Shown: positions 1 to 64,000 of the stretch, piece by piece | How the letters are laid out: the number at the start of each line of letters is the position of its first letter | How positions within the stretch are numbered: the stretch's first letter is position 1 | Source: a virus | DNA: 64,000 bases | Direction: 5' to 3' (one strand) | Virus record (IMG/VR): IMGVR_UViG_3300001847_000440 | Program-made: the position numbers and the translations under genes | Notes under the pieces: model-generated | What the model saw: the letters and a program-made list of their open reading frames with translations, nothing else | What the model was told of the DNA's origin: nothing | Databases searched by the model: none

Positions 1-3000
1 ATCAGAACGTATATCAACTATATTTTGTTTCTGATTAATAAGGTCATAAAAAGCCTGCCCAGTAGTGAGCTGTGTTTTACTAAGAGTTCTTCCTTCTGCA
101 CCTATAATTTCAAGCTTTTTTTGTGGAGAAATAATGTCTCTTATATTTCTAATCCTTCCCCATTCTTCCCAATACTTAGTATTTAGATTTTCAAACCTTT
201 TGTACAAATCTTTTGCATTATTTTGTACATCTGCTATACGTCTATTTAAAGCTGCACCTTCTTCTGTATTTTTGTCAAAAAAATCTACAAAATCAGTTAA
301 ATTACTGTATAATCTCAAATCATCTAATGCTTCTACTACAGGTAAAAGCATGTTATTAAATTCTGATGTTGTTTTTATTTTGCTAAAATCTGTTTCATTA
401 AATATTTTATTTAAGTTATCTACAGACTTTACCATTTCATTATTAAATAACTCAGCATGGTCTAACATAGGTTCAAAAGACTTTGATAGCTGAATCATCA
501 GTATAGCCTTTTGTAAAGTCTTTATTTTATTTTCTCTAACCAGTCTTTCTTGTTCAGGTACTTTTTTCTCTTTACTAGCATTTAATAAACCAGTCAGTCT
601 TTGTACGAGTGTATCTATTTTCTGATCACCACTTTTTTCAGAACTGGTTACATAAGGAAGAAGAAAATCAGTAGTTTCATTTTTATATTGAGTAGTGCCT
701 ATATCCATAGCAAGCACTTTTCCTTCTTCTCCTTTTTTTGAACTATATTTAACAGCTACTGGTACTATACGTACATTTCCTATGTCTTTTATACCGTATG
801 CATTTTTTAAAATATCTACATAGTTCTCCATTTGTATGTCATAAGACTTCTTCATATAGTCTCTAATTGATTCATTTCTTTCAAGTGAACCAATAAACTT
901 CCAATCATAAAGATGTACTTTACCAGATGGCTCTATAGCCATCCAATCAATGGTACCTGCTAGTCCTTTTTTACCATCTATTACTCTATTAGGATCATAT
1001 ACTTTAGTTTCCCACATAAATCTTGTTCCTTCTGGAAACTGATCTACAAGACCAGGTACTTTTTGGTTTATCTCATTTGTATACCCAAGAATATGGTCTT
1101 GTAGTTTATTATAAAAGAATCTGTCATTTTCATCCTTAAACCTTTTTGTGTCTACTTCTTTTACAAATATATTGTCACTATTATCACGGTGTCTAAGACC
1201 TGTTTTTTTATCAAAAGCCCTGTCCATTATATCTTCTATATGACCATGACTTTTTATACCAAAGGCTTTCTTAAGTTCATTTAGAGCAGCTAAAATTTTA
1301 TCTTTTAGGTATTCTTTACTTCTGAATATTTTTTCTAAAAACTTATGAGACAAATCAGTTACTCTATTAGGAATAGTTTCTCCTGTTGCTTTAGTTTTAT
1401 AAAAACTATTACCTTTTGTATCTTCTACTTTATCTAAAGTATTAGCAGAAAGTTTGTTAAAATTTGTTTCTCCTTGTTTCTTTTCATCCTTATCTCTTAA
1501 CTGATAATACATAAACTCTGGTCTAACATAGGACCTATCATTTGGATTAGTATCTCTATAATCCAACTGGTCTTTTTCTCTGGTAAACCACCTTGCTTTT
1601 TCTTCTTCTGGGTTAAGAATGAGTTTACCAAAAAAGATATCCTGCCAGGATGCAAATTCATTTACAGCCCTTCTTTGTTTGTTATCTTCTCTATGAAAGA
1701 AATCAACATTGAACACTTTGTCTGCAGGTGCATTATCCCATTTACCCCTATACACTTCTTTACCTGTAGAATCTCTAAGAACAAGGTCTTCTATCATCTG
1801 AGACCCCCAATCTTTTCTTTTTTTTGCCTCTACTGTATACCCTTCTGCAGGAACCATATAAGCATAAGTACCATAAACAGCATCTGTTTTTTTACTTTTA
1901 CTAAATATACCATTATGAGTAGGTATAGCATTCATACCTTTCATAAAACTATCCATACTTTGTAAGTTAAAGTCTTCTCCAACTACAAAATCAAGATCAT
2001 GTATAGGAGTTTCTGTTGGTCTAAATATAGTTTCTCCCTGTCCTGCAACAGCTAAAGACCCAGATAGTTTAAAACCAAACTCTTTAGTAAATAAATCTAT
2101 TATTTTAGTAGCATGTGCATTATTTGCAAGTGCTTTTCTATAGTTTAGTTCTTCTCTTTTTGGGTCCCCCTCACCAACAAGAGAAGTATCCATTTTTACA
2201 ACAGCATCAGCTATATAAGAAGACATTGAGTGTAACTTCTTATCTGCCTTAAATTGTGCCATTGTTTTATTATCCCTGATAAAACCATCAAAGAATTCTT
2301 TTATTTTGTCTACAAGCTTTTGCCATATATTTTTATCTGGTACATCACCTACTTTCCATTTATTGACAATTGCATCTGCAATAAGTTTATCTATAGCTTC
2401 TTTTTTTACTTGCTCTATATTGTTATAAATAGGCATGTACTTGTCATATACAGACTTAAAAATACTATGATTCTCAATATTGTTAAGCATTTCTCTTATA
2501 ACAGGATGATTTGCTCCCATAAGCATGCTGAGTATATGGGATGACTCTTCGGCTATAGTATCAAGTTTCCGGTCTTTGGAATAGTAAATCATTTTGTTTA
2601 GAATATCAGCCACACCAAGTGTGTCTATACCAAACCTTTTTTTCATGTCTTCTATCTGTTGTGCTTTTACTCCCCAGGTAGACATGTAGTTAAGTAAATG
2701 ATCATCTAAATCTTTATTAGCAGATTGTGTTTCAGTTGAAGATAATTGATGAAACAATCTTTCTTTTCCTACACCTAACTCATGTTTAATAATATCTGCA
2801 GTGTGTGTAGTACGTTCTGTATCAGTAGAAACTATAACAGATATATTTTTAGACTGCAACTCTTTTGCTGTACTAATAGCATCTTGTATTCCTTTTTCTG
2901 TAAGAGGAGTGTTTGCTGTTGACAGTTCTCCTGTAACATTTTTTTGAGACTCTCCATGTCTTATAAGATAGATATTTTTATCACCTACTACCAAATGCTC

Positions 3001-4356
3001 AATATGCCCATTGTCTATAATATTACTATTAAATTTGTCTTCTGGAACATTTTCATCTAAATAACCATTCTCTTTCCAGGTTTTTAAAAGTGATATAGCA
3101 GTACCATGTGTAACTATAGCAGAGTTATCTGGTAAATCGGCAGCAGCAGATAAAAAATTATTAATAGTATTGTTTTTAAAGCTGCTAAAGTTTTCCCCTT
3201 CTTGTATATCTCTTATTTCATTTACTTTCTGTTTTAATTGTTTCTCATCATAAGATCCTTTAGCAAGTTCTTCAGTTACTTTTGTAAAAGGATTGCCTTG
3301 AAAAAAGTCTTTTAAGAATGACTTTATTTTATCCCACCAGGTTTGTGTTTGTTCAAGTAATTTACTTGTAGTGTCTGATGAACCTTCTAGTTGTTCTGCA
3401 TAATACTCATTAAGTACTTTACCTATTGTTTCTTCTTTTAGTTTTGTTACATTTAATTTACCATCGGGTGTTTGATACTCTTTTAAATTACCATATTGTG
3501 CTACTACATCTTCATATAATTTATAAGAACCTATTCTGTTCATCATTTGAGAATAAAGTCCTGGGTTTTTTTCTTTTACTATTTGAGTAACAATATGCAT
3601 ACCTGCTTCTCCAATAGCAACATTTTCATTTCCATCTACAACTCTTACAATTCTATTTACTACATCTACAGATTCATTGGCATCAATAAAATTACCCATT
3701 TCATCTTTTATACCTTTTACTGTAGCATCATAGTCTACTCCCATGTTTTTAAAATGTTGTTTCCATTTGTCAACAGTTACAGTAGAAAGCTCTCTTGCAT
3801 TTTGTCTGTCCTTTTGGAAAAAAACATTTTCAGGATCAACTTCAATTCTTAATCCAGTTGAATCCATATGTACTTTTGCACCTAGTGACTCAAGATATCT
3901 TTTTCTTGCACCTGCTTTTTGTATATCACCAAGTACATCCATATCTTCTTTATAAGTACGTTGAAAGTCCCCCTCAAACCTCTTTGTAAAAAATGTACCT
4001 TCGTTAAACAAAGATTTGTTCTCACCTTTGTCATTAGTAAACATACCATTTCTTAGGACAGGTTCATCATTTTCGTCTTTTACACCATTTTTAAACCATG
4101 CATCAAAAGAATCTGTTTTTGTCTTAATATACAAAGCAAGTGCTAGATGCCTATTATTATCAACATCACCTACTATATCATTTTGCCAACTACGAAAAGA
4201 CTCTCTCAAATTTTCAAGTATATCTTTTGGAAGACTTGTTATAAAGTCTAATACCTGTTTGTAAAGATTTGATTCTTTACCATTTTTGGCATAAACAGTA
4301 CTAACCATTTTGCCACTTTCTCTAACAAGCCCACATTCTGAACCCCAGATTGCCAT
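1..4356 (-). CDS. Giant polyvalent virion/ejection protein, 3'-truncated (>1452 aa): two zincin-like repeats, permuted His-phosphatase, nucleotidyltransferase, PD-(D/E)XK nuclease
   Basis: Hand translation from ATG at 4356 (MAIWGSECGLVRESGKMVSTVY...), 1 nt after the stop of 4358..4756, stays open to base 1 (...NIVDIRSD). It is absent from the ORF track, presumably because it has no stop in the window. Motifs: AIGEAGMH, IVTHG...LIRHGES, IAEESSH, LSGSLA...HDLD, AGTIDW...YDWK. Confidence 0.9.
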   Translation of the reverse strand, partial: MAIWGSECGLVRESGKMVSTVYAKNGKESNLYKQVLDFITSLPKDILENLRESFRSWQNDIVGDVDNNRHLALALYIKTKTDSFDAWFKNGVKDENDEPVLRNGMFTNDKGENKSLFNEGTFFTKRFEGDFQRTYKEDMDVLGDIQKAGARKRYLESLGAKVHMDSTGLRIEVDPENVFFQKDRQNARELSTVTVDKWKQHFKNMGVDYDATVKGIKDEMGNFIDANESVDVVNRIVRVVDGNENVAIGEAGMHIVTQIVKEKNPGLYSQMMNRIGSYKLYEDVVAQYGNLKEYQTPDGKLNVTKLKEETIGKVLNEYYAEQLEGSSDTTSKLLEQTQTWWDKIKSFLKDFFQGNPFTKVTEELAKGSYDEKQLKQKVNEIRDIQEGENFSSFKNNTINNFLSAAADLPDNSAIVTHGTAISLLKTWKENGYLDENVPEDKFNSNIIDNGHIEHLVVGDKNIYLIRHGESQKNVTGELSTANTPLTEKGIQDAISTAKELQSKNISVIVSTDTERTTHTADIIKHELGVGKERLFHQLSSTETQSANKDLDDHLLNYMSTWGVKAQQIEDMKKRFGIDTLGVADILNKMIYYSKDRKLDTIAEESSHILSMLMGANHPVIREMLNNIENHSIFKSVYDKYMPIYNNIEQVKKEAIDKLIADAIVNKWKVGDVPDKNIWQKLVDKIKEFFDGFIRDNKTMAQFKADKKLHSMSSYIADAVVKMDTSLVGEGDPKREELNYRKALANNAHATKIIDLFTKEFGFKLSGSLAVAGQGETIFRPTETPIHDLDFVVGEDFNLQSMDSFMKGMNAIPTHNGIFSKSKKTDAVYGTYAYMVPAEGYTVEAKKRKDWGSQMIEDLVLRDSTGKEVYRGKWDNAPADKVFNVDFFHREDNKQRRAVNEFASWQDIFFGKLILNPEEEKARWFTREKDQLDYRDTNPNDRSYVRPEFMYYQLRDKDEKKQGETNFNKLSANTLDKVEDTKGNSFYKTKATGETIPNRVTDLSHKFLEKIFRSKEYLKDKILAALNELKKAFGIKSHGHIEDIMDRAFDKKTGLRHRDNSDNIFVKEVDTKRFKDENDRFFYNKLQDHILGYTNEINQKVPGLVDQFPEGTRFMWETKVYDPNRVIDGKKGLAGTIDWMAIEPSGKVHLYDWKFIGSLERNESIRDYMKKSYDIQMENYVDILKNAYGIKDIGNVRIVPVAVKYSSKKGEEGKVLAMDIGTTQYKNETTDFLLPYVTSSEKSGDQKIDTLVQRLTGLLNASKEKKVPEQERLVRENKIKTLQKAILMIQLSKSFEPMLDHAELFNNEMVKSVDNLNKIFNETDFSKIKTTSEFNNMLLPVVEALDDLRLYSNLTDFVDFFDKNTEEGAALNRRIADVQNNAKDLYKRFENLNTKYWEEWGRIRNIRDIISPQKKLEIIGAEGRTLSKTQLTTGQAFYDLINQKQNIVDIRSD
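690..1260 (-). other. PD-(D/E)XK nuclease domain (RecB/Cas4-like)
   Basis: WETKVY...LAGTIDWMAIEPSGKVHLYDWK...YDIQMENY matches the E, D, DxK and QxxxY motifs. Boundaries approximate. Confidence 0.8.
1600..2150 (-). other. Pol-beta-like nucleotidyltransferase domain
   Basis: FKLSGSLAVAGQGETIFRPTETPIHDLDFVV (GS...DxD), with a later VDFF as candidate third acidic residue. Boundaries approximate. Confidence 0.6.
2770..3200 (-). other. Circularly permuted histidine phosphatase (PGM-like) domain
   Basis: GENFSSF...AIVTHGTAISLL...IDNG (canonical C-terminal half) precedes IYLIRHGES...PLTEKGIQDA...STDTERTTHTA (canonical N-terminal half). Confidence 0.8.
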
Positions 4357-4357
4357 A

Positions 4358-4756
4358 TTATTTGGAATTATCTTGTAATGTTCTAAAATTAAGTTTATTC
4401 AGGTGCAGAGTCTCTCCCTGACCTTCTACTGCCGGCAACAAAGTTAGATGGTTTTGCACAGCTTTCATGATCATTTCACCTGGTTCATTTGTTAATGGTG
4501 GTGATACAGTAATGCCCCATTGCCCATCTGGTTTATGTGCCAGAGAATACCGGTGTACAATAGCTTGTTTTTGTTCTCCAAATACCTGAAGTATACCACC
4601 AGGTAAAAACCTAAGTGATACATGTGGGTATTCCACACATAAGTACTCATTTCGGGTAAGTTCTTTGAGTAACCATCTTTTGCCTAGTACACTGTCATCT
4701 AATACAGTTGGCTGAAAGTTTGCAGCATTTTCTGCTGCAGATAACATCTTGGCCAT
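4358..4756 (-). CDS. Hypothetical protein (132 aa), possibly a beta-barrel
   Basis: ORF track; abuts its neighbours (0 and 1 nt gaps); alternating beta-strand pattern. Confidence 0.7.
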   Translation of the reverse strand: MAKMLSAAENAANFQPTVLDDSVLGKRWLLKELTRNEYLCVEYPHVSLRFLPGGILQVFGEQKQAIVHRYSLAHKPDGQWGITVSPPLTNEPGEMIMKAVQNHLTLLPAVEGQGETLHLNKLNFRTLQDNSK

Positions 4757-7132
4757 TTATTTACCTTTTTTCATTTTGTCAAACTCTTCTTTAGCTTTGT
4801 CTATACCTGATTTGTCTATCAGTATGCCATAGCCTTTTACCTCATCTGCTATTTTTTCCATTTGTGATTTACAATCCTCAAAAGAATTGCCGGCCACTGC
4901 AATACACCCTACTTCTGGTTCCGGGAAGTTGTTAAGATTTAGAGTAGTGGGCAAATCATCTACTTTCATAGCATTAACAAGACATATATTTTCTTTGTAT
5001 TTTTCAGGAAAGTACAAAGTCTGGTAGTCTGCCAGATAGTTATCAGATTTTATACTCAGATATAATCCACATTTTGCTTTTGGTTTAATTTCAATTATCT
5101 CACCATTAGCTATTCCCCATACAATTTCTCCAAGATTATCAAACATTAATGGGTACAATGGACTTGGTGGAAGAGGAAGCCGACAGTTACCTGACCAAGT
5201 AGGTTTTCCTTGTCTTCTTACATAAAGAGTTTCATTTGGTACATTAACACAATAAACTAATCCATTATAGTCTATTTCTTTAATATACCTGTCTTTTCTT
5301 GCACCTGTCTCAAACCAATATTCTTTTCTTGAGCAATACTCTGTTATTATATAACAATCATGGTTTCTTGTATAACTTTTCTTTCCTTCTATTTCCATAA
5401 GAGTACCTTTACCTTTGTTACCCTTTGATATATTTGCACAAGATCCTATTTTTAATATACACTCTTGAAGATCGTCAGCCATTCTTTTTGAAGTAGTAAA
5501 ATACCTTTTTCTAGAAATAACTCCATTTTTATACTCAGTATTTCCATCACCTGCTCTATAAGCATCAAGAAAAGCTTGTATTACAGGTATATCTGCTTGT
5601 TTTATGTAGTCTGGTATATATTTTTCATTACATTTGCCAAACTTTTTAAGTTCTACAAGTAATTGAGTACTTTGTATCTGGAAACCAGTATTATGCTTTC
5701 TATAATTAAAAGGTAATCTATTAAGAATCTCTTCTATAACATTTCTTTGGTCTTTTTTATGTTGTGTTATTGTAACATGACCATGACCAATACTCCCCTC
5801 AGATAAATACCAAGCAAGTAAACTTGCCCAATCTTTCATTTTTATCTTTAAAGCAATATTATGATAAACTTTATCACAAACTTTATAACCACCTGCTCTT
5901 GAGCTGTTCCACTCCCATTCTTTATGGTATTCTGGTAGCTCAAAATACTCCTCATTATACCCTATCCATTTTGCTGTCCTGGGTATATATCCTTTATCTT
6001 TTAAACTATCTGCTCTTTCCCTAATTATATTTTTTTTGTGCCTGTCATAGTGGATAATAGTATGGTTGGGTGTAACTAATTGATCATAAGATTTTTTATC
6101 ATTAGTCAGATTTATCATTTTTCCACTATAAGGATACTGAATATAACCACTTGCATAATGGTATTCTATTTGCTTTGTATCAGTATTTAAAGTTGCAAAT
6201 TTGTCTTCTGCTATACAATCTTTAAATAATTTCCAACCAGCTTCAGTAAGAACTTCTGTATCCTCAGAAAAACAAGTCATATCTATGAGGTAATTTTCAC
6301 CTCCTTTTGTAGTACGTACTTCAGTAGAGAAAAATCCTTTATAGCCATATTTTTTCATAAGAGGTGCTATAGCATCAGTTGTTTTCATTACCCCAGGTGT
6401 AAGATCTGAGTAGTTAATCAGCTCTCCATAGTAGGCTTTGTTCTTTATCTCTGTACCTGCTAACACTGTTTTGGGGTATTTACCATCTACTGTGTAGATA
6501 TCAATCCCTTCTTCTACTATGGCATCTATAGGGTCTTCTATGATGAACTCTATAGTTTCAGCCATAGGGCCCATCTGATGCTCCATTTTGTCAAGTATTA
6601 CACATGATACCTGGTATGTGTCATGATGAAAGCTTTCTACCAACCTACGGTAGCTAGATACTTTCACATACTTATTCTCCTCCTTCATAAGAGTTTCTCT
6701 TAGAGCATTCATTCCCACAACCCTTTTCATTGGATTAACATCCATGCCAAGAGCTTTGAACTGCTGCTTACACTGCCACCTGTCCAGCTCAAGAGTCTGT
6801 CCTTTACCTGATCCACACACCGGATAACCAAGTTGCCTCAGGTGCTCCATAAGGTCTCCTTGGTAGCAATCTGTGAACAGAATAATATCTGCCTTGTCAA
6901 GATTGTCAAAAAAGCTACTGACCATTCTAAATGGTTTACCATTATAGCTGTCTAACATCTTGTTGTTTTTCCACTCACTACCAACCCTGGCTTTATCTGG
7001 TTTGGGAAAACCAGAATAGTCCCACGGCAGGTAATACAGAACTTCTTTGTAATGATCAGCCAAAGCAAGACAGAATGGAAAAAAGGTACCACTGTCAAAA
7101 CACAAAATTGTTTTATTTTTAGTATTTGCCAT
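4757..7132 (-). CDS. PurD-fold ATP-grasp ligase (428 aa after splicing) interrupted by an intein
   Basis: Extein resembles the GARS/ATP-grasp fold: TILCFDSG, GYPVCGSGKGQTLELDRWQCKQQF, YVKV, FIIEDPID, GYKGFFSTEV...YLIDMT|CR. PurD substrate motifs (QDHKR, GPNTGGMG) are absent. Confidence 0.8.
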   Translation of the reverse strand: MANTKNKTILCFDSGTFFPFCLALADHYKEVLYYLPWDYSGFPKPDKARVGSEWKNNKMLDSYNGKPFRMVSSFFDNLDKADIILFTDCYQGDLMEHLRQLGYPVCGSGKGQTLELDRWQCKQQFKALGMDVNPMKRVVGMNALRETLMKEENKYVKVSSYRRLVESFHHDTYQVSCVILDKMEHQMGPMAETIEFIIEDPIDAIVEEGIDIYTVDGKYPKTVLAGTEIKNKAYYGELINYSDLTPGVMKTTDAIAPLMKKYGYKGFFSTEVRTTKGGENYLIDMTCFSEDTEVLTEAGWKLFKDCIAEDKFATLNTDTKQIEYHYASGYIQYPYSGKMINLTNDKKSYDQLVTPNHTIIHYDRHKKNIIRERADSLKDKGYIPRTAKWIGYNEEYFELPEYHKEWEWNSSRAGGYKVCDKVYHNIALKIKMKDWASLLAWYLSEGSIGHGHVTITQHKKDQRNVIEEILNRLPFNYRKHNTGFQIQSTQLLVELKKFGKCNEKYIPDYIKQADIPVIQAFLDAYRAGDGNTEYKNGVISRKRYFTTSKRMADDLQECILKIGSCANISKGNKGKGTLMEIEGKKSYTRNHDCYIITEYCSRKEYWFETGARKDRYIKEIDYNGLVYCVNVPNETLYVRRQGKPTWSGNCRLPLPPSPLYPLMFDNLGEIVWGIANGEIIEIKPKAKCGLYLSIKSDNYLADYQTLYFPEKYKENICLVNAMKVDDLPTTLNLNNFPEPEVGCIAVAGNSFEDCKSQMEKIADEVKGYGILIDKSGIDKAKEEFDKMKKGK
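5186..6274 (-). mobile_element. Intein (363 aa) with LAGLIDADG homing endonuclease
   Basis: N-terminus CFSEDTEVLTEAGW; LAGLIDADG blocks LLAWYLSEGS and FLDAYRAGDG; C-terminus VYCVNVPNETLYVRRQGKPTWSGN followed by extein Cys+1. Confidence 0.93.
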
Positions 7133-7138
7133 AATATT

Positions 7139-7702
7139 TTATAATAAGTAACATATTAGTCTTTGCAATATTAGTATTGCTTTTTTCATCTTTTCCATAG
7201 ACAACTCAGCTTTACCATGCCAGTTATCATTTGGGCACTCTATTGGTATTATAAAAGAAAGGCCGGGTATTTTCTTTTCTGCCCACTGATCCATTTCATC
7301 TGCTTCTTCAGGGTCCCCGGTATACTCACAAAAGTAAAACTTAAATCCTTCCCATTCAAGAGTATTAAGTATTTCTGCTATTCCTTTTCCGTATAAATTC
7401 TCAATACCAACATCTACATTCTTATACCTATCACCAGCACACACATCTACATTGATAACAAAATCTTTTTCCGGATCAAGCTCAGGAAAATCTACAGCAT
7501 AAGCAAACTCCTCATGATTGTTGTGGAAGATTTTTATATCACCTACAGATAAAGCATGTTGTATAGATTGGTTAGAATAAACAGCACTGTACATACACAG
7601 CACACCTGCAAAGTTATCTAATAGACCTTGCAGGGTGCCTTTATTATTTGTAAGAGGAATATCTGTTCTTACTACATCTGTATGTGCTGATAGTACTAAC
7701 AT
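7139..7702 (-). CDS. Minimal clan-MH (M28/M42/M20-like) dizinc peptidase/amidohydrolase
   Basis: Candidate metal ligands appear in the expected order: SAHTD, GLLDN, HEE, VNVD, NWH. The start overlaps the RNAP stop by 7 nt. Confidence 0.8.
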   Translation of the reverse strand: MLVLSAHTDVVRTDIPLTNNKGTLQGLLDNFAGVLCMYSAVYSNQSIQHALSVGDIKIFHNNHEEFAYAVDFPELDPEKDFVINVDVCAGDRYKNVDVGIENLYGKGIAEILNTLEWEGFKFYFCEYTGDPEEADEMDQWAEKKIPGLSFIIPIECPNDNWHGKAELSMEKMKKAILILQRLICYLL

Positions 7703-10700
7703 GTTTTACCCTTCTGTTTAACTTCATCTTTAAGTTTGTCTGCCTCTGTCTTTTCAGAGTTTACTGATATTCTCTTTATACGTGATTCTGAGCCTGTATG
7801 GAAAATAGTATATTTAGCACCTATCTCATTAAGGTATTCAACAAACTTAGAATCTACACCTGGCATATCACCTACTACAAAAGATGCACCTCTTGAATGA
7901 GCAGCATTAATATCGTATTTAGTAGTACTATTAAGAGGTTTATTACCAGACTCTGCATTTCTAGCAAGCATTATTACTTTAGCTTCATTTACATTGACTG
8001 CAACACCTTGTTTGTTATTTTGTGGATTACCACGTAACACCTTATTTTTTTGACTATTATCAGATATTGTGTTCCAAGATGTTTCTGTAGATGTTTCACC
8101 TATTCCTTTAGTTCTAAGACTTTTCATTGAGTCATCTACAGTTGTATATTTTACTTCACCTATAAAACCATCAGATACCTGTCTCATAGCTGCATCTTTC
8201 CCATCTCCTTGTGGAGTACCTTTACCTGCAGTACTGTACCCACCTTTATAATCAGGTAAAGTACTATTAATAGCTGTACCTGCTGCAGGGAGATTTACTT
8301 GTGGCCTTGTTGCTTTTGGTACATCAGGTGAGTCAGAACCTAGATACTCAATGTTAGATTTAGGAAGATTTACTTGGTTTATTGCACTTTGTCCCTCTGG
8401 ATTTGTAGCTTCTCTTACCCATTTATCTGTCAGTTCTAGTGCTGCATATCCTCTATTTAATACAGATGGTCTTGGTTCTTCATAGTGTTCTTGTAATGCA
8501 TTACCATCACCCCATGGATTAATTTCTTTATAGGCATATACTGGATTACCCCTTTTATCATAAGTTATTACAAAAGGACTCTCCCCAGATTCATCCATTA
8601 CCTGTTGAAATAATCTTGTACGTACAAAAGAATAATCCTTCTTTTTAGCCATTTCATTTTTTTCTGCTTTAGTATAAGCAGTACCATCTGGCTTAGTAAC
8701 TTGATCAACTATTTTTACAACTGGATATCTACTATTTGCAGAAGCTGCACTTACCTTTAGTATACCAGGTATTTCATAGCCTTTATAAGCAGGTTGTGCA
8801 AGTACTTTCTTTAAATAGCCTTCTATTTTAGAATCATAATAAAAGTTATATTCAGTAGAAAAAGTCTCATAGTTAAAGTATCCTTGTATCTTTGGTACTA
8901 TATCAGAATCTCTGTAATTATTTCTATAAAAAGACATTGTCTTTTCAAAATTCATAGCTACTGGACTTTTTGGGTCTTTCATGATATCTAACACAGGTTG
9001 TACATACTTTATCCAGTCTTCATTAGGTATCATTTTGGCATAAGATTCTCTTGTATCTTTGACACCTGATTGTAAAAGTGCTGTATATAATATTTTCTTG
9101 TATAGTTCAGCAGTATTTGGATTATCTCTTAATTCTCTAAATGCATCTGTAATAGAATCTGATTCTAATGCATTATCAGGTTTCATTATAGTAGTCACAT
9201 TTTTTACAGCCTCTGGGTTAGAAGTTAGTTTCACACCAATAGAACCTAATCCTTCTGTAAGAAGAGCTTTAAGGTCTCCTTTTATGTTTGGGTTTCTTCT
9301 GATTTCTCCTAGTAACCTTGCTGTATTTGTCTTAGGATCAACCATTAATTCTTTTATACTTCTATTAAGAGGTTTAAAATTTCTTTCACCCACTGTTTCA
9401 ATAGCAAAGTTGATATATGTTGATAATATATTATTCATAATCTTTGCTCTTTTATCATCTGGTAAAAACTTATTAAAATCAGTAAATACCCTTGACATTT
9501 TTTCTACTACTTCTGCAGCACCAAGAGGAAGCATTTTATCTATTGCTCTCTTTACCTCTATAAGATTATTCAATATAACAGACTGCAGATTTTTTCCATC
9601 TTTAAACATTGCTACAGTTGTACCAAGTAAACCTTGTTCTTTAGCTACTCTATTTCTTTCTTGTTTAAGAACAATATTATTTCTACTTGTATTCTTCATA
9701 TTGTTCACATTATTGCCCATCTGTTCCCTCAAAGAACCACTTGTAGCAAGAGTAGTATATTTAAGATATTCAAAAAGTACTTGTCTTTGAAACTCTCTTT
9801 CTGCTTCATTCATTTCAGACATTTTTACTCCTCTACCTGTAAGTTCTAATCCATTGTATAATTCTTTAAGAGTAAACATTTCTTCACCAGGTGCAAGATC
9901 TGATCTTCTTGCAGTCATTTCTTCTTCACCTTGGTCTTTATATGTTGCTGAAAGAGTTCTTGCTATTATATCATCTCTTTTTTCTGCTACATCAGGGTCT
10001 ATACCTTTTAGAGTTTTATTTATTTCTAATTGTTTTATATATTCCTGTATAGATGGCTGGTTCATAAAAGTAAAGACATACTCAGGATCTACACCACATC
10101 TGCCTAAAAATATAGACGTAGATAAAACATCTTTGTTTTTCATTAACCTTATAAGCCACTTGTTTTTTACACCATCTACTGCACCATTTATAAGTTGAGA
10201 AATAAAATCAGATATGTAATTACCTATCCTGTTTTTTGAACCAGAATATGTAGTTACCATTCTGTCACCACGTTTTAACTGAGCATGTGGTAAATATATT
10301 TTAAAATCACCTAAAGATTTCCTTTCATACTCACTTGCAGTACCATTATCTCCTACTTCTACATAAGTACCCTGCACCTGTATATGTCCTGTGTTACCTA
10401 TAGCTGACATACCTACTACAGGACCTTTAAGATCAAGGTAATCCTGTCTTTCATTTACCAAATACATTATATCAGATAAATTGCTATAGTCAAAACCTTT
10501 ACTTTCATCTATAAGATTGAGAGCTTTATTGATTTTTTTCTCTATTGCAATCATCTCATCAGAATTATTTGGAGTAACCAACTGCTCATAGTTATCCGGA
10601 TGTGTAATAAGACGTTCCATTGTTTCAAAATACTTATTTTGAAGAGCTCTTTCACTATTAAGTTCCCAAGGATCTTTTATACCTTGTTCTTTGATACGTT

Positions 10701-13700
10701 TTTTAAATCTTTCAAAACTTTCTCCTTTAGCATCAAGAGCAGTTTCAAGTATCTCCTCTCTGTTCTTCTCACTTATAACACCTTGTTTAACAAGTTTATC
10801 TATTTTTTCCTCCTGTTCAGGTAAGTCTCTTTCTCTTTGTTCTTCTTTTCTTTGTTCCCAAATACGTTTTAATCCTTCTTCTGAAGAGATATCTTCTACA
10901 AATTCTATATACCTTGGGAGACCATTTTCATCTATAGTAAAGTTATAATTGTAAGTACCCATTTTGTCAATGTCAAAGTCAATACCTGCTTTTGCAACAA
11001 GTTCTGATGGTACTATCATTGTATCACCCATTGCATTAGGAGTAAAAAGTTCACTTTTTTCAAAATCAATCTTACCATTTTCCTTTAAAACTTTTTTGAA
11101 TGGTACTATTCTTACAGCATCTAAAGAGTTCATACCCTGAGTAGGCACACGAAAACCAACAGCAGCAAGTAATTTATAACCTTCTTTTGTAAGCTCACCA
11201 TCTTCAGTCATCAAATGTTTCATAAGTTCTGCATTTGAAGGAAGCTTTCTACCTGTTTTAGCTGCCCATTTTTCAAGAGCTTTTCTAAAATGATTAGGAG
11301 CATATACTTCCATCAAAGAAGTTCCTTTCTTACCAGTAACAGGATCTACCTGATCAGGTGTATAGAACTTAAGTTCAGATGATGATATAAACTCTTTTCC
11401 ATCTTTATTTATTATCTTACGAAATCCTTTTCTTTCCCAAAGAGTAGAACTGTTAAGTATATTATCAGTACCATTTAGTTTAGGACTAACTACATTTTTC
11501 TGTACATGAGACCATATAATATTGCTTAATTGTTCATAGTTAGGCATTGCTTCAATATCATACTTAAGTTTTTCTTGTCCTGTAAAAGAATCATATTCCC
11601 AATCAAGTGCTTCTGCAAGATTATCAGGAAGATCACGTTTAGTAATCTCATTTTTCAAAAAATCTATTACTTTTTGTTTATCAGAAAATTCATACTCATA
11701 ACCTCCTTCAGTTTTTACTTTATTAATACCAAGATTAAATAAAGTTCTATCTACACCACGGTTTGATATTTCTGATATAGCTCTGTTATTATCTTGAACA
11801 AGTGCATATTTTTCAGATGCTTCTCTTTTCTTTTCTTCTGTACCAAGGGCTTCCCATTCTGCTAACTTAGTATCATAATCATCTGTATCAATATCATAGA
11901 AGTCTGTAGGTAATCCATGTGACATTGCATTAGCAATAGCTATTGATTGAGCCTGAGAACCAATTGTTTTACCAGTTTTATCTTTAGCTGTCTCTACAAT
12001 CTTATTTATATCTTCCCAACCAATAGACTGAGCATGTTTATTTATTCTACTTTCATCTAAAGAACTAAGATTAAATATGCCTTTGCCTTTCTCTATTTTA
12101 TATAACTCAGGTGAGTCAGGAAACTTACCTACTTTTTCAGTAGACTCCGGTCCAAGATAACCAATCTTATTATCATGTGCCCACCAATAAAGATCTTCCA
12201 TTCCTGTGCCTTCTACAACATCATAACCCATTCTCATAACTGAGTTTTTTAATGAAAATGGAATATTCTGGTCCTCTAGTTTTAACATACCTACAGCTAA
12301 TGGTTTTTTTGGCTGACCAGTTGCCCATGTTTGAGGATTACCTTTATCTCTTATTTCCTCACAGGCTTTTCTAAGTTCTGGTCTTAGAGTCTTCTTTTCT
12401 GTCCTTCCATTTCTACCATTTGCATCAGCAAGTATAGCAATTGCCCTATTATACTGTTCTTGTGCCTCATCTTCATCAGTCCATGGGTCACTAGACCTTA
12501 TTACATATTGTTTCCAGGCAAAATCAGTAAGTATTCCACCACCATCCATATCTTCTATAGACTTGTATGGTTCAGCTAATTTTTTACCCTTTTCCTCTCC
12601 ATATTTCTCTATAAGTTTTTTCTCTATAGTACTATGGTAGGCAGAGTATATACCTTTGTCATGATTAAATATAAAACACTTTAACTCATCTGATGAACTT
12701 ACTTTACTAAACTCTCCATCATTAAGTACTACACCTCCTATTGTATTTTGTGTATTATTATACCACGTGTTAAACTCAGGGTCTCCAGAATAAGTACTCT
12801 CTGTACCTGATTGGTATAGTTTATGACGTTTTGTAGGATCACTCATCTCATACCATGGCCCATAAAACATTCTAGCTAATTCATTATTATGGAAGAACAG
12901 ATTCAGGTTTGCATATTCAAGAATATTTTTGACATTCTTTTCTGTAAAAGTATCTGTACCATACTCCATTCTTTCTGTAAAATCATTATTAATGTTAAAC
13001 CACTTATAGATTTTACCATCTTTATTTTCACCTGCTACACTGAGTAATCTACGGTCTACTAAGAAATCAAACAATGAGTTCATTCTTGCCTCTCTATCTT
13101 TCCAAAAAGCATCTTTTACTCTTTGCTCAATAGTTCTTGTTGTACCAGGTAAAATAGACTTCATAAAGTCTTCTGTGGTAACATCTTTTGGGTCTCTTGC
13201 ATAATCAGTTACAACATCCAGCAATGGTGTTGATTTACCATCTTTACCTAATTCTCTTGAAAGTATTTTTTTGAATACCTGTAAAGATGTACCATTCTTT
13301 TTAGATTCTTTAGTTACAATACGTTGATTGTTTGTATTCTCTTTAATAAGTTCAATTTCTTCAGACAGATATTGAATAGCTCTATCCTCTACTTTCTTTT
13401 TGTAAGATCCAGACTTATACTCATCTTTTGTTATAAAATGAGGTACCCTTAATCCTGACTCATTGCCTGAATCAGCAGGTATAAAATTGTAGAATATACC
13501 CATGCCTTTTTGTCCAAGAAGCATGTTAAGAGTAGTCATCATCCTACTACCTCTATTAAGAGTCTTGTTTGATGTATTATCTGTATTATCATTTATTAAA
13601 CCTTCTGTGACAGTCATCACAAAAGATTGACCTTCTTTTACTTCTTCTCTTATTGTACCATCTTCTTTAAATAATGGTCCTCCCTTTTGTATCCAGTAAT

Positions 13701-16700
13701 TATTTTTACTCCAGGTATCAGCAAATAATCTGGGTTGCAAATCTCGAAGTTTATCTATTGTACCTGCTTGTATTACACTTTGTACAAGTCTGTTAAGACC
13801 ATTGTACATCACATGATTCATTACAGCATTACCTTCAACATTTCTATGTGAAGTAGGCATTCTTAAATGTTCTGCTTTTGCTATAAGAGAAGTAAGTCTA
13901 TTAAGAGGCCCTTCCATATCAAAAGAAGCCTTTGTAATAAACATATCTGCTTTAAGCATAGAGTAAACATCACCAGCAGCTTTTCTTAAGTCTGCACCTT
14001 CAGACTTATTAAGTTTACTAAATATTTCATTTGTAACAGGTAAGTGAACACTTCTTAAAAAATCTATTACACTTGCATTATTAGTTGTGTCTACAGGTTT
14101 TATAGCTTTTTTATTAAGCTGATAGCCTGAATTTACATCATCTACTCTTGTAAGATGTGGACTATTTCTTATGTTAGAAAACCATTCTGCTCTTATTAAT
14201 TTTGTATCTGTATCAATATTAGAGTCAATTATATAGGTTCTACCATCTTCATCAAGTTTAACAGATACATAAGCAGGTTTCATTTTAGATGCCCACTTAG
14301 TAAACGATATTCTTAATCTATATTCATCTCTTGTTAATTGAGAAGCAGGTTTACCATATACAGCATCATATATTCTTACAAGTCCTGGTTCAGCAGCAGC
14401 CATTTCAAACATTCTCCTCTGCATTGCTTTTTTATCAGTAATACCTGCAAGTCCATTAAGTACCTTAACCATCATTTTTCTTGCATTTATTAAAGTAGGT
14501 AATTGCAAGTGGGTAAGATCAAACTGTATATTGGCTGTGTCTAAAGGTTGCCCAAAGTACTTATTTATATTTGGGTTCTTAGAGCCCTCTTTAGGCTGAG
14601 GAGAAAATGCAAATAATAATTTTACTTCTATAGGGGCACCACCAATAGCATCAATTCTCATATACTCGACATCATACCCCCTGTCTTTTACATCTTCTAC
14701 ATGATAGTCTTTGGTGTCACTATCTTCTTTATGATGCTTATCTTGTTGATCAAGCATATCTTCAGCCAGTGCTGCTTCTATAGCTTCCTTAGCTTTTTTG
14801 TTAGACATTTTTTCATCAAATACAATTTTGTACTTTCTGAAAAACTCTTTCATACCTCTTACTACTTCAGGTTTAAATGCAGTATTATCCTCATTAGTAA
14901 GCTTTAACCAAGTAGTAAGAGTACCAATTCTTCTTTGGTCTGCCTGCATTATAAGATCTTTCTGCCTATCATCAGCTTTAGTAACTCTAATGATATCCGC
15001 AGTTTTTGTAGCATTGTTATCCTTACGTGCTTTTATTTGTTCTGGTGTAAGTATTTTTTCTATTTCTGCTAATCTAATATTATGTATATTATCTTGAGCA
15101 AGTGGATTAGTATATTTATCTTTCATCCACTCATAAACTGGTTGGAACATATCTGATAATATAGTACCCTCTCCTACTTTCACAAGTCCACCACTACTTC
15201 TTCTTAAATTATCTATCATCTTCCATGCTATACCATGTATTGTAGCTTTCTTTTCCACTTCTGTCATACCTGCAATTTCCATTAAGACAGGTTGATCAGA
15301 TGTTCTTACAGGTAACTTGAAATTTTTGTAGTAACCAGATTTTACTCTATTAAATAACTCCTCTTGTGTAACTTTCTTGCCAAATAATTTTTGAACAAAA
15401 TTCCATAGTCTTCTAAAGAAATTAGTTGCTTTAGATGGAGAGCTAAAACGTGGGTCTTTATTTCTAAACAACCTAAAATCTTCAGCCATTTTTTCTCTTC
15501 TATCATATTCATTGGCTATGTACACTCTTTTACCATCTTTCTCAAAAAATCTTCTTCCACCTTTTTCGGTTTTAACTTCAATATCTTTAGGTGTACCATA
15601 ACTTATTGTTCTACCAAACCTATCTTGGTATGTTCCTTCTCTTGAGAAAAACTCTTCTTTTATGTCTTTAAGATCAGATGGAGAAAGAAAAGAGTCTTCT
15701 ACACCATGCCATTGCTCATGAAAACCTGCACCTTGTGGTGCTTCTTTTGCAACTTCAATATAGTTATTTAAGAATCTACCAAAGGCATATGTACCACTAC
15801 CATCTTTGATAATATGAGGTACTTCTTCATATGAAAACTGTGGTGTAGTTGCTTCTATAGCCAGCCTCTCCTCTTCTCTGTTACCTGGTTCATATAGTTC
15901 TGTTTCACCAGTTACAGCCATTAAACTTCCACCTACTCTACTAGAGTCTGCCTGAGCATCATACATATCAGCTAGTTCACTGGCACTAACACCATAATCT
16001 TGTGTGACTACATCAGCTACTACAGCACCTGCTACATCTACATCAAATGGAGGAGGCTCAGGCATTGGTTCAGGTGCAAGATTTGCAGGTGGTGTAGTTA
16101 TTATTTCAGCACCTTTAACCTCTTCTTTAGTACCTGGTTTATCCTCTGCCTCAAGTACAGATTTAATAATTTTACTTCTTCTTATTGTTTCATTTAAAGG
16201 GTCTCCATACTCTGATATATCTAAAACATTACCACTTTTATCTTTTAGTTCTCTTACTGCAACTATTAATTTACCTTTTGATATTTCTGCAATAAAAGTA
16301 TAAGTATTACCTTGGTCATCAGTATATGTATTAGGAGTTTTAAAGTCATAGACAACTCCTTCTTTTTTGGTAGGTTCCTTTTGTCCAACAGGTGCACCTG
16401 GTTGTTTAGTTTCTTCTGTTTTTTTTCCAGTCTCTTCTGGTCCAAACTGTGCACCTTTTTCTACACCTCCTTCTGTTGGTTCTTTTTCAGGAGCAGGTTG
16501 TTTAGCCGGTTTCTTTAAAGAAAAGAAATCATCCTTAAAATCAGGTACAAAATATTTATTAACAAGAGGACCTTCAAATTCTGCAGGTTCTTTCATGTTA
16601 ACAGTAAGAGGTATGTTTTCACGTTTACCATCTTGATCAGAAAGAAGATACTCTTCATAAGAATTCCACTTCTTTAAAGATGGTTTGCCTTCTTTGTCTA

Positions 16701-19700
16701 CAGTAAAACCTACAGGTATCTCACTCCAGGTTTCTCCCTTTTTAGATAGATTAAGGGCATTAGAAGATACACTATGAAAAGCACCTGACAACCACTCTTT
16801 TATTATATCCTTACTTCTCTCAACTTCTTCTGGAATAAAAGGTATCATTGTTACTTTCTTTTCACTTCCTATTCTGAAAGCAAGTACTTTACCCATATTC
16901 TTATCCTGAGATAGATACAACTGGTTATTTGCTATACCTGTTTTTTTATCTGTCTTAGAACTAAAAAACAATACTGAAGATAGATAATTAGTATATATAC
17001 TATCTACTTCACCATCTGCACGTTGATAATAATTATCAACCATTGCAGCTATTACTTTATACAAATGGTCTACCTGACCGGGTACTTCTCCAAACCTTAT
17101 TCCATTAAGAAAGGCAACATTATTGTTATTTACAAAAAGAGGATATCCAAGAGGAAAGTTAATAAGGTTATCACCTACTTTTACTGAGCCTACTCTTTTT
17201 CCCTCTAAACCAATAGTAGGAATTTCTATTTTACCACGTAAATCAGTGTTTGCTCCTAGTTTGGCTTTTTCTATTGATGTCTTATAGACTTCTCCTTCTC
17301 TATCATTTACAATACCCCTTGACTCTGAGTATTCATAATAATTAGGTTCCCCATCATAAGATAGTATTTTACCCCTCATCTCTTCTGCTTCTTTTAGAAG
17401 CATTGCTATTTCCTCTGCAGTAGCATCATATCTATGTTTATCCTTTCCTTCAGCCGTTACCTGATTTCTCTCAGGTTCTGCAGTCTCCATAAAACTGAAA
17501 ACTGCTTCATCTGTTGATTGAGTTTTATTACCTACTTCATTAAGTATCTTACCATTTTCATCTACATAATGAAATTTACCATTCTCTGCATCATGATATA
17601 CATGAAACAAAGCAATAGAGGCTCTTTTGTTATCAGTAGCATTATTTACAGTATCTGTACCAGAAGTATATGTTTCAGGTAAAAACTCTTTGTCAAAAAA
17701 TTTAGACTGATTGTTTCTGGTAACAAACATTACCAAAAGCTTACCATCTTTTGGAACATAGTCTTTAGGATTAGCATCTTTTGGAATAGGAAACCCAAGA
17801 TTACCATTTCTTATAAAACGGTTAACTCTATCTGACCAATTATTAAATTGAGCAGGAAAAGATCCCTTGGGCCAACCATTAGCAGGTCTTTGTTTGTGAG
17901 ATGGGTTTACTGTAGAATGAAATACTGTCCACACTGATTTTTTAGAAGAAGACCATTCTTCATTTGCAGCTTTTTGTGTTTCTTGAGGTGTGCCAACTAT
18001 GCCTTCTGCATTCTCACCTGATTGTATTTTTCCTTGTAAAGCAGCAAACTTTGCTTTGTAAACAGGACTATCAAAAAGTAATCTACGTTTTTCTTCTTTT
18101 ATGTAATCATCCCATACTTTCTTAAACCCATCATAGATTTCACTATCAATATTGTATTGTTTACCAAGCTCCTCAATATCACTATGAAGTTTATCTATTT
18201 CTTGTAATGCATTATCAAGATCTCTTCTTTTTGCAGGTATCTCCAGTTCTTCAAGTTCATCTATTTTCTTGAGTATATCCTGCATGTCTGAGATATAAGG
18301 AGCAGCTCCTTCTTCTCCAAGCATCTCTCTAGCCTGATCAATTTTTTCTGTAAGTGTATTACGAAATTGATCTAGTTTACTTATGTCAAAAGGTATATCT
18401 GGATACTTAGATTTAAAATCATCTACATAAGACATAAAAGTATCCATAGTACTTTTAATAACATCTCTTACCTTATCAACAAAAGAAGATAGTTGTCCTA
18501 TTTTTTTAGTAGAGTCTTCTATTGCAATTAGAGCTTCTGTACGAGAATCATCTATTGCATTCATCAAACGAAGTGGATCAAGAGACTCTTGGTAGTTATA
18601 GTTAGACAAATAATCTATCTCCTGTTCTAAATCATCTACTCTTTTTTGAATATTTTTTATATTATCTTCAGTATTATTTACAATCCTAGTGAGGTCTCTT
18701 ATAACCCCCATCTGTGTTTTAAGAAACTTCTTTGTTGCCTTTGTAAGATTTCCCCTGTTTTCTCTTGCTGGGTATTTATCAACTTCTTCCTGTGCTTTTT
18801 TTAGTTTTTCCTGTGCATCTTCTAATTTAAGCTTATTGTGTTCAAGGTCTTCTTTAGCTCTTTCATGTAAAGCTTTCTTATTTTGCAGTATTTCATCTAC
18901 TGCAATCATCCTATTAAGAAGACGTTCTTCTCTTCTTATTCTCTCTTTTTCTGTAGCTTTAGCCTCAATCCACTCCTTACTTGCTTTAGTTATTTCACCT
19001 ACCTGTTTTACTATAGGTTCTTTATGGTACAAAAGCTCTCCTTCTTTAGGTTTACCTTCTTCATCATAATACCAACCACTTCTTACAGGCTTACCTGTTT
19101 TTTTGTCTAAAATGGGTCTAGGAGAAAAGTCTTCTCTTTCTATTTCAATAGGTTTTCTTTTAGTGTCATCAGGTACAAACAGTAATTGATCCTTGTCACT
19201 ATCAAACTCAAGTCTACCTTCTATCTCACCACCTTTTTTCTTACCAAGGTTGTAAGTGAACTTATTATTGATGTTGTCAAAATAGAACTTTGCTGTTGCA
19301 TTTTCAGGTTTATTTAAAGAAGTTTCTGAACCTAATTTATAATTAGCAAATTTCTCTTCAGCTATATCTTGTTCACCATCTTCTGTACGAATAGTAATAA
19401 ATCTTTTTCTATCTTCTCCTTCACCTGTTATCTTCTCTCCTACTACTGTAAACTTAGAAAAAGCCCTAAATCTTTCAGTCTTACCATCTTCTGTTTTACC
19501 TGGTACAATCCTTGATCCTGCATAATAAGTCTCTCCTATTTTAAGATCAATTTTACCACCGGCATTCTTTGTTGTAACTTCTTTTATGTAATTACCAGGT
19601 ATAGTATCTGAGTCTTTAGCAGTTGTACCAACTCCAGGTACAACAGTATCTTTTACTGCATCAGAATATAGTTCTGGTTGCTTTACTAATTTCTCATATT

Positions 19701-22479
19701 CATTGATATATTGTTTTTTTCTGATTGAAAGTTTTAAAAAGTCACCTAGTTTTTTGGCAAGATCTGATCTTTTATCTGGGTTTATAGAGAGTTTATTTAT
19801 ATCACTAAATAGTTTTTCTGTTTCTTTAGTAGATAATTTTCCTATGTTTTTTCTCTGCTCTTCTGCATCCATTCCTTCATACTGACGTATAAGACCAGTA
19901 TATCTTTTCATTAACTGTGGATCTGTACCAATCTCTGAAGTCCTTATCTCTTCAGTTAGCAGCTGCATTCTAAAGTTGGTATCATCTATACCAGATGATA
20001 AAAACATAAGTTTTTCTATGTGTTCATCGTCATATCTTTTTGTGCCATCTGGATTTAATTGTCCCCCATACTTTAAAGTAAGTGCTTTATAATATGTTTC
20101 TGCTCTATCTGCATATTCCTGTACTGAATCTAAATGCTCAAGGTATCCTCTTCTTAAATCAGCAATATTTCCTTCAGCAGGTAAAATGCCCAAAGACTGG
20201 AGATCTTTAATACCTTGGTCAGTAGAAGCTAACTTTCTTTCATTCTTAATATCATTATCAAGGAAAGTTTTTAATCCATATTTTATACGTGGAAAAATGT
20301 AGTTTTCCATTTGCTGAGACCTTAATGTAAGTTCAGCCTCTTTATTTCCTTCCCTTATAGCTTGTAAATACTCTCTTCTAAGACTTGTACCTCTCTTGGC
20401 ACTATTTACCATTGCTCTTGTAACACTACGTAAATAAGTATTATTATAGGCATCTATAGCTCTATTAGTGAGAGTATTAATACTAGCCTCTCTTTCTCTT
20501 TCTGCTTTTGCACCACCACCCACTTGATGCATAAGAGTACCTGTAGTTATACCAAGTATCATGTCTTTAATACCCTCAGCAGTAAATATTCCTTTTACAT
20601 TGCTTCCAAGAGCATCTCCAATCATAGAGAGATCCTTAAAGAAATCATCATTCTTTGTATCAAACTTTTTTTCATAGTAACTCTCTACACTTGTAGGTGC
20701 AAGGCCAAACTCAAGAAAACCAAAACCAGGTGCAAATGATATATTTTTCCATAAGAACTTTGGCACACTTTTTAGAGTACTTGATACTCCTTTTTTAGGC
20801 TGTACTTCTTGTTGTTCTATTGGGGTCTGGTCTACAAGGTCTCTTTCTTTATCATACTTTGCTTTTATAACTTTAGCTTCCTCACTTTCTGTATAAGTAG
20901 CTGCAGTACCATCTGCTACTTTTGTTTTAGACAGTTCTTCTTGTTCTCTTTTCTCAATTTCAGAAAGTTTTTCTTTTGCTTCCTGACTTATAGATGGTTC
21001 TGTTTTACCCTTACGAAGAACACTTTCCTCAGCAGTTCTTACTTGAGATACTTTGCCAAACTCATCTATTACAGCAGGCTCATCTTCTATAAGATCTTTT
21101 ATACCATTACGTACAAACTGTTCTCCTTCTTTTTTGGCAAGAAGTGCATTCCAGCTACCATGTAAAGTAACAGCACCCATTATTGTCATAAGAGCACCTG
21201 TAACTCCACCTGCCCTTGCTGCAAGATTATCTATTCTGTCTAATTCTTCTTTAGTAGGAGTACGTCCCTGAGATAGTATCTGATTAACCATCTTCTCCCT
21301 GAAATTAGTAGAAGTCTGATATGCAGAAGACTGAGCCATACCAAGATTAGTCACAAGACCAACTGTAGCTCTATGAAATTTATCAAAGTTTTTGACAAAT
21401 GGATTATCTGCTTTTTTTATATATTTAGATGATATTTCATATATTAATTTATCTTGTGCTGCTTTTTTCTCAGTAGCTTCCATGCCAGACTGAGTTATTC
21501 TGTCCATACCAGACATAAGTTCTTTTACTGCCTCTTGTCCTAATTCTCCTTCAGGTAAACCAGCAGCAATATCAGCAGATTCAATAATAGCTTTATTATA
21601 TTCAGGGCCCATTAAAGATTCACCTATTTTAGGCAAAGGCATTTTTGCTCTGGATTCTGCAATAGCTTGAAGACCTCTTTCAAACTCTGCACCACCACCT
21701 ATTGTTCTTTCAAGACCAGTACCAATCCTTGCCAAACCTGCCCCTAAAGTTCCCTCTGCCATAAAACCTATTGCTGCAAAACCAGCAAGGTCTCCTACTG
21801 TAGATAAAAAACTATTAAGAGTATTAGCACTCATCCAGTAATCAGGTGAATACCATGCAGCATTTTTACGTTTACTTGATTCGTATATCTCAAATCCTTT
21901 CCACTTATCAAGTGCTTTCATGTAAGGGTTATCATAAAAGGCAGAACCTTTTCCTTCTCCTATCATGTACCCAACACCAACAAGTGGTGCAGTAATACCC
22001 TCCACTACAGTCTTGGTAAAACCATTGACCATATTGGCAACACTTTTAATAGTTCTTTCTCCTGTACTCTGTTGGTTGTATGCCCGATCTTCAAGAGTCT
22101 GGTTATCCTCACCAGGTCTCATATAATCAAACCTCTGTGGATCACCAACAAACTCACTTCTCAGGTAAGACGTTTTAGGTGTAGTGCTTAATTTTTGGGC
22201 AAACTGTGCATCTTGAGCAAGTATTTGGTCAAGTACTGTACTCTTTTTTTCCTTTTCTCCTCCTGCACCAAAATCAACTATAGGCACTAATTGTGGGAAA
22301 CCAGCTTCAGAAATAGAAGGCATAGGTTGTCTTCCTATCTCCTGCATAGCTTGCCTGTCTTCAACCCCTTCTTGTACATGGTATCCCCAATCAGCCATGC
22401 CTGTATATTTACCTGGTTCAGCTTGTTTGGCCGGAGCACTAGGTGCTTGTGGTAATTGAACCGGAGTATTGTCTGCCAT
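7696..22479 (-). CDS. Virion RNA polymerase polyprotein (4927 aa), crAss-like
   Basis: Catalytic GIDFDIDK at 10966-10980 and upstream FRVPTQ; zincin HEQWH near 15705-15722; hydrophobic Gly/Ala-rich N-terminal segments; position in the cargo module. Confidence 0.9.
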   Translation of the reverse strand: MADNTPVQLPQAPSAPAKQAEPGKYTGMADWGYHVQEGVEDRQAMQEIGRQPMPSISEAGFPQLVPIVDFGAGGEKEKKSTVLDQILAQDAQFAQKLSTTPKTSYLRSEFVGDPQRFDYMRPGEDNQTLEDRAYNQQSTGERTIKSVANMVNGFTKTVVEGITAPLVGVGYMIGEGKGSAFYDNPYMKALDKWKGFEIYESSKRKNAAWYSPDYWMSANTLNSFLSTVGDLAGFAAIGFMAEGTLGAGLARIGTGLERTIGGGAEFERGLQAIAESRAKMPLPKIGESLMGPEYNKAIIESADIAAGLPEGELGQEAVKELMSGMDRITQSGMEATEKKAAQDKLIYEISSKYIKKADNPFVKNFDKFHRATVGLVTNLGMAQSSAYQTSTNFREKMVNQILSQGRTPTKEELDRIDNLAARAGGVTGALMTIMGAVTLHGSWNALLAKKEGEQFVRNGIKDLIEDEPAVIDEFGKVSQVRTAEESVLRKGKTEPSISQEAKEKLSEIEKREQEELSKTKVADGTAATYTESEEAKVIKAKYDKERDLVDQTPIEQQEVQPKKGVSSTLKSVPKFLWKNISFAPGFGFLEFGLAPTSVESYYEKKFDTKNDDFFKDLSMIGDALGSNVKGIFTAEGIKDMILGITTGTLMHQVGGGAKAEREREASINTLTNRAIDAYNNTYLRSVTRAMVNSAKRGTSLRREYLQAIREGNKEAELTLRSQQMENYIFPRIKYGLKTFLDNDIKNERKLASTDQGIKDLQSLGILPAEGNIADLRRGYLEHLDSVQEYADRAETYYKALTLKYGGQLNPDGTKRYDDEHIEKLMFLSSGIDDTNFRMQLLTEEIRTSEIGTDPQLMKRYTGLIRQYEGMDAEEQRKNIGKLSTKETEKLFSDINKLSINPDKRSDLAKKLGDFLKLSIRKKQYINEYEKLVKQPELYSDAVKDTVVPGVGTTAKDSDTIPGNYIKEVTTKNAGGKIDLKIGETYYAGSRIVPGKTEDGKTERFRAFSKFTVVGEKITGEGEDRKRFITIRTEDGEQDIAEEKFANYKLGSETSLNKPENATAKFYFDNINNKFTYNLGKKKGGEIEGRLEFDSDKDQLLFVPDDTKRKPIEIEREDFSPRPILDKKTGKPVRSGWYYDEEGKPKEGELLYHKEPIVKQVGEITKASKEWIEAKATEKERIRREERLLNRMIAVDEILQNKKALHERAKEDLEHNKLKLEDAQEKLKKAQEEVDKYPARENRGNLTKATKKFLKTQMGVIRDLTRIVNNTEDNIKNIQKRVDDLEQEIDYLSNYNYQESLDPLRLMNAIDDSRTEALIAIEDSTKKIGQLSSFVDKVRDVIKSTMDTFMSYVDDFKSKYPDIPFDISKLDQFRNTLTEKIDQAREMLGEEGAAPYISDMQDILKKIDELEELEIPAKRRDLDNALQEIDKLHSDIEELGKQYNIDSEIYDGFKKVWDDYIKEEKRRLLFDSPVYKAKFAALQGKIQSGENAEGIVGTPQETQKAANEEWSSSKKSVWTVFHSTVNPSHKQRPANGWPKGSFPAQFNNWSDRVNRFIRNGNLGFPIPKDANPKDYVPKDGKLLVMFVTRNNQSKFFDKEFLPETYTSGTDTVNNATDNKRASIALFHVYHDAENGKFHYVDENGKILNEVGNKTQSTDEAVFSFMETAEPERNQVTAEGKDKHRYDATAEEIAMLLKEAEEMRGKILSYDGEPNYYEYSESRGIVNDREGEVYKTSIEKAKLGANTDLRGKIEIPTIGLEGKRVGSVKVGDNLINFPLGYPLFVNNNNVAFLNGIRFGEVPGQVDHLYKVIAAMVDNYYQRADGEVDSIYTNYLSSVLFFSSKTDKKTGIANNQLYLSQDKNMGKVLAFRIGSEKKVTMIPFIPEEVERSKDIIKEWLSGAFHSVSSNALNLSKKGETWSEIPVGFTVDKEGKPSLKKWNSYEEYLLSDQDGKRENIPLTVNMKEPAEFEGPLVNKYFVPDFKDDFFSLKKPAKQPAPEKEPTEGGVEKGAQFGPEETGKKTEETKQPGAPVGQKEPTKKEGVVYDFKTPNTYTDDQGNTYTFIAEISKGKLIVAVRELKDKSGNVLDISEYGDPLNETIRRSKIIKSVLEAEDKPGTKEEVKGAEIITTPPANLAPEPMPEPPPFDVDVAGAVVADVVTQDYGVSASELADMYDAQADSSRVGGSLMAVTGETELYEPGNREEERLAIEATTPQFSYEEVPHIIKDGSGTYAFGRFLNNYIEVAKEAPQGAGFHEQWHGVEDSFLSPSDLKDIKEEFFSREGTYQDRFGRTISYGTPKDIEVKTEKGGRRFFEKDGKRVYIANEYDRREKMAEDFRLFRNKDPRFSSPSKATNFFRRLWNFVQKLFGKKVTQEELFNRVKSGYYKNFKLPVRTSDQPVLMEIAGMTEVEKKATIHGIAWKMIDNLRRSSGGLVKVGEGTILSDMFQPVYEWMKDKYTNPLAQDNIHNIRLAEIEKILTPEQIKARKDNNATKTADIIRVTKADDRQKDLIMQADQRRIGTLTTWLKLTNEDNTAFKPEVVRGMKEFFRKYKIVFDEKMSNKKAKEAIEAALAEDMLDQQDKHHKEDSDTKDYHVEDVKDRGYDVEYMRIDAIGGAPIEVKLLFAFSPQPKEGSKNPNINKYFGQPLDTANIQFDLTHLQLPTLINARKMMVKVLNGLAGITDKKAMQRRMFEMAAAEPGLVRIYDAVYGKPASQLTRDEYRLRISFTKWASKMKPAYVSVKLDEDGRTYIIDSNIDTDTKLIRAEWFSNIRNSPHLTRVDDVNSGYQLNKKAIKPVDTTNNASVIDFLRSVHLPVTNEIFSKLNKSEGADLRKAAGDVYSMLKADMFITKASFDMEGPLNRLTSLIAKAEHLRMPTSHRNVEGNAVMNHVMYNGLNRLVQSVIQAGTIDKLRDLQPRLFADTWSKNNYWIQKGGPLFKEDGTIREEVKEGQSFVMTVTEGLINDNTDNTSNKTLNRGSRMMTTLNMLLGQKGMGIFYNFIPADSGNESGLRVPHFITKDEYKSGSYKKKVEDRAIQYLSEEIELIKENTNNQRIVTKESKKNGTSLQVFKKILSRELGKDGKSTPLLDVVTDYARDPKDVTTEDFMKSILPGTTRTIEQRVKDAFWKDREARMNSLFDFLVDRRLLSVAGENKDGKIYKWFNINNDFTERMEYGTDTFTEKNVKNILEYANLNLFFHNNELARMFYGPWYEMSDPTKRHKLYQSGTESTYSGDPEFNTWYNNTQNTIGGVVLNDGEFSKVSSSDELKCFIFNHDKGIYSAYHSTIEKKLIEKYGEEKGKKLAEPYKSIEDMDGGGILTDFAWKQYVIRSSDPWTDEDEAQEQYNRAIAILADANGRNGRTEKKTLRPELRKACEEIRDKGNPQTWATGQPKKPLAVGMLKLEDQNIPFSLKNSVMRMGYDVVEGTGMEDLYWWAHDNKIGYLGPESTEKVGKFPDSPELYKIEKGKGIFNLSSLDESRINKHAQSIGWEDINKIVETAKDKTGKTIGSQAQSIAIANAMSHGLPTDFYDIDTDDYDTKLAEWEALGTEEKKREASEKYALVQDNNRAISEISNRGVDRTLFNLGINKVKTEGGYEYEFSDKQKVIDFLKNEITKRDLPDNLAEALDWEYDSFTGQEKLKYDIEAMPNYEQLSNIIWSHVQKNVVSPKLNGTDNILNSSTLWERKGFRKIINKDGKEFISSSELKFYTPDQVDPVTGKKGTSLMEVYAPNHFRKALEKWAAKTGRKLPSNAELMKHLMTEDGELTKEGYKLLAAVGFRVPTQGMNSLDAVRIVPFKKVLKENGKIDFEKSELFTPNAMGDTMIVPSELVAKAGIDFDIDKMGTYNYNFTIDENGLPRYIEFVEDISSEEGLKRIWEQRKEEQRERDLPEQEEKIDKLVKQGVISEKNREEILETALDAKGESFERFKKRIKEQGIKDPWELNSERALQNKYFETMERLITHPDNYEQLVTPNNSDEMIAIEKKINKALNLIDESKGFDYSNLSDIMYLVNERQDYLDLKGPVVGMSAIGNTGHIQVQGTYVEVGDNGTASEYERKSLGDFKIYLPHAQLKRGDRMVTTYSGSKNRIGNYISDFISQLINGAVDGVKNKWLIRLMKNKDVLSTSIFLGRCGVDPEYVFTFMNQPSIQEYIKQLEINKTLKGIDPDVAEKRDDIIARTLSATYKDQGEEEMTARRSDLAPGEEMFTLKELYNGLELTGRGVKMSEMNEAEREFQRQVLFEYLKYTTLATSGSLREQMGNNVNNMKNTSRNNIVLKQERNRVAKEQGLLGTTVAMFKDGKNLQSVILNNLIEVKRAIDKMLPLGAAEVVEKMSRVFTDFNKFLPDDKRAKIMNNILSTYINFAIETVGERNFKPLNRSIKELMVDPKTNTARLLGEIRRNPNIKGDLKALLTEGLGSIGVKLTSNPEAVKNVTTIMKPDNALESDSITDAFRELRDNPNTAELYKKILYTALLQSGVKDTRESYAKMIPNEDWIKYVQPVLDIMKDPKSPVAMNFEKTMSFYRNNYRDSDIVPKIQGYFNYETFSTEYNFYYDSKIEGYLKKVLAQPAYKGYEIPGILKVSAASANSRYPVVKIVDQVTKPDGTAYTKAEKNEMAKKKDYSFVRTRLFQQVMDESGESPFVITYDKRGNPVYAYKEINPWGDGNALQEHYEEPRPSVLNRGYAALELTDKWVREATNPEGQSAINQVNLPKSNIEYLGSDSPDVPKATRPQVNLPAAGTAINSTLPDYKGGYSTAGKGTPQGDGKDAAMRQVSDGFIGEVKYTTVDDSMKSLRTKGIGETSTETSWNTISDNSQKNKVLRGNPQNNKQGVAVNVNEAKVIMLARNAESGNKPLNSTTKYDINAAHSRGASFVVGDMPGVDSKFVEYLNEIGAKYTIFHTGSESRIKRISVNSEKTEADKLKDEVKQKGKTC
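7760..8260 (-). other. C-terminal SLOG/YspA-like nucleotide-binding domain of the RNAP polyprotein
   Basis: GKGTPQGDGKDAAM...IMLARN...FVVGDMPGVDSKFVEYL...YTIFH, a GDxxGVD-type motif. Confidence 0.5.
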
Positions 22480-22482
22480 ATA

Positions 22483-25218
22483 TTATTTTTGTAGTAGTTG
22501 TAAAGTTCTATTTTGAATCATTCTATTGTCAAAGTCTTTAGCAATAGCATCAAGGTTATCCTCTAATGGATCACTGCTTACTAGTTGAGCATCTTCAACA
22601 TTATTACCTATAAAAGTATGTCTAATAAAATACTTACCATCACTATTATAAGTAAGTCCTTGTCTTATTTGTTTTCCTTTGTTGGCCCCCACTGTTTCAA
22701 CTCCTACAATAAAAGACTCTTTCCAGTTAGGCTGCCCATTTGAATAAGTACTTAATCTTTCGTTCTTAAGAATACTTTGTTTTAAAGCACTGTTGTAAGC
22801 AGTTGGTATGTCCTTAAATAAATCATTAAAATTAGGATCTGTTATTTCTATAGGTATCTCTGTCTTATCACCATGTTTTATTATTATGTACTTTTTATCG
22901 TTAGTAGGATCTATCCATGTTTGTACCAAATCTGCTTTAAAATCTCTTTGATTGAAGAATGAACTAATAATTGCATTTTCATCAGTTTTTGTATTAAGCC
23001 TTCCTTCTCCATTTATAGCAGTCTTAACTCTTTGGAAAAATACATCATCATCTTTACCAGTAATAGGATGAGTCTGTATAACTCCTACAGGTACCATGTG
23101 TCTAGTATTTAACCAGTCATTATTAAAGTTAATTTGTTCTCTTAGTATGTCTGTGCTAGGTACTACAACATCATAAACGTCTTTTGTGCTATACATTTTA
23201 TAATATTTTTGCCAAGAACCAGCCCCAAATTTTTGATTAAATTTATTTATTAAAGATTGGTCATAACTTGTTACTAGTCTATTATCTTCTTTACCAGCAG
23301 GTTTTATTACAACTGGAGACAATAACTCTTGCAAAAAAGCATTTTGTTTGTTCCCTTCTTTGTCAGTTATGTTATTGTAATTTAACTGATTGAAGAAGTT
23401 TGTTAAATCTTGTGTAGTAGCATTTATTCCATTTTTCTTGGCAATCTGTTCAAAGTTATGATAAAGGTTATCTATCATCTTATCAAGTCTATCTTTACCT
23501 GCAGCTTTTCTTGCATTATCCATTTCCTCAATTGCTGCATCATTTACTGTAACAAGATTCTTTTGTTGTATTAATCCTTGTACACGTTTTATAGTTTCAT
23601 CACTTATTTTTGTTCCTTTTTCATCTGTATTTTTTCCATAACTTACAGCAGTAAGATAACCATTTAGTATATCATCTATCTTTTTCTGATTAGCAACAGT
23701 TGATCCACTTGCATCAGCTATTACAGATAATGCCCCTGTAGCCGGATCTTTTTTTATTAATTGTTTAGCTTGTTCTCCTTGAGTGTCAAATATAAATTTG
23801 AGTTTAGAAGCTTCATACTGTTTTTTATTTGCAACTGCTTGATTATGGAACCTACCATTTACATCTTCTAAATCTCTGCTAGATGCAGGCTGCTGAGAAA
23901 ATATTTGATTACCAGCAGTTAATTCTGGATGTAGTAAAGCAAATTCTTTTAATTTATCTTTTCTATTCTGCTCATACTCCCTTATATTTTCATCAAGTAC
24001 AGCTCTTTCATGATTAACTGTATTAATATTCATTCTCGCAGCTTCCTTAAACCGCATTAACTCCAATAATTTAGTAAAAGGATCTCCTTCATAGGTAATA
24101 GATTCTTTTGTTTTACCACCAAACTCATGCTGCTTTTGTAAAATAAAACTTTCTTTGTAGTATTCATTTCTTATTTTCTCATTATTATTAGGATCTCTGA
24201 ATATAGCTTTATCATTCTCAGGGTCCCATTTTATATACTCTGTATTTTTATCTTGGATCTTTTTTACCTGAGCATCAATTAAAGAGTTTCTTTGTTCTGG
24301 GTTCATATTTTTATACTCATCAGGAGGCATACTTGTACCTGCTTTTACAGAGTTTAAGTAGTCTATATATTCATTATTAAAGTTTACCTTCTGTGCTCTT
24401 TGGTCTTTCATTAACTCAGAGTACTGTTCTTCTGTAAAACTTTTTGTAGCACTATATGCATCTATCTCCAACTGTTTAGCAATACTTGGATTATTCCTAA
24501 TACCTAGCTCTAAAACATTTTTTATCTCACTAGGAGGAACCTGTTCCCACTCATTTGTTCTTTTACTCCACTGTAAGTAACTAGATTCTTTTAAAATAGG
24601 TAATCCATCTCTTCCTTTTAATATCTTACCATTTTTGTCTGTTTGGTACATATCAGTAGAAGGGGTATCTATTTTTCTCCACTCAGGTTTAATATTTTTG
24701 ATTGTATCATTTGCCCATTTATTGGCATCTTGATACTGAGTATACTCTCCTTTAAAAGATGTATTTATATCACTTTGTAAATACGGGTTAAGGTACTTCT
24801 CCTCAAAGTATGCTTTATTATTAGATGCTGCTGCTCCATTTTCTTCAATGTCACTGTCAAGCATTTTCATATGCTTTCTTATTTTAGCAACATCTGCAAC
24901 TGCATTTTGAATAACAGGATCTCCTGCAATAGATGTAATAAGACCGGCAGTAGCTTTCTGTACAGCTTGATTAGACCAATCTGTATTTACATCTTTGTTA
25001 AGATAAGAATGTATCTGATTTACTTTTTGCTGAAGGTATTTTACTTTTTCCTCACCTACTACAGGTAAGGTAGCTGCATAATCATACAGTTTATTAACCT
25101 TCTCTACACCTGCTTGGTAGTCAGCTTCCTTCTTCATAAGAAGCTTACCATACAATTCTGCATTGACTTCTGGTTGGTAAGCTGCAAATTGTTTGGGTTG
25201 TGATAAATAACTTGCCAT
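22483..25218 (-). CDS. Cargo/ejection protein (911 aa)
   Basis: Helical protein immediately upstream of the vRNAP gene; N-terminus FAAYQPEVNAELYGKLLMKKEADY is typical of this slot in crAss-like phages. Confidence 0.65.
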   Translation of the reverse strand: MASYLSQPKQFAAYQPEVNAELYGKLLMKKEADYQAGVEKVNKLYDYAATLPVVGEEKVKYLQQKVNQIHSYLNKDVNTDWSNQAVQKATAGLITSIAGDPVIQNAVADVAKIRKHMKMLDSDIEENGAAASNNKAYFEEKYLNPYLQSDINTSFKGEYTQYQDANKWANDTIKNIKPEWRKIDTPSTDMYQTDKNGKILKGRDGLPILKESSYLQWSKRTNEWEQVPPSEIKNVLELGIRNNPSIAKQLEIDAYSATKSFTEEQYSELMKDQRAQKVNFNNEYIDYLNSVKAGTSMPPDEYKNMNPEQRNSLIDAQVKKIQDKNTEYIKWDPENDKAIFRDPNNNEKIRNEYYKESFILQKQHEFGGKTKESITYEGDPFTKLLELMRFKEAARMNINTVNHERAVLDENIREYEQNRKDKLKEFALLHPELTAGNQIFSQQPASSRDLEDVNGRFHNQAVANKKQYEASKLKFIFDTQGEQAKQLIKKDPATGALSVIADASGSTVANQKKIDDILNGYLTAVSYGKNTDEKGTKISDETIKRVQGLIQQKNLVTVNDAAIEEMDNARKAAGKDRLDKMIDNLYHNFEQIAKKNGINATTQDLTNFFNQLNYNNITDKEGNKQNAFLQELLSPVVIKPAGKEDNRLVTSYDQSLINKFNQKFGAGSWQKYYKMYSTKDVYDVVVPSTDILREQINFNNDWLNTRHMVPVGVIQTHPITGKDDDVFFQRVKTAINGEGRLNTKTDENAIISSFFNQRDFKADLVQTWIDPTNDKKYIIIKHGDKTEIPIEITDPNFNDLFKDIPTAYNSALKQSILKNERLSTYSNGQPNWKESFIVGVETVGANKGKQIRQGLTYNSDGKYFIRHTFIGNNVEDAQLVSSDPLEDNLDAIAKDFDNRMIQNRTLQLLQK

Positions 25219-25322
25219 TACATTTAAGTTTAATATCTAACAACCTTAGTTAGGATATGTAAAACTACAACAAATCTTTCTTCTAAGTTAGTTAGACAAA
25301 TTATATTTCCTATCTGGTTTAG
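25219..25322 (-). promoter_or_regulatory. Intergenic region with candidate promoter TAGTTTTAC (25267-25259) and two CTAACTAA-containing hairpins
   Basis: Resembles the Bacteroidota -7 element TAnnTTTG; stems ATATCCTAAC/GTTAGATAT and TCTAA/TTAGA. No -33 TTG found. Confidence 0.35.
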
Positions 25323-28300
25323 TTAGGACTTTCTCTTTTTGGTTTTCTTTTTCTTTTCGTAGTAAGAAGTATCACCACCGGGTGAATACCTAGAAGCCAT
25401 CATACCACTCATCATGCCTTGTCCTGCACCATGACCCATTCCACCACCTACAGCACCACCACCAAAGTATGTTCTGTTTATACCTGGTATGTAGTCACCA
25501 AAGTAAGCTACTGGCCCACCATAATATTGACTACCTTTTTCTTCTGTAGTCTCTTTAGTAGTTTTCTTCCCTTTTGAATCAGTTGTAGTCTGTGTCTTTT
25601 TAGACTTTACTGTTTCTGGATCAAGATCAGCAGGTGTTACTGTACGTGGATCAAATGTTTCTCCTGGATGTAGCATTTCCCATTTTTTCTTTGTTTCTGG
25701 GTTATATGCCCAACCAGAGTATTGTTCATACATGCCTAGTTGTAGATTCTGAGCTCTTCTTGCAGCTTCTTTAGTTGCTATAGACTGAGCAGCTCTAAAT
25801 TTGTCTTCCTCAGTCATAGTTTTAGCCTTGGCCGTCTTTTCAATAGCATCCATGGCCAGTTTAAGATTAGTATCTCTAACACCCCTCATTTCCTGAAGGT
25901 TTCTTGCCAGTATACCTGCTTTATTCTGTTGGTTAAACTGGAACTCTTTAGCATCTACATTGGCTAATTGTTCTGCCATTTGCCCGGCTATAGCAGCTTG
26001 CTGTGCAGGATTTCTTGTTGCTTTAAGGGCAGGTGCATATGCAGCTTGTATAGCATTCTTTTCATTTTGAAAAGACATATTGTATGTAGGCTCCATAATA
26101 GATTGAACCTGCATAGATTGTACCGGCTCAGGTTTACTGAGAAGAGCCATTGCCTCAGGTAAATAGTCTAAAGGTCTGAACTTGTTTCTCATTCCTTTTA
26201 TCTTATCCTTTGACTCTTCTTTTTTACCCCTTGCCTCTACATTAGCTTGCATTTCTTCAGGTGTCATTTTAGTACCATCTGGTTTATATGCCCAAGCTGG
26301 GTGTTCTTGTTCTGGTATTTCAGAAACTACTCCAGTTTTTAATGGGTCAAATTCATATGGCTTTGGAGTAGAGTAATTACCTTTTATATCTGGAGTATAG
26401 TTTGGATCAAACTCTCCTACTGCCCATGGTTTCTTGTTTTTAGTAATAGAAGTATCAATTGGGTCTATTTGAGCACCACCTTGTGCCATCTTCTTTCCCC
26501 ACTTAGCTGATTTGTTAAGCATCTGACTTACATACTTTGGTTCTACACCAAGATTTTCTCCTATTTTAAGAGGGAGATTTTGTGTCTGTGTAGCAATGCT
26601 TTTTAGTGCATTTAATTCTTCCCCTCCTTGTGCTATTTCATCAGCTTTTACATATAGGGCATTTTTAAGTGGAGCTTCATATTGATTATCTTGATTTAGA
26701 CTATTTGATAGTTTTGTAACCTTATCTTTTTCTTTAGCTATCTTATTCTCTCTTTTTGCTATTACGTCTGCAAAGAAATCTTTGAACTTCATTTTTTTAT
26801 TCTTTACACCTGCTTTGTCAAGCAACCATTGTGGTACAGGTAAATTACCACCTACTATACCAGCATTCATAGAGGTACCATCTGCAGCCATGTTACCACC
26901 TGACCACATACCTCCATTATCTACATGGAAAGTCTCACCACCTTCAGCTTCAACCACATTACCATTGTAGGCAATGTCTATACCACCTTCAGAATGTTTG
27001 GGGCCCACAAGTTCAATTGTTTGTGGAGAGAGGTACCTATATTGATTGCCTTCTACTTGCAGCCCTTGTTCTCCCATAGGGACAATACCACCTTGTTCCA
27101 TTGTATATGTGTGATGATACGGTTTGTACATCATACCCATTTTGTGTGGGTGCTGATCCATCATCATATGGTCTTCCATACCTGGGTGGTAACTTGTATC
27201 TACTACACCACCATATCTATATGTTTCTTCACCTGTACTACGTAGTCTGCTTATAGGATCAACTCCTTCTTCCCTATTACCTGCAAAATAATTAGCAGGT
27301 AATCCTTGTCCAGATGCTTTTCTGGTTTTATAATTAGTAGTAGCCTCTGCCATTGTTGGAAAACCAGTAGCAGCAAATCCAGAAGGACTTACTTTAGGTA
27401 CTATCTGTGGGATAACAGAAACCGGTTCTTGTGTTTCTATAGCAGATGCCGGCTTTTCATATAAACCACTCCAATTATCTACAGAATACATTTTGCCATA
27501 ATCTTTGTATAAAGGGTTACTTGCAGTAGCTAATTTTGTAGCATAGTCCCACTGTTGTACTGGTACTTTAGATCTCCAACCATCCTCTGCAGTATAGTAG
27601 TTAGGAGTATCCATCTTCTGTCTCATCTGCTTTGTCATAGGACGGAAGTAAGTATAAGGAGATGGATCTACCTGTGTTATCATAGATGAACCATCTTCTG
27701 CATAACCTGAAGCAACAGCACCAAAATACTTACGTTGTTTCTCTGTTAATGGTTTACCATGTACAGTTTTATCATGAAGTATCTGCCGGGCTTTTGTAGC
27801 AGTAAGACCACCACCTTTTTCCATTGTCATACCATACTCTGCAGCAGCATGACTGCCAAAACCATAAGCTCCTTCTGTAGAAGCCATTGGCAGTGGGCTT
27901 ATATTTTGTTTTGGTTTTGTAAAAGGCATTAAAGAAGATATTCCCTCTAGTAATCCTAATGATAAATCTGGAGTAGATACATCAAAAGACTTAGTAGCTC
28001 CTTTGTTTTTACTACCACCTTCTTTCTTGCCAGGCTGTTGTGTAGTATCTGGTTGTGGTGGTACATTTGGTTGTGGTAAAGCAGTTGGCTGTGTTTCTTT
28101 AGCCTTCATCTGATCATCTAAAGATGGTTGTACACTTTTCCATCTTGCATCATTAGGTGCATTTGGAAGGCTGATAGCACCACCTATAGGAGTATCCCCT
28201 GTTAGTGGAGTATCAGGCATACTTACACCTTCTTGTGCCATCATCATACCATACCTTGCCTGTGGATAAGCAGCAAAGAACTCTTCATCAGAAGGATACT

Positions 28301-28373
28301 TCTTGTAAAAATCTGCTTCTGTTTTTACACCTGCCATTTTAAGAAAGGGGTGCATGCTTGGTTTCTTTTTCAT
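25323..28373 (-). CDS. Cargo protein (1016 aa) with GPxHxxGG/EAEGGE motif and repeated xxGG motifs
   Basis: GPKHSEGGI...VEAEGGE; MEKGG, YRYGG, MEQGG, MAQGG, YYGG; lies in the cargo module. Confidence 0.7.
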   Translation of the reverse strand: MKKKPSMHPFLKMAGVKTEADFYKKYPSDEEFFAAYPQARYGMMMAQEGVSMPDTPLTGDTPIGGAISLPNAPNDARWKSVQPSLDDQMKAKETQPTALPQPNVPPQPDTTQQPGKKEGGSKNKGATKSFDVSTPDLSLGLLEGISSLMPFTKPKQNISPLPMASTEGAYGFGSHAAAEYGMTMEKGGGLTATKARQILHDKTVHGKPLTEKQRKYFGAVASGYAEDGSSMITQVDPSPYTYFRPMTKQMRQKMDTPNYYTAEDGWRSKVPVQQWDYATKLATASNPLYKDYGKMYSVDNWSGLYEKPASAIETQEPVSVIPQIVPKVSPSGFAATGFPTMAEATTNYKTRKASGQGLPANYFAGNREEGVDPISRLRSTGEETYRYGGVVDTSYHPGMEDHMMMDQHPHKMGMMYKPYHHTYTMEQGGIVPMGEQGLQVEGNQYRYLSPQTIELVGPKHSEGGIDIAYNGNVVEAEGGETFHVDNGGMWSGGNMAADGTSMNAGIVGGNLPVPQWLLDKAGVKNKKMKFKDFFADVIAKRENKIAKEKDKVTKLSNSLNQDNQYEAPLKNALYVKADEIAQGGEELNALKSIATQTQNLPLKIGENLGVEPKYVSQMLNKSAKWGKKMAQGGAQIDPIDTSITKNKKPWAVGEFDPNYTPDIKGNYSTPKPYEFDPLKTGVVSEIPEQEHPAWAYKPDGTKMTPEEMQANVEARGKKEESKDKIKGMRNKFRPLDYLPEAMALLSKPEPVQSMQVQSIMEPTYNMSFQNEKNAIQAAYAPALKATRNPAQQAAIAGQMAEQLANVDAKEFQFNQQNKAGILARNLQEMRGVRDTNLKLAMDAIEKTAKAKTMTEEDKFRAAQSIATKEAARRAQNLQLGMYEQYSGWAYNPETKKKWEMLHPGETFDPRTVTPADLDPETVKSKKTQTTTDSKGKKTTKETTEEKGSQYYGGPVAYFGDYIPGINRTYFGGGAVGGGMGHGAGQGMMSGMMASRYSPGGDTSYYEKKKKTKKRKS

Positions 28374-28374
28374 A

Positions 28375-31300
28375 TTAATAGTTTTGTAACCAGTTCTTAG
28401 TTAATTTACCACCTTGTTTGTAATATTTTTTGAAACTAAAATCTGGAACAGTTATTTCTGTATCATCCCAAATATCTGAATAATTCAAATTCTGATCACC
28501 TAGTTTCATATATTCTTCTACTGAAATTGGGTTATTCTTGTATTTTATTTTCAAAGGTGGTAAATCTGTACCAGATAACTGTGAAAGTTTTTGTATTGAT
28601 TTTTGAATATGAGGTATTTGTTCTACTGACTGTGTATAAGAAGATATCTTTTTGTTATTAATGTCTTTTAACCCGTGTTTAACTATAGAATTCATTGGTA
28701 ACTCTCTTACATTGTCAATAGTAACTCTTTTACCAAAAGGAGTTTTTGCATCTAATTTTGGGTCAGCATCTTTTATAAACTTGGCAACACGATTATACCA
28801 TAATGGTGTAGAATAAATACTTGTACTTCCTCTTGTTTCCATTTTTGCCTTTGGCCCTACAATTCTAAAAGCTTCATCAAGTTGTTTACCTGCACTAATT
28901 GGGCTGTCGTTAAAAAAACTAATATTATCAATTTCAGGAAATTCTGGGTCATATTTATCATGTCTTGCTATAAAATGCAATTCCTTTCTTTTTCCTATAT
29001 CTCTTGTACTTGTTGGATCTTCTACAGTTATATTATAATAGTTATTATCTGCCGTTCCATATTTTTCTATTTCAACATTACCTGCATTATTTGCAGCTTT
29101 ATAACGGTACTTTTCAGCTTTATCAAAATCTAATTCTTTTATTGTTTTTCCATGGTCACTTGTTAAATCAATAAACTCTGGTTTTTGATTGTTATAGATA
29201 TGATTTATAACATCATTATTTGTAAAATGATCCATTGCTTGTTGAGGAGTCATTCCTCTATTGTCAAGCATTTCATCAACATATTGTTCTGCTACACTAT
29301 AAGAATTTCTTATACCACCATGACTACGGATATTTTGATAAATATCTTGTGTTAGTCCATATCTAGTTAATGGTGGTTGCTGACTAAGAATTTGTTCTGC
29401 ATGATTATTTGATGTATAAGAATCAAGCAATTCTTCAGGCATATAATTCCCATTTTCATCTATACCAATATTGTCATGAACATAACTACTTGCTGCATCA
29501 GCTGGACTACGATGGCCTCTTGCTCTTAAATCATCTTCTATAGACATTATTACATTTTGTACCTGATTAAAATTAGAAGATGTTTGCCCAGCAGGTTGAT
29601 TAGTAACTACTGGTTCAAATTGATCTGTATAATGACTACTATCTCCAGGTCCATATGCATCTAAAAGATGACTTTCTTCAGCTGTTAATATTCTTTCTGG
29701 ATTAGGACTATGAAATATTCTTCTTGCTTCATTTAGGTTTCTTATATTATCTAGTCCAAGATTAGCCACTCTGCTTACTTCTTCTGCAGCATTTGCAGGT
29801 ACTGAAAGTTTTTCTACACCTTTAAAATATTTTCCTGCACCTTCTGTTAATAAAGCAAGAGCAAGATTTGTAGTAGGACCAACATAAGGCATATAAGAAT
29901 TTTGTTCTTTTGCCTCTTTAGGTGCCTTCATGTAATCAAAAGCTATTTTTGGAAAAAATACTCCTGGATTAAACTCTGCTACTTTATCAGCTATAAAATC
30001 TCCTTTACCTGTCCTTAAAGGATTAGCCTCATCCATTCTTACTCCTAAATCATACAGACGGTCTCTTACACCTCTGCCATACTCATTTGTTTTGTAAAAA
30101 TCAGAACTAAATATAGAAGGGTCCATTTGTGACCTATCTATTGCAGATTGTTTCTTTAAATCTTCTGAAGCTTGCTTTGACTCTTCTATTTCTCTGTATT
30201 TCTTTTTTCTCTGTGTTTTATCAAGTTTTTCTTTTTGAAGCTGTACTCTTCCCTTAGGAGTAGTAGATAATTCCATTGTATGCTGCATATCCCTGTATTG
30301 TTGCAACATAGCAGGATCCATATCAGGATATGGAGATGGTTGCCAATTGGATTGAACTTCTTTTAACTTATTAAGATCCGATGATGACCATCCTTGTTGT
30401 GCTTTATTAACAGCTCCACCAAGCATATAATTTTTTGTAGCCTCATACACAGGTCTAAATGATCTTGTACGTTGAATATTCTCAGGTGTAACTTCTTCTA
30501 AAGAAATAGGAACACTATTTGAGTAACTAACTTTATTTGCAGGTGTACCTGGAGGAGAAACTCTGATCTCTCTTTTAGGAAAACCAACACCTGTTCTTTT
30601 TGTCAGTGGCCCATAAGATTGGTCTAATATCGGGAACATCTCTTTAAATTCTTTTACTCTTCCTTCTAGGTCACTATGTGCTGATTTATAGATATAGTTA
30701 TCAGGAACTTTTTCTCCAGTAAGTTTTATATTTATTCTGTTTTTATCTTTTGCTAAAGCAGCTAATTTTTTATTTAATATTGCAGCTGAGTAGTTACTTA
30801 AACTAGCATCTGCTGGCAATTTTATTCTTGGGAATGCATCTAATACAGTTGCTATTTGATTAGATGCTGCTCTTGGGTCTTCTCCAAATAAATTAATGTC
30901 TGTTACTTTAGGATACTTTTGATGCAAATTTTCTACAGACATATTAAAGTAAGCATTTGGTTTATCTATGTCATACAAATCAATACGGGCTTCTTTTTTA
31001 GAAGGTTTTAATACTTTAACTTTTTGGTTATTAGTTACTCCTACATAAGATTTTTCATGCTGCAAATCTGCAGGATTAAAATTGTCAGGTAAATAGTTAT
31101 TAGTATTGTGGCTAGGAAAATGTTGCTTTGTAGCTTCTTTATTAATAACATTAGGAGCAACTTTTTTACTTTCTATTGCTAATTTTTCTGCTTCTTTTTC
31201 TAGTTGTTTTTCTAATCCAGCAGCTACAAGTTTTTCCTCCGAACCAAGACCTGTGAATTGTGTAGCATCTAATAAAGTAAGTGGTATTGCAGCTAAATAA

Positions 31301-32592
31301 TCTGTTGTGTTTTTTGCATTTTTAAAATGTTTAGCTGTTAAAATATTTTTTGCTGCATCATAATAACCAAGAGGATTAACTATATCTACTGCATTATCAA
31401 AAGATGTTCTTTCTCCTTTTTCAAAATAATCAGGTATAGGCTGCCCTTGTACAGAATAACTGAAAGCAGTGAATGGATTCCTTGCAATAGCACCTGCCTT
31501 TTCCCATTTACCTCTTCTTGGTTGAGCTTCTTTTAAAGTAGATAAATCTTGTTTTTGTTGTATTTCTTCTACTTGCTTTTGCTTGTTATAATTTTGTACT
31601 TGTTGTTGAGTAGATGCAGAAGCAAGTTGCTTGATAGTTTTAGCATTTGGATTATATACACCATCTATGTAATTACCATCCTGTGCTACAGGTACTTCTG
31701 TTACGTAATTAGCATAAGGAAAATAGTATTCACTATTTGGATGCATCAAGGTAGGGTTACCGGTAGAAGGATAAGCCATTACAGAATGTTCAACATCTTG
31801 CATAGTTATCCTATTACTTGGTATAATAAGCATTGGCTCATTCTTATCCGGAGAGTTTTTTTTGTAACCTTGAGTAGATATTTTAGCTCCTTTTTGGGCT
31901 TTTACCTTAGGGCTACTTGGTATCATTAAAGGATCATCCATCTCCCTATTGGTATTCCTTACCATAGCAATCTGTTCATCAGTCATGTTTGGCATGTTCT
32001 GACCATACTTTGCTTTAGATAGTTCTTCCCAGTAGTTACCTACTGTTCCACCCTTTTGTTTTTTAGGTAAAACAAGTTTCACACCTTTTTCCTGGGTTTT
32101 AAAATAATTTTGAAGTTGCTCTTTTCCACCTGCATTTTTTACATTTTGTGGTGTAGCATAAAATACATCTTGGTTATTTTCAAATGCCCATTTACCACCC
32201 GGATTAGAAGGAGTAGCATACATTGATTCACTTGAAAAAGTTATATGATTTGGTTTTTTATAAGTATCTGGTGCATGACCAGTAGGGCTATTTGCAAACT
32301 CCCAAGCTGTTTTAGGGTCATTTAGGTACAATGATTTTAAATCATATCCACTTGTATCATTTTTATATTGGGGAACATGTTTATAATATTCCTCAAAAGA
32401 AATACTTTTTCCATCTTGTGCTTTCTCAGCAGCTCTTATCTTCTTCTCCTGCCTCAACATTTCCTTAGTAGGCTTCTTACCAGAACCAGCATTGGCCCGG
32501 ATATTATCCCATAACCCTCTTTGAGAGTAGGAACCATCTGCTCTCTTTATCATACCACCTTGTGCATATTGCTCTAACCAACCTTTTTTCAT
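28375..32592 (-). CDS. Cargo protein (1405 aa), modular, directly after the muzzle gene
   Basis: Translationally coupled to the muzzle gene (TAATG); repeated AQGG/AQDG/QKGG/AQQG motifs; WLxxY at both termini. Confidence 0.75.
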   Translation of the reverse strand: MKKGWLEQYAQGGMIKRADGSYSQRGLWDNIRANAGSGKKPTKEMLRQEKKIRAAEKAQDGKSISFEEYYKHVPQYKNDTSGYDLKSLYLNDPKTAWEFANSPTGHAPDTYKKPNHITFSSESMYATPSNPGGKWAFENNQDVFYATPQNVKNAGGKEQLQNYFKTQEKGVKLVLPKKQKGGTVGNYWEELSKAKYGQNMPNMTDEQIAMVRNTNREMDDPLMIPSSPKVKAQKGAKISTQGYKKNSPDKNEPMLIIPSNRITMQDVEHSVMAYPSTGNPTLMHPNSEYYFPYANYVTEVPVAQDGNYIDGVYNPNAKTIKQLASASTQQQVQNYNKQKQVEEIQQKQDLSTLKEAQPRRGKWEKAGAIARNPFTAFSYSVQGQPIPDYFEKGERTSFDNAVDIVNPLGYYDAAKNILTAKHFKNAKNTTDYLAAIPLTLLDATQFTGLGSEEKLVAAGLEKQLEKEAEKLAIESKKVAPNVINKEATKQHFPSHNTNNYLPDNFNPADLQHEKSYVGVTNNQKVKVLKPSKKEARIDLYDIDKPNAYFNMSVENLHQKYPKVTDINLFGEDPRAASNQIATVLDAFPRIKLPADASLSNYSAAILNKKLAALAKDKNRINIKLTGEKVPDNYIYKSAHSDLEGRVKEFKEMFPILDQSYGPLTKRTGVGFPKREIRVSPPGTPANKVSYSNSVPISLEEVTPENIQRTRSFRPVYEATKNYMLGGAVNKAQQGWSSSDLNKLKEVQSNWQPSPYPDMDPAMLQQYRDMQHTMELSTTPKGRVQLQKEKLDKTQRKKKYREIEESKQASEDLKKQSAIDRSQMDPSIFSSDFYKTNEYGRGVRDRLYDLGVRMDEANPLRTGKGDFIADKVAEFNPGVFFPKIAFDYMKAPKEAKEQNSYMPYVGPTTNLALALLTEGAGKYFKGVEKLSVPANAAEEVSRVANLGLDNIRNLNEARRIFHSPNPERILTAEESHLLDAYGPGDSSHYTDQFEPVVTNQPAGQTSSNFNQVQNVIMSIEDDLRARGHRSPADAASSYVHDNIGIDENGNYMPEELLDSYTSNNHAEQILSQQPPLTRYGLTQDIYQNIRSHGGIRNSYSVAEQYVDEMLDNRGMTPQQAMDHFTNNDVINHIYNNQKPEFIDLTSDHGKTIKELDFDKAEKYRYKAANNAGNVEIEKYGTADNNYYNITVEDPTSTRDIGKRKELHFIARHDKYDPEFPEIDNISFFNDSPISAGKQLDEAFRIVGPKAKMETRGSTSIYSTPLWYNRVAKFIKDADPKLDAKTPFGKRVTIDNVRELPMNSIVKHGLKDINNKKISSYTQSVEQIPHIQKSIQKLSQLSGTDLPPLKIKYKNNPISVEEYMKLGDQNLNYSDIWDDTEITVPDFSFKKYYKQGGKLTKNWLQNY

Positions 32593-35500
32593 TACCCAAT
32601 CATATTTTGAGTCTTAGTAATTACAAACTTGCTCAGTATTTTAAAATCAGTATTCTCCTTATTAAGGATGTGTCTGACCTTTGTATCTTTTGCTCTAAGT
32701 GGATACTTTTTAAACGATGAGTTTGTGTACTCAAAGTTACTACTATTTAGTTCTTTTCCACCTGTTTCAGGTGAGCATGTATTTGTCCACTGTGTAGAGT
32801 TAGGCACCTTGAGATTATTCCAAATCATGTTGTAAGACATAAGATGATCTACTTTGCTCACAAGTATGTCTATGGAATTGGTATTGTACTTTGGATAAGA
32901 AATGTACTGTGACATGTTATTGATATCCTTTGGTACAAGATTCATTAAACCGGTAGAAGCCTGCTTGTTGTAAACAACTGACTGTGTAAAATACAAAGTT
33001 TCATCCGGCTCATAGTAATTATCAAAGTCCTCGTACTTTAGTATTGTGACATATTCTTCCACATATTGTAACAATTGGTCAAGATACTTGTAAGAAAAAG
33101 GATACTCTATGATGTATGGGTAATCAGTTCCAAAGAAATTATTGAAAAGATTATATGTATTATTATGATCCCATACTGTGCATATAGTACTGTTCTTGCC
33201 GGCCTGGAAATAATCAGGTGACTCATTATAGAAGTTAGGCAGGTAAGAGTGCCAGCTAATCCAACTATTGGAAAGGAAACTGAAACTCATTGTCCAAGAC
33301 TTGTTACAGAAATACTCTTTGTTATCCAAGAAGACTACTTTTTTATTAGTAACATTCATCTCACTTACACATGGTATAGGTGGTACTGTTATCTCTAAGT
33401 TCTCTAAGAACTTACACTCATTTACAAGTGGGTAGTACTGATACCCTTCTGGGCAGCATGTTACCTCACCAGTTGGGCCTACACCAGTAATTGTTTCTTC
33501 TATGTAAAAATTAGTACCATCATACTTAACTCCTTCTGTAGGTAAGTAGTCTATCTTAGTGATAATCAACCTTTTATAAAAGTCATCATATACACCATGA
33601 AGACCTATACCATTAAAATTATTATCTGTTGGTACAGTAGGGAATACTTTGATGATATTGAATGGAAGGTTATTCTGGAACCATTTTGAGTTTAAATACT
33701 TAGGCCCGGATAACTCCTCTACTGCAGTACCTTTTAGTACTATTACCTGGCCCCGGATAGCATCTACAAATATGTGGCCATGCTCTGTAGATAACAACAT
33801 CTTGTTTTGAGATCCTGCATACCCAGAATTAGTAATGTTCAGGTCTATAGCTTGTGTACCTGAAAACAAAGCCCCGGTGCCCAAAGAAGCATTTATAGCT
33901 GTAGTTTCTATAGTAGCCTGTACGTTGTATAACTGACTATGATTGGTGTACCTGATAAGTACAGCTCTGGTTTCTAACCTGTCCATAGCAACAAGTGTAC
34001 CGAATGACTTAGGAAAATCATAGAAGTCAGCCGGCTTATACACAAGCCAGTTGTTTCTTGTTTGTTCCATATCAGACATCTGGCTCCAGACAGCCCGGTT
34101 ATTGTAAGTAATGTAGCAAGTCTGGTTTGGTTGCCAGTCAGGTCTCAAAGTAGTAAAAGCAGTTTCATGGTTCTGCTTACTATAGGTTTTGTTGTAGGTG
34201 TATGTGTTGTCAAAAGCAATAGGCACATTTGTTTCCTGTAACCAATCATCAGGTATGTCTGTAGCTACATTAGGGTAAAAGTTACCTTCTTTGATGTTGT
34301 ATGCCTGCCTCATGTCCACATTTACTTCTGACTCACAGAAGTAGTATGGTATACCATAAGCATACAGGTAAGCCATTCCTTTCTCATAAAAGTCATCATA
34401 ATTGGCACATTCAAGGTTTGTTATTTTAATACCAATTGAAGTCAAAAGGGCATCTTTTATAAGGACAAACATAAGGTTTGTTATAGTTATCATGCCCCAA
34501 AAAGAACCAGATACTAAATTAGCAATTATTCCAGGAGCAGTAAAATTACTCATAAACAAATCTACTGCATTGTTTATATCAGTAAGATTAGGAACAATAA
34601 TGTTTGTGGTTGAATAATACCATATTGGGTATCCTACATTGCCGGTATTAGTTTGTGACCTTGCATCCTGATTATAGTCTATATCAAATCCATCTGGTTT
34701 GTTTACAGTAGATTTTAAAAAGAATGGATGCTTTATTTTTAGCCCAAACCTATTGATGAAACAATCTCCACCATACACAATAGGAAAGTCTGTAAGCACA
34801 TTGCCGGCAGTATCATATAGTACTCCATAGGCACCGGTATCTATTGGATTATAAGAAAAGATAGTACCATATTGACTTGGTAATATTCTTTTTATAGAGC
34901 CATAATAGGATGAGATATTTCTATAGAAAGGCTGAGATGAGTTACATACATTTGCTCCAAATGCAGAGTTTGCAGTAGTCCTAGATTTATCAACTGGTAT
35001 CCCCAGATTATGCCCATTAATGTCTACCTGCTCATGTGTGAAAGGTAAGTTATTGCTAACTGATACAAAGACAGAAGATTCTCTTCCTGTATTGTTAATA
35101 GAATAAACATCACCAAATGAGCCCTGTAAACCAGAATTGATATATCCACCATATTGTATAAACCTTATTTTTTCTCCTACATCAGTAGGTATTGTAGTTG
35201 ATGTTGTGTATGTTCCTACACCATTATATTGCCACCCATAGTTGTACCATGGGATAAGTTTGTTTACTATATCCAGCATTGTATTGAATGCCGGGAAAAA
35301 GTTTTGAGGCTGTATTGTAGGAGTTATAGAAGTAGTGATACCTCCAGTAATACCAGCAGTAATTGAAAAAGAAAAATTAAGTCCTATAGTAGAAAAAATA
35401 CCTGCAGCTAATGCAAGATCTAAGTCTTTCTTTGTCATTAACTTTTCACCAGCATTATCTTTTACAGGTACAAAGTGAGATTTACATTGGCCACTTTCTG

Positions 35501-37415
35501 CTGTTTCCAAATACAAAAGACTATCCTGTATACCTGAAGGTTGATAAAAATGTGTATCAGGAGAATGAAAAGTAAATCTGTTTCTTTGAAAATCTTTTAA
35601 CCAGTCATTGGCATGTGGGCCTGTCTTGTCATCAACAGGTACAGAAGAGATGAATTGATCCGGCCGTACATCATTAAATGGGTAGTTAGGGTAGAAATAA
35701 TCTGTACCCTGTTTATTGTAATGCCCCATATTAAACAACATGCCCTTTGCAACAATACTTCTATCTGCTGCCCGGTCTGACCTCATTATCTTAAATCCTA
35801 CAATAGATCTTTTCTGTGTTGCTGTAAGATATGTAGAGCTTTGTATTGCATTATACAAAGATTGTACATCAATTTTAAAACCTATTGGATATATATAAGC
35901 ACCGTTATCACTGTATATAGGTGCTACTGCACAGTCAGGAAATTTATGGTGCCTTATTGGTTGATTGGCCAAAGCTCCCCAAATAGCTGTATTAGCAGGA
36001 TACAATTCTTCTGATTCCCAGTAAGACATTGTTCCATACTGCCATGGCTTTATACCGGTACAAAGTTCTGCTGATCCAGGTAAAGGAACACCCTCAGATG
36101 CTGTGTTGTACACTTTCCATCTTGGTAATACTTTTGGTGGGCAAGTGATTGCTTCTACTGCAGAAGAGTCTGCATTAAATACAGGTACAAGATCAGCAGG
36201 TGTAGAAAGTCTTCCAGGTATGTGACACCTTGTAGTTTCTTTACCATTGCTGAGTAGGAAACATCCTTCTAAGGCATACACCTCATCTCTGAAATATCCT
36301 TTTACTTCAGCACACTCTACTCCATTATGGTAACCTATTTTTTGGCCAGTAGGCATTTGAGAGGTAGCCCAAAATACATTTACCTGGCTCCATATGCTTT
36401 GGTAGCTTATATCTTCTTCTCTAACAAGATCAACCCAGACAATTTTATTATCTACCTGGGCCAGGTCACCTGCTATGTCATAATAATCATTCTGCAACAG
36501 AACCTCTTCAAGAGTAAGTTTTATGTTAGCATTACTCTGTTCACCACCGGTGTATACATGATTATAAGTACTGCCCATTATGAAGTAAGTACCCATCAAG
36601 TCTACAGATGTAACAGCATTAATAGTTTTGATAACAGCCAGATTAAAATACTGGTACAAACCAGTAGTATCCAGGTTTGTTATGTCTACAGATATTGCAT
36701 AGTTGGTTTGTAAATTATAGTCAGCTGATATCTTTGACTCTAAAAATATACTCACCGGATTTGTAACAGAGTAAAAAGAAGTAAGGCCATTGCCATTTAT
36801 ATCTGCATATTGAATAGCAAACTGATAAACACCTTCTATCAAAGACCCACCTATGGATATAGAGGAAGGTGTTATATCAGGAATAGAGAATAGGGGCTGC
36901 ACCTCCATTTTGTTGGTATCTATCTGGTTTGTTGTACCAGTCTTCCAAGGAAGATTACCAAGATCTATATACCGTCTGTGATTAAATTTGTCTGTCCAGT
37001 AAAGTTCTGTAGAACAATTAGTAGTCTTGACTTCTACTTTATGAATAGGGTGGTCAATATTAAAATCCAATGGGTCACTGCCAGGTACAGAGTCATCCAA
37101 TACAGGAATAAATGTACATGTGTTCTCTGCTACATATCCTATGTAAGAATACCCGGTAATAGGATTAGTAAGGAAATACCAAGTCTGCCCCAGCTGAATA
37201 ATGTTTTTTAGTCCTATGCATTTATAACCATCTGGCATTGTAACACACAATATACTTCCTTCCTCATTTTGGTAGGTTACACCATGCCCATCAAAAGAAC
37301 TATTAACAGCATTAAGTGCATCAGTAACATAGCCGGGCTGAATCTGACTAATAATATTGTCAGTATTAAGTCCTGCCTGTGCTCTGTTATCATTTATGTT
37401 TTGGTTACTTGCCAT
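32592..37415 (-). CDS. Tail muzzle/nozzle ('stabilization') protein (1607 aa)
   Basis: N-terminal GLNTD...DALN, YFRDEVYA, size, and position between ring and cargo genes match crAss-like muzzle proteins. Confidence 0.8.
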   Translation of the reverse strand: MASNQNINDNRAQAGLNTDNIISQIQPGYVTDALNAVNSSFDGHGVTYQNEEGSILCVTMPDGYKCIGLKNIIQLGQTWYFLTNPITGYSYIGYVAENTCTFIPVLDDSVPGSDPLDFNIDHPIHKVEVKTTNCSTELYWTDKFNHRRYIDLGNLPWKTGTTNQIDTNKMEVQPLFSIPDITPSSISIGGSLIEGVYQFAIQYADINGNGLTSFYSVTNPVSIFLESKISADYNLQTNYAISVDITNLDTTGLYQYFNLAVIKTINAVTSVDLMGTYFIMGSTYNHVYTGGEQSNANIKLTLEEVLLQNDYYDIAGDLAQVDNKIVWVDLVREEDISYQSIWSQVNVFWATSQMPTGQKIGYHNGVECAEVKGYFRDEVYALEGCFLLSNGKETTRCHIPGRLSTPADLVPVFNADSSAVEAITCPPKVLPRWKVYNTASEGVPLPGSAELCTGIKPWQYGTMSYWESEELYPANTAIWGALANQPIRHHKFPDCAVAPIYSDNGAYIYPIGFKIDVQSLYNAIQSSTYLTATQKRSIVGFKIMRSDRAADRSIVAKGMLFNMGHYNKQGTDYFYPNYPFNDVRPDQFISSVPVDDKTGPHANDWLKDFQRNRFTFHSPDTHFYQPSGIQDSLLYLETAESGQCKSHFVPVKDNAGEKLMTKKDLDLALAAGIFSTIGLNFSFSITAGITGGITTSITPTIQPQNFFPAFNTMLDIVNKLIPWYNYGWQYNGVGTYTTSTTIPTDVGEKIRFIQYGGYINSGLQGSFGDVYSINNTGRESSVFVSVSNNLPFTHEQVDINGHNLGIPVDKSRTTANSAFGANVCNSSQPFYRNISSYYGSIKRILPSQYGTIFSYNPIDTGAYGVLYDTAGNVLTDFPIVYGGDCFINRFGLKIKHPFFLKSTVNKPDGFDIDYNQDARSQTNTGNVGYPIWYYSTTNIIVPNLTDINNAVDLFMSNFTAPGIIANLVSGSFWGMITITNLMFVLIKDALLTSIGIKITNLECANYDDFYEKGMAYLYAYGIPYYFCESEVNVDMRQAYNIKEGNFYPNVATDIPDDWLQETNVPIAFDNTYTYNKTYSKQNHETAFTTLRPDWQPNQTCYITYNNRAVWSQMSDMEQTRNNWLVYKPADFYDFPKSFGTLVAMDRLETRAVLIRYTNHSQLYNVQATIETTAINASLGTGALFSGTQAIDLNITNSGYAGSQNKMLLSTEHGHIFVDAIRGQVIVLKGTAVEELSGPKYLNSKWFQNNLPFNIIKVFPTVPTDNNFNGIGLHGVYDDFYKRLIITKIDYLPTEGVKYDGTNFYIEETITGVGPTGEVTCCPEGYQYYPLVNECKFLENLEITVPPIPCVSEMNVTNKKVVFLDNKEYFCNKSWTMSFSFLSNSWISWHSYLPNFYNESPDYFQAGKNSTICTVWDHNNTYNLFNNFFGTDYPYIIEYPFSYKYLDQLLQYVEEYVTILKYEDFDNYYEPDETLYFTQSVVYNKQASTGLMNLVPKDINNMSQYISYPKYNTNSIDILVSKVDHLMSYNMIWNNLKVPNSTQWTNTCSPETGGKELNSSNFEYTNSSFKKYPLRAKDTKVRHILNKENTDFKILSKFVITKTQNMIG

Positions 37416-37417
37416 AC

Positions 37418-38356
37418 TTACCTGATCTTGAACCGGTTATTTCTATTGTAACTTCTGATTATTGCTTTCTGTGCATCATATATATCCCCATTGACAGCAT
37501 AGTTTCTTGCATTGATATATGCAACATCTGATTCAGATTGTGCCAGTTGATACTTCTCAGCTATCTGCTTAAAAGACTCATCTGTGCTCTGGTCAAACAA
37601 TTGTCTGTACACCATCATTCTCAGGTAAAAGTACAAGTACTTTTGAAAAGGATCATTGTCAGGTATCATATAATACCCGGCATCCGGCCCTTCATCCTCA
37701 GGTACAATAGCATGGTCTGCAAAATATGCAAGATATATAGTGCCCTGGGCAAATGAAGTAACTAAATGGTCTCCTACAATATCAAATGTATCTATATTAT
37801 ATGCATCAAGATTGGGACAATCATTTGCACACCTGCCTATAGTTTTAAAGTTTCCTGGCTTCAGCATACCTGTAACATGGAACCGGAACATCATTTGCTC
37901 CATAACCTTGTGTGTTACTATATACTCTGGTGGTACCCCACATAAAGAAGGAAGTGCTACAGGTGTAGGTGTTTGTCCTGGAGGCATGCATTGGTATCCC
38001 GGCACACAATCTGTACAGGTAGTATTTGAATCATAAGAAGGTGAAGGATCTATTCTACAATCAGTCTGATAGTAAAACACATGAGGAGAAGTTACCGGGC
38101 CCTTATCATAAGTAAAGGTTACCCATACTTCTCTTACTCCTTTAAAGTCACATGGTAGTTTACATTTGTGATTGTACATATCAAGTACTGCCTGCTGTAA
38201 TGGCAGGTAAGTGTATTCAAATTTATCCAGACAATCTTTAGTCCATATAGGAAACAACAAGTCATCAATAGCACCTGTGTTAAAGTAAGATCTCATCTCT
38301 TCTTTAACCCTTGCATATATCTGGGCCGGTGATATTAATTTATTTTTAGTACTCAT
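37418..38356 (-). CDS. Tail ring/tubular (adaptor) protein (312 aa)
   Basis: ISPAQIYARVKEEM, CKLPCDF, IYLAY, YMIPD; directly upstream of the muzzle gene. Confidence 0.7.
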   Translation of the reverse strand: MSTKNKLISPAQIYARVKEEMRSYFNTGAIDDLLFPIWTKDCLDKFEYTYLPLQQAVLDMYNHKCKLPCDFKGVREVWVTFTYDKGPVTSPHVFYYQTDCRIDPSPSYDSNTTCTDCVPGYQCMPPGQTPTPVALPSLCGVPPEYIVTHKVMEQMMFRFHVTGMLKPGNFKTIGRCANDCPNLDAYNIDTFDIVGDHLVTSFAQGTIYLAYFADHAIVPEDEGPDAGYYMIPDNDPFQKYLYFYLRMMVYRQLFDQSTDESFKQIAEKYQLAQSESDVAYINARNYAVNGDIYDAQKAIIRSYNRNNRFKIR

Positions 38357-38934
38357 TTTTTCTCTGCTTTTTTGAACAATCTATTTTTAGATGCAGTAAG
38401 AAGATCCTTGTAAAGAGCCTGGTAATTTTTCTCAGTGTATTCTATTCTTGACTTCAACATTTTTTTTGCTTGTTGGGTCATGATCATAAAGTATAAAGGA
38501 CTGTGTTTTATATAAGATGCCTTATTAAACCATGTATACCTATAAGTAAAGCCACCTGTTTCTTCATTAAGAAAGTAAACAATCTTGCCTTCTTTATTGC
38601 TTTTATTCCAGTCCACAGGAGCCTGCATATAATAAATACCACTGTTCTTACTTTTTCTTAGTCTTGCCTTTTGTTTCTCTACCATGATTTTTCCCATGCC
38701 ATGTGGAAGAATAGCTATGTCCCCAGTCTCCAAAACATACTCTAGGTAGTACATATTCAGTGCCTCTATGATTTGCCTGTACTGTTGATAAGTAACACCA
38801 GCAGCTGGGTAAAGGTCTTTGAATTTGTTAAACATCTTTCTGCTTGAAGTAACTAAATCATACTTCAAAGAATGAGGTTTTTTCTCTGGAAGAAAACTAT
38901 TACTTGGTCTCGTCTCTTGCATTTGATGTATCAT
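38353..38934 (-). CDS. IHF/HU-like protein
   Basis: Basic protein with LETGDIAILPHGMGKIMV (HU-like GxxVxLxGxG pattern); conserved slot in crAss-like tail modules. True start may be Met5. Confidence 0.6.
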   Translation of the reverse strand: MIHQMQETRPSNSFLPEKKPHSLKYDLVTSSRKMFNKFKDLYPAAGVTYQQYRQIIEALNMYYLEYVLETGDIAILPHGMGKIMVEKQKARLRKSKNSGIYYMQAPVDWNKSNKEGKIVYFLNEETGGFTYRYTWFNKASYIKHSPLYFMIMTQQAKKMLKSRIEYTEKNYQALYKDLLTASKNRLFKKAEKK

Positions 38935-39655
38935 TAGCTGCTGATCTTTTGTATGTTTGTAAAAGCCTTTGTGCCACTGTACTTATCACATCATCTACCA
39001 TGTAGCCGGGACAAGCAAACTCATCATCATATGGGTTTGGTGGGCAACACAAAGCTTGGTTATAAATAGATATCTCATCTGCATCAGGACAACATCCTTT
39101 TGATAATTGTTTACCACAATAACTTGGGTAAGGTATAAGGTCTTCAGGTATATCTTCCTCAAAGTAAGCAGATATTTTTACCCTCTCTATTTTGTCATCT
39201 CCTATGTATAGAAACCCTTCTTGTATCCAAAAATGTATCTGACTATTTTTAAGACCCAGTTGTAAGCTATTTACATACCGGTCAGGTGTACTTTCTATGA
39301 ATCTTCTTGACACAAGATCAATAGAATAAAGACCCTGTATCAACATTCCAAAGTTGGTTCCCTCAGCTATCTTGGGGAGTTTTACTACTGATTTAGCAAT
39401 AGTACAGTTACCAACATAACTGCAGCAATTTGCAAGAGGAACCTGCTCAAGCTTAAGACAAGGAATTACCTTAAAAATATTAGGAGAGTTCCATAACTTT
39501 CTTTTATCAGTAGTCTGCTTTATAAACTTTAATGCAGTACTCTGTAACTCACTGAGAATAAGTCTGTCTGTTATATTGACATAAGTATCTGTACTCTGTA
39601 ATTTAAAGAGTCCCCTTACTTTACTTATAGCCTCTCTGTTAGATGCCTTCTGCAT
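38900..39655 (-). CDS. Tail ring protein (251 aa)
   Basis: SNREAIS...ITDRLI, IPCLKLEQVP, KLPKI; synteny. Confidence 0.65.
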   Translation of the reverse strand: MQKASNREAISKVRGLFKLQSTDTYVNITDRLILSELQSTALKFIKQTTDKRKLWNSPNIFKVIPCLKLEQVPLANCCSYVGNCTIAKSVVKLPKIAEGTNFGMLIQGLYSIDLVSRRFIESTPDRYVNSLQLGLKNSQIHFWIQEGFLYIGDDKIERVKISAYFEEDIPEDLIPYPSYCGKQLSKGCCPDADEISIYNQALCCPPNPYDDEFACPGYMVDDVISTVAQRLLQTYKRSAANDTSNARDETK

Positions 39656-39675
39656 AATAAAATTTTAATGTCAGT

Positions 39676-41499
39676 TTATACTGTTATAGTTGATGATACA
39701 TACCATGAACCATGTTGTGTTACATCATCTGAATACAAAGTGTATCCATTAATCAATGTACCAAATCTCCATTCAACTGTATAAGAACCAGCTCCAACTG
39801 AAGCAAATGAAACATTTGGTATAGCACCAGTTGTAGATTTATTTTGAAGAACAGTAGTGCCACTTTTTAATCTATATTGTATAGTATCAATTTGTAGTGG
39901 TGACTGGTTTACAGAAATAACACCAGCTACTACAGTATAAGTTAAAGTTTGCTGTAAATAAAATATAGCTTGTGATATATTTGATCCTATTGTACCAGTA
40001 CTGTATACTGTATCTATTTGAAACTCATAAGCAGTATTTGAACTTGGTGCCGGTATAGTATTAGCAACTGCAGTACCTGTCATAGGATTAGCTGTAGTAA
40101 AACCAAATAAACTCCATTCTGCTTGTCCAAATTGTCTCCATTTTGCATTTTGTGCACTGCCAGACTGATGTGTCCATGCAAGAGCAAAATTAATAGTACT
40201 GAGAGAAGCTACAAGATTGTTTACAGGTGTACCTGGAGCACTTGCACTTAATGCTACAAGGCCGGCAAACTGAGCAAGTAATGTAGGATCACTTGCTATG
40301 TAGTTCATGATACTTTGATTAAACAAAGAAGGATTTGAAACAGAAGGCACAAGTTGTAGTGTAGCATTGTTTTGCCCAACAGTTGAAGTCATACTTAGCC
40401 CCCATGATGGATCATATGTACTAGGTATCTTTGAAGCAAGATATCCTGGAACAGTATCAGAAGAATTTACTGCTACCTGATTTGCCGTAGCAATTGTATT
40501 AGCTATAGTGATTGTCTCATCAGCTCCTACATTGTTTATAGTAAGAGAAATACCAGTTCCTGCTACAATTTTATGACTTAAAAACCCAGGTGTAGTGTCT
40601 GCACTATCTACCATAGTCTTGTACAACTGTGTGTAAGTAGTGTCAATACCTAATTTATAACCTTGATAAGTAGTACCAACAACTGATGCAGTAAGTCCTG
40701 TACCTGCTGCTATTACACCATGTTGAAGAAGGTAGCTAACAGAGTTTATTGTATTTTGTACTGTACCTTGCAAAGTACTTGCAAGTGTTACACCACCCCA
40801 TGTTATACCGGCAGCACTAAAAACAGGAAGTGAACAACCATATGTGGTAAGAAGACCTATAGTAGTTACAAGACTATCTGTAGATGTTCCACCTATTGTT
40901 GACAAACAATTACCACTGTTGTTAAAAGTTCCTATAGTGCTTTGCTTTCCGTTTACTGTTGTAGTAAGTGCTGACAGGTAAGCTATCAAAGAGTTAAATG
41001 CTGTATTGATATTTGTTGGAGTAGAAATTGATAAAGTACCCCATGTACTGCCAGGTGCACCTAATAGGTCTCCGGTATTACCAATAGCTGTTGCTAATTT
41101 TGTAAGTATCTGAAGTTGAGTATCTGTATTAGCAATACTAATAGACAACCCACCTGCCGAGTGTGTATATGACAAACCGGGTACTTGTAAACCATTTATA
41201 GCTGTTGTAAGTATGGTTTGATTATTTACATAAGTTGTACCTGTAAAAGTGTTGTAGGCAGTGTGAAAGTCACACAAGTTCTTTGAAATACCTTCTGCAA
41301 AATTTTGTGTATTTGTAGGATGTGATACACCATCTGTTTGTTTTACACAATACAAATTGTAACCAGAGTAATCCGGAGCTGTATTATGAGCAGCTATAGA
41401 CAAGTCTATATTCTGCAAAATAGTCTGCAGATTTTGATTTGGAAGTATAGGAACAGTTGTAGTAGCTACTCCAGTATACGTAACAAGTAAAGCATCCAT
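39676..41499 (-). CDS. Tail fibre/collar structural protein (607 aa)
   Basis: Thr/Ser/Gly-rich; repeated DSADTTPGFL/NSSDTVPGYL; Ig/FN3-like C-terminus. Confidence 0.6.
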   Translation of the reverse strand: MDALLVTYTGVATTTVPILPNQNLQTILQNIDLSIAAHNTAPDYSGYNLYCVKQTDGVSHPTNTQNFAEGISKNLCDFHTAYNTFTGTTYVNNQTILTTAINGLQVPGLSYTHSAGGLSISIANTDTQLQILTKLATAIGNTGDLLGAPGSTWGTLSISTPTNINTAFNSLIAYLSALTTTVNGKQSTIGTFNNSGNCLSTIGGTSTDSLVTTIGLLTTYGCSLPVFSAAGITWGGVTLASTLQGTVQNTINSVSYLLQHGVIAAGTGLTASVVGTTYQGYKLGIDTTYTQLYKTMVDSADTTPGFLSHKIVAGTGISLTINNVGADETITIANTIATANQVAVNSSDTVPGYLASKIPSTYDPSWGLSMTSTVGQNNATLQLVPSVSNPSLFNQSIMNYIASDPTLLAQFAGLVALSASAPGTPVNNLVASLSTINFALAWTHQSGSAQNAKWRQFGQAEWSLFGFTTANPMTGTAVANTIPAPSSNTAYEFQIDTVYSTGTIGSNISQAIFYLQQTLTYTVVAGVISVNQSPLQIDTIQYRLKSGTTVLQNKSTTGAIPNVSFASVGAGSYTVEWRFGTLINGYTLYSDDVTQHGSWYVSSTITV

Positions 41500-42044
41500 T
41501 ATATTAAGTTTTTATTTCGTAGTTTAAAAATTATGTCTGGGTCTATGTAATTAGTTGGTAAGAATGTAGCACTACCATTTTTTGGCACTTGGTAACCATG
41601 TGCTACACAAACTGTACAGTTCTTTTGTGTAAAGTCAAAAGTAAAGTTTACAGGTACATGTGTAGGTTGTGTATTTGGTGGCAAGTTAGTTTCACATGGT
41701 TCACATGTCCTTGGACTTGCAGGTACACAACTTATGGTAATACAAGGTATAGGTGCAGTTGTTGTAGCTGCATTTAATTGGTTTTGGCAATACCCGGATG
41801 GGTACATAAGTGTAGCAACACTCACATAATAAAACCCAGCCGGGCAGCAAGGACATTGTACAGAAGGAGTAGTATCACCACTTACATTTATACATAGCCC
41901 AAGCATAGAGTCATATTGATAACCAACCGGACAACATGGACACTCAATAGGGTTTGGCCCTGGCATATGATTTATTGTCATGCAGGTACCAGTGCTTGTG
42001 TCGTATATATACCCTGTAGGGCAACATGTTTTTGGTTGTGACAT
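41499..42044 (-). CDS. Cys-rich repeat protein (181 aa), three CCPxG(Y/F)xY repeats
   Basis: CCPTGYIY, CCPVGYQY, CCPAGFYY; TAATG coupling. Confidence 0.75.
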   Translation of the reverse strand: MSQPKTCCPTGYIYDTSTGTCMTINHMPGPNPIECPCCPVGYQYDSMLGLCINVSGDTTPSVQCPCCPAGFYYVSVATLMYPSGYCQNQLNAATTTAPIPCITISCVPASPRTCEPCETNLPPNTQPTHVPVNFTFDFTQKNCTVCVAHGYQVPKNGSATFLPTNYIDPDIIFKLRNKNLI

Positions 42045-42046
42045 GA

Positions 42047-43249
42047 CTAGAATATTCTTTGAATGTAATACAATGCTCTGTATGGTGGCATGTTGTTATG
42101 TGGCATTCCACCACCATTAGTATGTGCCCCTGCTAAACTTATTCCTGTTTTTTGAACACCTATATTAGCTTGTATACCAGCAGCAGCAGAAGGAATAGTT
42201 CCAGTTGGAGCATGGTAAGTACCTGTATAATCAGTATAGGGAGTAGTATAATCAGCTCCAATAGGATTTACAATCCAACTAGAACCAGCACCTCCTTGAG
42301 GTACACTTCCTTCAAGTTTAAAAGCAAGAGGATGTGAGTGTCCTGGATCTGTAATAGTACCCCCTATAGACACAGATGGTATAGTAGTTGATGTTAGTGT
42401 AACACCATACTCCCCACCTGTAGTATTGTATGGTAATACCATACCTGTTATAACTGCCGGGCCCATACCTGTACCTACAGGAAATAAACCAGACATATTT
42501 ACTGTCCCGTTGTTTCCATTACATAATGCCCATCCCCAAGCATCTGTGTCAATCATACCTTTACCTGTGCTATCAAAATTAGCAGCACTACCAGCAAAAG
42601 GTATAACAGATCCTATAGGTGCAAAACCAAGAAAACTTAGCTGTAGTGTAGATCCAGAACCACTTTTAGTAATATTAGGCCCTGACAAGTTTGTACCATT
42701 TTGTCTGCATACAATTGCACTAGAAAGAAAATTTCCTATTGTAGTATTTATACCAGAAGTAAATCCTGATACACTGGTAGACAATACATTAAAAGCACTA
42801 AGAAGGGAACAAAACTCTTTAATCAACTCTTGTATAATCTGATTTAAAGTAGGATTAGTAGGTAAATTATTTTTTAAACAAGAGGTATCATAGGGGCCAT
42901 TAAGCAATGTGTTTATCTGTGTTTCAAGAAGGGTATAGTCATTATATAAAGTACAAATGGCATTCTTGTAACAGTTAAGTAAACAAGGTAAATCAGTACA
43001 TGAAGTGCAGTTAACTATACAGTCTTTAAAAATATCACAGGTAGTAAGGTCTATATTTTCTACGTATATACCTTTACCCTGAGCAAAATTCAGTAACTGA
43101 TTAAGTATAACAGCATCTACTTCTGCCAATGTATCACCAGTGCAGATGTTAAGGCTAGATATAGGTGGCCCGGTATAGACTACCTGAGTATCATTCATTC
43201 TTTTTTCAAAGTAGTTGTTGCAACTACTGGTATTGCATCCCTGTCCCAT
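42047..43249 (-). CDS. Tail collar-domain fibre protein (400 aa)
   Basis: PIGSVIPFAG...GWALCNG...GGE...LT...HSH...HNNMPPYRALYYIQRI; Cys-rich N-terminus. Confidence 0.8.
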   Translation of the reverse strand: MGQGCNTSSCNNYFEKRMNDTQVVYTGPPISSLNICTGDTLAEVDAVILNQLLNFAQGKGIYVENIDLTTCDIFKDCIVNCTSCTDLPCLLNCYKNAICTLYNDYTLLETQINTLLNGPYDTSCLKNNLPTNPTLNQIIQELIKEFCSLLSAFNVLSTSVSGFTSGINTTIGNFLSSAIVCRQNGTNLSGPNITKSGSGSTLQLSFLGFAPIGSVIPFAGSAANFDSTGKGMIDTDAWGWALCNGNNGTVNMSGLFPVGTGMGPAVITGMVLPYNTTGGEYGVTLTSTTIPSVSIGGTITDPGHSHPLAFKLEGSVPQGGAGSSWIVNPIGADYTTPYTDYTGTYHAPTGTIPSAAAGIQANIGVQKTGISLAGAHTNGGGMPHNNMPPYRALYYIQRIF

Positions 43250-43269
43250 AATAACAAAATTAATGCTTT

Positions 43270-43602
43270 TTACTGTACTATTGTTAAATTCAATTGTGCT
43301 GCTGTAAAGGTAAATGGATATTCATTATTTCCATTCCAGTTTGTATAATCAGTACCTGATATAACAAGGTTGCCATTTGTAGATGTTACCCATGTTGTAG
43401 TAGGATCTCCACCATCTACCCCAGGTGTAACTACACTGTAGTATAACTCCCAGTATATGTTACATTCTGTCATCAGGTTGTCATTAAAAATCCGGACACC
43501 AAGAGCTGTGCAATCTGAAGGGTCTTGGTACTTTGCTTTTACCGGAGAAATTGTTACTGTACTTAAACCGTTAATTGGCTGTGCACTATTTATTGTTACC
43601 AT
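43270..43602 (-). CDS. Small tail-fibre-associated protein (110 aa)
   Basis: ORF in the fibre cluster with an A-rich leader; ends GNLVISGTDY...W...LNLTIVQ. Confidence 0.65.
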   Translation of the reverse strand: MVTINSAQPINGLSTVTISPVKAKYQDPSDCTALGVRIFNDNLMTECNIYWELYYSVVTPGVDGGDPTTTWVTSTNGNLVISGTDYTNWNGNNEYPFTFTAAQLNLTIVQ

Positions 43603-43649
43603 TTTGATTATTTTTTGTAGTGATTATTTAAAAATTATTTATTTGAATT

Positions 43650-43799
43650 TTATTGCATTAATGTATTGAATTCTTGCTCAGTATACTGCTTGGTAAACTC
43701 TTCTTCAGACAAGCTTCCATCAAAAGGAAATTTGGGTGGTATAGAAGGTATATATCCTGTTAATTGGCACCATTCTGTTATTGTATGTGTCTCTTGCAT
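43650..43799 (-). CDS. Small acidic hypothetical protein (49 aa, not in ORF track)
   Basis: Hand translation MQETHTITEWCQLTGYIPSIPPKFPFDGSLSEEEFTKQYTEQEFNTLMQ; ATG 4 nt after the previous stop; fills the gap. Confidence 0.55.
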   Translation of the reverse strand: MQETHTITEWCQLTGYIPSIPPKFPFDGSLSEEEFTKQYTEQEFNTLMQ

Positions 43800-43803
43800 T
43801 TGG

Positions 43804-44037
43804 TTAAGGTTTTAATACTTGATCGTCAGGAATATCTATAAGGTGCATTGTTTTGTCTGGGAAGCAATCAATATAATAATCAATCATATCTTGTGGCTCT
43901 CCTATTAAAAAATTCTCATAGGTGTCAAAGTCCATTACATACAATCCAGGTGTTGCTGTTGCCCATATAGGTACATTCCAATCTGCTCCTGCCTCTAGTT
44001 TTATTTTTACATCCTCTAATACTTCTATATACGTCAT
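43804..44037 (-). CDS. Hypothetical acidic protein (77 aa)
   Basis: ORF track; co-oriented and tightly spaced. Confidence 0.65.
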   Translation of the reverse strand: MTYIEVLEDVKIKLEAGADWNVPIWATATPGLYVMDFDTYENFLIGEPQDMIDYYIDCFPDKTMHLIDIPDDQVLKP

Positions 44038-44048
44038 AGCAATTTATA

Positions 44049-45479
44049 TTAAAAATATCCTGCATTATATCCTGCTGGTACTGTGTAAGCAAATGCTGAT
44101 GCTCCAAAGTTTGCATTAATAGTACCACCGTTTGTTTGTAGTGAACAAGCTGGGAAATAGTTACCACCTGATAATGTTTGTGTAGGTGACATCTGTACTC
44201 CATTTAAGTAGAAAGTTACCTGGTTTGCTGTTGCATTTAAAGCAACCCCTACTACATCCCCTGCATTAATGTTAGGGTATGTGACACCACCATCAGAAGT
44301 AAATGTGTTAAATGACAGGTTATTTGTAGGATACCACCAACCACCAAACAATGAATAGTAAGAATAGCTATAAGCATTAGATCCTAGAGCCCCATTTAAA
44401 GGCAATCCTGTAGTGCCTGAATAAACACCAAATCCACCTTGAGCTGTTTTAGTTGTATACTTAAACTCCCAATACCATTTACCTGTAGATTTACCTGTTG
44501 TAGAGCCACCTATTGTAGCTATAGCAGTACCATTACCACCACCGTTGTTTGTTACCTGAAGTGAGTTATCTCTTGTTAAGTTTGTGCTTATAAGAGTAGC
44601 ATCAAATGTAGCAAACACATTTGCTGCAAATGAGACAGTTCCATTTCCAGATGTCCATTTAACAATATTGTACAGCCCATCACTTGAAGTAGTATAAGTA
44701 CCTGTTGCAGTAGCTGCAGCAGCAGATGCTAAATATCTACATATTACAACTCCACTACCACCAGCACCACCAGCAGCAGCACCACCACCTCCACCTCCAC
44801 CACCACCAGTATTGGCAGTGCCAGCTGTACCAGGTGTGTAGTCTGCAGATTGTCCATTACCACCACCACCAAGTCCACCAGAACCTCCAGCAGTAGGTGG
44901 AGAGTTATAAGGATAGCCTGAACCACCACCTCCACCACCATAGTAAGTAGATACTCCTGTTATTGAACTAGTAATACCATTACCACCAAGACCACCTACA
45001 GTTGGTGTAGAGGCACCTCCTGCTGTTCCTGCACCTCCACCACCACCACCTGCATAATAAGCAGCATGACCTGCACCACCAGCTTTAACATTTGTACCAC
45101 TACCAGCAGCTGCTCCAGCTGACCCATTTGAGCCACCACCACCTCCTGAACCACCACTACCTGCTGCTAAATAAGTACCATTGTATGAAGAACCTTTACC
45201 ACCACCATAAGCTGTGTAACTTCCAAAAGTAGAGTTATCACCATTTTGAGCAGCACTATTATTTCCACCAGCTCCACCAGCTCCAACACTAAGAGTATAA
45301 GAAGTTCCCAAGGTTAAAGAGACACCTGTCTGTGGATTTACATCTCCACCACCACCTCCACCATTAACATAGTAACCCCCACCACCACCTCCTCCAACAA
45401 GAAGAAGGTCTGCTGAGATTGTTACTGGTGCTACTGTTACACCTTTATAACTTAATAATACATTTAATGCTCCTGACAT
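44049..45479 (-). CDS. Glycine-rich fibre/receptor-binding protein with C-terminal SPRY/B30.2-like domain (476 aa)
   Basis: GGGGGGG runs; KSTGKWYWEF, GDVVGVALN...FYLNG, YFPACS, NFGASAFAY. Confidence 0.8.
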   Translation of the reverse strand: MSGALNVLLSYKGVTVAPVTISADLLLVGGGGGGGYYVNGGGGGGDVNPQTGVSLTLGTSYTLSVGAGGAGGNNSAAQNGDNSTFGSYTAYGGGKGSSYNGTYLAAGSGGSGGGGGSNGSAGAAAGSGTNVKAGGAGHAAYYAGGGGGGAGTAGGASTPTVGGLGGNGITSSITGVSTYYGGGGGGSGYPYNSPPTAGGSGGLGGGGNGQSADYTPGTAGTANTGGGGGGGGGAAAGGAGGSGVVICRYLASAAAATATGTYTTSSDGLYNIVKWTSGNGTVSFAANVFATFDATLISTNLTRDNSLQVTNNGGGNGTAIATIGGSTTGKSTGKWYWEFKYTTKTAQGGFGVYSGTTGLPLNGALGSNAYSYSYYSLFGGWWYPTNNLSFNTFTSDGGVTYPNINAGDVVGVALNATANQVTFYLNGVQMSPTQTLSGGNYFPACSLQTNGGTINANFGASAFAYTVPAGYNAGYF

Positions 45480-45482
45480 ATA

Positions 45483-48400
45483 TCACGTAAGTTGTGCATT
45501 TCCATTAATATACCATTTTGTAGAGGTAACTTTTACTGCAGTAGCCATTCCATATTGAGCTAATGTACGACTGCCGGTAGAAGAACCAAACTGAAGGGTA
45601 TCACTTGTAATAGCTATTGTTATTGCTCCTGCTCCATCATTTACAAAAGTAAGTGTTGTTCCAATAGGGTATGCTACATTGACATTAGAATCTATTGTCC
45701 AGGTGTAAGCTATAGCATCTGAGTGGTAGATGTGTTTGCCACTATCTGACATCACCGTAGTATAGTTTGTATTCTTGATATTTTGTGGAAGTCCCAAGTA
45801 ACCTACAGAAGTAGTTGTAGGGGTAGATACAGTTAATGAAGGATCAGTAAGTGCTGCACCTGTTGCCAATACAACACTACCAGAAGTACCGGTAGTAGCA
45901 GCCCATGTAGTTGATCCTGAGCCATTGGTTTGTAACAAGTACCCACTGGTACCACCACTATTAGGAAGTGTAAGTGTCCATGTACCAGCAGCAGCAGAAG
46001 TAGTAATAGTTACTGTACCTGAAGTAGAGCCGGCTACTTTTAAAGAACCTTGAGTTGTACCTGCTACACCACTTATTACTGTACCGTTTACTTGTAGTTT
46101 ATCTGTACCATTGTCTGTAGTAGTGTTTAGAAGTAGATTACCTGTACTTCCTTTAAGAGTTAATATTGTTGTTCCAGATGCTAATATATTACTGCTTGAA
46201 TAAGACAAACCTTTAGCAAAGATAAAATCTGCTGTTGTTTTCTCAGCACCTAATATATAATTTGTACCATCCGTACCAAAATAGTTTGTAGTTACACCTG
46301 TTTTAGTAAAGGCAAATAACATATTACGAGTGTTATTACCTGACGAGAATTGAGCAACAAACCCAGTATCACTTGGAGGCCCACCACCTGGTTCGTTTAT
46401 TGTAAATCTTGTATTAGTTCCTGTACTTATTGATGGTGTATTAACGGGTAAATTTAGTGTACCATTAATATATGCACTACCGTTTACTTGTAGTTTATCT
46501 ACACCATTATCTGTGGTAGTAGCAATAAGTACGTTGCCTGGATTTCCACTAGTAATAGTAATTGTTGGATTATTATTATATCCACCTGTTATAAGTTTTA
46601 TTACATCTGTTCCTCCCGAAGCAACACCTGAATTGCTTAAAAGAACTACTCCTTTTTGCCCCTGAAATGAAAAACTATTTCTTAAACCTGTAACAGCATA
46701 TGCACTTCCATATAAAGTAACTCCTGCATATACTGAACTATCGTTTTGCAACACAAACTGTCCACATCCTGTAGAATCTGAATTCTGGACTAATAAGTTT
46801 AAACCAGTTCCACCTGCTACAGAACCTGATAAATGAAAAGGATATGTTGGGCTGTTTGTACCAATTCCTAATCTTTTATTTGTGTTATCCCAAAACAGCT
46901 TTGTATTATCTTGAGATATTAAACCTGATGCTCCTACAAACGGTACAGAACCAGCAGTAAGTCCACCTACAGTAAGGTTTGTTGAGATATTTGCTGAACC
47001 TGATACTTGAAGTTTGTCTGTACCGTTGTCTGTGTTAGTGTTTATAAGGGTTGTCCCTGCTACTGTTAATTGTGCAGCAGGAGATGATTGATTTATACCA
47101 ACTTTACCAGCAGAACTTATTACAAGGCAATTATTACTTGTTGTAGGATATATATATACTGGATTACTTGTATTAACTGCATCATATATAGTAAATCTTC
47201 CTGTAGCATTTTCTGTGGCAAAATCCCAATAGCCAGTTCCTGTTCCTGTTCTAAGTGAAAAATCTGCATTTACAGCTCCTTGAATAAAAATTCCACCTCC
47301 ATTTATAGTTAATTTTTGAGATGGGCTTGCAGTTCCAATACCTAATCTCTTATTTGTGTTATCCCAAAATAAATTACTATTGTCTTGAGCTAAGGTGCCA
47401 CTACCTGTGATAAATGGTACTGAACCTGCTGTGAGACCTGTAAGACCTATAGAGGTTGCTGATATACTGCCGTTTACTTGAAGCTTATCTACTCCGTTGT
47501 CTGTTCCAGTGTTTATAAGAACATTACTACTTAAGTATAATAAATTTGAAGCTGCTCCAGCCTTTATAACCACTGTCTTATTAGCTGTACTCCATCCCGA
47601 GTTATTACCTGCGGCTCCAAAAGTTAAATCCCAAGGTGATCCTGCTGTACTACTATTATCTACAACAAATTGGTGGGCTTTATTTGCTGTATGACCAATA
47701 ACTAAAAGTTGAGTTCCTGCCGAACCACCATCAAAAGCAAAATTATAAGGATAAGTAAGAGTACCACTAGATGGTTTAAAATACACAGATATTCCTGAAT
47801 TAGCTGTCTTTGCTTGAATTCCTAAATAATCTAATCCATAGTTATTACCCCAAGGTTGTATTTCAACACCTCCACCTGTTACACCGGAAACATTAGATGT
47901 AATACACTGTAAATTTAAATAACCATTTGATGATATTGTGGAAAGTGTATTTGCTCCGTTGTTACCACCTTTAAAAACAAAAGCATTTCCTGTAGTCTGA
48001 TTACCTGTAGTTGTTTTAAATGTAAGTAAATCAGTTGCTGCAGTACCACCTATAACTGTTTGACCACCTGCTACACCTGTTGATAGGTTGGCTGTTACTG
48101 TACCTGCTGTATTAGTAAGACCAGTTGAGAAGGTAAGTGCTGATTGTTTACTGTTGAAAGTACTCCAATCTGTTGATGACAACTTACCTGTATTAGTAGC
48201 ACTGGCTACAGGTAAATTGAATGTATGGGTGGTGCCAGCTGAAGATATAGCAAAGTCAGTACCTGTTGTTCCTGTACTTAAAGTTTGAGTTGCACCAGTA
48301 AGACTGTTAATAGATGTAATACCAGTACCAGCCATAATACCTGACTGTTGTGTAACAGTAAGTATAACAGAGGCTGCAGAAGGTGGAGGGCTACCTGCAG

Positions 48401-50093
48401 AATAATACTGCATTGTAACATGTACATAGTCATCTGTCATCCACATCAATTCATAATACTGACCTGCTACTACATTTAATAAGTAGTTCCAACCAGCTAT
48501 TACATGTCCCTCATTACCTGCACCAGCAGCTTTTCTAGCAGGTATAGATATTAGACCATCTGTACCTGATACATCAGATCCATTTAACCGTAACCAGATA
48601 TTTATATCATGTTGGGCATTATCAGTATTTTGAAACTGGGAAGAGAACTGAATATTATAAACACCTGTATATGCAAATGTTATTCTTGTAGGATTACCAC
48701 TTCCATTATTTGCAATAGAAACCCCATTGGGAGTAATATCTGCAGTATGGAACATCATTGCATATGCTGTATTATTAGCAGCAGCAGTTTGTGTATTATC
48801 ATCTTGCCAAGCTCCATAATAACCAAGTGGTGTAGGAGTAGCTGTATTAGTAAGTGTTGTACCAGACAAAGTAAGACCACTGCCAACTGTTATTTCTTGT
48901 ACAGGTGTAGTAGTAGAAGAAGAACCAAGAAGTTTAGAAGTAGTAGACACTGCTTGCATCTTGGCATAGGTAACTGCATTGTTTGCTATTGTTGCAGCAA
49001 CACTACCAGGGCCTGTAGCAGTTACATCTCCTGTAAGAGCTGTTATGTAACTGCCGGCAGCTTGTTTGTTGTTAAATGTATTCCAATCTGTGGAAGACAA
49101 ATAACCATTTGTTGAAGTAGTAGCCTGAGTTATACTAAATGCTCCTGTTGTATTGTTGTAAGAAAGAGGGGCACTTGCAGAAAGAGATGTCAGTGATATA
49201 CCACCCAGTCCTGCTAAAGTATATGTAGGTACATTTAAAACATTTGAAATAAATGTTGCACTACCAGAAGAACCAGTAGTTGTTAAACTTATTGAAGCCT
49301 GCTTACTATTAAAAGTAGTCCAGTCTGTAGAAGATAAGTATCCAGATTGAGTAGCAGATGACTGCTTTACCTGGATAGAAGTACCTGATCCTACAACAGC
49401 TCCTGTACCACCAGTTATAGTAAGTATAGAGCTTGTAGCTTCTGTAAGGTTTCCTGTTGCTACAGTACCTGTATTACTAATAGTAAAACTTGGATAAGTA
49501 CCAGTTACAGATATACCTGTACCTGCAGTTAATACCACAGTTTGGTCTGGTTTACTATTGGTAATAGTAAAACTAGGATATGTTCCTGATGTAGTAATAC
49601 CTGTTCCAGCAGTTAAAACAACTGTCTGATCAGGAGCAGTATTTGTTACAGTTATAGTCCCGGAAGTAGTTATTGGGTTAGTACCGGATAAAGATATTCC
49701 TGTGCCGGCAGATAATTGAACTGAAGTTACTGTACCCGTACCTTTATTATTAAAAGTTGTCCAGTCAGTAGATGACAAATAACCATCTGTAGAACTGGTT
49801 GCTTGACTAATTCCTATTGTACCTGAAGTAGTAATAGTTCCTCCTGTAAGAGGAGATGCAGCAACAATTGAAGTAACAGTACCTGTACCTATGGCATTAT
49901 GCCACATTCCATTAGAGTACCATTTCAAAGTGTTACTTGATGTTTCTACTGCAATAAGACCATCTCTTATAAGAGTAGTCATTGAACTTGCAGCAGGTAT
50001 AGTAGTATAGGCAGGTACAGCTAAAGCAGAGGTAAAATCTCCTCTTTGCCAGGCTTCACCATAGTTGTATATTGTTATATAATTCTGTGGCAT
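45483..50093 (-). CDS. Long modular tail fibre (1536 aa)
   Basis: T/G/S-rich with repeated fibre modules: GYLSSTDWxTFNxK x4, TDNGxDKLQV x4, LFWDNTNKRLGIGT x2. Confidence 0.85.
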   Translation of the reverse strand: MPQNYITIYNYGEAWQRGDFTSALAVPAYTTIPAASSMTTLIRDGLIAVETSSNTLKWYSNGMWHNAIGTGTVTSIVAASPLTGGTITTSGTIGISQATSSTDGYLSSTDWTTFNNKGTGTVTSVQLSAGTGISLSGTNPITTSGTITVTNTAPDQTVVLTAGTGITTSGTYPSFTITNSKPDQTVVLTAGTGISVTGTYPSFTISNTGTVATGNLTEATSSILTITGGTGAVVGSGTSIQVKQSSATQSGYLSSTDWTTFNSKQASISLTTTGSSGSATFISNVLNVPTYTLAGLGGISLTSLSASAPLSYNNTTGAFSITQATTSTNGYLSSTDWNTFNNKQAAGSYITALTGDVTATGPGSVAATIANNAVTYAKMQAVSTTSKLLGSSSTTTPVQEITVGSGLTLSGTTLTNTATPTPLGYYGAWQDDNTQTAAANNTAYAMMFHTADITPNGVSIANNGSGNPTRITFAYTGVYNIQFSSQFQNTDNAQHDINIWLRLNGSDVSGTDGLISIPARKAAGAGNEGHVIAGWNYLLNVVAGQYYELMWMTDDYVHVTMQYYSAGSPPPSAASVILTVTQQSGIMAGTGITSINSLTGATQTLSTGTTGTDFAISSAGTTHTFNLPVASATNTGKLSSTDWSTFNSKQSALTFSTGLTNTAGTVTANLSTGVAGGQTVIGGTAATDLLTFKTTTGNQTTGNAFVFKGGNNGANTLSTISSNGYLNLQCITSNVSGVTGGGVEIQPWGNNYGLDYLGIQAKTANSGISVYFKPSSGTLTYPYNFAFDGGSAGTQLLVIGHTANKAHQFVVDNSSTAGSPWDLTFGAAGNNSGWSTANKTVVIKAGAASNLLYLSSNVLINTGTDNGVDKLQVNGSISATSIGLTGLTAGSVPFITGSGTLAQDNSNLFWDNTNKRLGIGTASPSQKLTINGGGIFIQGAVNADFSLRTGTGTGYWDFATENATGRFTIYDAVNTSNPVYIYPTTSNNCLVISSAGKVGINQSSPAAQLTVAGTTLINTNTDNGTDKLQVSGSANISTNLTVGGLTAGSVPFVGASGLISQDNTKLFWDNTNKRLGIGTNSPTYPFHLSGSVAGGTGLNLLVQNSDSTGCGQFVLQNDSSVYAGVTLYGSAYAVTGLRNSFSFQGQKGVVLLSNSGVASGGTDVIKLITGGYNNNPTITITSGNPGNVLIATTTDNGVDKLQVNGSAYINGTLNLPVNTPSISTGTNTRFTINEPGGGPPSDTGFVAQFSSGNNTRNMLFAFTKTGVTTNYFGTDGTNYILGAEKTTADFIFAKGLSYSSSNILASGTTILTLKGSTGNLLLNTTTDNGTDKLQVNGTVISGVAGTTQGSLKVAGSTSGTVTITTSAAAGTWTLTLPNSGGTSGYLLQTNGSGSTTWAATTGTSGSVVLATGAALTDPSLTVSTPTTTSVGYLGLPQNIKNTNYTTVMSDSGKHIYHSDAIAYTWTIDSNVNVAYPIGTTLTFVNDGAGAITIAITSDTLQFGSSTGSRTLAQYGMATAVKVTSTKWYINGNAQLT
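46081..47505 (-). repeat. Four dispersed (L/I)xTxTDNG(V/T)DKLQV(N/S)G repeats in the tail fibre
   Basis: Copies near 46081-46120, 46481-46520, 47001-47040 and 47468-47505, similar at DNA level (gtttacttgtagtttatct). Confidence 0.85.
48150..49790 (-). repeat. Four G(Y/K)LSSTDWxTFNxK repeats in the tail fibre
   Basis: Copies near 48150-48190, 49068-49110, 49305-49350 and 49750-49790. Confidence 0.85.
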
Positions 50094-50635
50094 TAGTATA
50101 CTAAAATTTCATACAGTTCACCTGTGTTAAACAATCTTCCTATAAGTGTTATTGTACCTGTAGTTGAGTCATAGAAGTAGTCACCAGGGCCAGCTAAAGA
50201 AGCTGATATAGCAAGTGGCCCACTGCCTTGTAATGAAAGAGCAATAGCATGCCCAGCTATACTTGGTATAACAAATACATTTGAACCATTAGTAGGACCT
50301 CCTATACTTCCCACAATAAACTGCAATACAGTTATCACAGTTTGAGGTACAACTATAGGTGCACCATAAACTCCTGACTCTTCACTTGCATTGTAGCAGT
50401 TATCATTACCTTCAGCACTACAATCACACCCCATGTATATATTTAAAAGAACTTCTTTTTGATCACAGAGTATGTCATAGTAGTCAAGGTCAACTGGCTC
50501 CTTAAAACCAAATATATCATTCTTATACTGGGCAGTTGCCAGCATACCAATCTGTTCATCTATCTGATCTAACTGATCATTGTAACCATTACTGTTTAGG
50601 TTGTTGGTTGACAATAAGGGTACTATTAACTGCAT
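50093..50635 (-). CDS. Tail hub/fibre-attachment protein (180 aa)
   Basis: Coupled to the fibre gene (TAATG); Cys cluster CDC...C; C-terminal beta domain. Confidence 0.55.
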   Translation of the reverse strand: MQLIVPLLSTNNLNSNGYNDQLDQIDEQIGMLATAQYKNDIFGFKEPVDLDYYDILCDQKEVLLNIYMGCDCSAEGNDNCYNASEESGVYGAPIVVPQTVITVLQFIVGSIGGPTNGSNVFVIPSIAGHAIALSLQGSGPLAISASLAGPGDYFYDSTTGTITLIGRLFNTGELYEILVY

Positions 50636-50765
50636 TTGTATTAGATTGAGTAGTTACTTGATTTCTGTTTAGATGACATGAAGGACACATTCCTTGTATC
50701 ATTTGACATTGCCTCATATAAACTTGGCAACTTGGGTTACTGCATTTTACATTTCCACATCCCAT
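50589..50765 (-). CDS. Small Cys-rich/Zn-finger-like protein (58 aa, not in ORF track)
   Basis: Hand translation MGCGNVKCSNPSCQVYMRQCQMIQGMCPSCHLNRNQ...; ATG 3 nt after the previous stop; overlaps the next gene by 47 nt. Confidence 0.6.
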   Translation of the reverse strand: MGCGNVKCSNPSCQVYMRQCQMIQGMCPSCHLNRNQVTTQSNTNAVNSTLIVNQQPKQ

Positions 50766-50768
50766 ATA

Positions 50769-51371
50769 CTAACAATTACAACTTGTCCAGATATTACTAC
50801 CATTGTATTTTGCTTTAGGATATTTGCATCCCAGCTTGTCCAACATAGTATTTGCTTTGGTATAATACTCAAATGACTTTTGGTAGTTACCGGCATTACA
50901 CTCTACAACTGAGCCATCTATGTACAGTTTAATTCTCCTAAGCTCTTGCCAGTATTTATTCTCTGCATAGTTGTCACAGATACAATCAATCTTCAGCTTC
51001 TTAAAAGCATTCTGATACTTGCATCTAATGTGGTCTACTTTAATAAACTTTTGGTTTAAAATAGTAGTTGTAAAAGTTTGGCCAGGGGCCGGGTACACTG
51101 TATAGATAATACTGTATATGCCATCCGGAAGTGGAGTGCATGCAGTAGACCCACAACTTATACCAATATCTGCACACTTATAAATATTTACTGTAAGTGG
51201 TTGGAATGGTACATTTATAGTTGGGTATCCAGGTGGTGTTATTTGCATAGCTAGATATGCAGACCCAGGTAAAGATACATAGGTACTTAAATCAGAGATT
51301 GCAATAACATTTTCATTCCTGAGATCTATACAGGACAATTCAAGAATCGGTAGTACTTCTATGTATCCCAT
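50769..51371 (-). CDS. Tail hub-like structural protein (200 aa)
   Basis: DLSTY...ITPPGY...LPDGIYSIIYTV...; Cys-rich; synteny with crAss-like hub genes. Confidence 0.6.
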   Translation of the reverse strand: MGYIEVLPILELSCIDLRNENVIAISDLSTYVSLPGSAYLAMQITPPGYPTINVPFQPLTVNIYKCADIGISCGSTACTPLPDGIYSIIYTVYPAPGQTFTTTILNQKFIKVDHIRCKYQNAFKKLKIDCICDNYAENKYWQELRRIKLYIDGSVVECNAGNYQKSFEYYTKANTMLDKLGCKYPKAKYNGSNIWTSCNC

Positions 51372-51375
51372 ATAA

Positions 51376-51810
51376 TTATTTTATAGCTCGGTTACTAACC
51401 CAACCAAAGAAGAATTTCTTATTGGTTGGTTTTTTCTCACAAATCTTTGCATAGTACTTAACAGTGTTCAGCTGTTTGTTAGCCATGTAAATTTTGTGCT
51501 TTACTTTTTTACACTCAGTTTTGTAATAGGAACAACTATCCGGCTGGCTATATGACAACTGAATAGTACCCTGAATAGGAGTAGTAAGAATCAGTGTTAC
51601 TGTTTCAAAAAATACTTTCTTTTCAGCAGGTTTTTTCTTGGCACTGGCAATACAAGTTTTTATTTTCTTGATTTGCATGTCTGCCTTATACAGTTTTTCC
51701 ATTGACTTAGCCAGCTGCATCTTGTAAACAAGACAGCTATCCATTGGACTTTGTGCCTGGGCACCTGTAGTAGTAATTACTAATAAAAGTAGGAACAGTA
51801 TTTTTTTCAT
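51376..51810 (-). CDS. Exported protein (144 aa) with signal peptide and duplicated motif resembling the GH108 C-terminal peptidoglycan-binding helix
   Basis: MKKILFLLLLVITTTGAQA|Q signal; C-terminus VKYYAKICEKKPTNKKFFFGWVSNR. Confidence 0.7.
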   Translation of the reverse strand: MKKILFLLLLVITTTGAQAQSPMDSCLVYKMQLAKSMEKLYKADMQIKKIKTCIASAKKKPAEKKVFFETVTLILTTPIQGTIQLSYSQPDSCSYYKTECKKVKHKIYMANKQLNTVKYYAKICEKKPTNKKFFFGWVSNRAIK

Positions 51811-52241
51811 TATGCTTCGTTGTTTTGGTTCAGAATGTTAAGTGTTGAGCTATCCATTTTACCTGTCTCAGGTATATCCAAAGACCTTTGGCACAGGACT
51901 ACTGCTTGATGGATTCCCATATTCACAGCAGAGTCAAACAGATCTGCAGCTACTTCTTGATTAAAGATTTCATCTCCCATAACCTTGTCCCAAAACTGTT
52001 GCTTATAAAAAACATGACAGTCTGTTTCTAACCCAGGTATCTCAGCTTCTGTAAAGATGTGCCCGGTTTTTGGTTGTCCATGTGTAGCTACCCATGCAGC
52101 AAGTTTGGCCCAGCCAGCCCAGTTAGGAAAGTTCTTCTTGGTAATACCTCTATAGGTATATCCACCTGCATCTGCCGGATCATTAACAAAACCACCCTCT
52201 GCTTTGAGAGTATCTACAACTGCTTCTTTAAAATTTGCCAT
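51810..52241 (-). CDS. Endolysin, glycoside hydrolase family 108 (143 aa)
   Basis: EGGFVNDPADAGGYTYRGIT catalytic motif; FYKQQFWD; LFDSAVNMG. Confidence 0.92.
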   Translation of the reverse strand: MANFKEAVVDTLKAEGGFVNDPADAGGYTYRGITKKNFPNWAGWAKLAAWVATHGQPKTGHIFTEAEIPGLETDCHVFYKQQFWDKVMGDEIFNQEVAADLFDSAVNMGIHQAVVLCQRSLDIPETGKMDSSTLNILNQNNEA

Positions 52242-52251
52242 TTTATGTTAT

Positions 52252-52956
52252 TTACTTTTTAAAATAGTATGTGTGCACCATGTCAGCAGCTATTCCCAAA
52301 ACAGCTACTATTAACCCACCTTCTATAAAAGACCTGGTTGAGTTGTACTTTGTTCTTTTTTCTTCCCTCTCCAGCTTTTCTTTCAGGTCTTCCATTCTCA
52401 TCTCTACAGTAGTCTTGTAAAGATCAGCTTTATTCTGAACATCATTTCTTGTCATGTCTAACCTGATTTTGTCTAAAACTAACCGGTCATTCATTGCTTT
52501 AATAGTATCCCCCAGGGCCTGGTTTTTTTGAAGCAGTATTGTGTTTCTATCAGACAAGATTTTTATATCAGCTTCATAATCCCGGTTCTTTACCCATACT
52601 GCATTACTGAAGTCTGAGAGAAAGCTATTGGATTCTGTTAGTGTGTCAATCTTTTTCTTGGCATTCTTTATGTCCTCTTTGAACATCAAGAACTTCTTGT
52701 TCATATCCTTACCCTGTTGTACTGTCATAACAACTACAGTATCTCCGTTATCCAGTACTTTAGTCATTGGGTACTGGGAAGGAGCTGCAGGTGGGATGGG
52801 TATGAGCTGTTGGTTTGTTACAGGTGCAGCAGTAGGTGTAACACTACTCGTCACTGCTGGTACCTGGTTTACCGTTGTCTGGCTCATTGACTGGCAATAA
52901 GTTGAAGTGCTTATTAACACGAACAACAGTGTCACCAAGTTTTGCTTTGAGTTCAT
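52252..52956 (-). CDS. Envelope protein: signal peptide, coiled coil, C-terminal TM (spanin-like candidate)
   Basis: LVTLLFVLISTSTYC|Q; C-terminal GGLIVAVLGIAADMV; overlaps the upstream lipoprotein gene by 113 nt. Confidence 0.55.
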   Translation of the reverse strand: MNSKQNLVTLLFVLISTSTYCQSMSQTTVNQVPAVTSSVTPTAAPVTNQQLIPIPPAAPSQYPMTKVLDNGDTVVVMTVQQGKDMNKKFLMFKEDIKNAKKKIDTLTESNSFLSDFSNAVWVKNRDYEADIKILSDRNTILLQKNQALGDTIKAMNDRLVLDKIRLDMTRNDVQNKADLYKTTVEMRMEDLKEKLEREEKRTKYNSTRSFIEGGLIVAVLGIAADMVHTYYFKK

Positions 52957-53215
52957 TGTTTTCCTTTTTAAGTACTACTACTTCATTATGCAATACTTCA
53001 ATTTTCTTGACAGTCTTTTCTACTTTCGTGGAGATTGTTGAATCACTTTTCTGATTTGCTCTTCCAACTGAAGTAATATTGCTTTTGCTTTTAATAAGAA
53101 CTGAGTCAAGTTTTTCATATTTATCTTTTACTGCAGTAGCAGAAAAATCACTAGGGTTATTACAAGCAATCATTACGATTGTAGAAATATATATTACGGT
53201 CTTTATAACTTTCAT
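52844..53215 (-). CDS. Lipoprotein, coiled coil (o-spanin-like candidate)
   Basis: MKVIKTVIYISTIVMIA|C lipobox. Confidence 0.65.
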   Translation of the reverse strand: MKVIKTVIYISTIVMIACNNPSDFSATAVKDKYEKLDSVLIKSKSNITSVGRANQKSDSTISTKVEKTVKKIEVLHNEVVVLKKENNELKAKLGDTVVRVNKHFNLLPVNEPDNGKPGTSSDE

Positions 53216-53216
53216 A

Positions 53217-53558
53217 CTATTTTATCTTACCAAGTTGTTGAAGCAAAGCTATTTTGGACTCAGCAGCTGCCAGGGTACTATCAGATACTCTTAACTGATT
53301 TACCACCTTATCTACCTTATCTTCAAGTACCTGTATCTTTTTACCTTGGCTGTCTATTTGCTTGGTGTAGTTCATCTTACCATCCACATACAAATAACCA
53401 ATGGCCATCAGTACTATAAAGAGCAACCCTTTTACCGGGTCTTTACTAAAGTCCTTGAAGCTGATGGGCATCATAGATGGGGCTTTAACTGCTACTGATT
53501 TAGAACCAGCAGCAGCTTTCAACCCTTGTTTAACACCTGTGCCTTTAGCTGTTGCCAT
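53217..53558 (-). CDS. Single-TM coiled-coil protein (i-spanin or holin accessory candidate)
   Basis: GLLFIVLMAIGYLYV followed by heptads. Confidence 0.55.
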   Translation of the reverse strand: MATAKGTGVKQGLKAAAGSKSVAVKAPSMMPISFKDFSKDPVKGLLFIVLMAIGYLYVDGKMNYTKQIDSQGKKIQVLEDKVDKVVNQLRVSDSTLAAAESKIALLQQLGKIK

Positions 53559-53818
53559 TAAGCTTCAGATTTAGTTTCTTTATCAGAAGGAGCTTTTTTG
53601 GTGAACTTATCCACTGTATCAGCACCCATACCTACAACAGTTATGATCATGACTGCATTAACCAGCTCAGGGGCCGGCTTAATGTCACCATGACTATAAC
53701 TATTCAAAAGAGTAGTAACACTTAGGAATAGACATCCTATGAGGGCTACAACTGGCTTAATAGAGGTAACACCTCTCTCATCCTTAAAAAGGTCAATTAA
53801 CCATGCTTTAAAGTTCAT
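53558..53818 (-). CDS. Holin candidate (86 aa, 2 TM)
   Basis: Two hydrophobic helices and a charged C-terminus; first gene of the lysis cassette. Confidence 0.65.
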   Translation of the reverse strand: MNFKAWLIDLFKDERGVTSIKPVVALIGCLFLSVTTLLNSYSHGDIKPAPELVNAVMIITVVGMGADTVDKFTKKAPSDKETKSEA

Positions 53819-53840
53819 AAAAAGATTTTTATTTATTTAT

Positions 53841-53883
53841 AAAAAAGGGGAATTGGGATCATATCATACCCCAATCCCCCTTT
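53841..53883 (-). terminator. Intrinsic terminator ending the capsid operon
   Basis: On the minus strand an imperfect stem AAAGGGGGATTGGGG/CCCAATTCCCCTTT followed by a T-run, ~30 nt after the stop at 53915. Confidence 0.8.
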
Positions 53884-53914
53884 GTATTGTATTACTAACC
53901 CCTACAATCTTTTA

Positions 53915-55066
53915 TTACGGTGCTACGTTAGTAGTAGTTGTAGTAGTAGTAGAACTTGTAGAACTACTTGTACTAGTTGAACTTGTAGATGTAGCTGACT
54001 CACTATCAGGTGAACCGAGGAATGCTGTAAGAATAGCTGGTATACTTGCTGCAGCAGTACCACCAGAGGCATCTGTTGGAATAGCAATTATAACAGTTTC
54101 ATCCATCCTGGTTGTAGCTACATCCCTACCAGTGGCTTGTGGTTGCCAGAACCTGATATAGTACAGATCATAAGCAGCACTACCATCAGCATAAGTCTGG
54201 AACTCACCATTGTAGTTTACGTTGCTGAAGATGTGCTTGTACTCTGCTTGGTAAGACCAGAAATCTTTTTCAAGCTGCTGAATTTCAGCTACAGTATTCT
54301 GTGGATAGTTTGCCCTCTGCAAAATAGAAACTGTACCATAAGTGTTACAGTAGTCCTGTACTTCGTAATCTGTAGTAAGGTTTGGACCTTCCATCAAATA
54401 TGTCCAGAAGTACATACGGTCATATTGGTAAGGGAAGTTGGTCAAATCCGGAGAAGTACCCTGTCCATAAGTCTGGAGAGTTTTACCAACTATTACCATA
54501 GATGTTGCATATCCACCTGAGACAGTATCTATACCGGCAGTTACAAACTGACTGAGGATTGGGTCATTGTTAATGGCCTGTGCCAGTCCTTCATATACAG
54601 TATCATACTGTGCTGCAGTAAGTGTATCACAAGGATTGGCACCACATGAGCAGCAAGGAGCAGTAACCATAACTGTCCTTGTAAGGGAGTTATGATAAGC
54701 AGCCCGAATATAGAATGAATCAAGTCGGATAGTTATGGAAAAATCCTGTTGACACTGCAGACTCAAACCACTAATTCTAGTTACCTGAGTATTGGCAGTA
54801 GCACCACCGGCTACTTTGTACCACTCAATAACATTAGAAGCATAGATGAAGTCTGACTTCCTTGTTCCCTCAAATGCACTAGATATGTTTCTTCCCTGAG
54901 CAAGGTAGATATACTTTGCACTACCAACATTTGATGTTGTTGCTACTGTGTTATCAGGTAAGAAGATACCAATCTGGCCAGAGGTTAAGTTTTGGGTAGA
55001 TCCTGTAGTAGGAACTGAACCTGCTTTAGCAGATATAAATAAACTGGTTAATGAAAAATCTGACAT
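53915..55066 (-). CDS. Auxiliary capsid (decoration) protein (383 aa) with Ser/Thr-rich tail
   Basis: Size and position (third gene after MCP) match crAss-like auxiliary capsid proteins; C-terminus SESATSTSSTSTSSSTSSTTTTTTTNVAP. Confidence 0.65.
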   Translation of the reverse strand: MSDFSLTSLFISAKAGSVPTTGSTQNLTSGQIGIFLPDNTVATTSNVGSAKYIYLAQGRNISSAFEGTRKSDFIYASNVIEWYKVAGGATANTQVTRISGLSLQCQQDFSITIRLDSFYIRAAYHNSLTRTVMVTAPCCSCGANPCDTLTAAQYDTVYEGLAQAINNDPILSQFVTAGIDTVSGGYATSMVIVGKTLQTYGQGTSPDLTNFPYQYDRMYFWTYLMEGPNLTTDYEVQDYCNTYGTVSILQRANYPQNTVAEIQQLEKDFWSYQAEYKHIFSNVNYNGEFQTYADGSAAYDLYYIRFWQPQATGRDVATTRMDETVIIAIPTDASGGTAAASIPAILTAFLGSPDSESATSTSSTSTSSSTSSTTTTTTTNVAP

Positions 55067-55110
55067 CTTGTTTTATTTTTAAGTTCTAAAATTTATTTTT
55101 TTATTTGTAA

Positions 55111-55839
55111 TTATTCATTCTCTTTTGCTCTTACCCTACTGTATTGTGACAATTCCTGGTTAGAAGTAGCATCAGCATATTCTGCTATAGCTATGTCAAG
55201 CAGTTCATCCTCTAAATAACTTTCCAGCTCACAATCTTGGTTTACAGATGGAGTACCATTCAAATGAATGTACCCGGCTACATCTATGTCTTTTGGATAT
55301 CTAAGGTACGAAATATATAAGTCAGTTACAGTAAAACTATTTTCAGGATCACTGTATATACTTATAGTATCCTCAGATATCTCACCAAGAGTTTCCTGGT
55401 ATTTAAAACTAGGCTGGTAGTGAGGTGATTTCAATAACATACGTATATCTGCATGCTTCATGATATCTATAACATCCAGTATCCTGTCTTTGCAATTACC
55501 TTTTGAAGCAAGAACATATGCAGTTATTGGTATAACCATGTCATACTTCATAGCAGAGAACGGTACTGTATAGCTATGTAGAAGGTCCCCAGGTGCAGCA
55601 GTTAGTGATAGTTTCTCGTATTTGATTTGAAGATTTTGTAGGTCTTCATATCTCTTTGCAAAAGAATCTAACCCTAACTGATACACATTGTTGACATCTA
55701 CTTTCCTCAGTATCAGTTTTGTCTGAGCCTTATTTAAAAGATCTACTTTTGTTTCATTAGGTATGAACTGCCCTCTTAGATTGCTTAACCTATTTGCCTT
55801 AGTATCAAATGAGAATAATAAATCTAGAACTGGTATCAT
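55111..55839 (-). CDS. Tail ring/head-tail adaptor protein (242 aa)
   Basis: LLNKAQ...RYEDLQNL; YLRYPKDI; CEL...LEDELLDIAI. Confidence 0.75.
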   Translation of the reverse strand: MIPVLDLLFSFDTKANRLSNLRGQFIPNETKVDLLNKAQTKLILRKVDVNNVYQLGLDSFAKRYEDLQNLQIKYEKLSLTAAPGDLLHSYTVPFSAMKYDMVIPITAYVLASKGNCKDRILDVIDIMKHADIRMLLKSPHYQPSFKYQETLGEISEDTISIYSDPENSFTVTDLYISYLRYPKDIDVAGYIHLNGTPSVNQDCELESYLEDELLDIAIAEYADATSNQELSQYSRVRAKENE

Positions 55840-55848
55840 ACATAACTA

Positions 55849-56898
55849 TTACTTCTTACCTGTATTGTCTTCCTTCTTGCCTGTAGCTTCTTCAACTGTT
55901 TTAGGAGCTACATACTCATAGTTTTCAATACTGTTTTTAATTTTCTTTTTGTCGGCTACCCTTGTTTCCAAGGCCATCCTTTCCATTTGTTTAGATTCCA
56001 GTGCAAGATCATTTACAAATTCATCTTCTGATTGTGCTATTGGATTTTCACCATCATAGATAATATTTTGTCTTTTGTGCAATACTCTTAACTGTATTGC
56101 CTCTTTTACCAGGCTCTTTATTCCAAGAACCTTGTCACTCATTGTAGAAATACGGTTAAACAGTTCTATTGGGTTCTGGCCTTTATATTCACCAAACTCA
56201 ATGGTTTGTCTGTTTATCATACCAAACAAATGATTGAACACGATTTCTGGTTTATCATTGTCTGTGACTGGCAAGCCTATTAATCTAGCCACCCTTCTCT
56301 GCTTATCAACTGTCATAGTCTTCAATCCTTCTACAGCTTTTGCAACAGTCATGTTTTGAGCATAGACTACTGCTGCTTCTGCTTCTGGGTTAGAGACATA
56401 GAATTGTACAGTTGCTTTACAACTTCCCTGCTTGTATTCTTCAAGTGAAGGAGCTATAAGATCAGCTATCTGGGTAAGCCACCAGAATTCAATCTCTTTA
56501 TGGGGGTTTGAAAAGTTATACACATTTTCCCCATCTATCAATTTTACTCTGGAAGCAACAAGACCTGTATTGAACTTCTCTCCATACACACCTGCATAGT
56601 ATTCTGAACGTGGTCCAAGATCAAGCCCTGTTATAGCCTCAAGTCTTTCCTTTCTTTCCTTAACAATTTTTGCTTCTGTATCAGCAGCTTCCGGGTTTAC
56701 CATTCTCATCCTTCGGATGTAATTGGCTTCTGGGTCTAATCCTGTTAGATATTTCCCATCTATTCCTTGTACAGGTACAATTCCTATTCCAGTACCGGGA
56801 TGTCTCATATACCCTTTTTCTGCCAGGGCATTTTTCATTGTCATCTCTCCTTGCTTTGGAGCAGAAGGAAGAGGTAAGATTTTAGCTATCCTTGCCAT
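55849..56898 (-). CDS. Conserved crAss-like post-MCP protein, unknown function (349 aa)
   Basis: Directly downstream of MCP; YLTGLDP motif. Confidence 0.7.
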   Translation of the reverse strand: MARIAKILPLPSAPKQGEMTMKNALAEKGYMRHPGTGIGIVPVQGIDGKYLTGLDPEANYIRRMRMVNPEAADTEAKIVKERKERLEAITGLDLGPRSEYYAGVYGEKFNTGLVASRVKLIDGENVYNFSNPHKEIEFWWLTQIADLIAPSLEEYKQGSCKATVQFYVSNPEAEAAVVYAQNMTVAKAVEGLKTMTVDKQRRVARLIGLPVTDNDKPEIVFNHLFGMINRQTIEFGEYKGQNPIELFNRISTMSDKVLGIKSLVKEAIQLRVLHKRQNIIYDGENPIAQSEDEFVNDLALESKQMERMALETRVADKKKIKNSIENYEYVAPKTVEEATGKKEDNTGKK

Positions 56899-56922
56899 TT
56901 TATGTCACAATATGTAGTTGGT

Positions 56923-56960
56923 GCCCCCCCTCTTTTTTTGGGTGGGGGAAGCTTAACCCA
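56923..56960 (-). promoter_or_regulatory. Predicted H-type RNA pseudoknot in the MCP/post-MCP intergenic region
   Basis: UGGGU-UAA-GCUUCCCC-C-ACCCA-AAAAAAGA-GGGGGGGC: S1 5 bp, S2 8 bp (2 GU), A-rich L3. Confidence 0.55.
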
Positions 56961-56986
56961 TTTTATTTTTATTATACAAAGTTCTA

Positions 56987-58552
56987 TTAGAACTGTGGTA
57001 CCTGCTCAATAAGTGCTGTACGAGTGATATCTTCAATAAAGACATCATAACGGTCCTTCATCCAGATCTTATAACCTGGGAACATGTTTGCTGAACTCAT
57101 ACCTTTTGAAGCAGCATGGCCCATGTGATGATAAGTACCATCTATATAACCCCAAGTCATTGAAGGAGCAGATGATGGTCTTACTTCCCGGATGTTGTCA
57201 GATGCCATCTGATCACCCTGTGGTGAAACATCAAACACCATAAATACTGGTGTAGATTTTTTGTTCCTACCATATTCAGAGTTAGTCTGAGGCAGGTCAA
57301 GTTCCATCAGGTGAGACACTTCAATCCTACCGGTATCCATAGTTACCATTGAATCAAATGCCCAGTTGATTGTCATGTTCTGGCCTTTACCTTCAATGAA
57401 ACGGTTGTCAGCTATGATTGTGAAACCAGCTTTCAACAGGTCATCTTTGGCAGCTGTACGGAATACCTCTATACCGGCTTCATTGGTAAACAGTTTCACC
57501 CTACGGTTCTTCATGTCTTCCCTACGGTAGAACAGGTCACCAAATACATTACGGATAATGTTGATTGAGAACTGGCCGGCATTATACTGCTCTAGGTTAC
57601 CATAAGCCCTCATACGTGGGTAAACACCCATAGACAGCTTCTTCATTTCCTGGTTGCCACCAAAGGTACGGGAAGTACCTCCCTGTGCCCAGATCATTTT
57701 CTTAACCTTCATGTCCAGCATCCTTTTACGGAGTTCCATTTCAATGAATGGTTCCCATGCTGTAACATATTTATGCTCACCTTCTTGGTTACGTACTTTC
57801 TTTGAGTACATAATCAGGTCAATCATATTGCCATCACGGTCTTGGCCCCTCTTTGCAGAGTTAGCAATCTTTGTGTCAGCCCAGTCTGTAACTGTATGTT
57901 CAACCATTGAAGCAGAGCCCAGAGATTCATACAAAGTGATTTCATCACCCAATGTACCAAGGCCGGAACCCCTTTCATCATATTCACCGGTTGCATTATA
58001 CAGGAATTCAAACTCACGGCCTTCTGCCAACCATTGTGGATCTACTGATGTAGTCAGTGGGTTGGTAGTTACAAGCTGCATAGTGTATTTCCAAGCCCGG
58101 CCATAAGGAACAGGATCATTGATAACAATGAACTGCTGACCATACATACGGTTAGGGCTGATAACGTCATTGATAAAGAATTCTTTTTTGTCAAACACCA
58201 TTTCAAATGTCTGGCCATCTATACCAATATTGCTGAGAGACAGAGTGCTATCCGGAACTTCTACAAGCACAGGGAACTGGTAAGGAACATTTACTTTCCA
58301 TTTCCAGTAATCAGTAGCTTTGTCAATGTAGTAAGGTTTTGACTTCATGATCATTTGCAGGAAGTCATTGGAATACAAACTTGTCTGAGTGTACAAACTA
58401 ATTATTTTTTTGTCGTAGTCTGCAGGAGACTCAGAATGCAGCATCTGGATATGGTTAGAATCTGTAAACTTTCCCAGAGCCCTCTTGTTCATTGAGGAGT
58501 ATCTTGTTGCTATGTATCCTGAACTATAGCCAGGTATCTGTTGTAATGCCAT
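56987..58552 (-). CDS. Major capsid protein (521 aa), crAss-like HK97 fold
   Basis: LYTQTSLYSNDFLQMI...WKWKV...; position after scaffold/portal; MTWGYIDG and GY.IWMKDR.DVFIED motifs. Confidence 0.9.
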   Translation of the reverse strand: MALQQIPGYSSGYIATRYSSMNKRALGKFTDSNHIQMLHSESPADYDKKIISLYTQTSLYSNDFLQMIMKSKPYYIDKATDYWKWKVNVPYQFPVLVEVPDSTLSLSNIGIDGQTFEMVFDKKEFFINDVISPNRMYGQQFIVINDPVPYGRAWKYTMQLVTTNPLTTSVDPQWLAEGREFEFLYNATGEYDERGSGLGTLGDEITLYESLGSASMVEHTVTDWADTKIANSAKRGQDRDGNMIDLIMYSKKVRNQEGEHKYVTAWEPFIEMELRKRMLDMKVKKMIWAQGGTSRTFGGNQEMKKLSMGVYPRMRAYGNLEQYNAGQFSINIIRNVFGDLFYRREDMKNRRVKLFTNEAGIEVFRTAAKDDLLKAGFTIIADNRFIEGKGQNMTINWAFDSMVTMDTGRIEVSHLMELDLPQTNSEYGRNKKSTPVFMVFDVSPQGDQMASDNIREVRPSSAPSMTWGYIDGTYHHMGHAASKGMSSANMFPGYKIWMKDRYDVFIEDITRTALIEQVPQF

Positions 58553-58575
58553 TGTTAATTTAATTTAGTTTATAA

Positions 58576-59841
58576 TTATAGTCCTTGTAAAAATTCTGAT
58601 GTACTTTTTGAACTGCCAGGTAAAGATGAAGCTTTGACTTTCTTAGATTTAACAAAGTTAAAAAGTTCATTGCTTTCTTTACTTACAGCTTTCTTAGCTA
58701 CCGGCACAAGATCAAGAGTCAATGGTTTACCTGGTTCATATCCTTTCATCAGAAGCAAAGCAAGTTTTACTTTAGTAGCATGATTCTGAGGATGTTGAAG
58801 ATCCATTATTACCCGGTCAAAGTCTGTAATAAGTTCACCACTCTGCAGTTTCCATTTTTTTGTTTCCAAAAAGTCTACTGCTTTATTGGCCGATTCTTTA
58901 TTCACAGGTATACCATCAAAGTCTTGGCTGGCAACTTTTTCACTTAATATTGTTCTGATATTTGTTGCATACTGTTGATCAATTTGTTTTCTCCTTTCTA
59001 ACCTTGCTCTAGATTCTTCTTCTATCCGAGTTAGTCTGGCTTCTTCAAATTTTACAAGAGCTTTATGGTGCCTTTGTGCAGTTGATTCAAGGTCAGCATT
59101 AAGTTTTAATTTCTTAACCTCTGCTTTGATATCATCTTCATCCCAGTCCTGATTCCTTAAAGCAGTTACTACAACATGTTCCTGGTTATCTTCATCAGAC
59201 ATATCCATGTCTTTAAAGTTCTGGACTTCCATGTATTTGTTTACATACTCTTTAGGGTCAGCTCCATTTACAAAAACTGCATTAAATAATTCTCTATATT
59301 CTTCACCGTGTCTACCGGCAAAGCTGTGAACCATTTGTTCTGCAACTTTTTGTTTTTCCCAATTAAACCTCTCAATGAATTCCTCTGATGTTGCAGGTAG
59401 CTCATCACCGTCTTCATTATCCGGAGTAAAGATTCCTACCTTATATAGATCTTTTGCTAATGCTTCAAAATCATTGTCAGTGTCAGAACCTTCTTCTTCA
59501 TCATCTCCTTTTGAATCTTCAGACTCTTTTGATGCTTTTTTTGGATTTGAATTATTTGCAGGTGTTTCATCATCAGATTCTTCACCTTCAATAAACTTAC
59601 GTGCATCTTCCTCTTCTTTTTGTTTTGCTGCTTTTGCTTGCTGTGCCCTTTCCTCATCAGAAAGTGCTTTGCCTTTTTCTGCAGCTTCCTGCTTATCCTT
59701 TTCAGTAGCAGGTTTTACTTCTGTATTTTTTGGATTGGGAAGAGGAGTATCTTCCATGTAAGCTTCAAACTCTTGTGCATCTGTTTGTGCTGCCTCAACA
59801 CTAAAGTCAAGGTCTTCATTGAAGAAGTTATCTTGTGCCAT
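58576..59841 (-). CDS. Acidic scaffold-like protein upstream of MCP (421 aa)
   Basis: Very acidic N-terminal half, coiled coil, DFDGIP motif; synteny. Confidence 0.7.
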   Translation of the reverse strand: MAQDNFFNEDLDFSVEAAQTDAQEFEAYMEDTPLPNPKNTEVKPATEKDKQEAAEKGKALSDEERAQQAKAAKQKEEEDARKFIEGEESDDETPANNSNPKKASKESEDSKGDDEEEGSDTDNDFEALAKDLYKVGIFTPDNEDGDELPATSEEFIERFNWEKQKVAEQMVHSFAGRHGEEYRELFNAVFVNGADPKEYVNKYMEVQNFKDMDMSDEDNQEHVVVTALRNQDWDEDDIKAEVKKLKLNADLESTAQRHHKALVKFEEARLTRIEEESRARLERRKQIDQQYATNIRTILSEKVASQDFDGIPVNKESANKAVDFLETKKWKLQSGELITDFDRVIMDLQHPQNHATKVKLALLLMKGYEPGKPLTLDLVPVAKKAVSKESNELFNFVKSKKVKASSLPGSSKSTSEFLQGL

Positions 59842-59869
59842 ATGTAGTTGTAATTGTTACGTAAAGGTA
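59840..59869 (-). promoter_or_regulatory. Candidate promoter TACCTTTAC plus CAACTACATAT element at the scaffold start
   Basis: TAnnTTTAC is shared with 25267-25259; the 11-mer CAACTACATAT is shared with 56920-56910. Confidence 0.4.
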
Positions 59870-59954
59870 GAAATGGTTTTTAATACACAGTCATTTTTTA
59901 CTCAGTTACTTAAAAAATACTGTTTTTCTTATACCGTTTGTTTAATAAAATACC

Positions 59955-62636
59955 CTATTCTTTATTATTAGAACCTGTTTTTTTCTTCATTATTTTTACT
60001 TTCTCCTTCTCAATATCATTTCTTTCAGACTCCAAAGCCAGCTTTCTTTCCTTGTGCATTGCATCTGTTTGAGCAGAGCTGTTATCCTGTTGCAGCTTAC
60101 GTTTCATCATTTCTACTTTCATCTCTTCTATGTCACGTTTGTAGATAGATTCCTGCTGCTTAAGGTTCATGGACATAATATCTTTGTAATCAGGTGAACC
60201 TTCTGTAGATAGACTGTCCTTATGTAGCTGTATCCTTTCTTTAATTTGTGCTACAGTCAAGGCTGTATTGGCCTCTGTATCTATCTTGTATACTTGTACC
60301 TGGATGTCATCATCATGCTTCTTCTGTTCCATAGCAGCTTCCTGCTCCATCTTCTGCTGCTCCATTTGTTGTTGTTGTTGCTGTAGCTGTTGATTCTGCT
60401 GCTGTATTTGATCTTGTTTCTCTTTAAGCCTTTTGTATGTGTCCATCAACTTCCGGGTAGAAGTCTCTGTATACATCTGTGATACCTCATAAAGACTGGC
60501 ACCATTCTGCATTGCAGCCTGAGCAAGTCCTTGTATCTGTTGAAACACTCTCATATCATCAGAACGTGATGTCATAAATAGTTTGATATCTCTGTTCTTA
60601 AGTTGTGTCTCTGTCTGTATTTTAATAAAAGCATTGCCACCTTCTGAATCAATAAAGCTTAAAGTAGATTCTGGTTTTCTACTTTCCAGGTAAAGAGCAA
60701 TGTCCAAGATGCATTGTAACTCTTGGTTCTCTACATATTCCTGCTGTACAAAGTAAGGTTCTGTTTGTGCATATGATTGGGACACTGCTGTATTAGTACC
60801 TGTTGCAGATTCTGAAGCTGTAATAGATCCTAGCCTTTGCCGGTTAAGCCCAATAAGTTCCCAGCACTCATTCTTTAGTTGCATAGCAAGTTCATACCTT
60901 GTTTGCATCTGCTGAGAAAGAGTCCAGTCTACTACTGTGTACTGGTTAAAAGAAGATGGTTTCTTTGTATTGTCAGGTGAATCATCTATCCATACTACAC
61001 CCATCTCTTCTGCCTGTCTTTCCCATATTTCCATTGAGTCCTCATAGGTACCACCTTTTTGTAAAGGAACATGTCTACGTGACATCAAAAGTACTTTACC
61101 TTTTTCCTTTTCAAGCAACCGGTACAACTGATTCATACAGATGTTGTAAAGAGTCTGAAAAGGTTTCATCAGGTCTACCAGAGAAGTAGATATTGTATTT
61201 TCAATCTCATGTATAACACCTACAATAGGACAATAGTCAAGTATCTCCAGTGGCTCAACGTAGTAGATATCATCTCCTATTTTTATTCCTTTGTACCATT
61301 GGTTTTCCCATTTCCATTCAATAGATATCTCTTGAGGATGTGAACCATCTTTATAGTCATCACTAACCATTACAGATTGAACTTCTCCATCTTTATCTAC
61401 AAATGTCAAAAGACCTATTTTTCTTTTTGATTTCCAGTAGGCAGTTGTAACAATAAACCTATTACCAAATGTACCTACAGATGGTGCTGCATTACCAAGA
61501 AGACCATTAACATCCTGGTTGTTATCGTTGTTCATCCAGGCTTCCATGTTCTGTCTTTCCCTTAAAACAAGATCATCATAAGTATTGTATTGAATACTCT
61601 CTATACCAGTCTTACCTTCTTCCAAATTAGTAGTCCTTGAATATGGGTAGAAGGCCTGCATTGCATAGTTACGAAGATGATCAATCTCTTCTTCTGTAAG
61701 GTCATACTTGTCTATAATTTCTGATAGTTCCATAATTTCTATCAGTCCTGCTGCATAAGCATCCTTAATATACTTTTTATCTGGTGTAGTAAGCCACCAC
61801 ACATTCTTAGGATTTACTTTCTCTGCTTTAAATCCAGTTCTACTTCTGTCTTCATAATTGTGGTAAAACTCTCTGTTACAGATAAGCAAATCCCTAAAGC
61901 CTTGCTCAAACTCTTCTTTAAGATTGAACTCTCTTTTTAAAGCCTGTAACATATTAGAAGCCCATGTTTCTGCAGCAGAACTGTAGTTAACCATGTACTC
62001 TTTTACTTTGTCAGCAGTAAGCTGCTCTACCTGCTGGTTTACTTCTTCCAAGTTAGACATATCAACACCTTGCTCTTTCAGCTTGTTGTATATCTGTTGC
62101 TTTGCACTATCAATAATGTAAGTTTGATACAGTTGTGTATAGAACTGCCCCTCTTCACTTTTTGATTGGTCATCTACAGCTTTTGGCCGGGCAACATCTG
62201 GTCTCTTTGATTTTTCACCAACCATTGTATTGACAGGTGGATTGAGTATTGGGTAGTGCTGCACATAAGCAGGTAAATCAACATCCCTGATTAGCTCATC
62301 TACAAAAGACATAACCGGGCCCTCAGCATAAAAGTCTTCAGGTCTTAGTTTACCTTTTAGCAGTTCATAGTTCCTCACTATCTTAATACGTTGATAGTTA
62401 TACTGAGCCAATGCAACTGTGTAGAAGTAGTCCATATTTATCTTCCACCAGTTACCTGACCTTTTAGTAATACCATTTACATGCTGCCGTGGCATAGGTA
62501 TCACATTACCTGCCTTATCAGTTAACCTTCTTTCTTTGTCTATATCAAGACCTTCTCCTATAAACTGATCAGGGAATAAATTTAAAAGCACCTCTTGAGG
62601 TGCATTATATTCGGCTAAATACTTTATGATTGCCAT
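59955..62636 (-). CDS. Portal protein (893 aa)
   Basis: Between terminase and scaffold; NYELLKG, ILNPPVNTMVGE, LMKPFQTLYN...NQL; Q-rich C-terminal barrel. Confidence 0.9.
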   Translation of the reverse strand: MAIIKYLAEYNAPQEVLLNLFPDQFIGEGLDIDKERRLTDKAGNVIPMPRQHVNGITKRSGNWWKINMDYFYTVALAQYNYQRIKIVRNYELLKGKLRPEDFYAEGPVMSFVDELIRDVDLPAYVQHYPILNPPVNTMVGEKSKRPDVARPKAVDDQSKSEEGQFYTQLYQTYIIDSAKQQIYNKLKEQGVDMSNLEEVNQQVEQLTADKVKEYMVNYSSAAETWASNMLQALKREFNLKEEFEQGFRDLLICNREFYHNYEDRSRTGFKAEKVNPKNVWWLTTPDKKYIKDAYAAGLIEIMELSEIIDKYDLTEEEIDHLRNYAMQAFYPYSRTTNLEEGKTGIESIQYNTYDDLVLRERQNMEAWMNNDNNQDVNGLLGNAAPSVGTFGNRFIVTTAYWKSKRKIGLLTFVDKDGEVQSVMVSDDYKDGSHPQEISIEWKWENQWYKGIKIGDDIYYVEPLEILDYCPIVGVIHEIENTISTSLVDLMKPFQTLYNICMNQLYRLLEKEKGKVLLMSRRHVPLQKGGTYEDSMEIWERQAEEMGVVWIDDSPDNTKKPSSFNQYTVVDWTLSQQMQTRYELAMQLKNECWELIGLNRQRLGSITASESATGTNTAVSQSYAQTEPYFVQQEYVENQELQCILDIALYLESRKPESTLSFIDSEGGNAFIKIQTETQLKNRDIKLFMTSRSDDMRVFQQIQGLAQAAMQNGASLYEVSQMYTETSTRKLMDTYKRLKEKQDQIQQQNQQLQQQQQQMEQQKMEQEAAMEQKKHDDDIQVQVYKIDTEANTALTVAQIKERIQLHKDSLSTEGSPDYKDIMSMNLKQQESIYKRDIEEMKVEMMKRKLQQDNSSAQTDAMHKERKLALESERNDIEKEKVKIMKKKTGSNNKE

Positions 62637-62650
62637 ATTATAATATTTGT

Positions 62651-64000
62651 TTACTTAAACAATCGTTTAAATCTGTTACTTCCAATTGTAGAATGAAAAT
62701 CCAGTTGCTTGAAGACACCTGATGACTTTCTTCTTTTCATATCTGGTTCTTTAAATCTAGGATCTATATCTTCAATAGTTACTTGTATCCTCTGCAAGTC
62801 CATTTTTCTTGCACAGGTAATAGCTATAGACAGAGCTCTGATCCTATCAAAGTTACCATCTTTATTCCACTTAATTACTTCATCCAAAAACACAGGGTCA
62901 TAAATCTTGGCTACACCAAGAATCTTTTTTGTCTCCTCAGAAGTACCTACAGCAACAGAAGTAAAGTGCTCCTCCATGTACTGTTTAAGGTTAGTGTTAA
63001 ATAATTCTATATTTCTTGGAGACGAGCTTACTCCTTTCTGCCTCAGGTTAGCACTACTGTTTGGGCTATACTCTTTAATCCAATCCGGTGTATCCATAAG
63101 CATATGGCCCTCACCTTTAGCAATCATGTAGTCTATAAAAGACATCTCATCATTTTCACATAAAGCTGTAGCATTGTAATACTTAATAAGCATCCGGGCT
63201 GTATTGTTCCAAGTATCTTTACTCTCTGGCCGGGCTACATACCAAGCCACCGGCATGTCTTGAAAACTATCACTCAATGCATCATATGATCTTTTAAATA
63301 TATACACAGCACCAAGAGAATCAGAGTGTACTGCTTTAGCAAACCTATAGGGATCTATACCTGCAACATAAAGGCCGTATGGAGGGTCTGGTACAGGGTG
63401 TTCTAATATAACTACCGGGCAATCAGTATTCTCTTTTGCATTTCTTGGAAAAGCCATTACCGGTAACTTAATGGATGGCTTATGTTTTACCAGGCCCTCC
63501 TCTTCATACAGGTCTATATACATACCTACCCTCAGACCTGGGAACTGTGTCTCAAGCCTATCTTTTTGGTTACGTGCTATATCTGTATTGAAATAATTTT
63601 CAGATGATGACAAGAAACACTCTCTTGGGGTAAGTGGGTAGTACATTATAAGTTTCAGGTACTCAGTCTGATCAGGGTCAGTTGCCTTGTTAGCCCTTTC
63701 TTCTTTAATAAGAGTAAGTGCTTTTATCTTATCTGAAGCATGGAAGGTTATCAAGTCAAGGTCTTTTGTCTGGTGTTTTATTTTGCCTTCTGCTCTCAGG
63801 TAATCCCCAAGTGTGGTTTCATACTTACAATCCAGTCTGTATAAACCAGACATGAACACACATGTTCTTTCCCCTGTCTGTGGGTCTGTTACTGCAAGAA
63901 AATTGTTGGCATCAGGATGATAAAAGAACCTTTCTGCATCTGCTCCTTTTTCAAAAGATCCACCGGTGCCAAAAAGAAGTGGCACACACCTCCAACCAAA
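62651..64000 (-). CDS. terL: Terminase large subunit, C-terminal part (5'-truncated)
   Basis: The frame stays open to base 64000 (FGWRCVPLLFGTGG); RNase H-like nuclease motifs YVAGIDPY...SDSLGAVY, ALCEN, GNFDRI. Confidence 0.92.
   Translation of the reverse strand, partial: FGWRCVPLLFGTGGSFEKGADAERFFYHPDANNFLAVTDPQTGERTCVFMSGLYRLDCKYETTLGDYLRAEGKIKHQTKDLDLITFHASDKIKALTLIKEERANKATDPDQTEYLKLIMYYPLTPRECFLSSSENYFNTDIARNQKDRLETQFPGLRVGMYIDLYEEEGLVKHKPSIKLPVMAFPRNAKENTDCPVVILEHPVPDPPYGLYVAGIDPYRFAKAVHSDSLGAVYIFKRSYDALSDSFQDMPVAWYVARPESKDTWNNTARMLIKYYNATALCENDEMSFIDYMIAKGEGHMLMDTPDWIKEYSPNSSANLRQKGVSSSPRNIELFNTNLKQYMEEHFTSVAVGTSEETKKILGVAKIYDPVFLDEVIKWNKDGNFDRIRALSIAITCARKMDLQRIQVTIEDIDPRFKEPDMKRRKSSGVFKQLDFHSTIGSNRFKRLFK

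Follow-up and report, generated by a model that had tools for sequence, protein, structure and literature searches.

A circularly permuted histidine phosphatase domain in a large multidomain crAss-like phage protein

Sequence comparisons confirm that residues 372-530 of P0002, a 2,293-amino-acid (aa) multidomain phage protein, constitute a genuine circularly permuted branch-1 histidine phosphatase (PGM-like) domain. P0002 is encoded at the start of the window, the whole 64,000-nucleotide stretch of viral DNA analyzed here (IMG/VR record IMGVR_UViG_3300001847_000440). Positions 1 to 4356 of the minus strand translate as a single open frame with zero stops, at 100% identity to the 2,293-aa cluster representative, and no ORF of at least 60 aa was found on the plus strand at positions 2770 to 3200. 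The PGM-like histidine phosphatase fold is among the best-studied enzyme folds. The searchable literature yielded no account of a naturally occurring circular permutation of this fold, and Foldseek retrieved no solved structure and no AlphaFold-DB cluster model with the permuted topology.

Swapped halves of a single domain

The sequence-only reading of this DNA had proposed that the two halves of the phosphatase are swapped relative to the PGM-family order, which is borne out by Pfam, by the PhoE profile comparison, and by the homologues. The Pfam His_Phos_1 model (PF00300) matches P0002 at 58.2 bits (E value, 1.1e-15), exceeding its curated cutoff of 21.7 bits mostly thanks to the RHG half. 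Both halves match but in swapped order, with aa 384-426 corresponding to model positions 113-156 (E value of 0.0044 alone) and aa 462-529 to positions 1-69. A profile of 88 members of the permuted family gives significant alignments of both halves to PhoE (PDB 1EBB), again swapped: profile positions 152-215 align to PhoE residues 3-67 (6e-14), and positions 30-114 align to residues 73-161 (1.5e-8). In the subfamily profile, the segment from the GE motif to the THG strand aligns to PhoE residues 117-158, and when hhalign was run without realignment, the RHG half aligned only as far as the loop preceding strand 3. The NCBIfam models were also matched in swapped order, and the THG and RHG motifs quoted in the earlier reading lie exactly where it had placed them (Table 1).

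The expectation that both halves pack into one PGM-like fold agrees with the AlphaFold2 model of aa 362-550, which predicts one compact domain (pLDDT, 90.5; pTM, 0.84). Strands 452-457 and 460-466 are joined by two residues, with pLDDT values above 95 across the half-half junction, and the RHG motif follows strand 460-466. The predicted core is four stranded, compared with six strands, one of them antiparallel, in the canonical sheet, with strand 3, the lid, and strand 6 absent from the model. Model residues 98-169, covering the RHG half, superpose on residues 2-74 of 1h2e with an rmsd of 1.5 over 72 residues, and model residues 13-134, covering the C-terminal half, superpose on residues 73-203 of 3hjg_B with an rmsd of 2.7 over 85 residues. 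Foldseek searches against the PDB, AFDB clusters, and BFVD returned no end-to-end match (best PDB E value, 0.02; TM, 0.2 to 0.3), as is expected of a permuted topology, so this result is no argument against the fold. In the ESM Atlas, a 215-aa His_Phos_1 cluster aligned over 136 residues (TM, 0.62), and the feature search gave generic His_Phos_1 clusters only, with scores below 0.9.

The domain is bordered on both sides by sequence of different character. When aa 305-550 were modeled, the upstream region contained only helices (pLDDT, 60 to 77), and in the family alignment these residues stand where the wider family has its strand 3 and lid piece. At the C-terminal edge, F535 and Q537 are invariant among the seven closest homologues, and the sequence past the FHQ motif is variable or inserted; AlphaFold2 predicts the motif itself (aa 535-537) to be disordered (pLDDT, ~52), and this F-x-Q element is at best a tentative candidate for a vestigial strand 3. 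The insertion that follows is missing from all six homologues aligned; it contains a pol-beta-type nucleotidyltransferase-like G-S...D-L-D motif at aa 766-792 and ends in a YYQ motif. Within P0002, aa 548-690 weakly match (27% identity) a gp49-like "RNA-polymerase subunit" of the crassvirus cr85_1, a PD-(D/E)XK-like motif is also present, and the domains other than the phosphatase are recognized only by such motifs. The single match of the C-terminal 1,334 residues is a crAss-like hypothetical protein (E value, 3e-4).

Table 1. Features of the phosphatase-encoding locus (coordinates refer to the window; aa numbering refers to P0002)
Feature	Position	Strand	Basis or remark
ORF, first 1,452 codons of P0002	1..4356	minus	Runs off window start
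Helical region upstream of core, aa 306-371	3244..3441	minus	AlphaFold2 and family alignment
Permuted histidine phosphatase core, aa 372-530	2767..3243	minus	AlphaFold2 model and swapped Pfam/PDB profile matches; order of elements: helix 3, strand 4, helix 4, strand 5, hairpin, strand 1 (RHG), helix 1, strand 2, helix 2
Canonical C-terminal half, encoded first, aa 386-457	2986..3201	minus	E388 (GE motif), T416-H417-G418, strand 5
GENF motif, aa 387-390			GENF and THG both upstream of RHG, PLTEKG, and STDTERT
T416-H417-G418	3111-3103	minus	
Canonical N-terminal half, encoded second, aa 460-527	2776..2979	minus	R466-H467-G468, N473, R515
R466-H467-G468	2961-2953	minus	
N473	2940-2938	minus	
R515	2814-2812	minus	
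F535-H536-Q537	2746..2754	minus	C-terminal edge of phosphatase domain
Insertion of ~400 aa directly after phosphatase, aa 540-950	1507..2739	minus	Homologue alignment

Catalytic residues and the missing lid

The phospho-acceptor His of the RHG motif, the Arg of the S..RT motif, and the second His had all been read as retained, and they are indeed present as H467, R515, and H417. Across the 88 representatives of the permuted family, R466-H467-G468 and R515 are invariant, and H417 (97%), N473 (98%), and G387-E388 (91 to 93%) are nearly always kept. R515, H417, and N473 align to R59, H151, and N16 of PhoE; in PMC12051542, the second Arg, second His, and pocket Asn are numbered R58, H149, and N15.

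The usual Glu, which the earlier reading could not find, has no counterpart in the window's subclade, where the segment that would hold the Glu/Asp proton donor after strand 3 (PhoE Glu83) is absent; in the wider permuted family, a Thr is aligned to this position. The proposal that the chain was broken in the lid region stands only in part. The permutation is real, but the wider family has its new N terminus in the loop that follows helix 2, ahead of strand 3 (PhoE residue 73), and still has a short lid, while in the window's subclade strand 3, the Glu, the lid, and strand 6 are all gone. This subclade also lacks two arginines that are kept in approximately 90% of the family (residue 396 is Asn and residue 479 is Ser), a loss that could have changed the substrate or weakened activity. 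Judging from conservation, D383, invariant within the subclade, and E388, nearly so, are candidate acids that may replace the usual Glu. Proton donors are known to differ between families of the superfamily (PMC12051542).

Relatives and distribution of the permuted family

Both halves find their best sequence and structure matches in the broad-specificity phosphatase PhoE of Geobacillus stearothermophilus (1EBB and 1H2E) and in CobC alpha-ribazole phosphatases (6NRU and 3HJG), which share with the window domain the RHG nucleophile motif, the pocket Asn, the second Arg, the second His, and a GE-x-F helix cap. However, these enzymes have the canonical order, six strands, a lid of ~35 residues, and Glu83 as the proton donor, whereas the window domain has swapped halves connected by a strand 5-strand 1 hairpin and is without strand 3, lid, Glu, and strand 6. 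The phosphohistidine phosphatase SixA (PDB 1UJC) is likewise of canonical order, unlike the permuted domain; it represents the minimal core of the fold, in which insertions are thought to set substrate specificity (PMC12051542). An orthologue of SixA was ruled out, as the NCBIfam sixA model scored 26 bits against a cutoff of 74.5 and matched the first half only. Among the NCBIfam equivalogs for GpmB, CobC, PspA, SixA, and dPGM, the best score was 51.9 bits against a cutoff of 261, and matches covered only model positions ~1 to 70. For both halves, the nearest relatives of the wider permuted family are canonical small phage-type histidine phosphatases (phrog_12933; P0055, P0069, and P0104). Both groups carry L-R-[TP]-W-[DN]-L-G, replacing the Glu, and a W...G after the second His, but the phrog_12933-type proteins have the normal order and are free standing (~185 to 225 aa).

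We identified the permuted order in about 88 cluster representatives, in proteins of 176 to 5,004 aa. Some members carry Kinase-PolyVal, ART-PolyVal, GNAT, Zeta_toxin, ParB_N, or PDDEXK domains beside the phosphatase. The window's subclade, in which strand 3, the lid, and the two conserved arginines were additionally lost, comprises 11 members and was recovered with a support of 0.999 in a FastTree phylogeny of permuted members and canonical relatives rearranged in silico. The key node for the origin of the permutation had a support of 0.43, with eight canonical rows aligned over the RHG half only. Several short hits that looked free standing proved to be fragments and were rejected: the contig of P0048 is 608 bp long, and P0030 falls into a cluster with a 4,277-aa protein. 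P0113 alone could be verified as a complete small gene. Tandem arrays are expected intermediates of circular permutation, and one protein (P0012) has four domain matches in tandem. Together, these forms suggest a possible route from canonical-order relatives through tandem arrays to the fully permuted form and then to the further reduced, four-stranded form.

Such arrays also raise the question of whether the swapped halves are the remnant of a tandem duplication, in which the C-terminal half of a decayed copy adjoins the N-terminal half of a second copy and no active site is shared. The existence of the P0012 array fits this scenario, but no RHG half was found upstream of the domain and no second half downstream, AlphaFold2 packs both halves as one domain with high confidence at their junction, and the catalytic residues of both halves are conserved together. 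Moreover, the verified complete, free-standing 192-aa gene P0113, which ends right after helix 2, consists of exactly the permuted unit, and we regard a duplication remnant as very improbable. An artefact of assembly or of a frameshift is still more remote: the reading frame runs through the region without a break, six homologues from separate sources with 40 to 54% identity share the permuted order with P0002, and this order recurs in independent assemblies from JGI, ENA, NCBI, and Logan. The recurrence, in these homologues and in the ~88 cluster representatives, rules out both an assembly artefact and a chance origin of the swapped order.

Genomic context and proposed function

The phosphatase gene is the last in a structural and cargo operon of crAss-like type. 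Genes for terminase, portal, major head protein, and tail are present in the window, all upstream and on the same strand, as is a 4,927-aa ORF with a DFDID motif. A 107-kb relative shares the gene order of giant ORF, proteins of 187, 426, and 129 aa, and His_Phos protein. For the major head protein, the GenBank phages offer a single weak relative, with 27% identity. In PhiCrAss001, large RNAP-associated proteins encoded at the matching position were detected in virions by mass spectrometry (PMC10172136); as here, gp47, gp49, and gp50 of that phage are large and encoded at the end of the structural block adjoining the giant RNAP (Bayfield et al. 2023; PMC10172136), although the overall similarity of P0002 to these cargo proteins is very low. 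The proteins bearing the permuted phosphatase also resemble the polyvalent proteins (Iyer, Burroughs, Anand, de Souza, and Aravind 2017; PMC5512222) in being very large and multidomain. P0002 likewise combines great length (2,293 aa) with several unrelated effector-type domains, those beyond the phosphatase being assigned from motifs, and has no Pfam PolyVal domain above threshold. The polyvalent-protein paper (PMC5512222) does not mention a phosphatase or a permutation, and our literature searches yielded no paper that connects crAss-like phages with a histidine phosphatase or phosphoglycerate mutase. By analogy, P0002 probably travels in the virion and enters the host together with the DNA, in line with the injected virion polyprotein proposed in the earlier reading; this is suggested by the position of its gene in the operon, the PolyVal-type domains in relatives, and the weak gp49-like match.

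We consider it reasonably probable that the domain is an autonomously folding permuted phosphatase module of a multidomain crAss-like protein that is both catalytic and virion delivered; we infer its catalytic activity, its packaging and injection, and its substrate class alike. Encoded first is the canonical second half (helix 3, strand 4 with H417, helix 4, and strand 5), and the two-residue hairpin joins its strand 5 directly to the canonical first half, running from strand 1 with R466-H467 to helix 2 with R515. With strand 3, the lid, and strand 6 missing, the phosphate pocket is expected to be open. H467 would accept the phosphoryl group of a phosphomonoester, with the phosphate held by R466, R515, H417, and N473, and water would then free the phosphate from H467; the proton donor must differ from the usual Glu. 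An open, lidless site makes a small metabolite a less likely target than a macromolecule or another bulky phosphorylated molecule. The protein would probably enter the virion and be delivered alongside the DNA.

The domain could instead be a folded pseudo-enzyme without turnover, serving as a binder of phosphate or a phospho-ligand or as a structural spacer in a large protein, given that nothing corresponds to the Glu proton donor, the segment with strand 3 and the lid is lost, and two arginines conserved at ~90% are gone (N396 and S479). We think this unlikely, since the invariance of RHG, R515, H417, and N473 in a subclade at only 40 to 54% identity is hard to explain without selection for catalysis, and proton donors vary across the superfamily (PMC12051542), with D383 and E388 remaining as candidate acids. 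Somewhat more plausible, if still doubtful, is an active enzyme that is not injected but acts late inside the infected cell, for instance in virion maturation or in the metabolism of nucleotides or nucleic acids. The case for packaging is built on synteny and analogy, in the 107-kb relative the gene adjoins the region of small genes and replication, and the nucleotidyltransferase-like and PD-(D/E)XK-like motifs of P0002 would suit such a role. However, the head, tail, and giant RNAP-like genes precede this gene in the same orientation and in an order that is conserved, relatives of the domain occur in fusion with the domains by which polyvalent, virion-delivered proteins are defined (PMC5512222), and the PhiCrAss001 proteins at this position are virion proteins (PMC10172136).

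A more far-reaching version of virion delivery, which we regard as speculative and quite improbable, would make the domain an injected counterdefense or takeover enzyme that strips phosphate off host macromolecules at DNA entry. Candidate targets would be phospho-histidine or phospho-Ser/Thr proteins in signaling or kinase-based defense, or phosphorylated nucleic-acid ends. The permutation might then have arisen as an aid to refolding or threading within an unfolded cargo polypeptide, and the subclades with and without strand 3 and the lid might differ in their targets.

Standard annotation sees only half of the domain, so these proteins receive a partial PhoE or PGM label or none, and their second catalytic His may go unrecognized. 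Members of the permuted family are common in giant phage proteins whose delivery to the host is probable. The family would add a phosphatase to the known repertoire of giant host-delivered phage proteins, and it provides a defined 160-residue unit for expression and assay.

Order of the two phosphatase halves

On the minus strand, a frame without stops runs from position 4356 to the window start (1,452 codons) and encodes the phosphatase; the exact ORF sequence is part of P0002, a protein of 2,293 aa. The motifs quoted in the sequence-only reading are all present where it placed them, with GENF and THG preceding RHG, PLTEKG, and STDTERT, and the plus strand across 2770-3200 is without any ORF of at least 60 aa. 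The circular permutation proposed from this order is borne out by profile searches. Pfam His_Phos_1 matches both halves in swapped order, with aa 462-529 corresponding to profile positions 1-69 and aa 384-426 to positions 113-156 (58.2 bits in total, E 1.1e-15; the latter stretch by itself, E 0.0044). When the seven closest proteins are combined in a profile, positions 90-153 align with residues 3-67 of the canonical enzyme PhoE (1EBB) and positions 14-54 with residues 117-158, and in the 88-member family profile both correspondences are significant (152-215 with PhoE 3-67, 6e-14; 30-114 with PhoE 73-161, 1.5e-8). Six homologues from different assemblies (40-54% identity) share the permuted order and, together with the profile matches, exclude a chance match or an assembly error as its source.

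Using an 88-sequence alignment for aa 362-550, AlphaFold2 places both halves in a single compact domain (mean pLDDT 90.5, pTM 0.84). Aligners that depend on sequence order return matches to the halves only: model residues 98-169 superimpose on residues 2-74 of 1H2E, 4IJ5, 9MMH, and 6S2Q (rmsd 1.3-1.5 A over 72 residues), and residues 13-134 on 3HJG_B 73-203 (2.7 A over 85 residues). A Foldseek search of the model against PDB, AFDB clusters, and BFVD gave no end-to-end match. In the ESM Atlas, one cluster of His_Phos_1 proteins 215 aa in length aligns over 136 residues (TM 0.62) and is probably another permuted group. The canonical sheet order in SCOP is 324156, with strand 5 antiparallel and adjoining strand 1, so that a strand 5-strand 1 hairpin provides the natural closure of the permutation. 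A single antiparallel strand is described for the canonical histidine phosphatase sheet (PMC12051542).

Features of P0002 and of the gene block in the window
Feature	Residues (aa)	Window position	Strand	Remark
Permuted phosphatase domain	372-530	2767-3243	-	P0002
T416-H417-G418	416-418	3111-3103	-	translation
R466-H467-G468	466-468	2961-2953	-	translation
Helix	371-379			AlphaFold2
Helix	390-407			AlphaFold2
Strand, then H417	412-416			AlphaFold2
Helix	418-429			AlphaFold2
Short helix	439-444			AlphaFold2
Strand	452-457			AlphaFold2
Two-residue turn	458-459			AlphaFold2
Strand, then H467	460-466			AlphaFold2
Helix	487-503			AlphaFold2
Strand	507-510			AlphaFold2
Helix	514-527			AlphaFold2
Unstructured low-confidence tail	past 527			AlphaFold2, pLDDT ~52
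FFQ	179-181	3814-3822	-	module border, polar variable sequence after
FHQ	535-537	2746-2754	-	module border, polar variable sequence after
YYQ	949-951	1504-1512	-	module border, polar variable sequence after
Insertion of ~400 aa	540-950	1507-2739	-	directly after phosphatase; flanked by LFHQL and MYYQL
D...D-W-K motif	1134-1154	895-957	-	PD-(D/E)XK nuclease-like
Terminase		62651-63985	-	1st in block
Portal		59955-62636	-	2nd
Major head protein		56987-58552	-	3rd
Tail and virion proteins			-	4th
4,927-aa ORF		7696-22479	-	5th; G-I-D-F-D-I-D at its aa 3834-3840
ORFs of 187, 791, 132 aa		4757-7132 (791-aa ORF)	-	6th
Phosphatase-bearing gene (P0002)		1..4356	-	7th; runs off window start

Break point and reduced core

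The break had been placed in the lid region, which does not hold for the wider family. Its domains start with the equivalent of strand 3 and the motif T-x-D-x-G...E-G (aligned to PhoE L-R-E-I-H-L-G-D-W-E-G) and continue with a short lid and then the GES helix, which puts the permutation point in the loop that links helix 2 to strand 3. The missing lid Glu was correctly noted: the canonical Glu83 position is Thr in the wider family, and the segment is absent from the window's own subclade of 11 members (FastTree support 0.999), which lacks the N-terminal strand 3 and lid piece. An extended model of aa 305-550 has helices only upstream of the core, at moderate confidence, so that four strands remain in the modeled core of the subclade domain, with strand 3, the lid, and strand 6 missing. 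The subclade has other residues in place of two arginines that about 90% of the family retain (N396 and S479 in the window's protein). RHG, N473, R515, and H417 are invariant there, in agreement with the claim that both histidines and the Arg of S..RT are retained.

Spread and possible origin of the permuted family

The subfamily profile was searched against 1.84 billion cluster representatives, and about 88 of the best 150 matches cover both halves in one stretch in permuted order. These proteins are 176 to 5,004 aa long, some of the short ones being fragments. P0113, found on contigs of up to 59 kb, is a complete 192-aa gene that stops just past helix 2 and directly precedes an ORF of >3,100 aa, which makes the permuted unit an autonomous domain. 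At L001 6001-6579, the free-standing 192-aa permuted gene begins where a 595-aa gene stops, and only 10 nt separate its end from the ORF of >3,100 aa; some phages thus encode the module on its own inside the same kind of giant-protein block.

The nearest relatives with canonical order are small proteins of ~190 aa (phrog_12933 type), which share with the wider family an L-R-[TP]-W-[DN]-L-G motif without Glu. The 1,161-aa protein P0012 carries four histidine-phosphatase matches in tandem, some spanning a junction from C-terminal to N-terminal half, the kind of intermediate expected en route to circular permutation. Together, such arrays and the canonical-order relatives suggest duplication and truncation as a possible route to the permuted form.

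Genomic setting and proposed function

The gene block of the window lies on a single strand and resembles that of a 107-kb relative, in which ORFs of 4,962, 187, 426, and 129 aa lead to a His_Phos protein of 1,846 aa; beyond it come small genes and then a divergent recombination and replication block. The 4,962-aa ORF is the syntenic counterpart of the window's 4,927-aa ORF, which has no match in Pfam or PHROG and whose G-I-D-F-D-I-D is similar to the motif with which crAss-type virion RNA polymerases bind metal. An intein with a LAGLIDADG homing-endonuclease domain lies within the 791-aa ORF (LAGLIDADG_3, E 3.6e-8; Intein_splicing, 5.5e-5; Pfam); as the syntenic gene is just 426 aa, the intein is an insertion in the window's phage. 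Of 50,697 GenBank phage records, just one matches the major head protein, that of Leptolyngbya phage Lbo-JY46 (27% identity), and sequenced isolates cover this lineage poorly.

Within P0002, [FY][FYH]Q motifs occur four times versus 0.83 expected (shuffle P 0.005), and the FFQ and FHQ motifs are conserved in homologues; the motifs may mark sites of processing or act as linkers. The insertion is absent from all six homologues. Its first part (aa 548-690) is 27% identical (E 2e-6) to a gp49-like "RNA-polymerase subunit" from crassvirus cr85_1; in other respects, the phage stands far from those that have been sequenced. A pol-beta nucleotidyltransferase-like G-S...D-L-D motif follows at aa 766-792. 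The PD-(D/E)XK-like motif lies in a homologue-conserved block with no Pfam match over threshold.

Up to 330 residues from the phosphatase, family members carry Kinase-PolyVal, ART-PolyVal, GNAT, Zeta_toxin, ParB_N, and PDDEXK domains, hallmarks of polyvalent proteins (Iyer et al. 2017); that paper mentions neither a phosphatase nor a permutation (PMC5512222). In PhiCrAss001, large RNAP-associated proteins at this position are virion cargo, as detected by mass spectrometry (PMC10172136), and by analogy it is reasonable to infer that the phosphatase protein is packaged and injected. The most likely reading, and a fairly probable one, is that the domain is an active phosphomonoesterase and that a polyvalent, cargo-type protein delivers it as one of its modules. 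H467 would accept the phosphoryl group, with the phosphate held by R466, R515, H417, and N473, and candidates for the acid are D383, which never varies within the subclade, and E388, which seldom does. A less probable alternative, itself compatible with activity, is that the enzyme works without being packaged. A pseudo-enzyme or phospho-ligand binder, a reading supported by the missing acid and the loss of the two family-conserved arginines, is rather unlikely. The lidless site of the model should be open, which may favor bulky or macromolecular substrates, by analogy with SixA, a protein-directed enzyme that represents the fold's minimal core.

A literature search found no paper that describes circular permutation of the histidine phosphatase or PGM fold, and none that reports such a domain from crAss-like phages; neither NCBIfam nor Pfam has a model spanning the permuted unit. 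New here are the break point of the wider family before strand 3, the replacement of the canonical Glu already in the nearest canonical-order relatives, and a subclade representing a further reduced, four-stranded form that has lost two arginines in addition to strand 3 and the lid.
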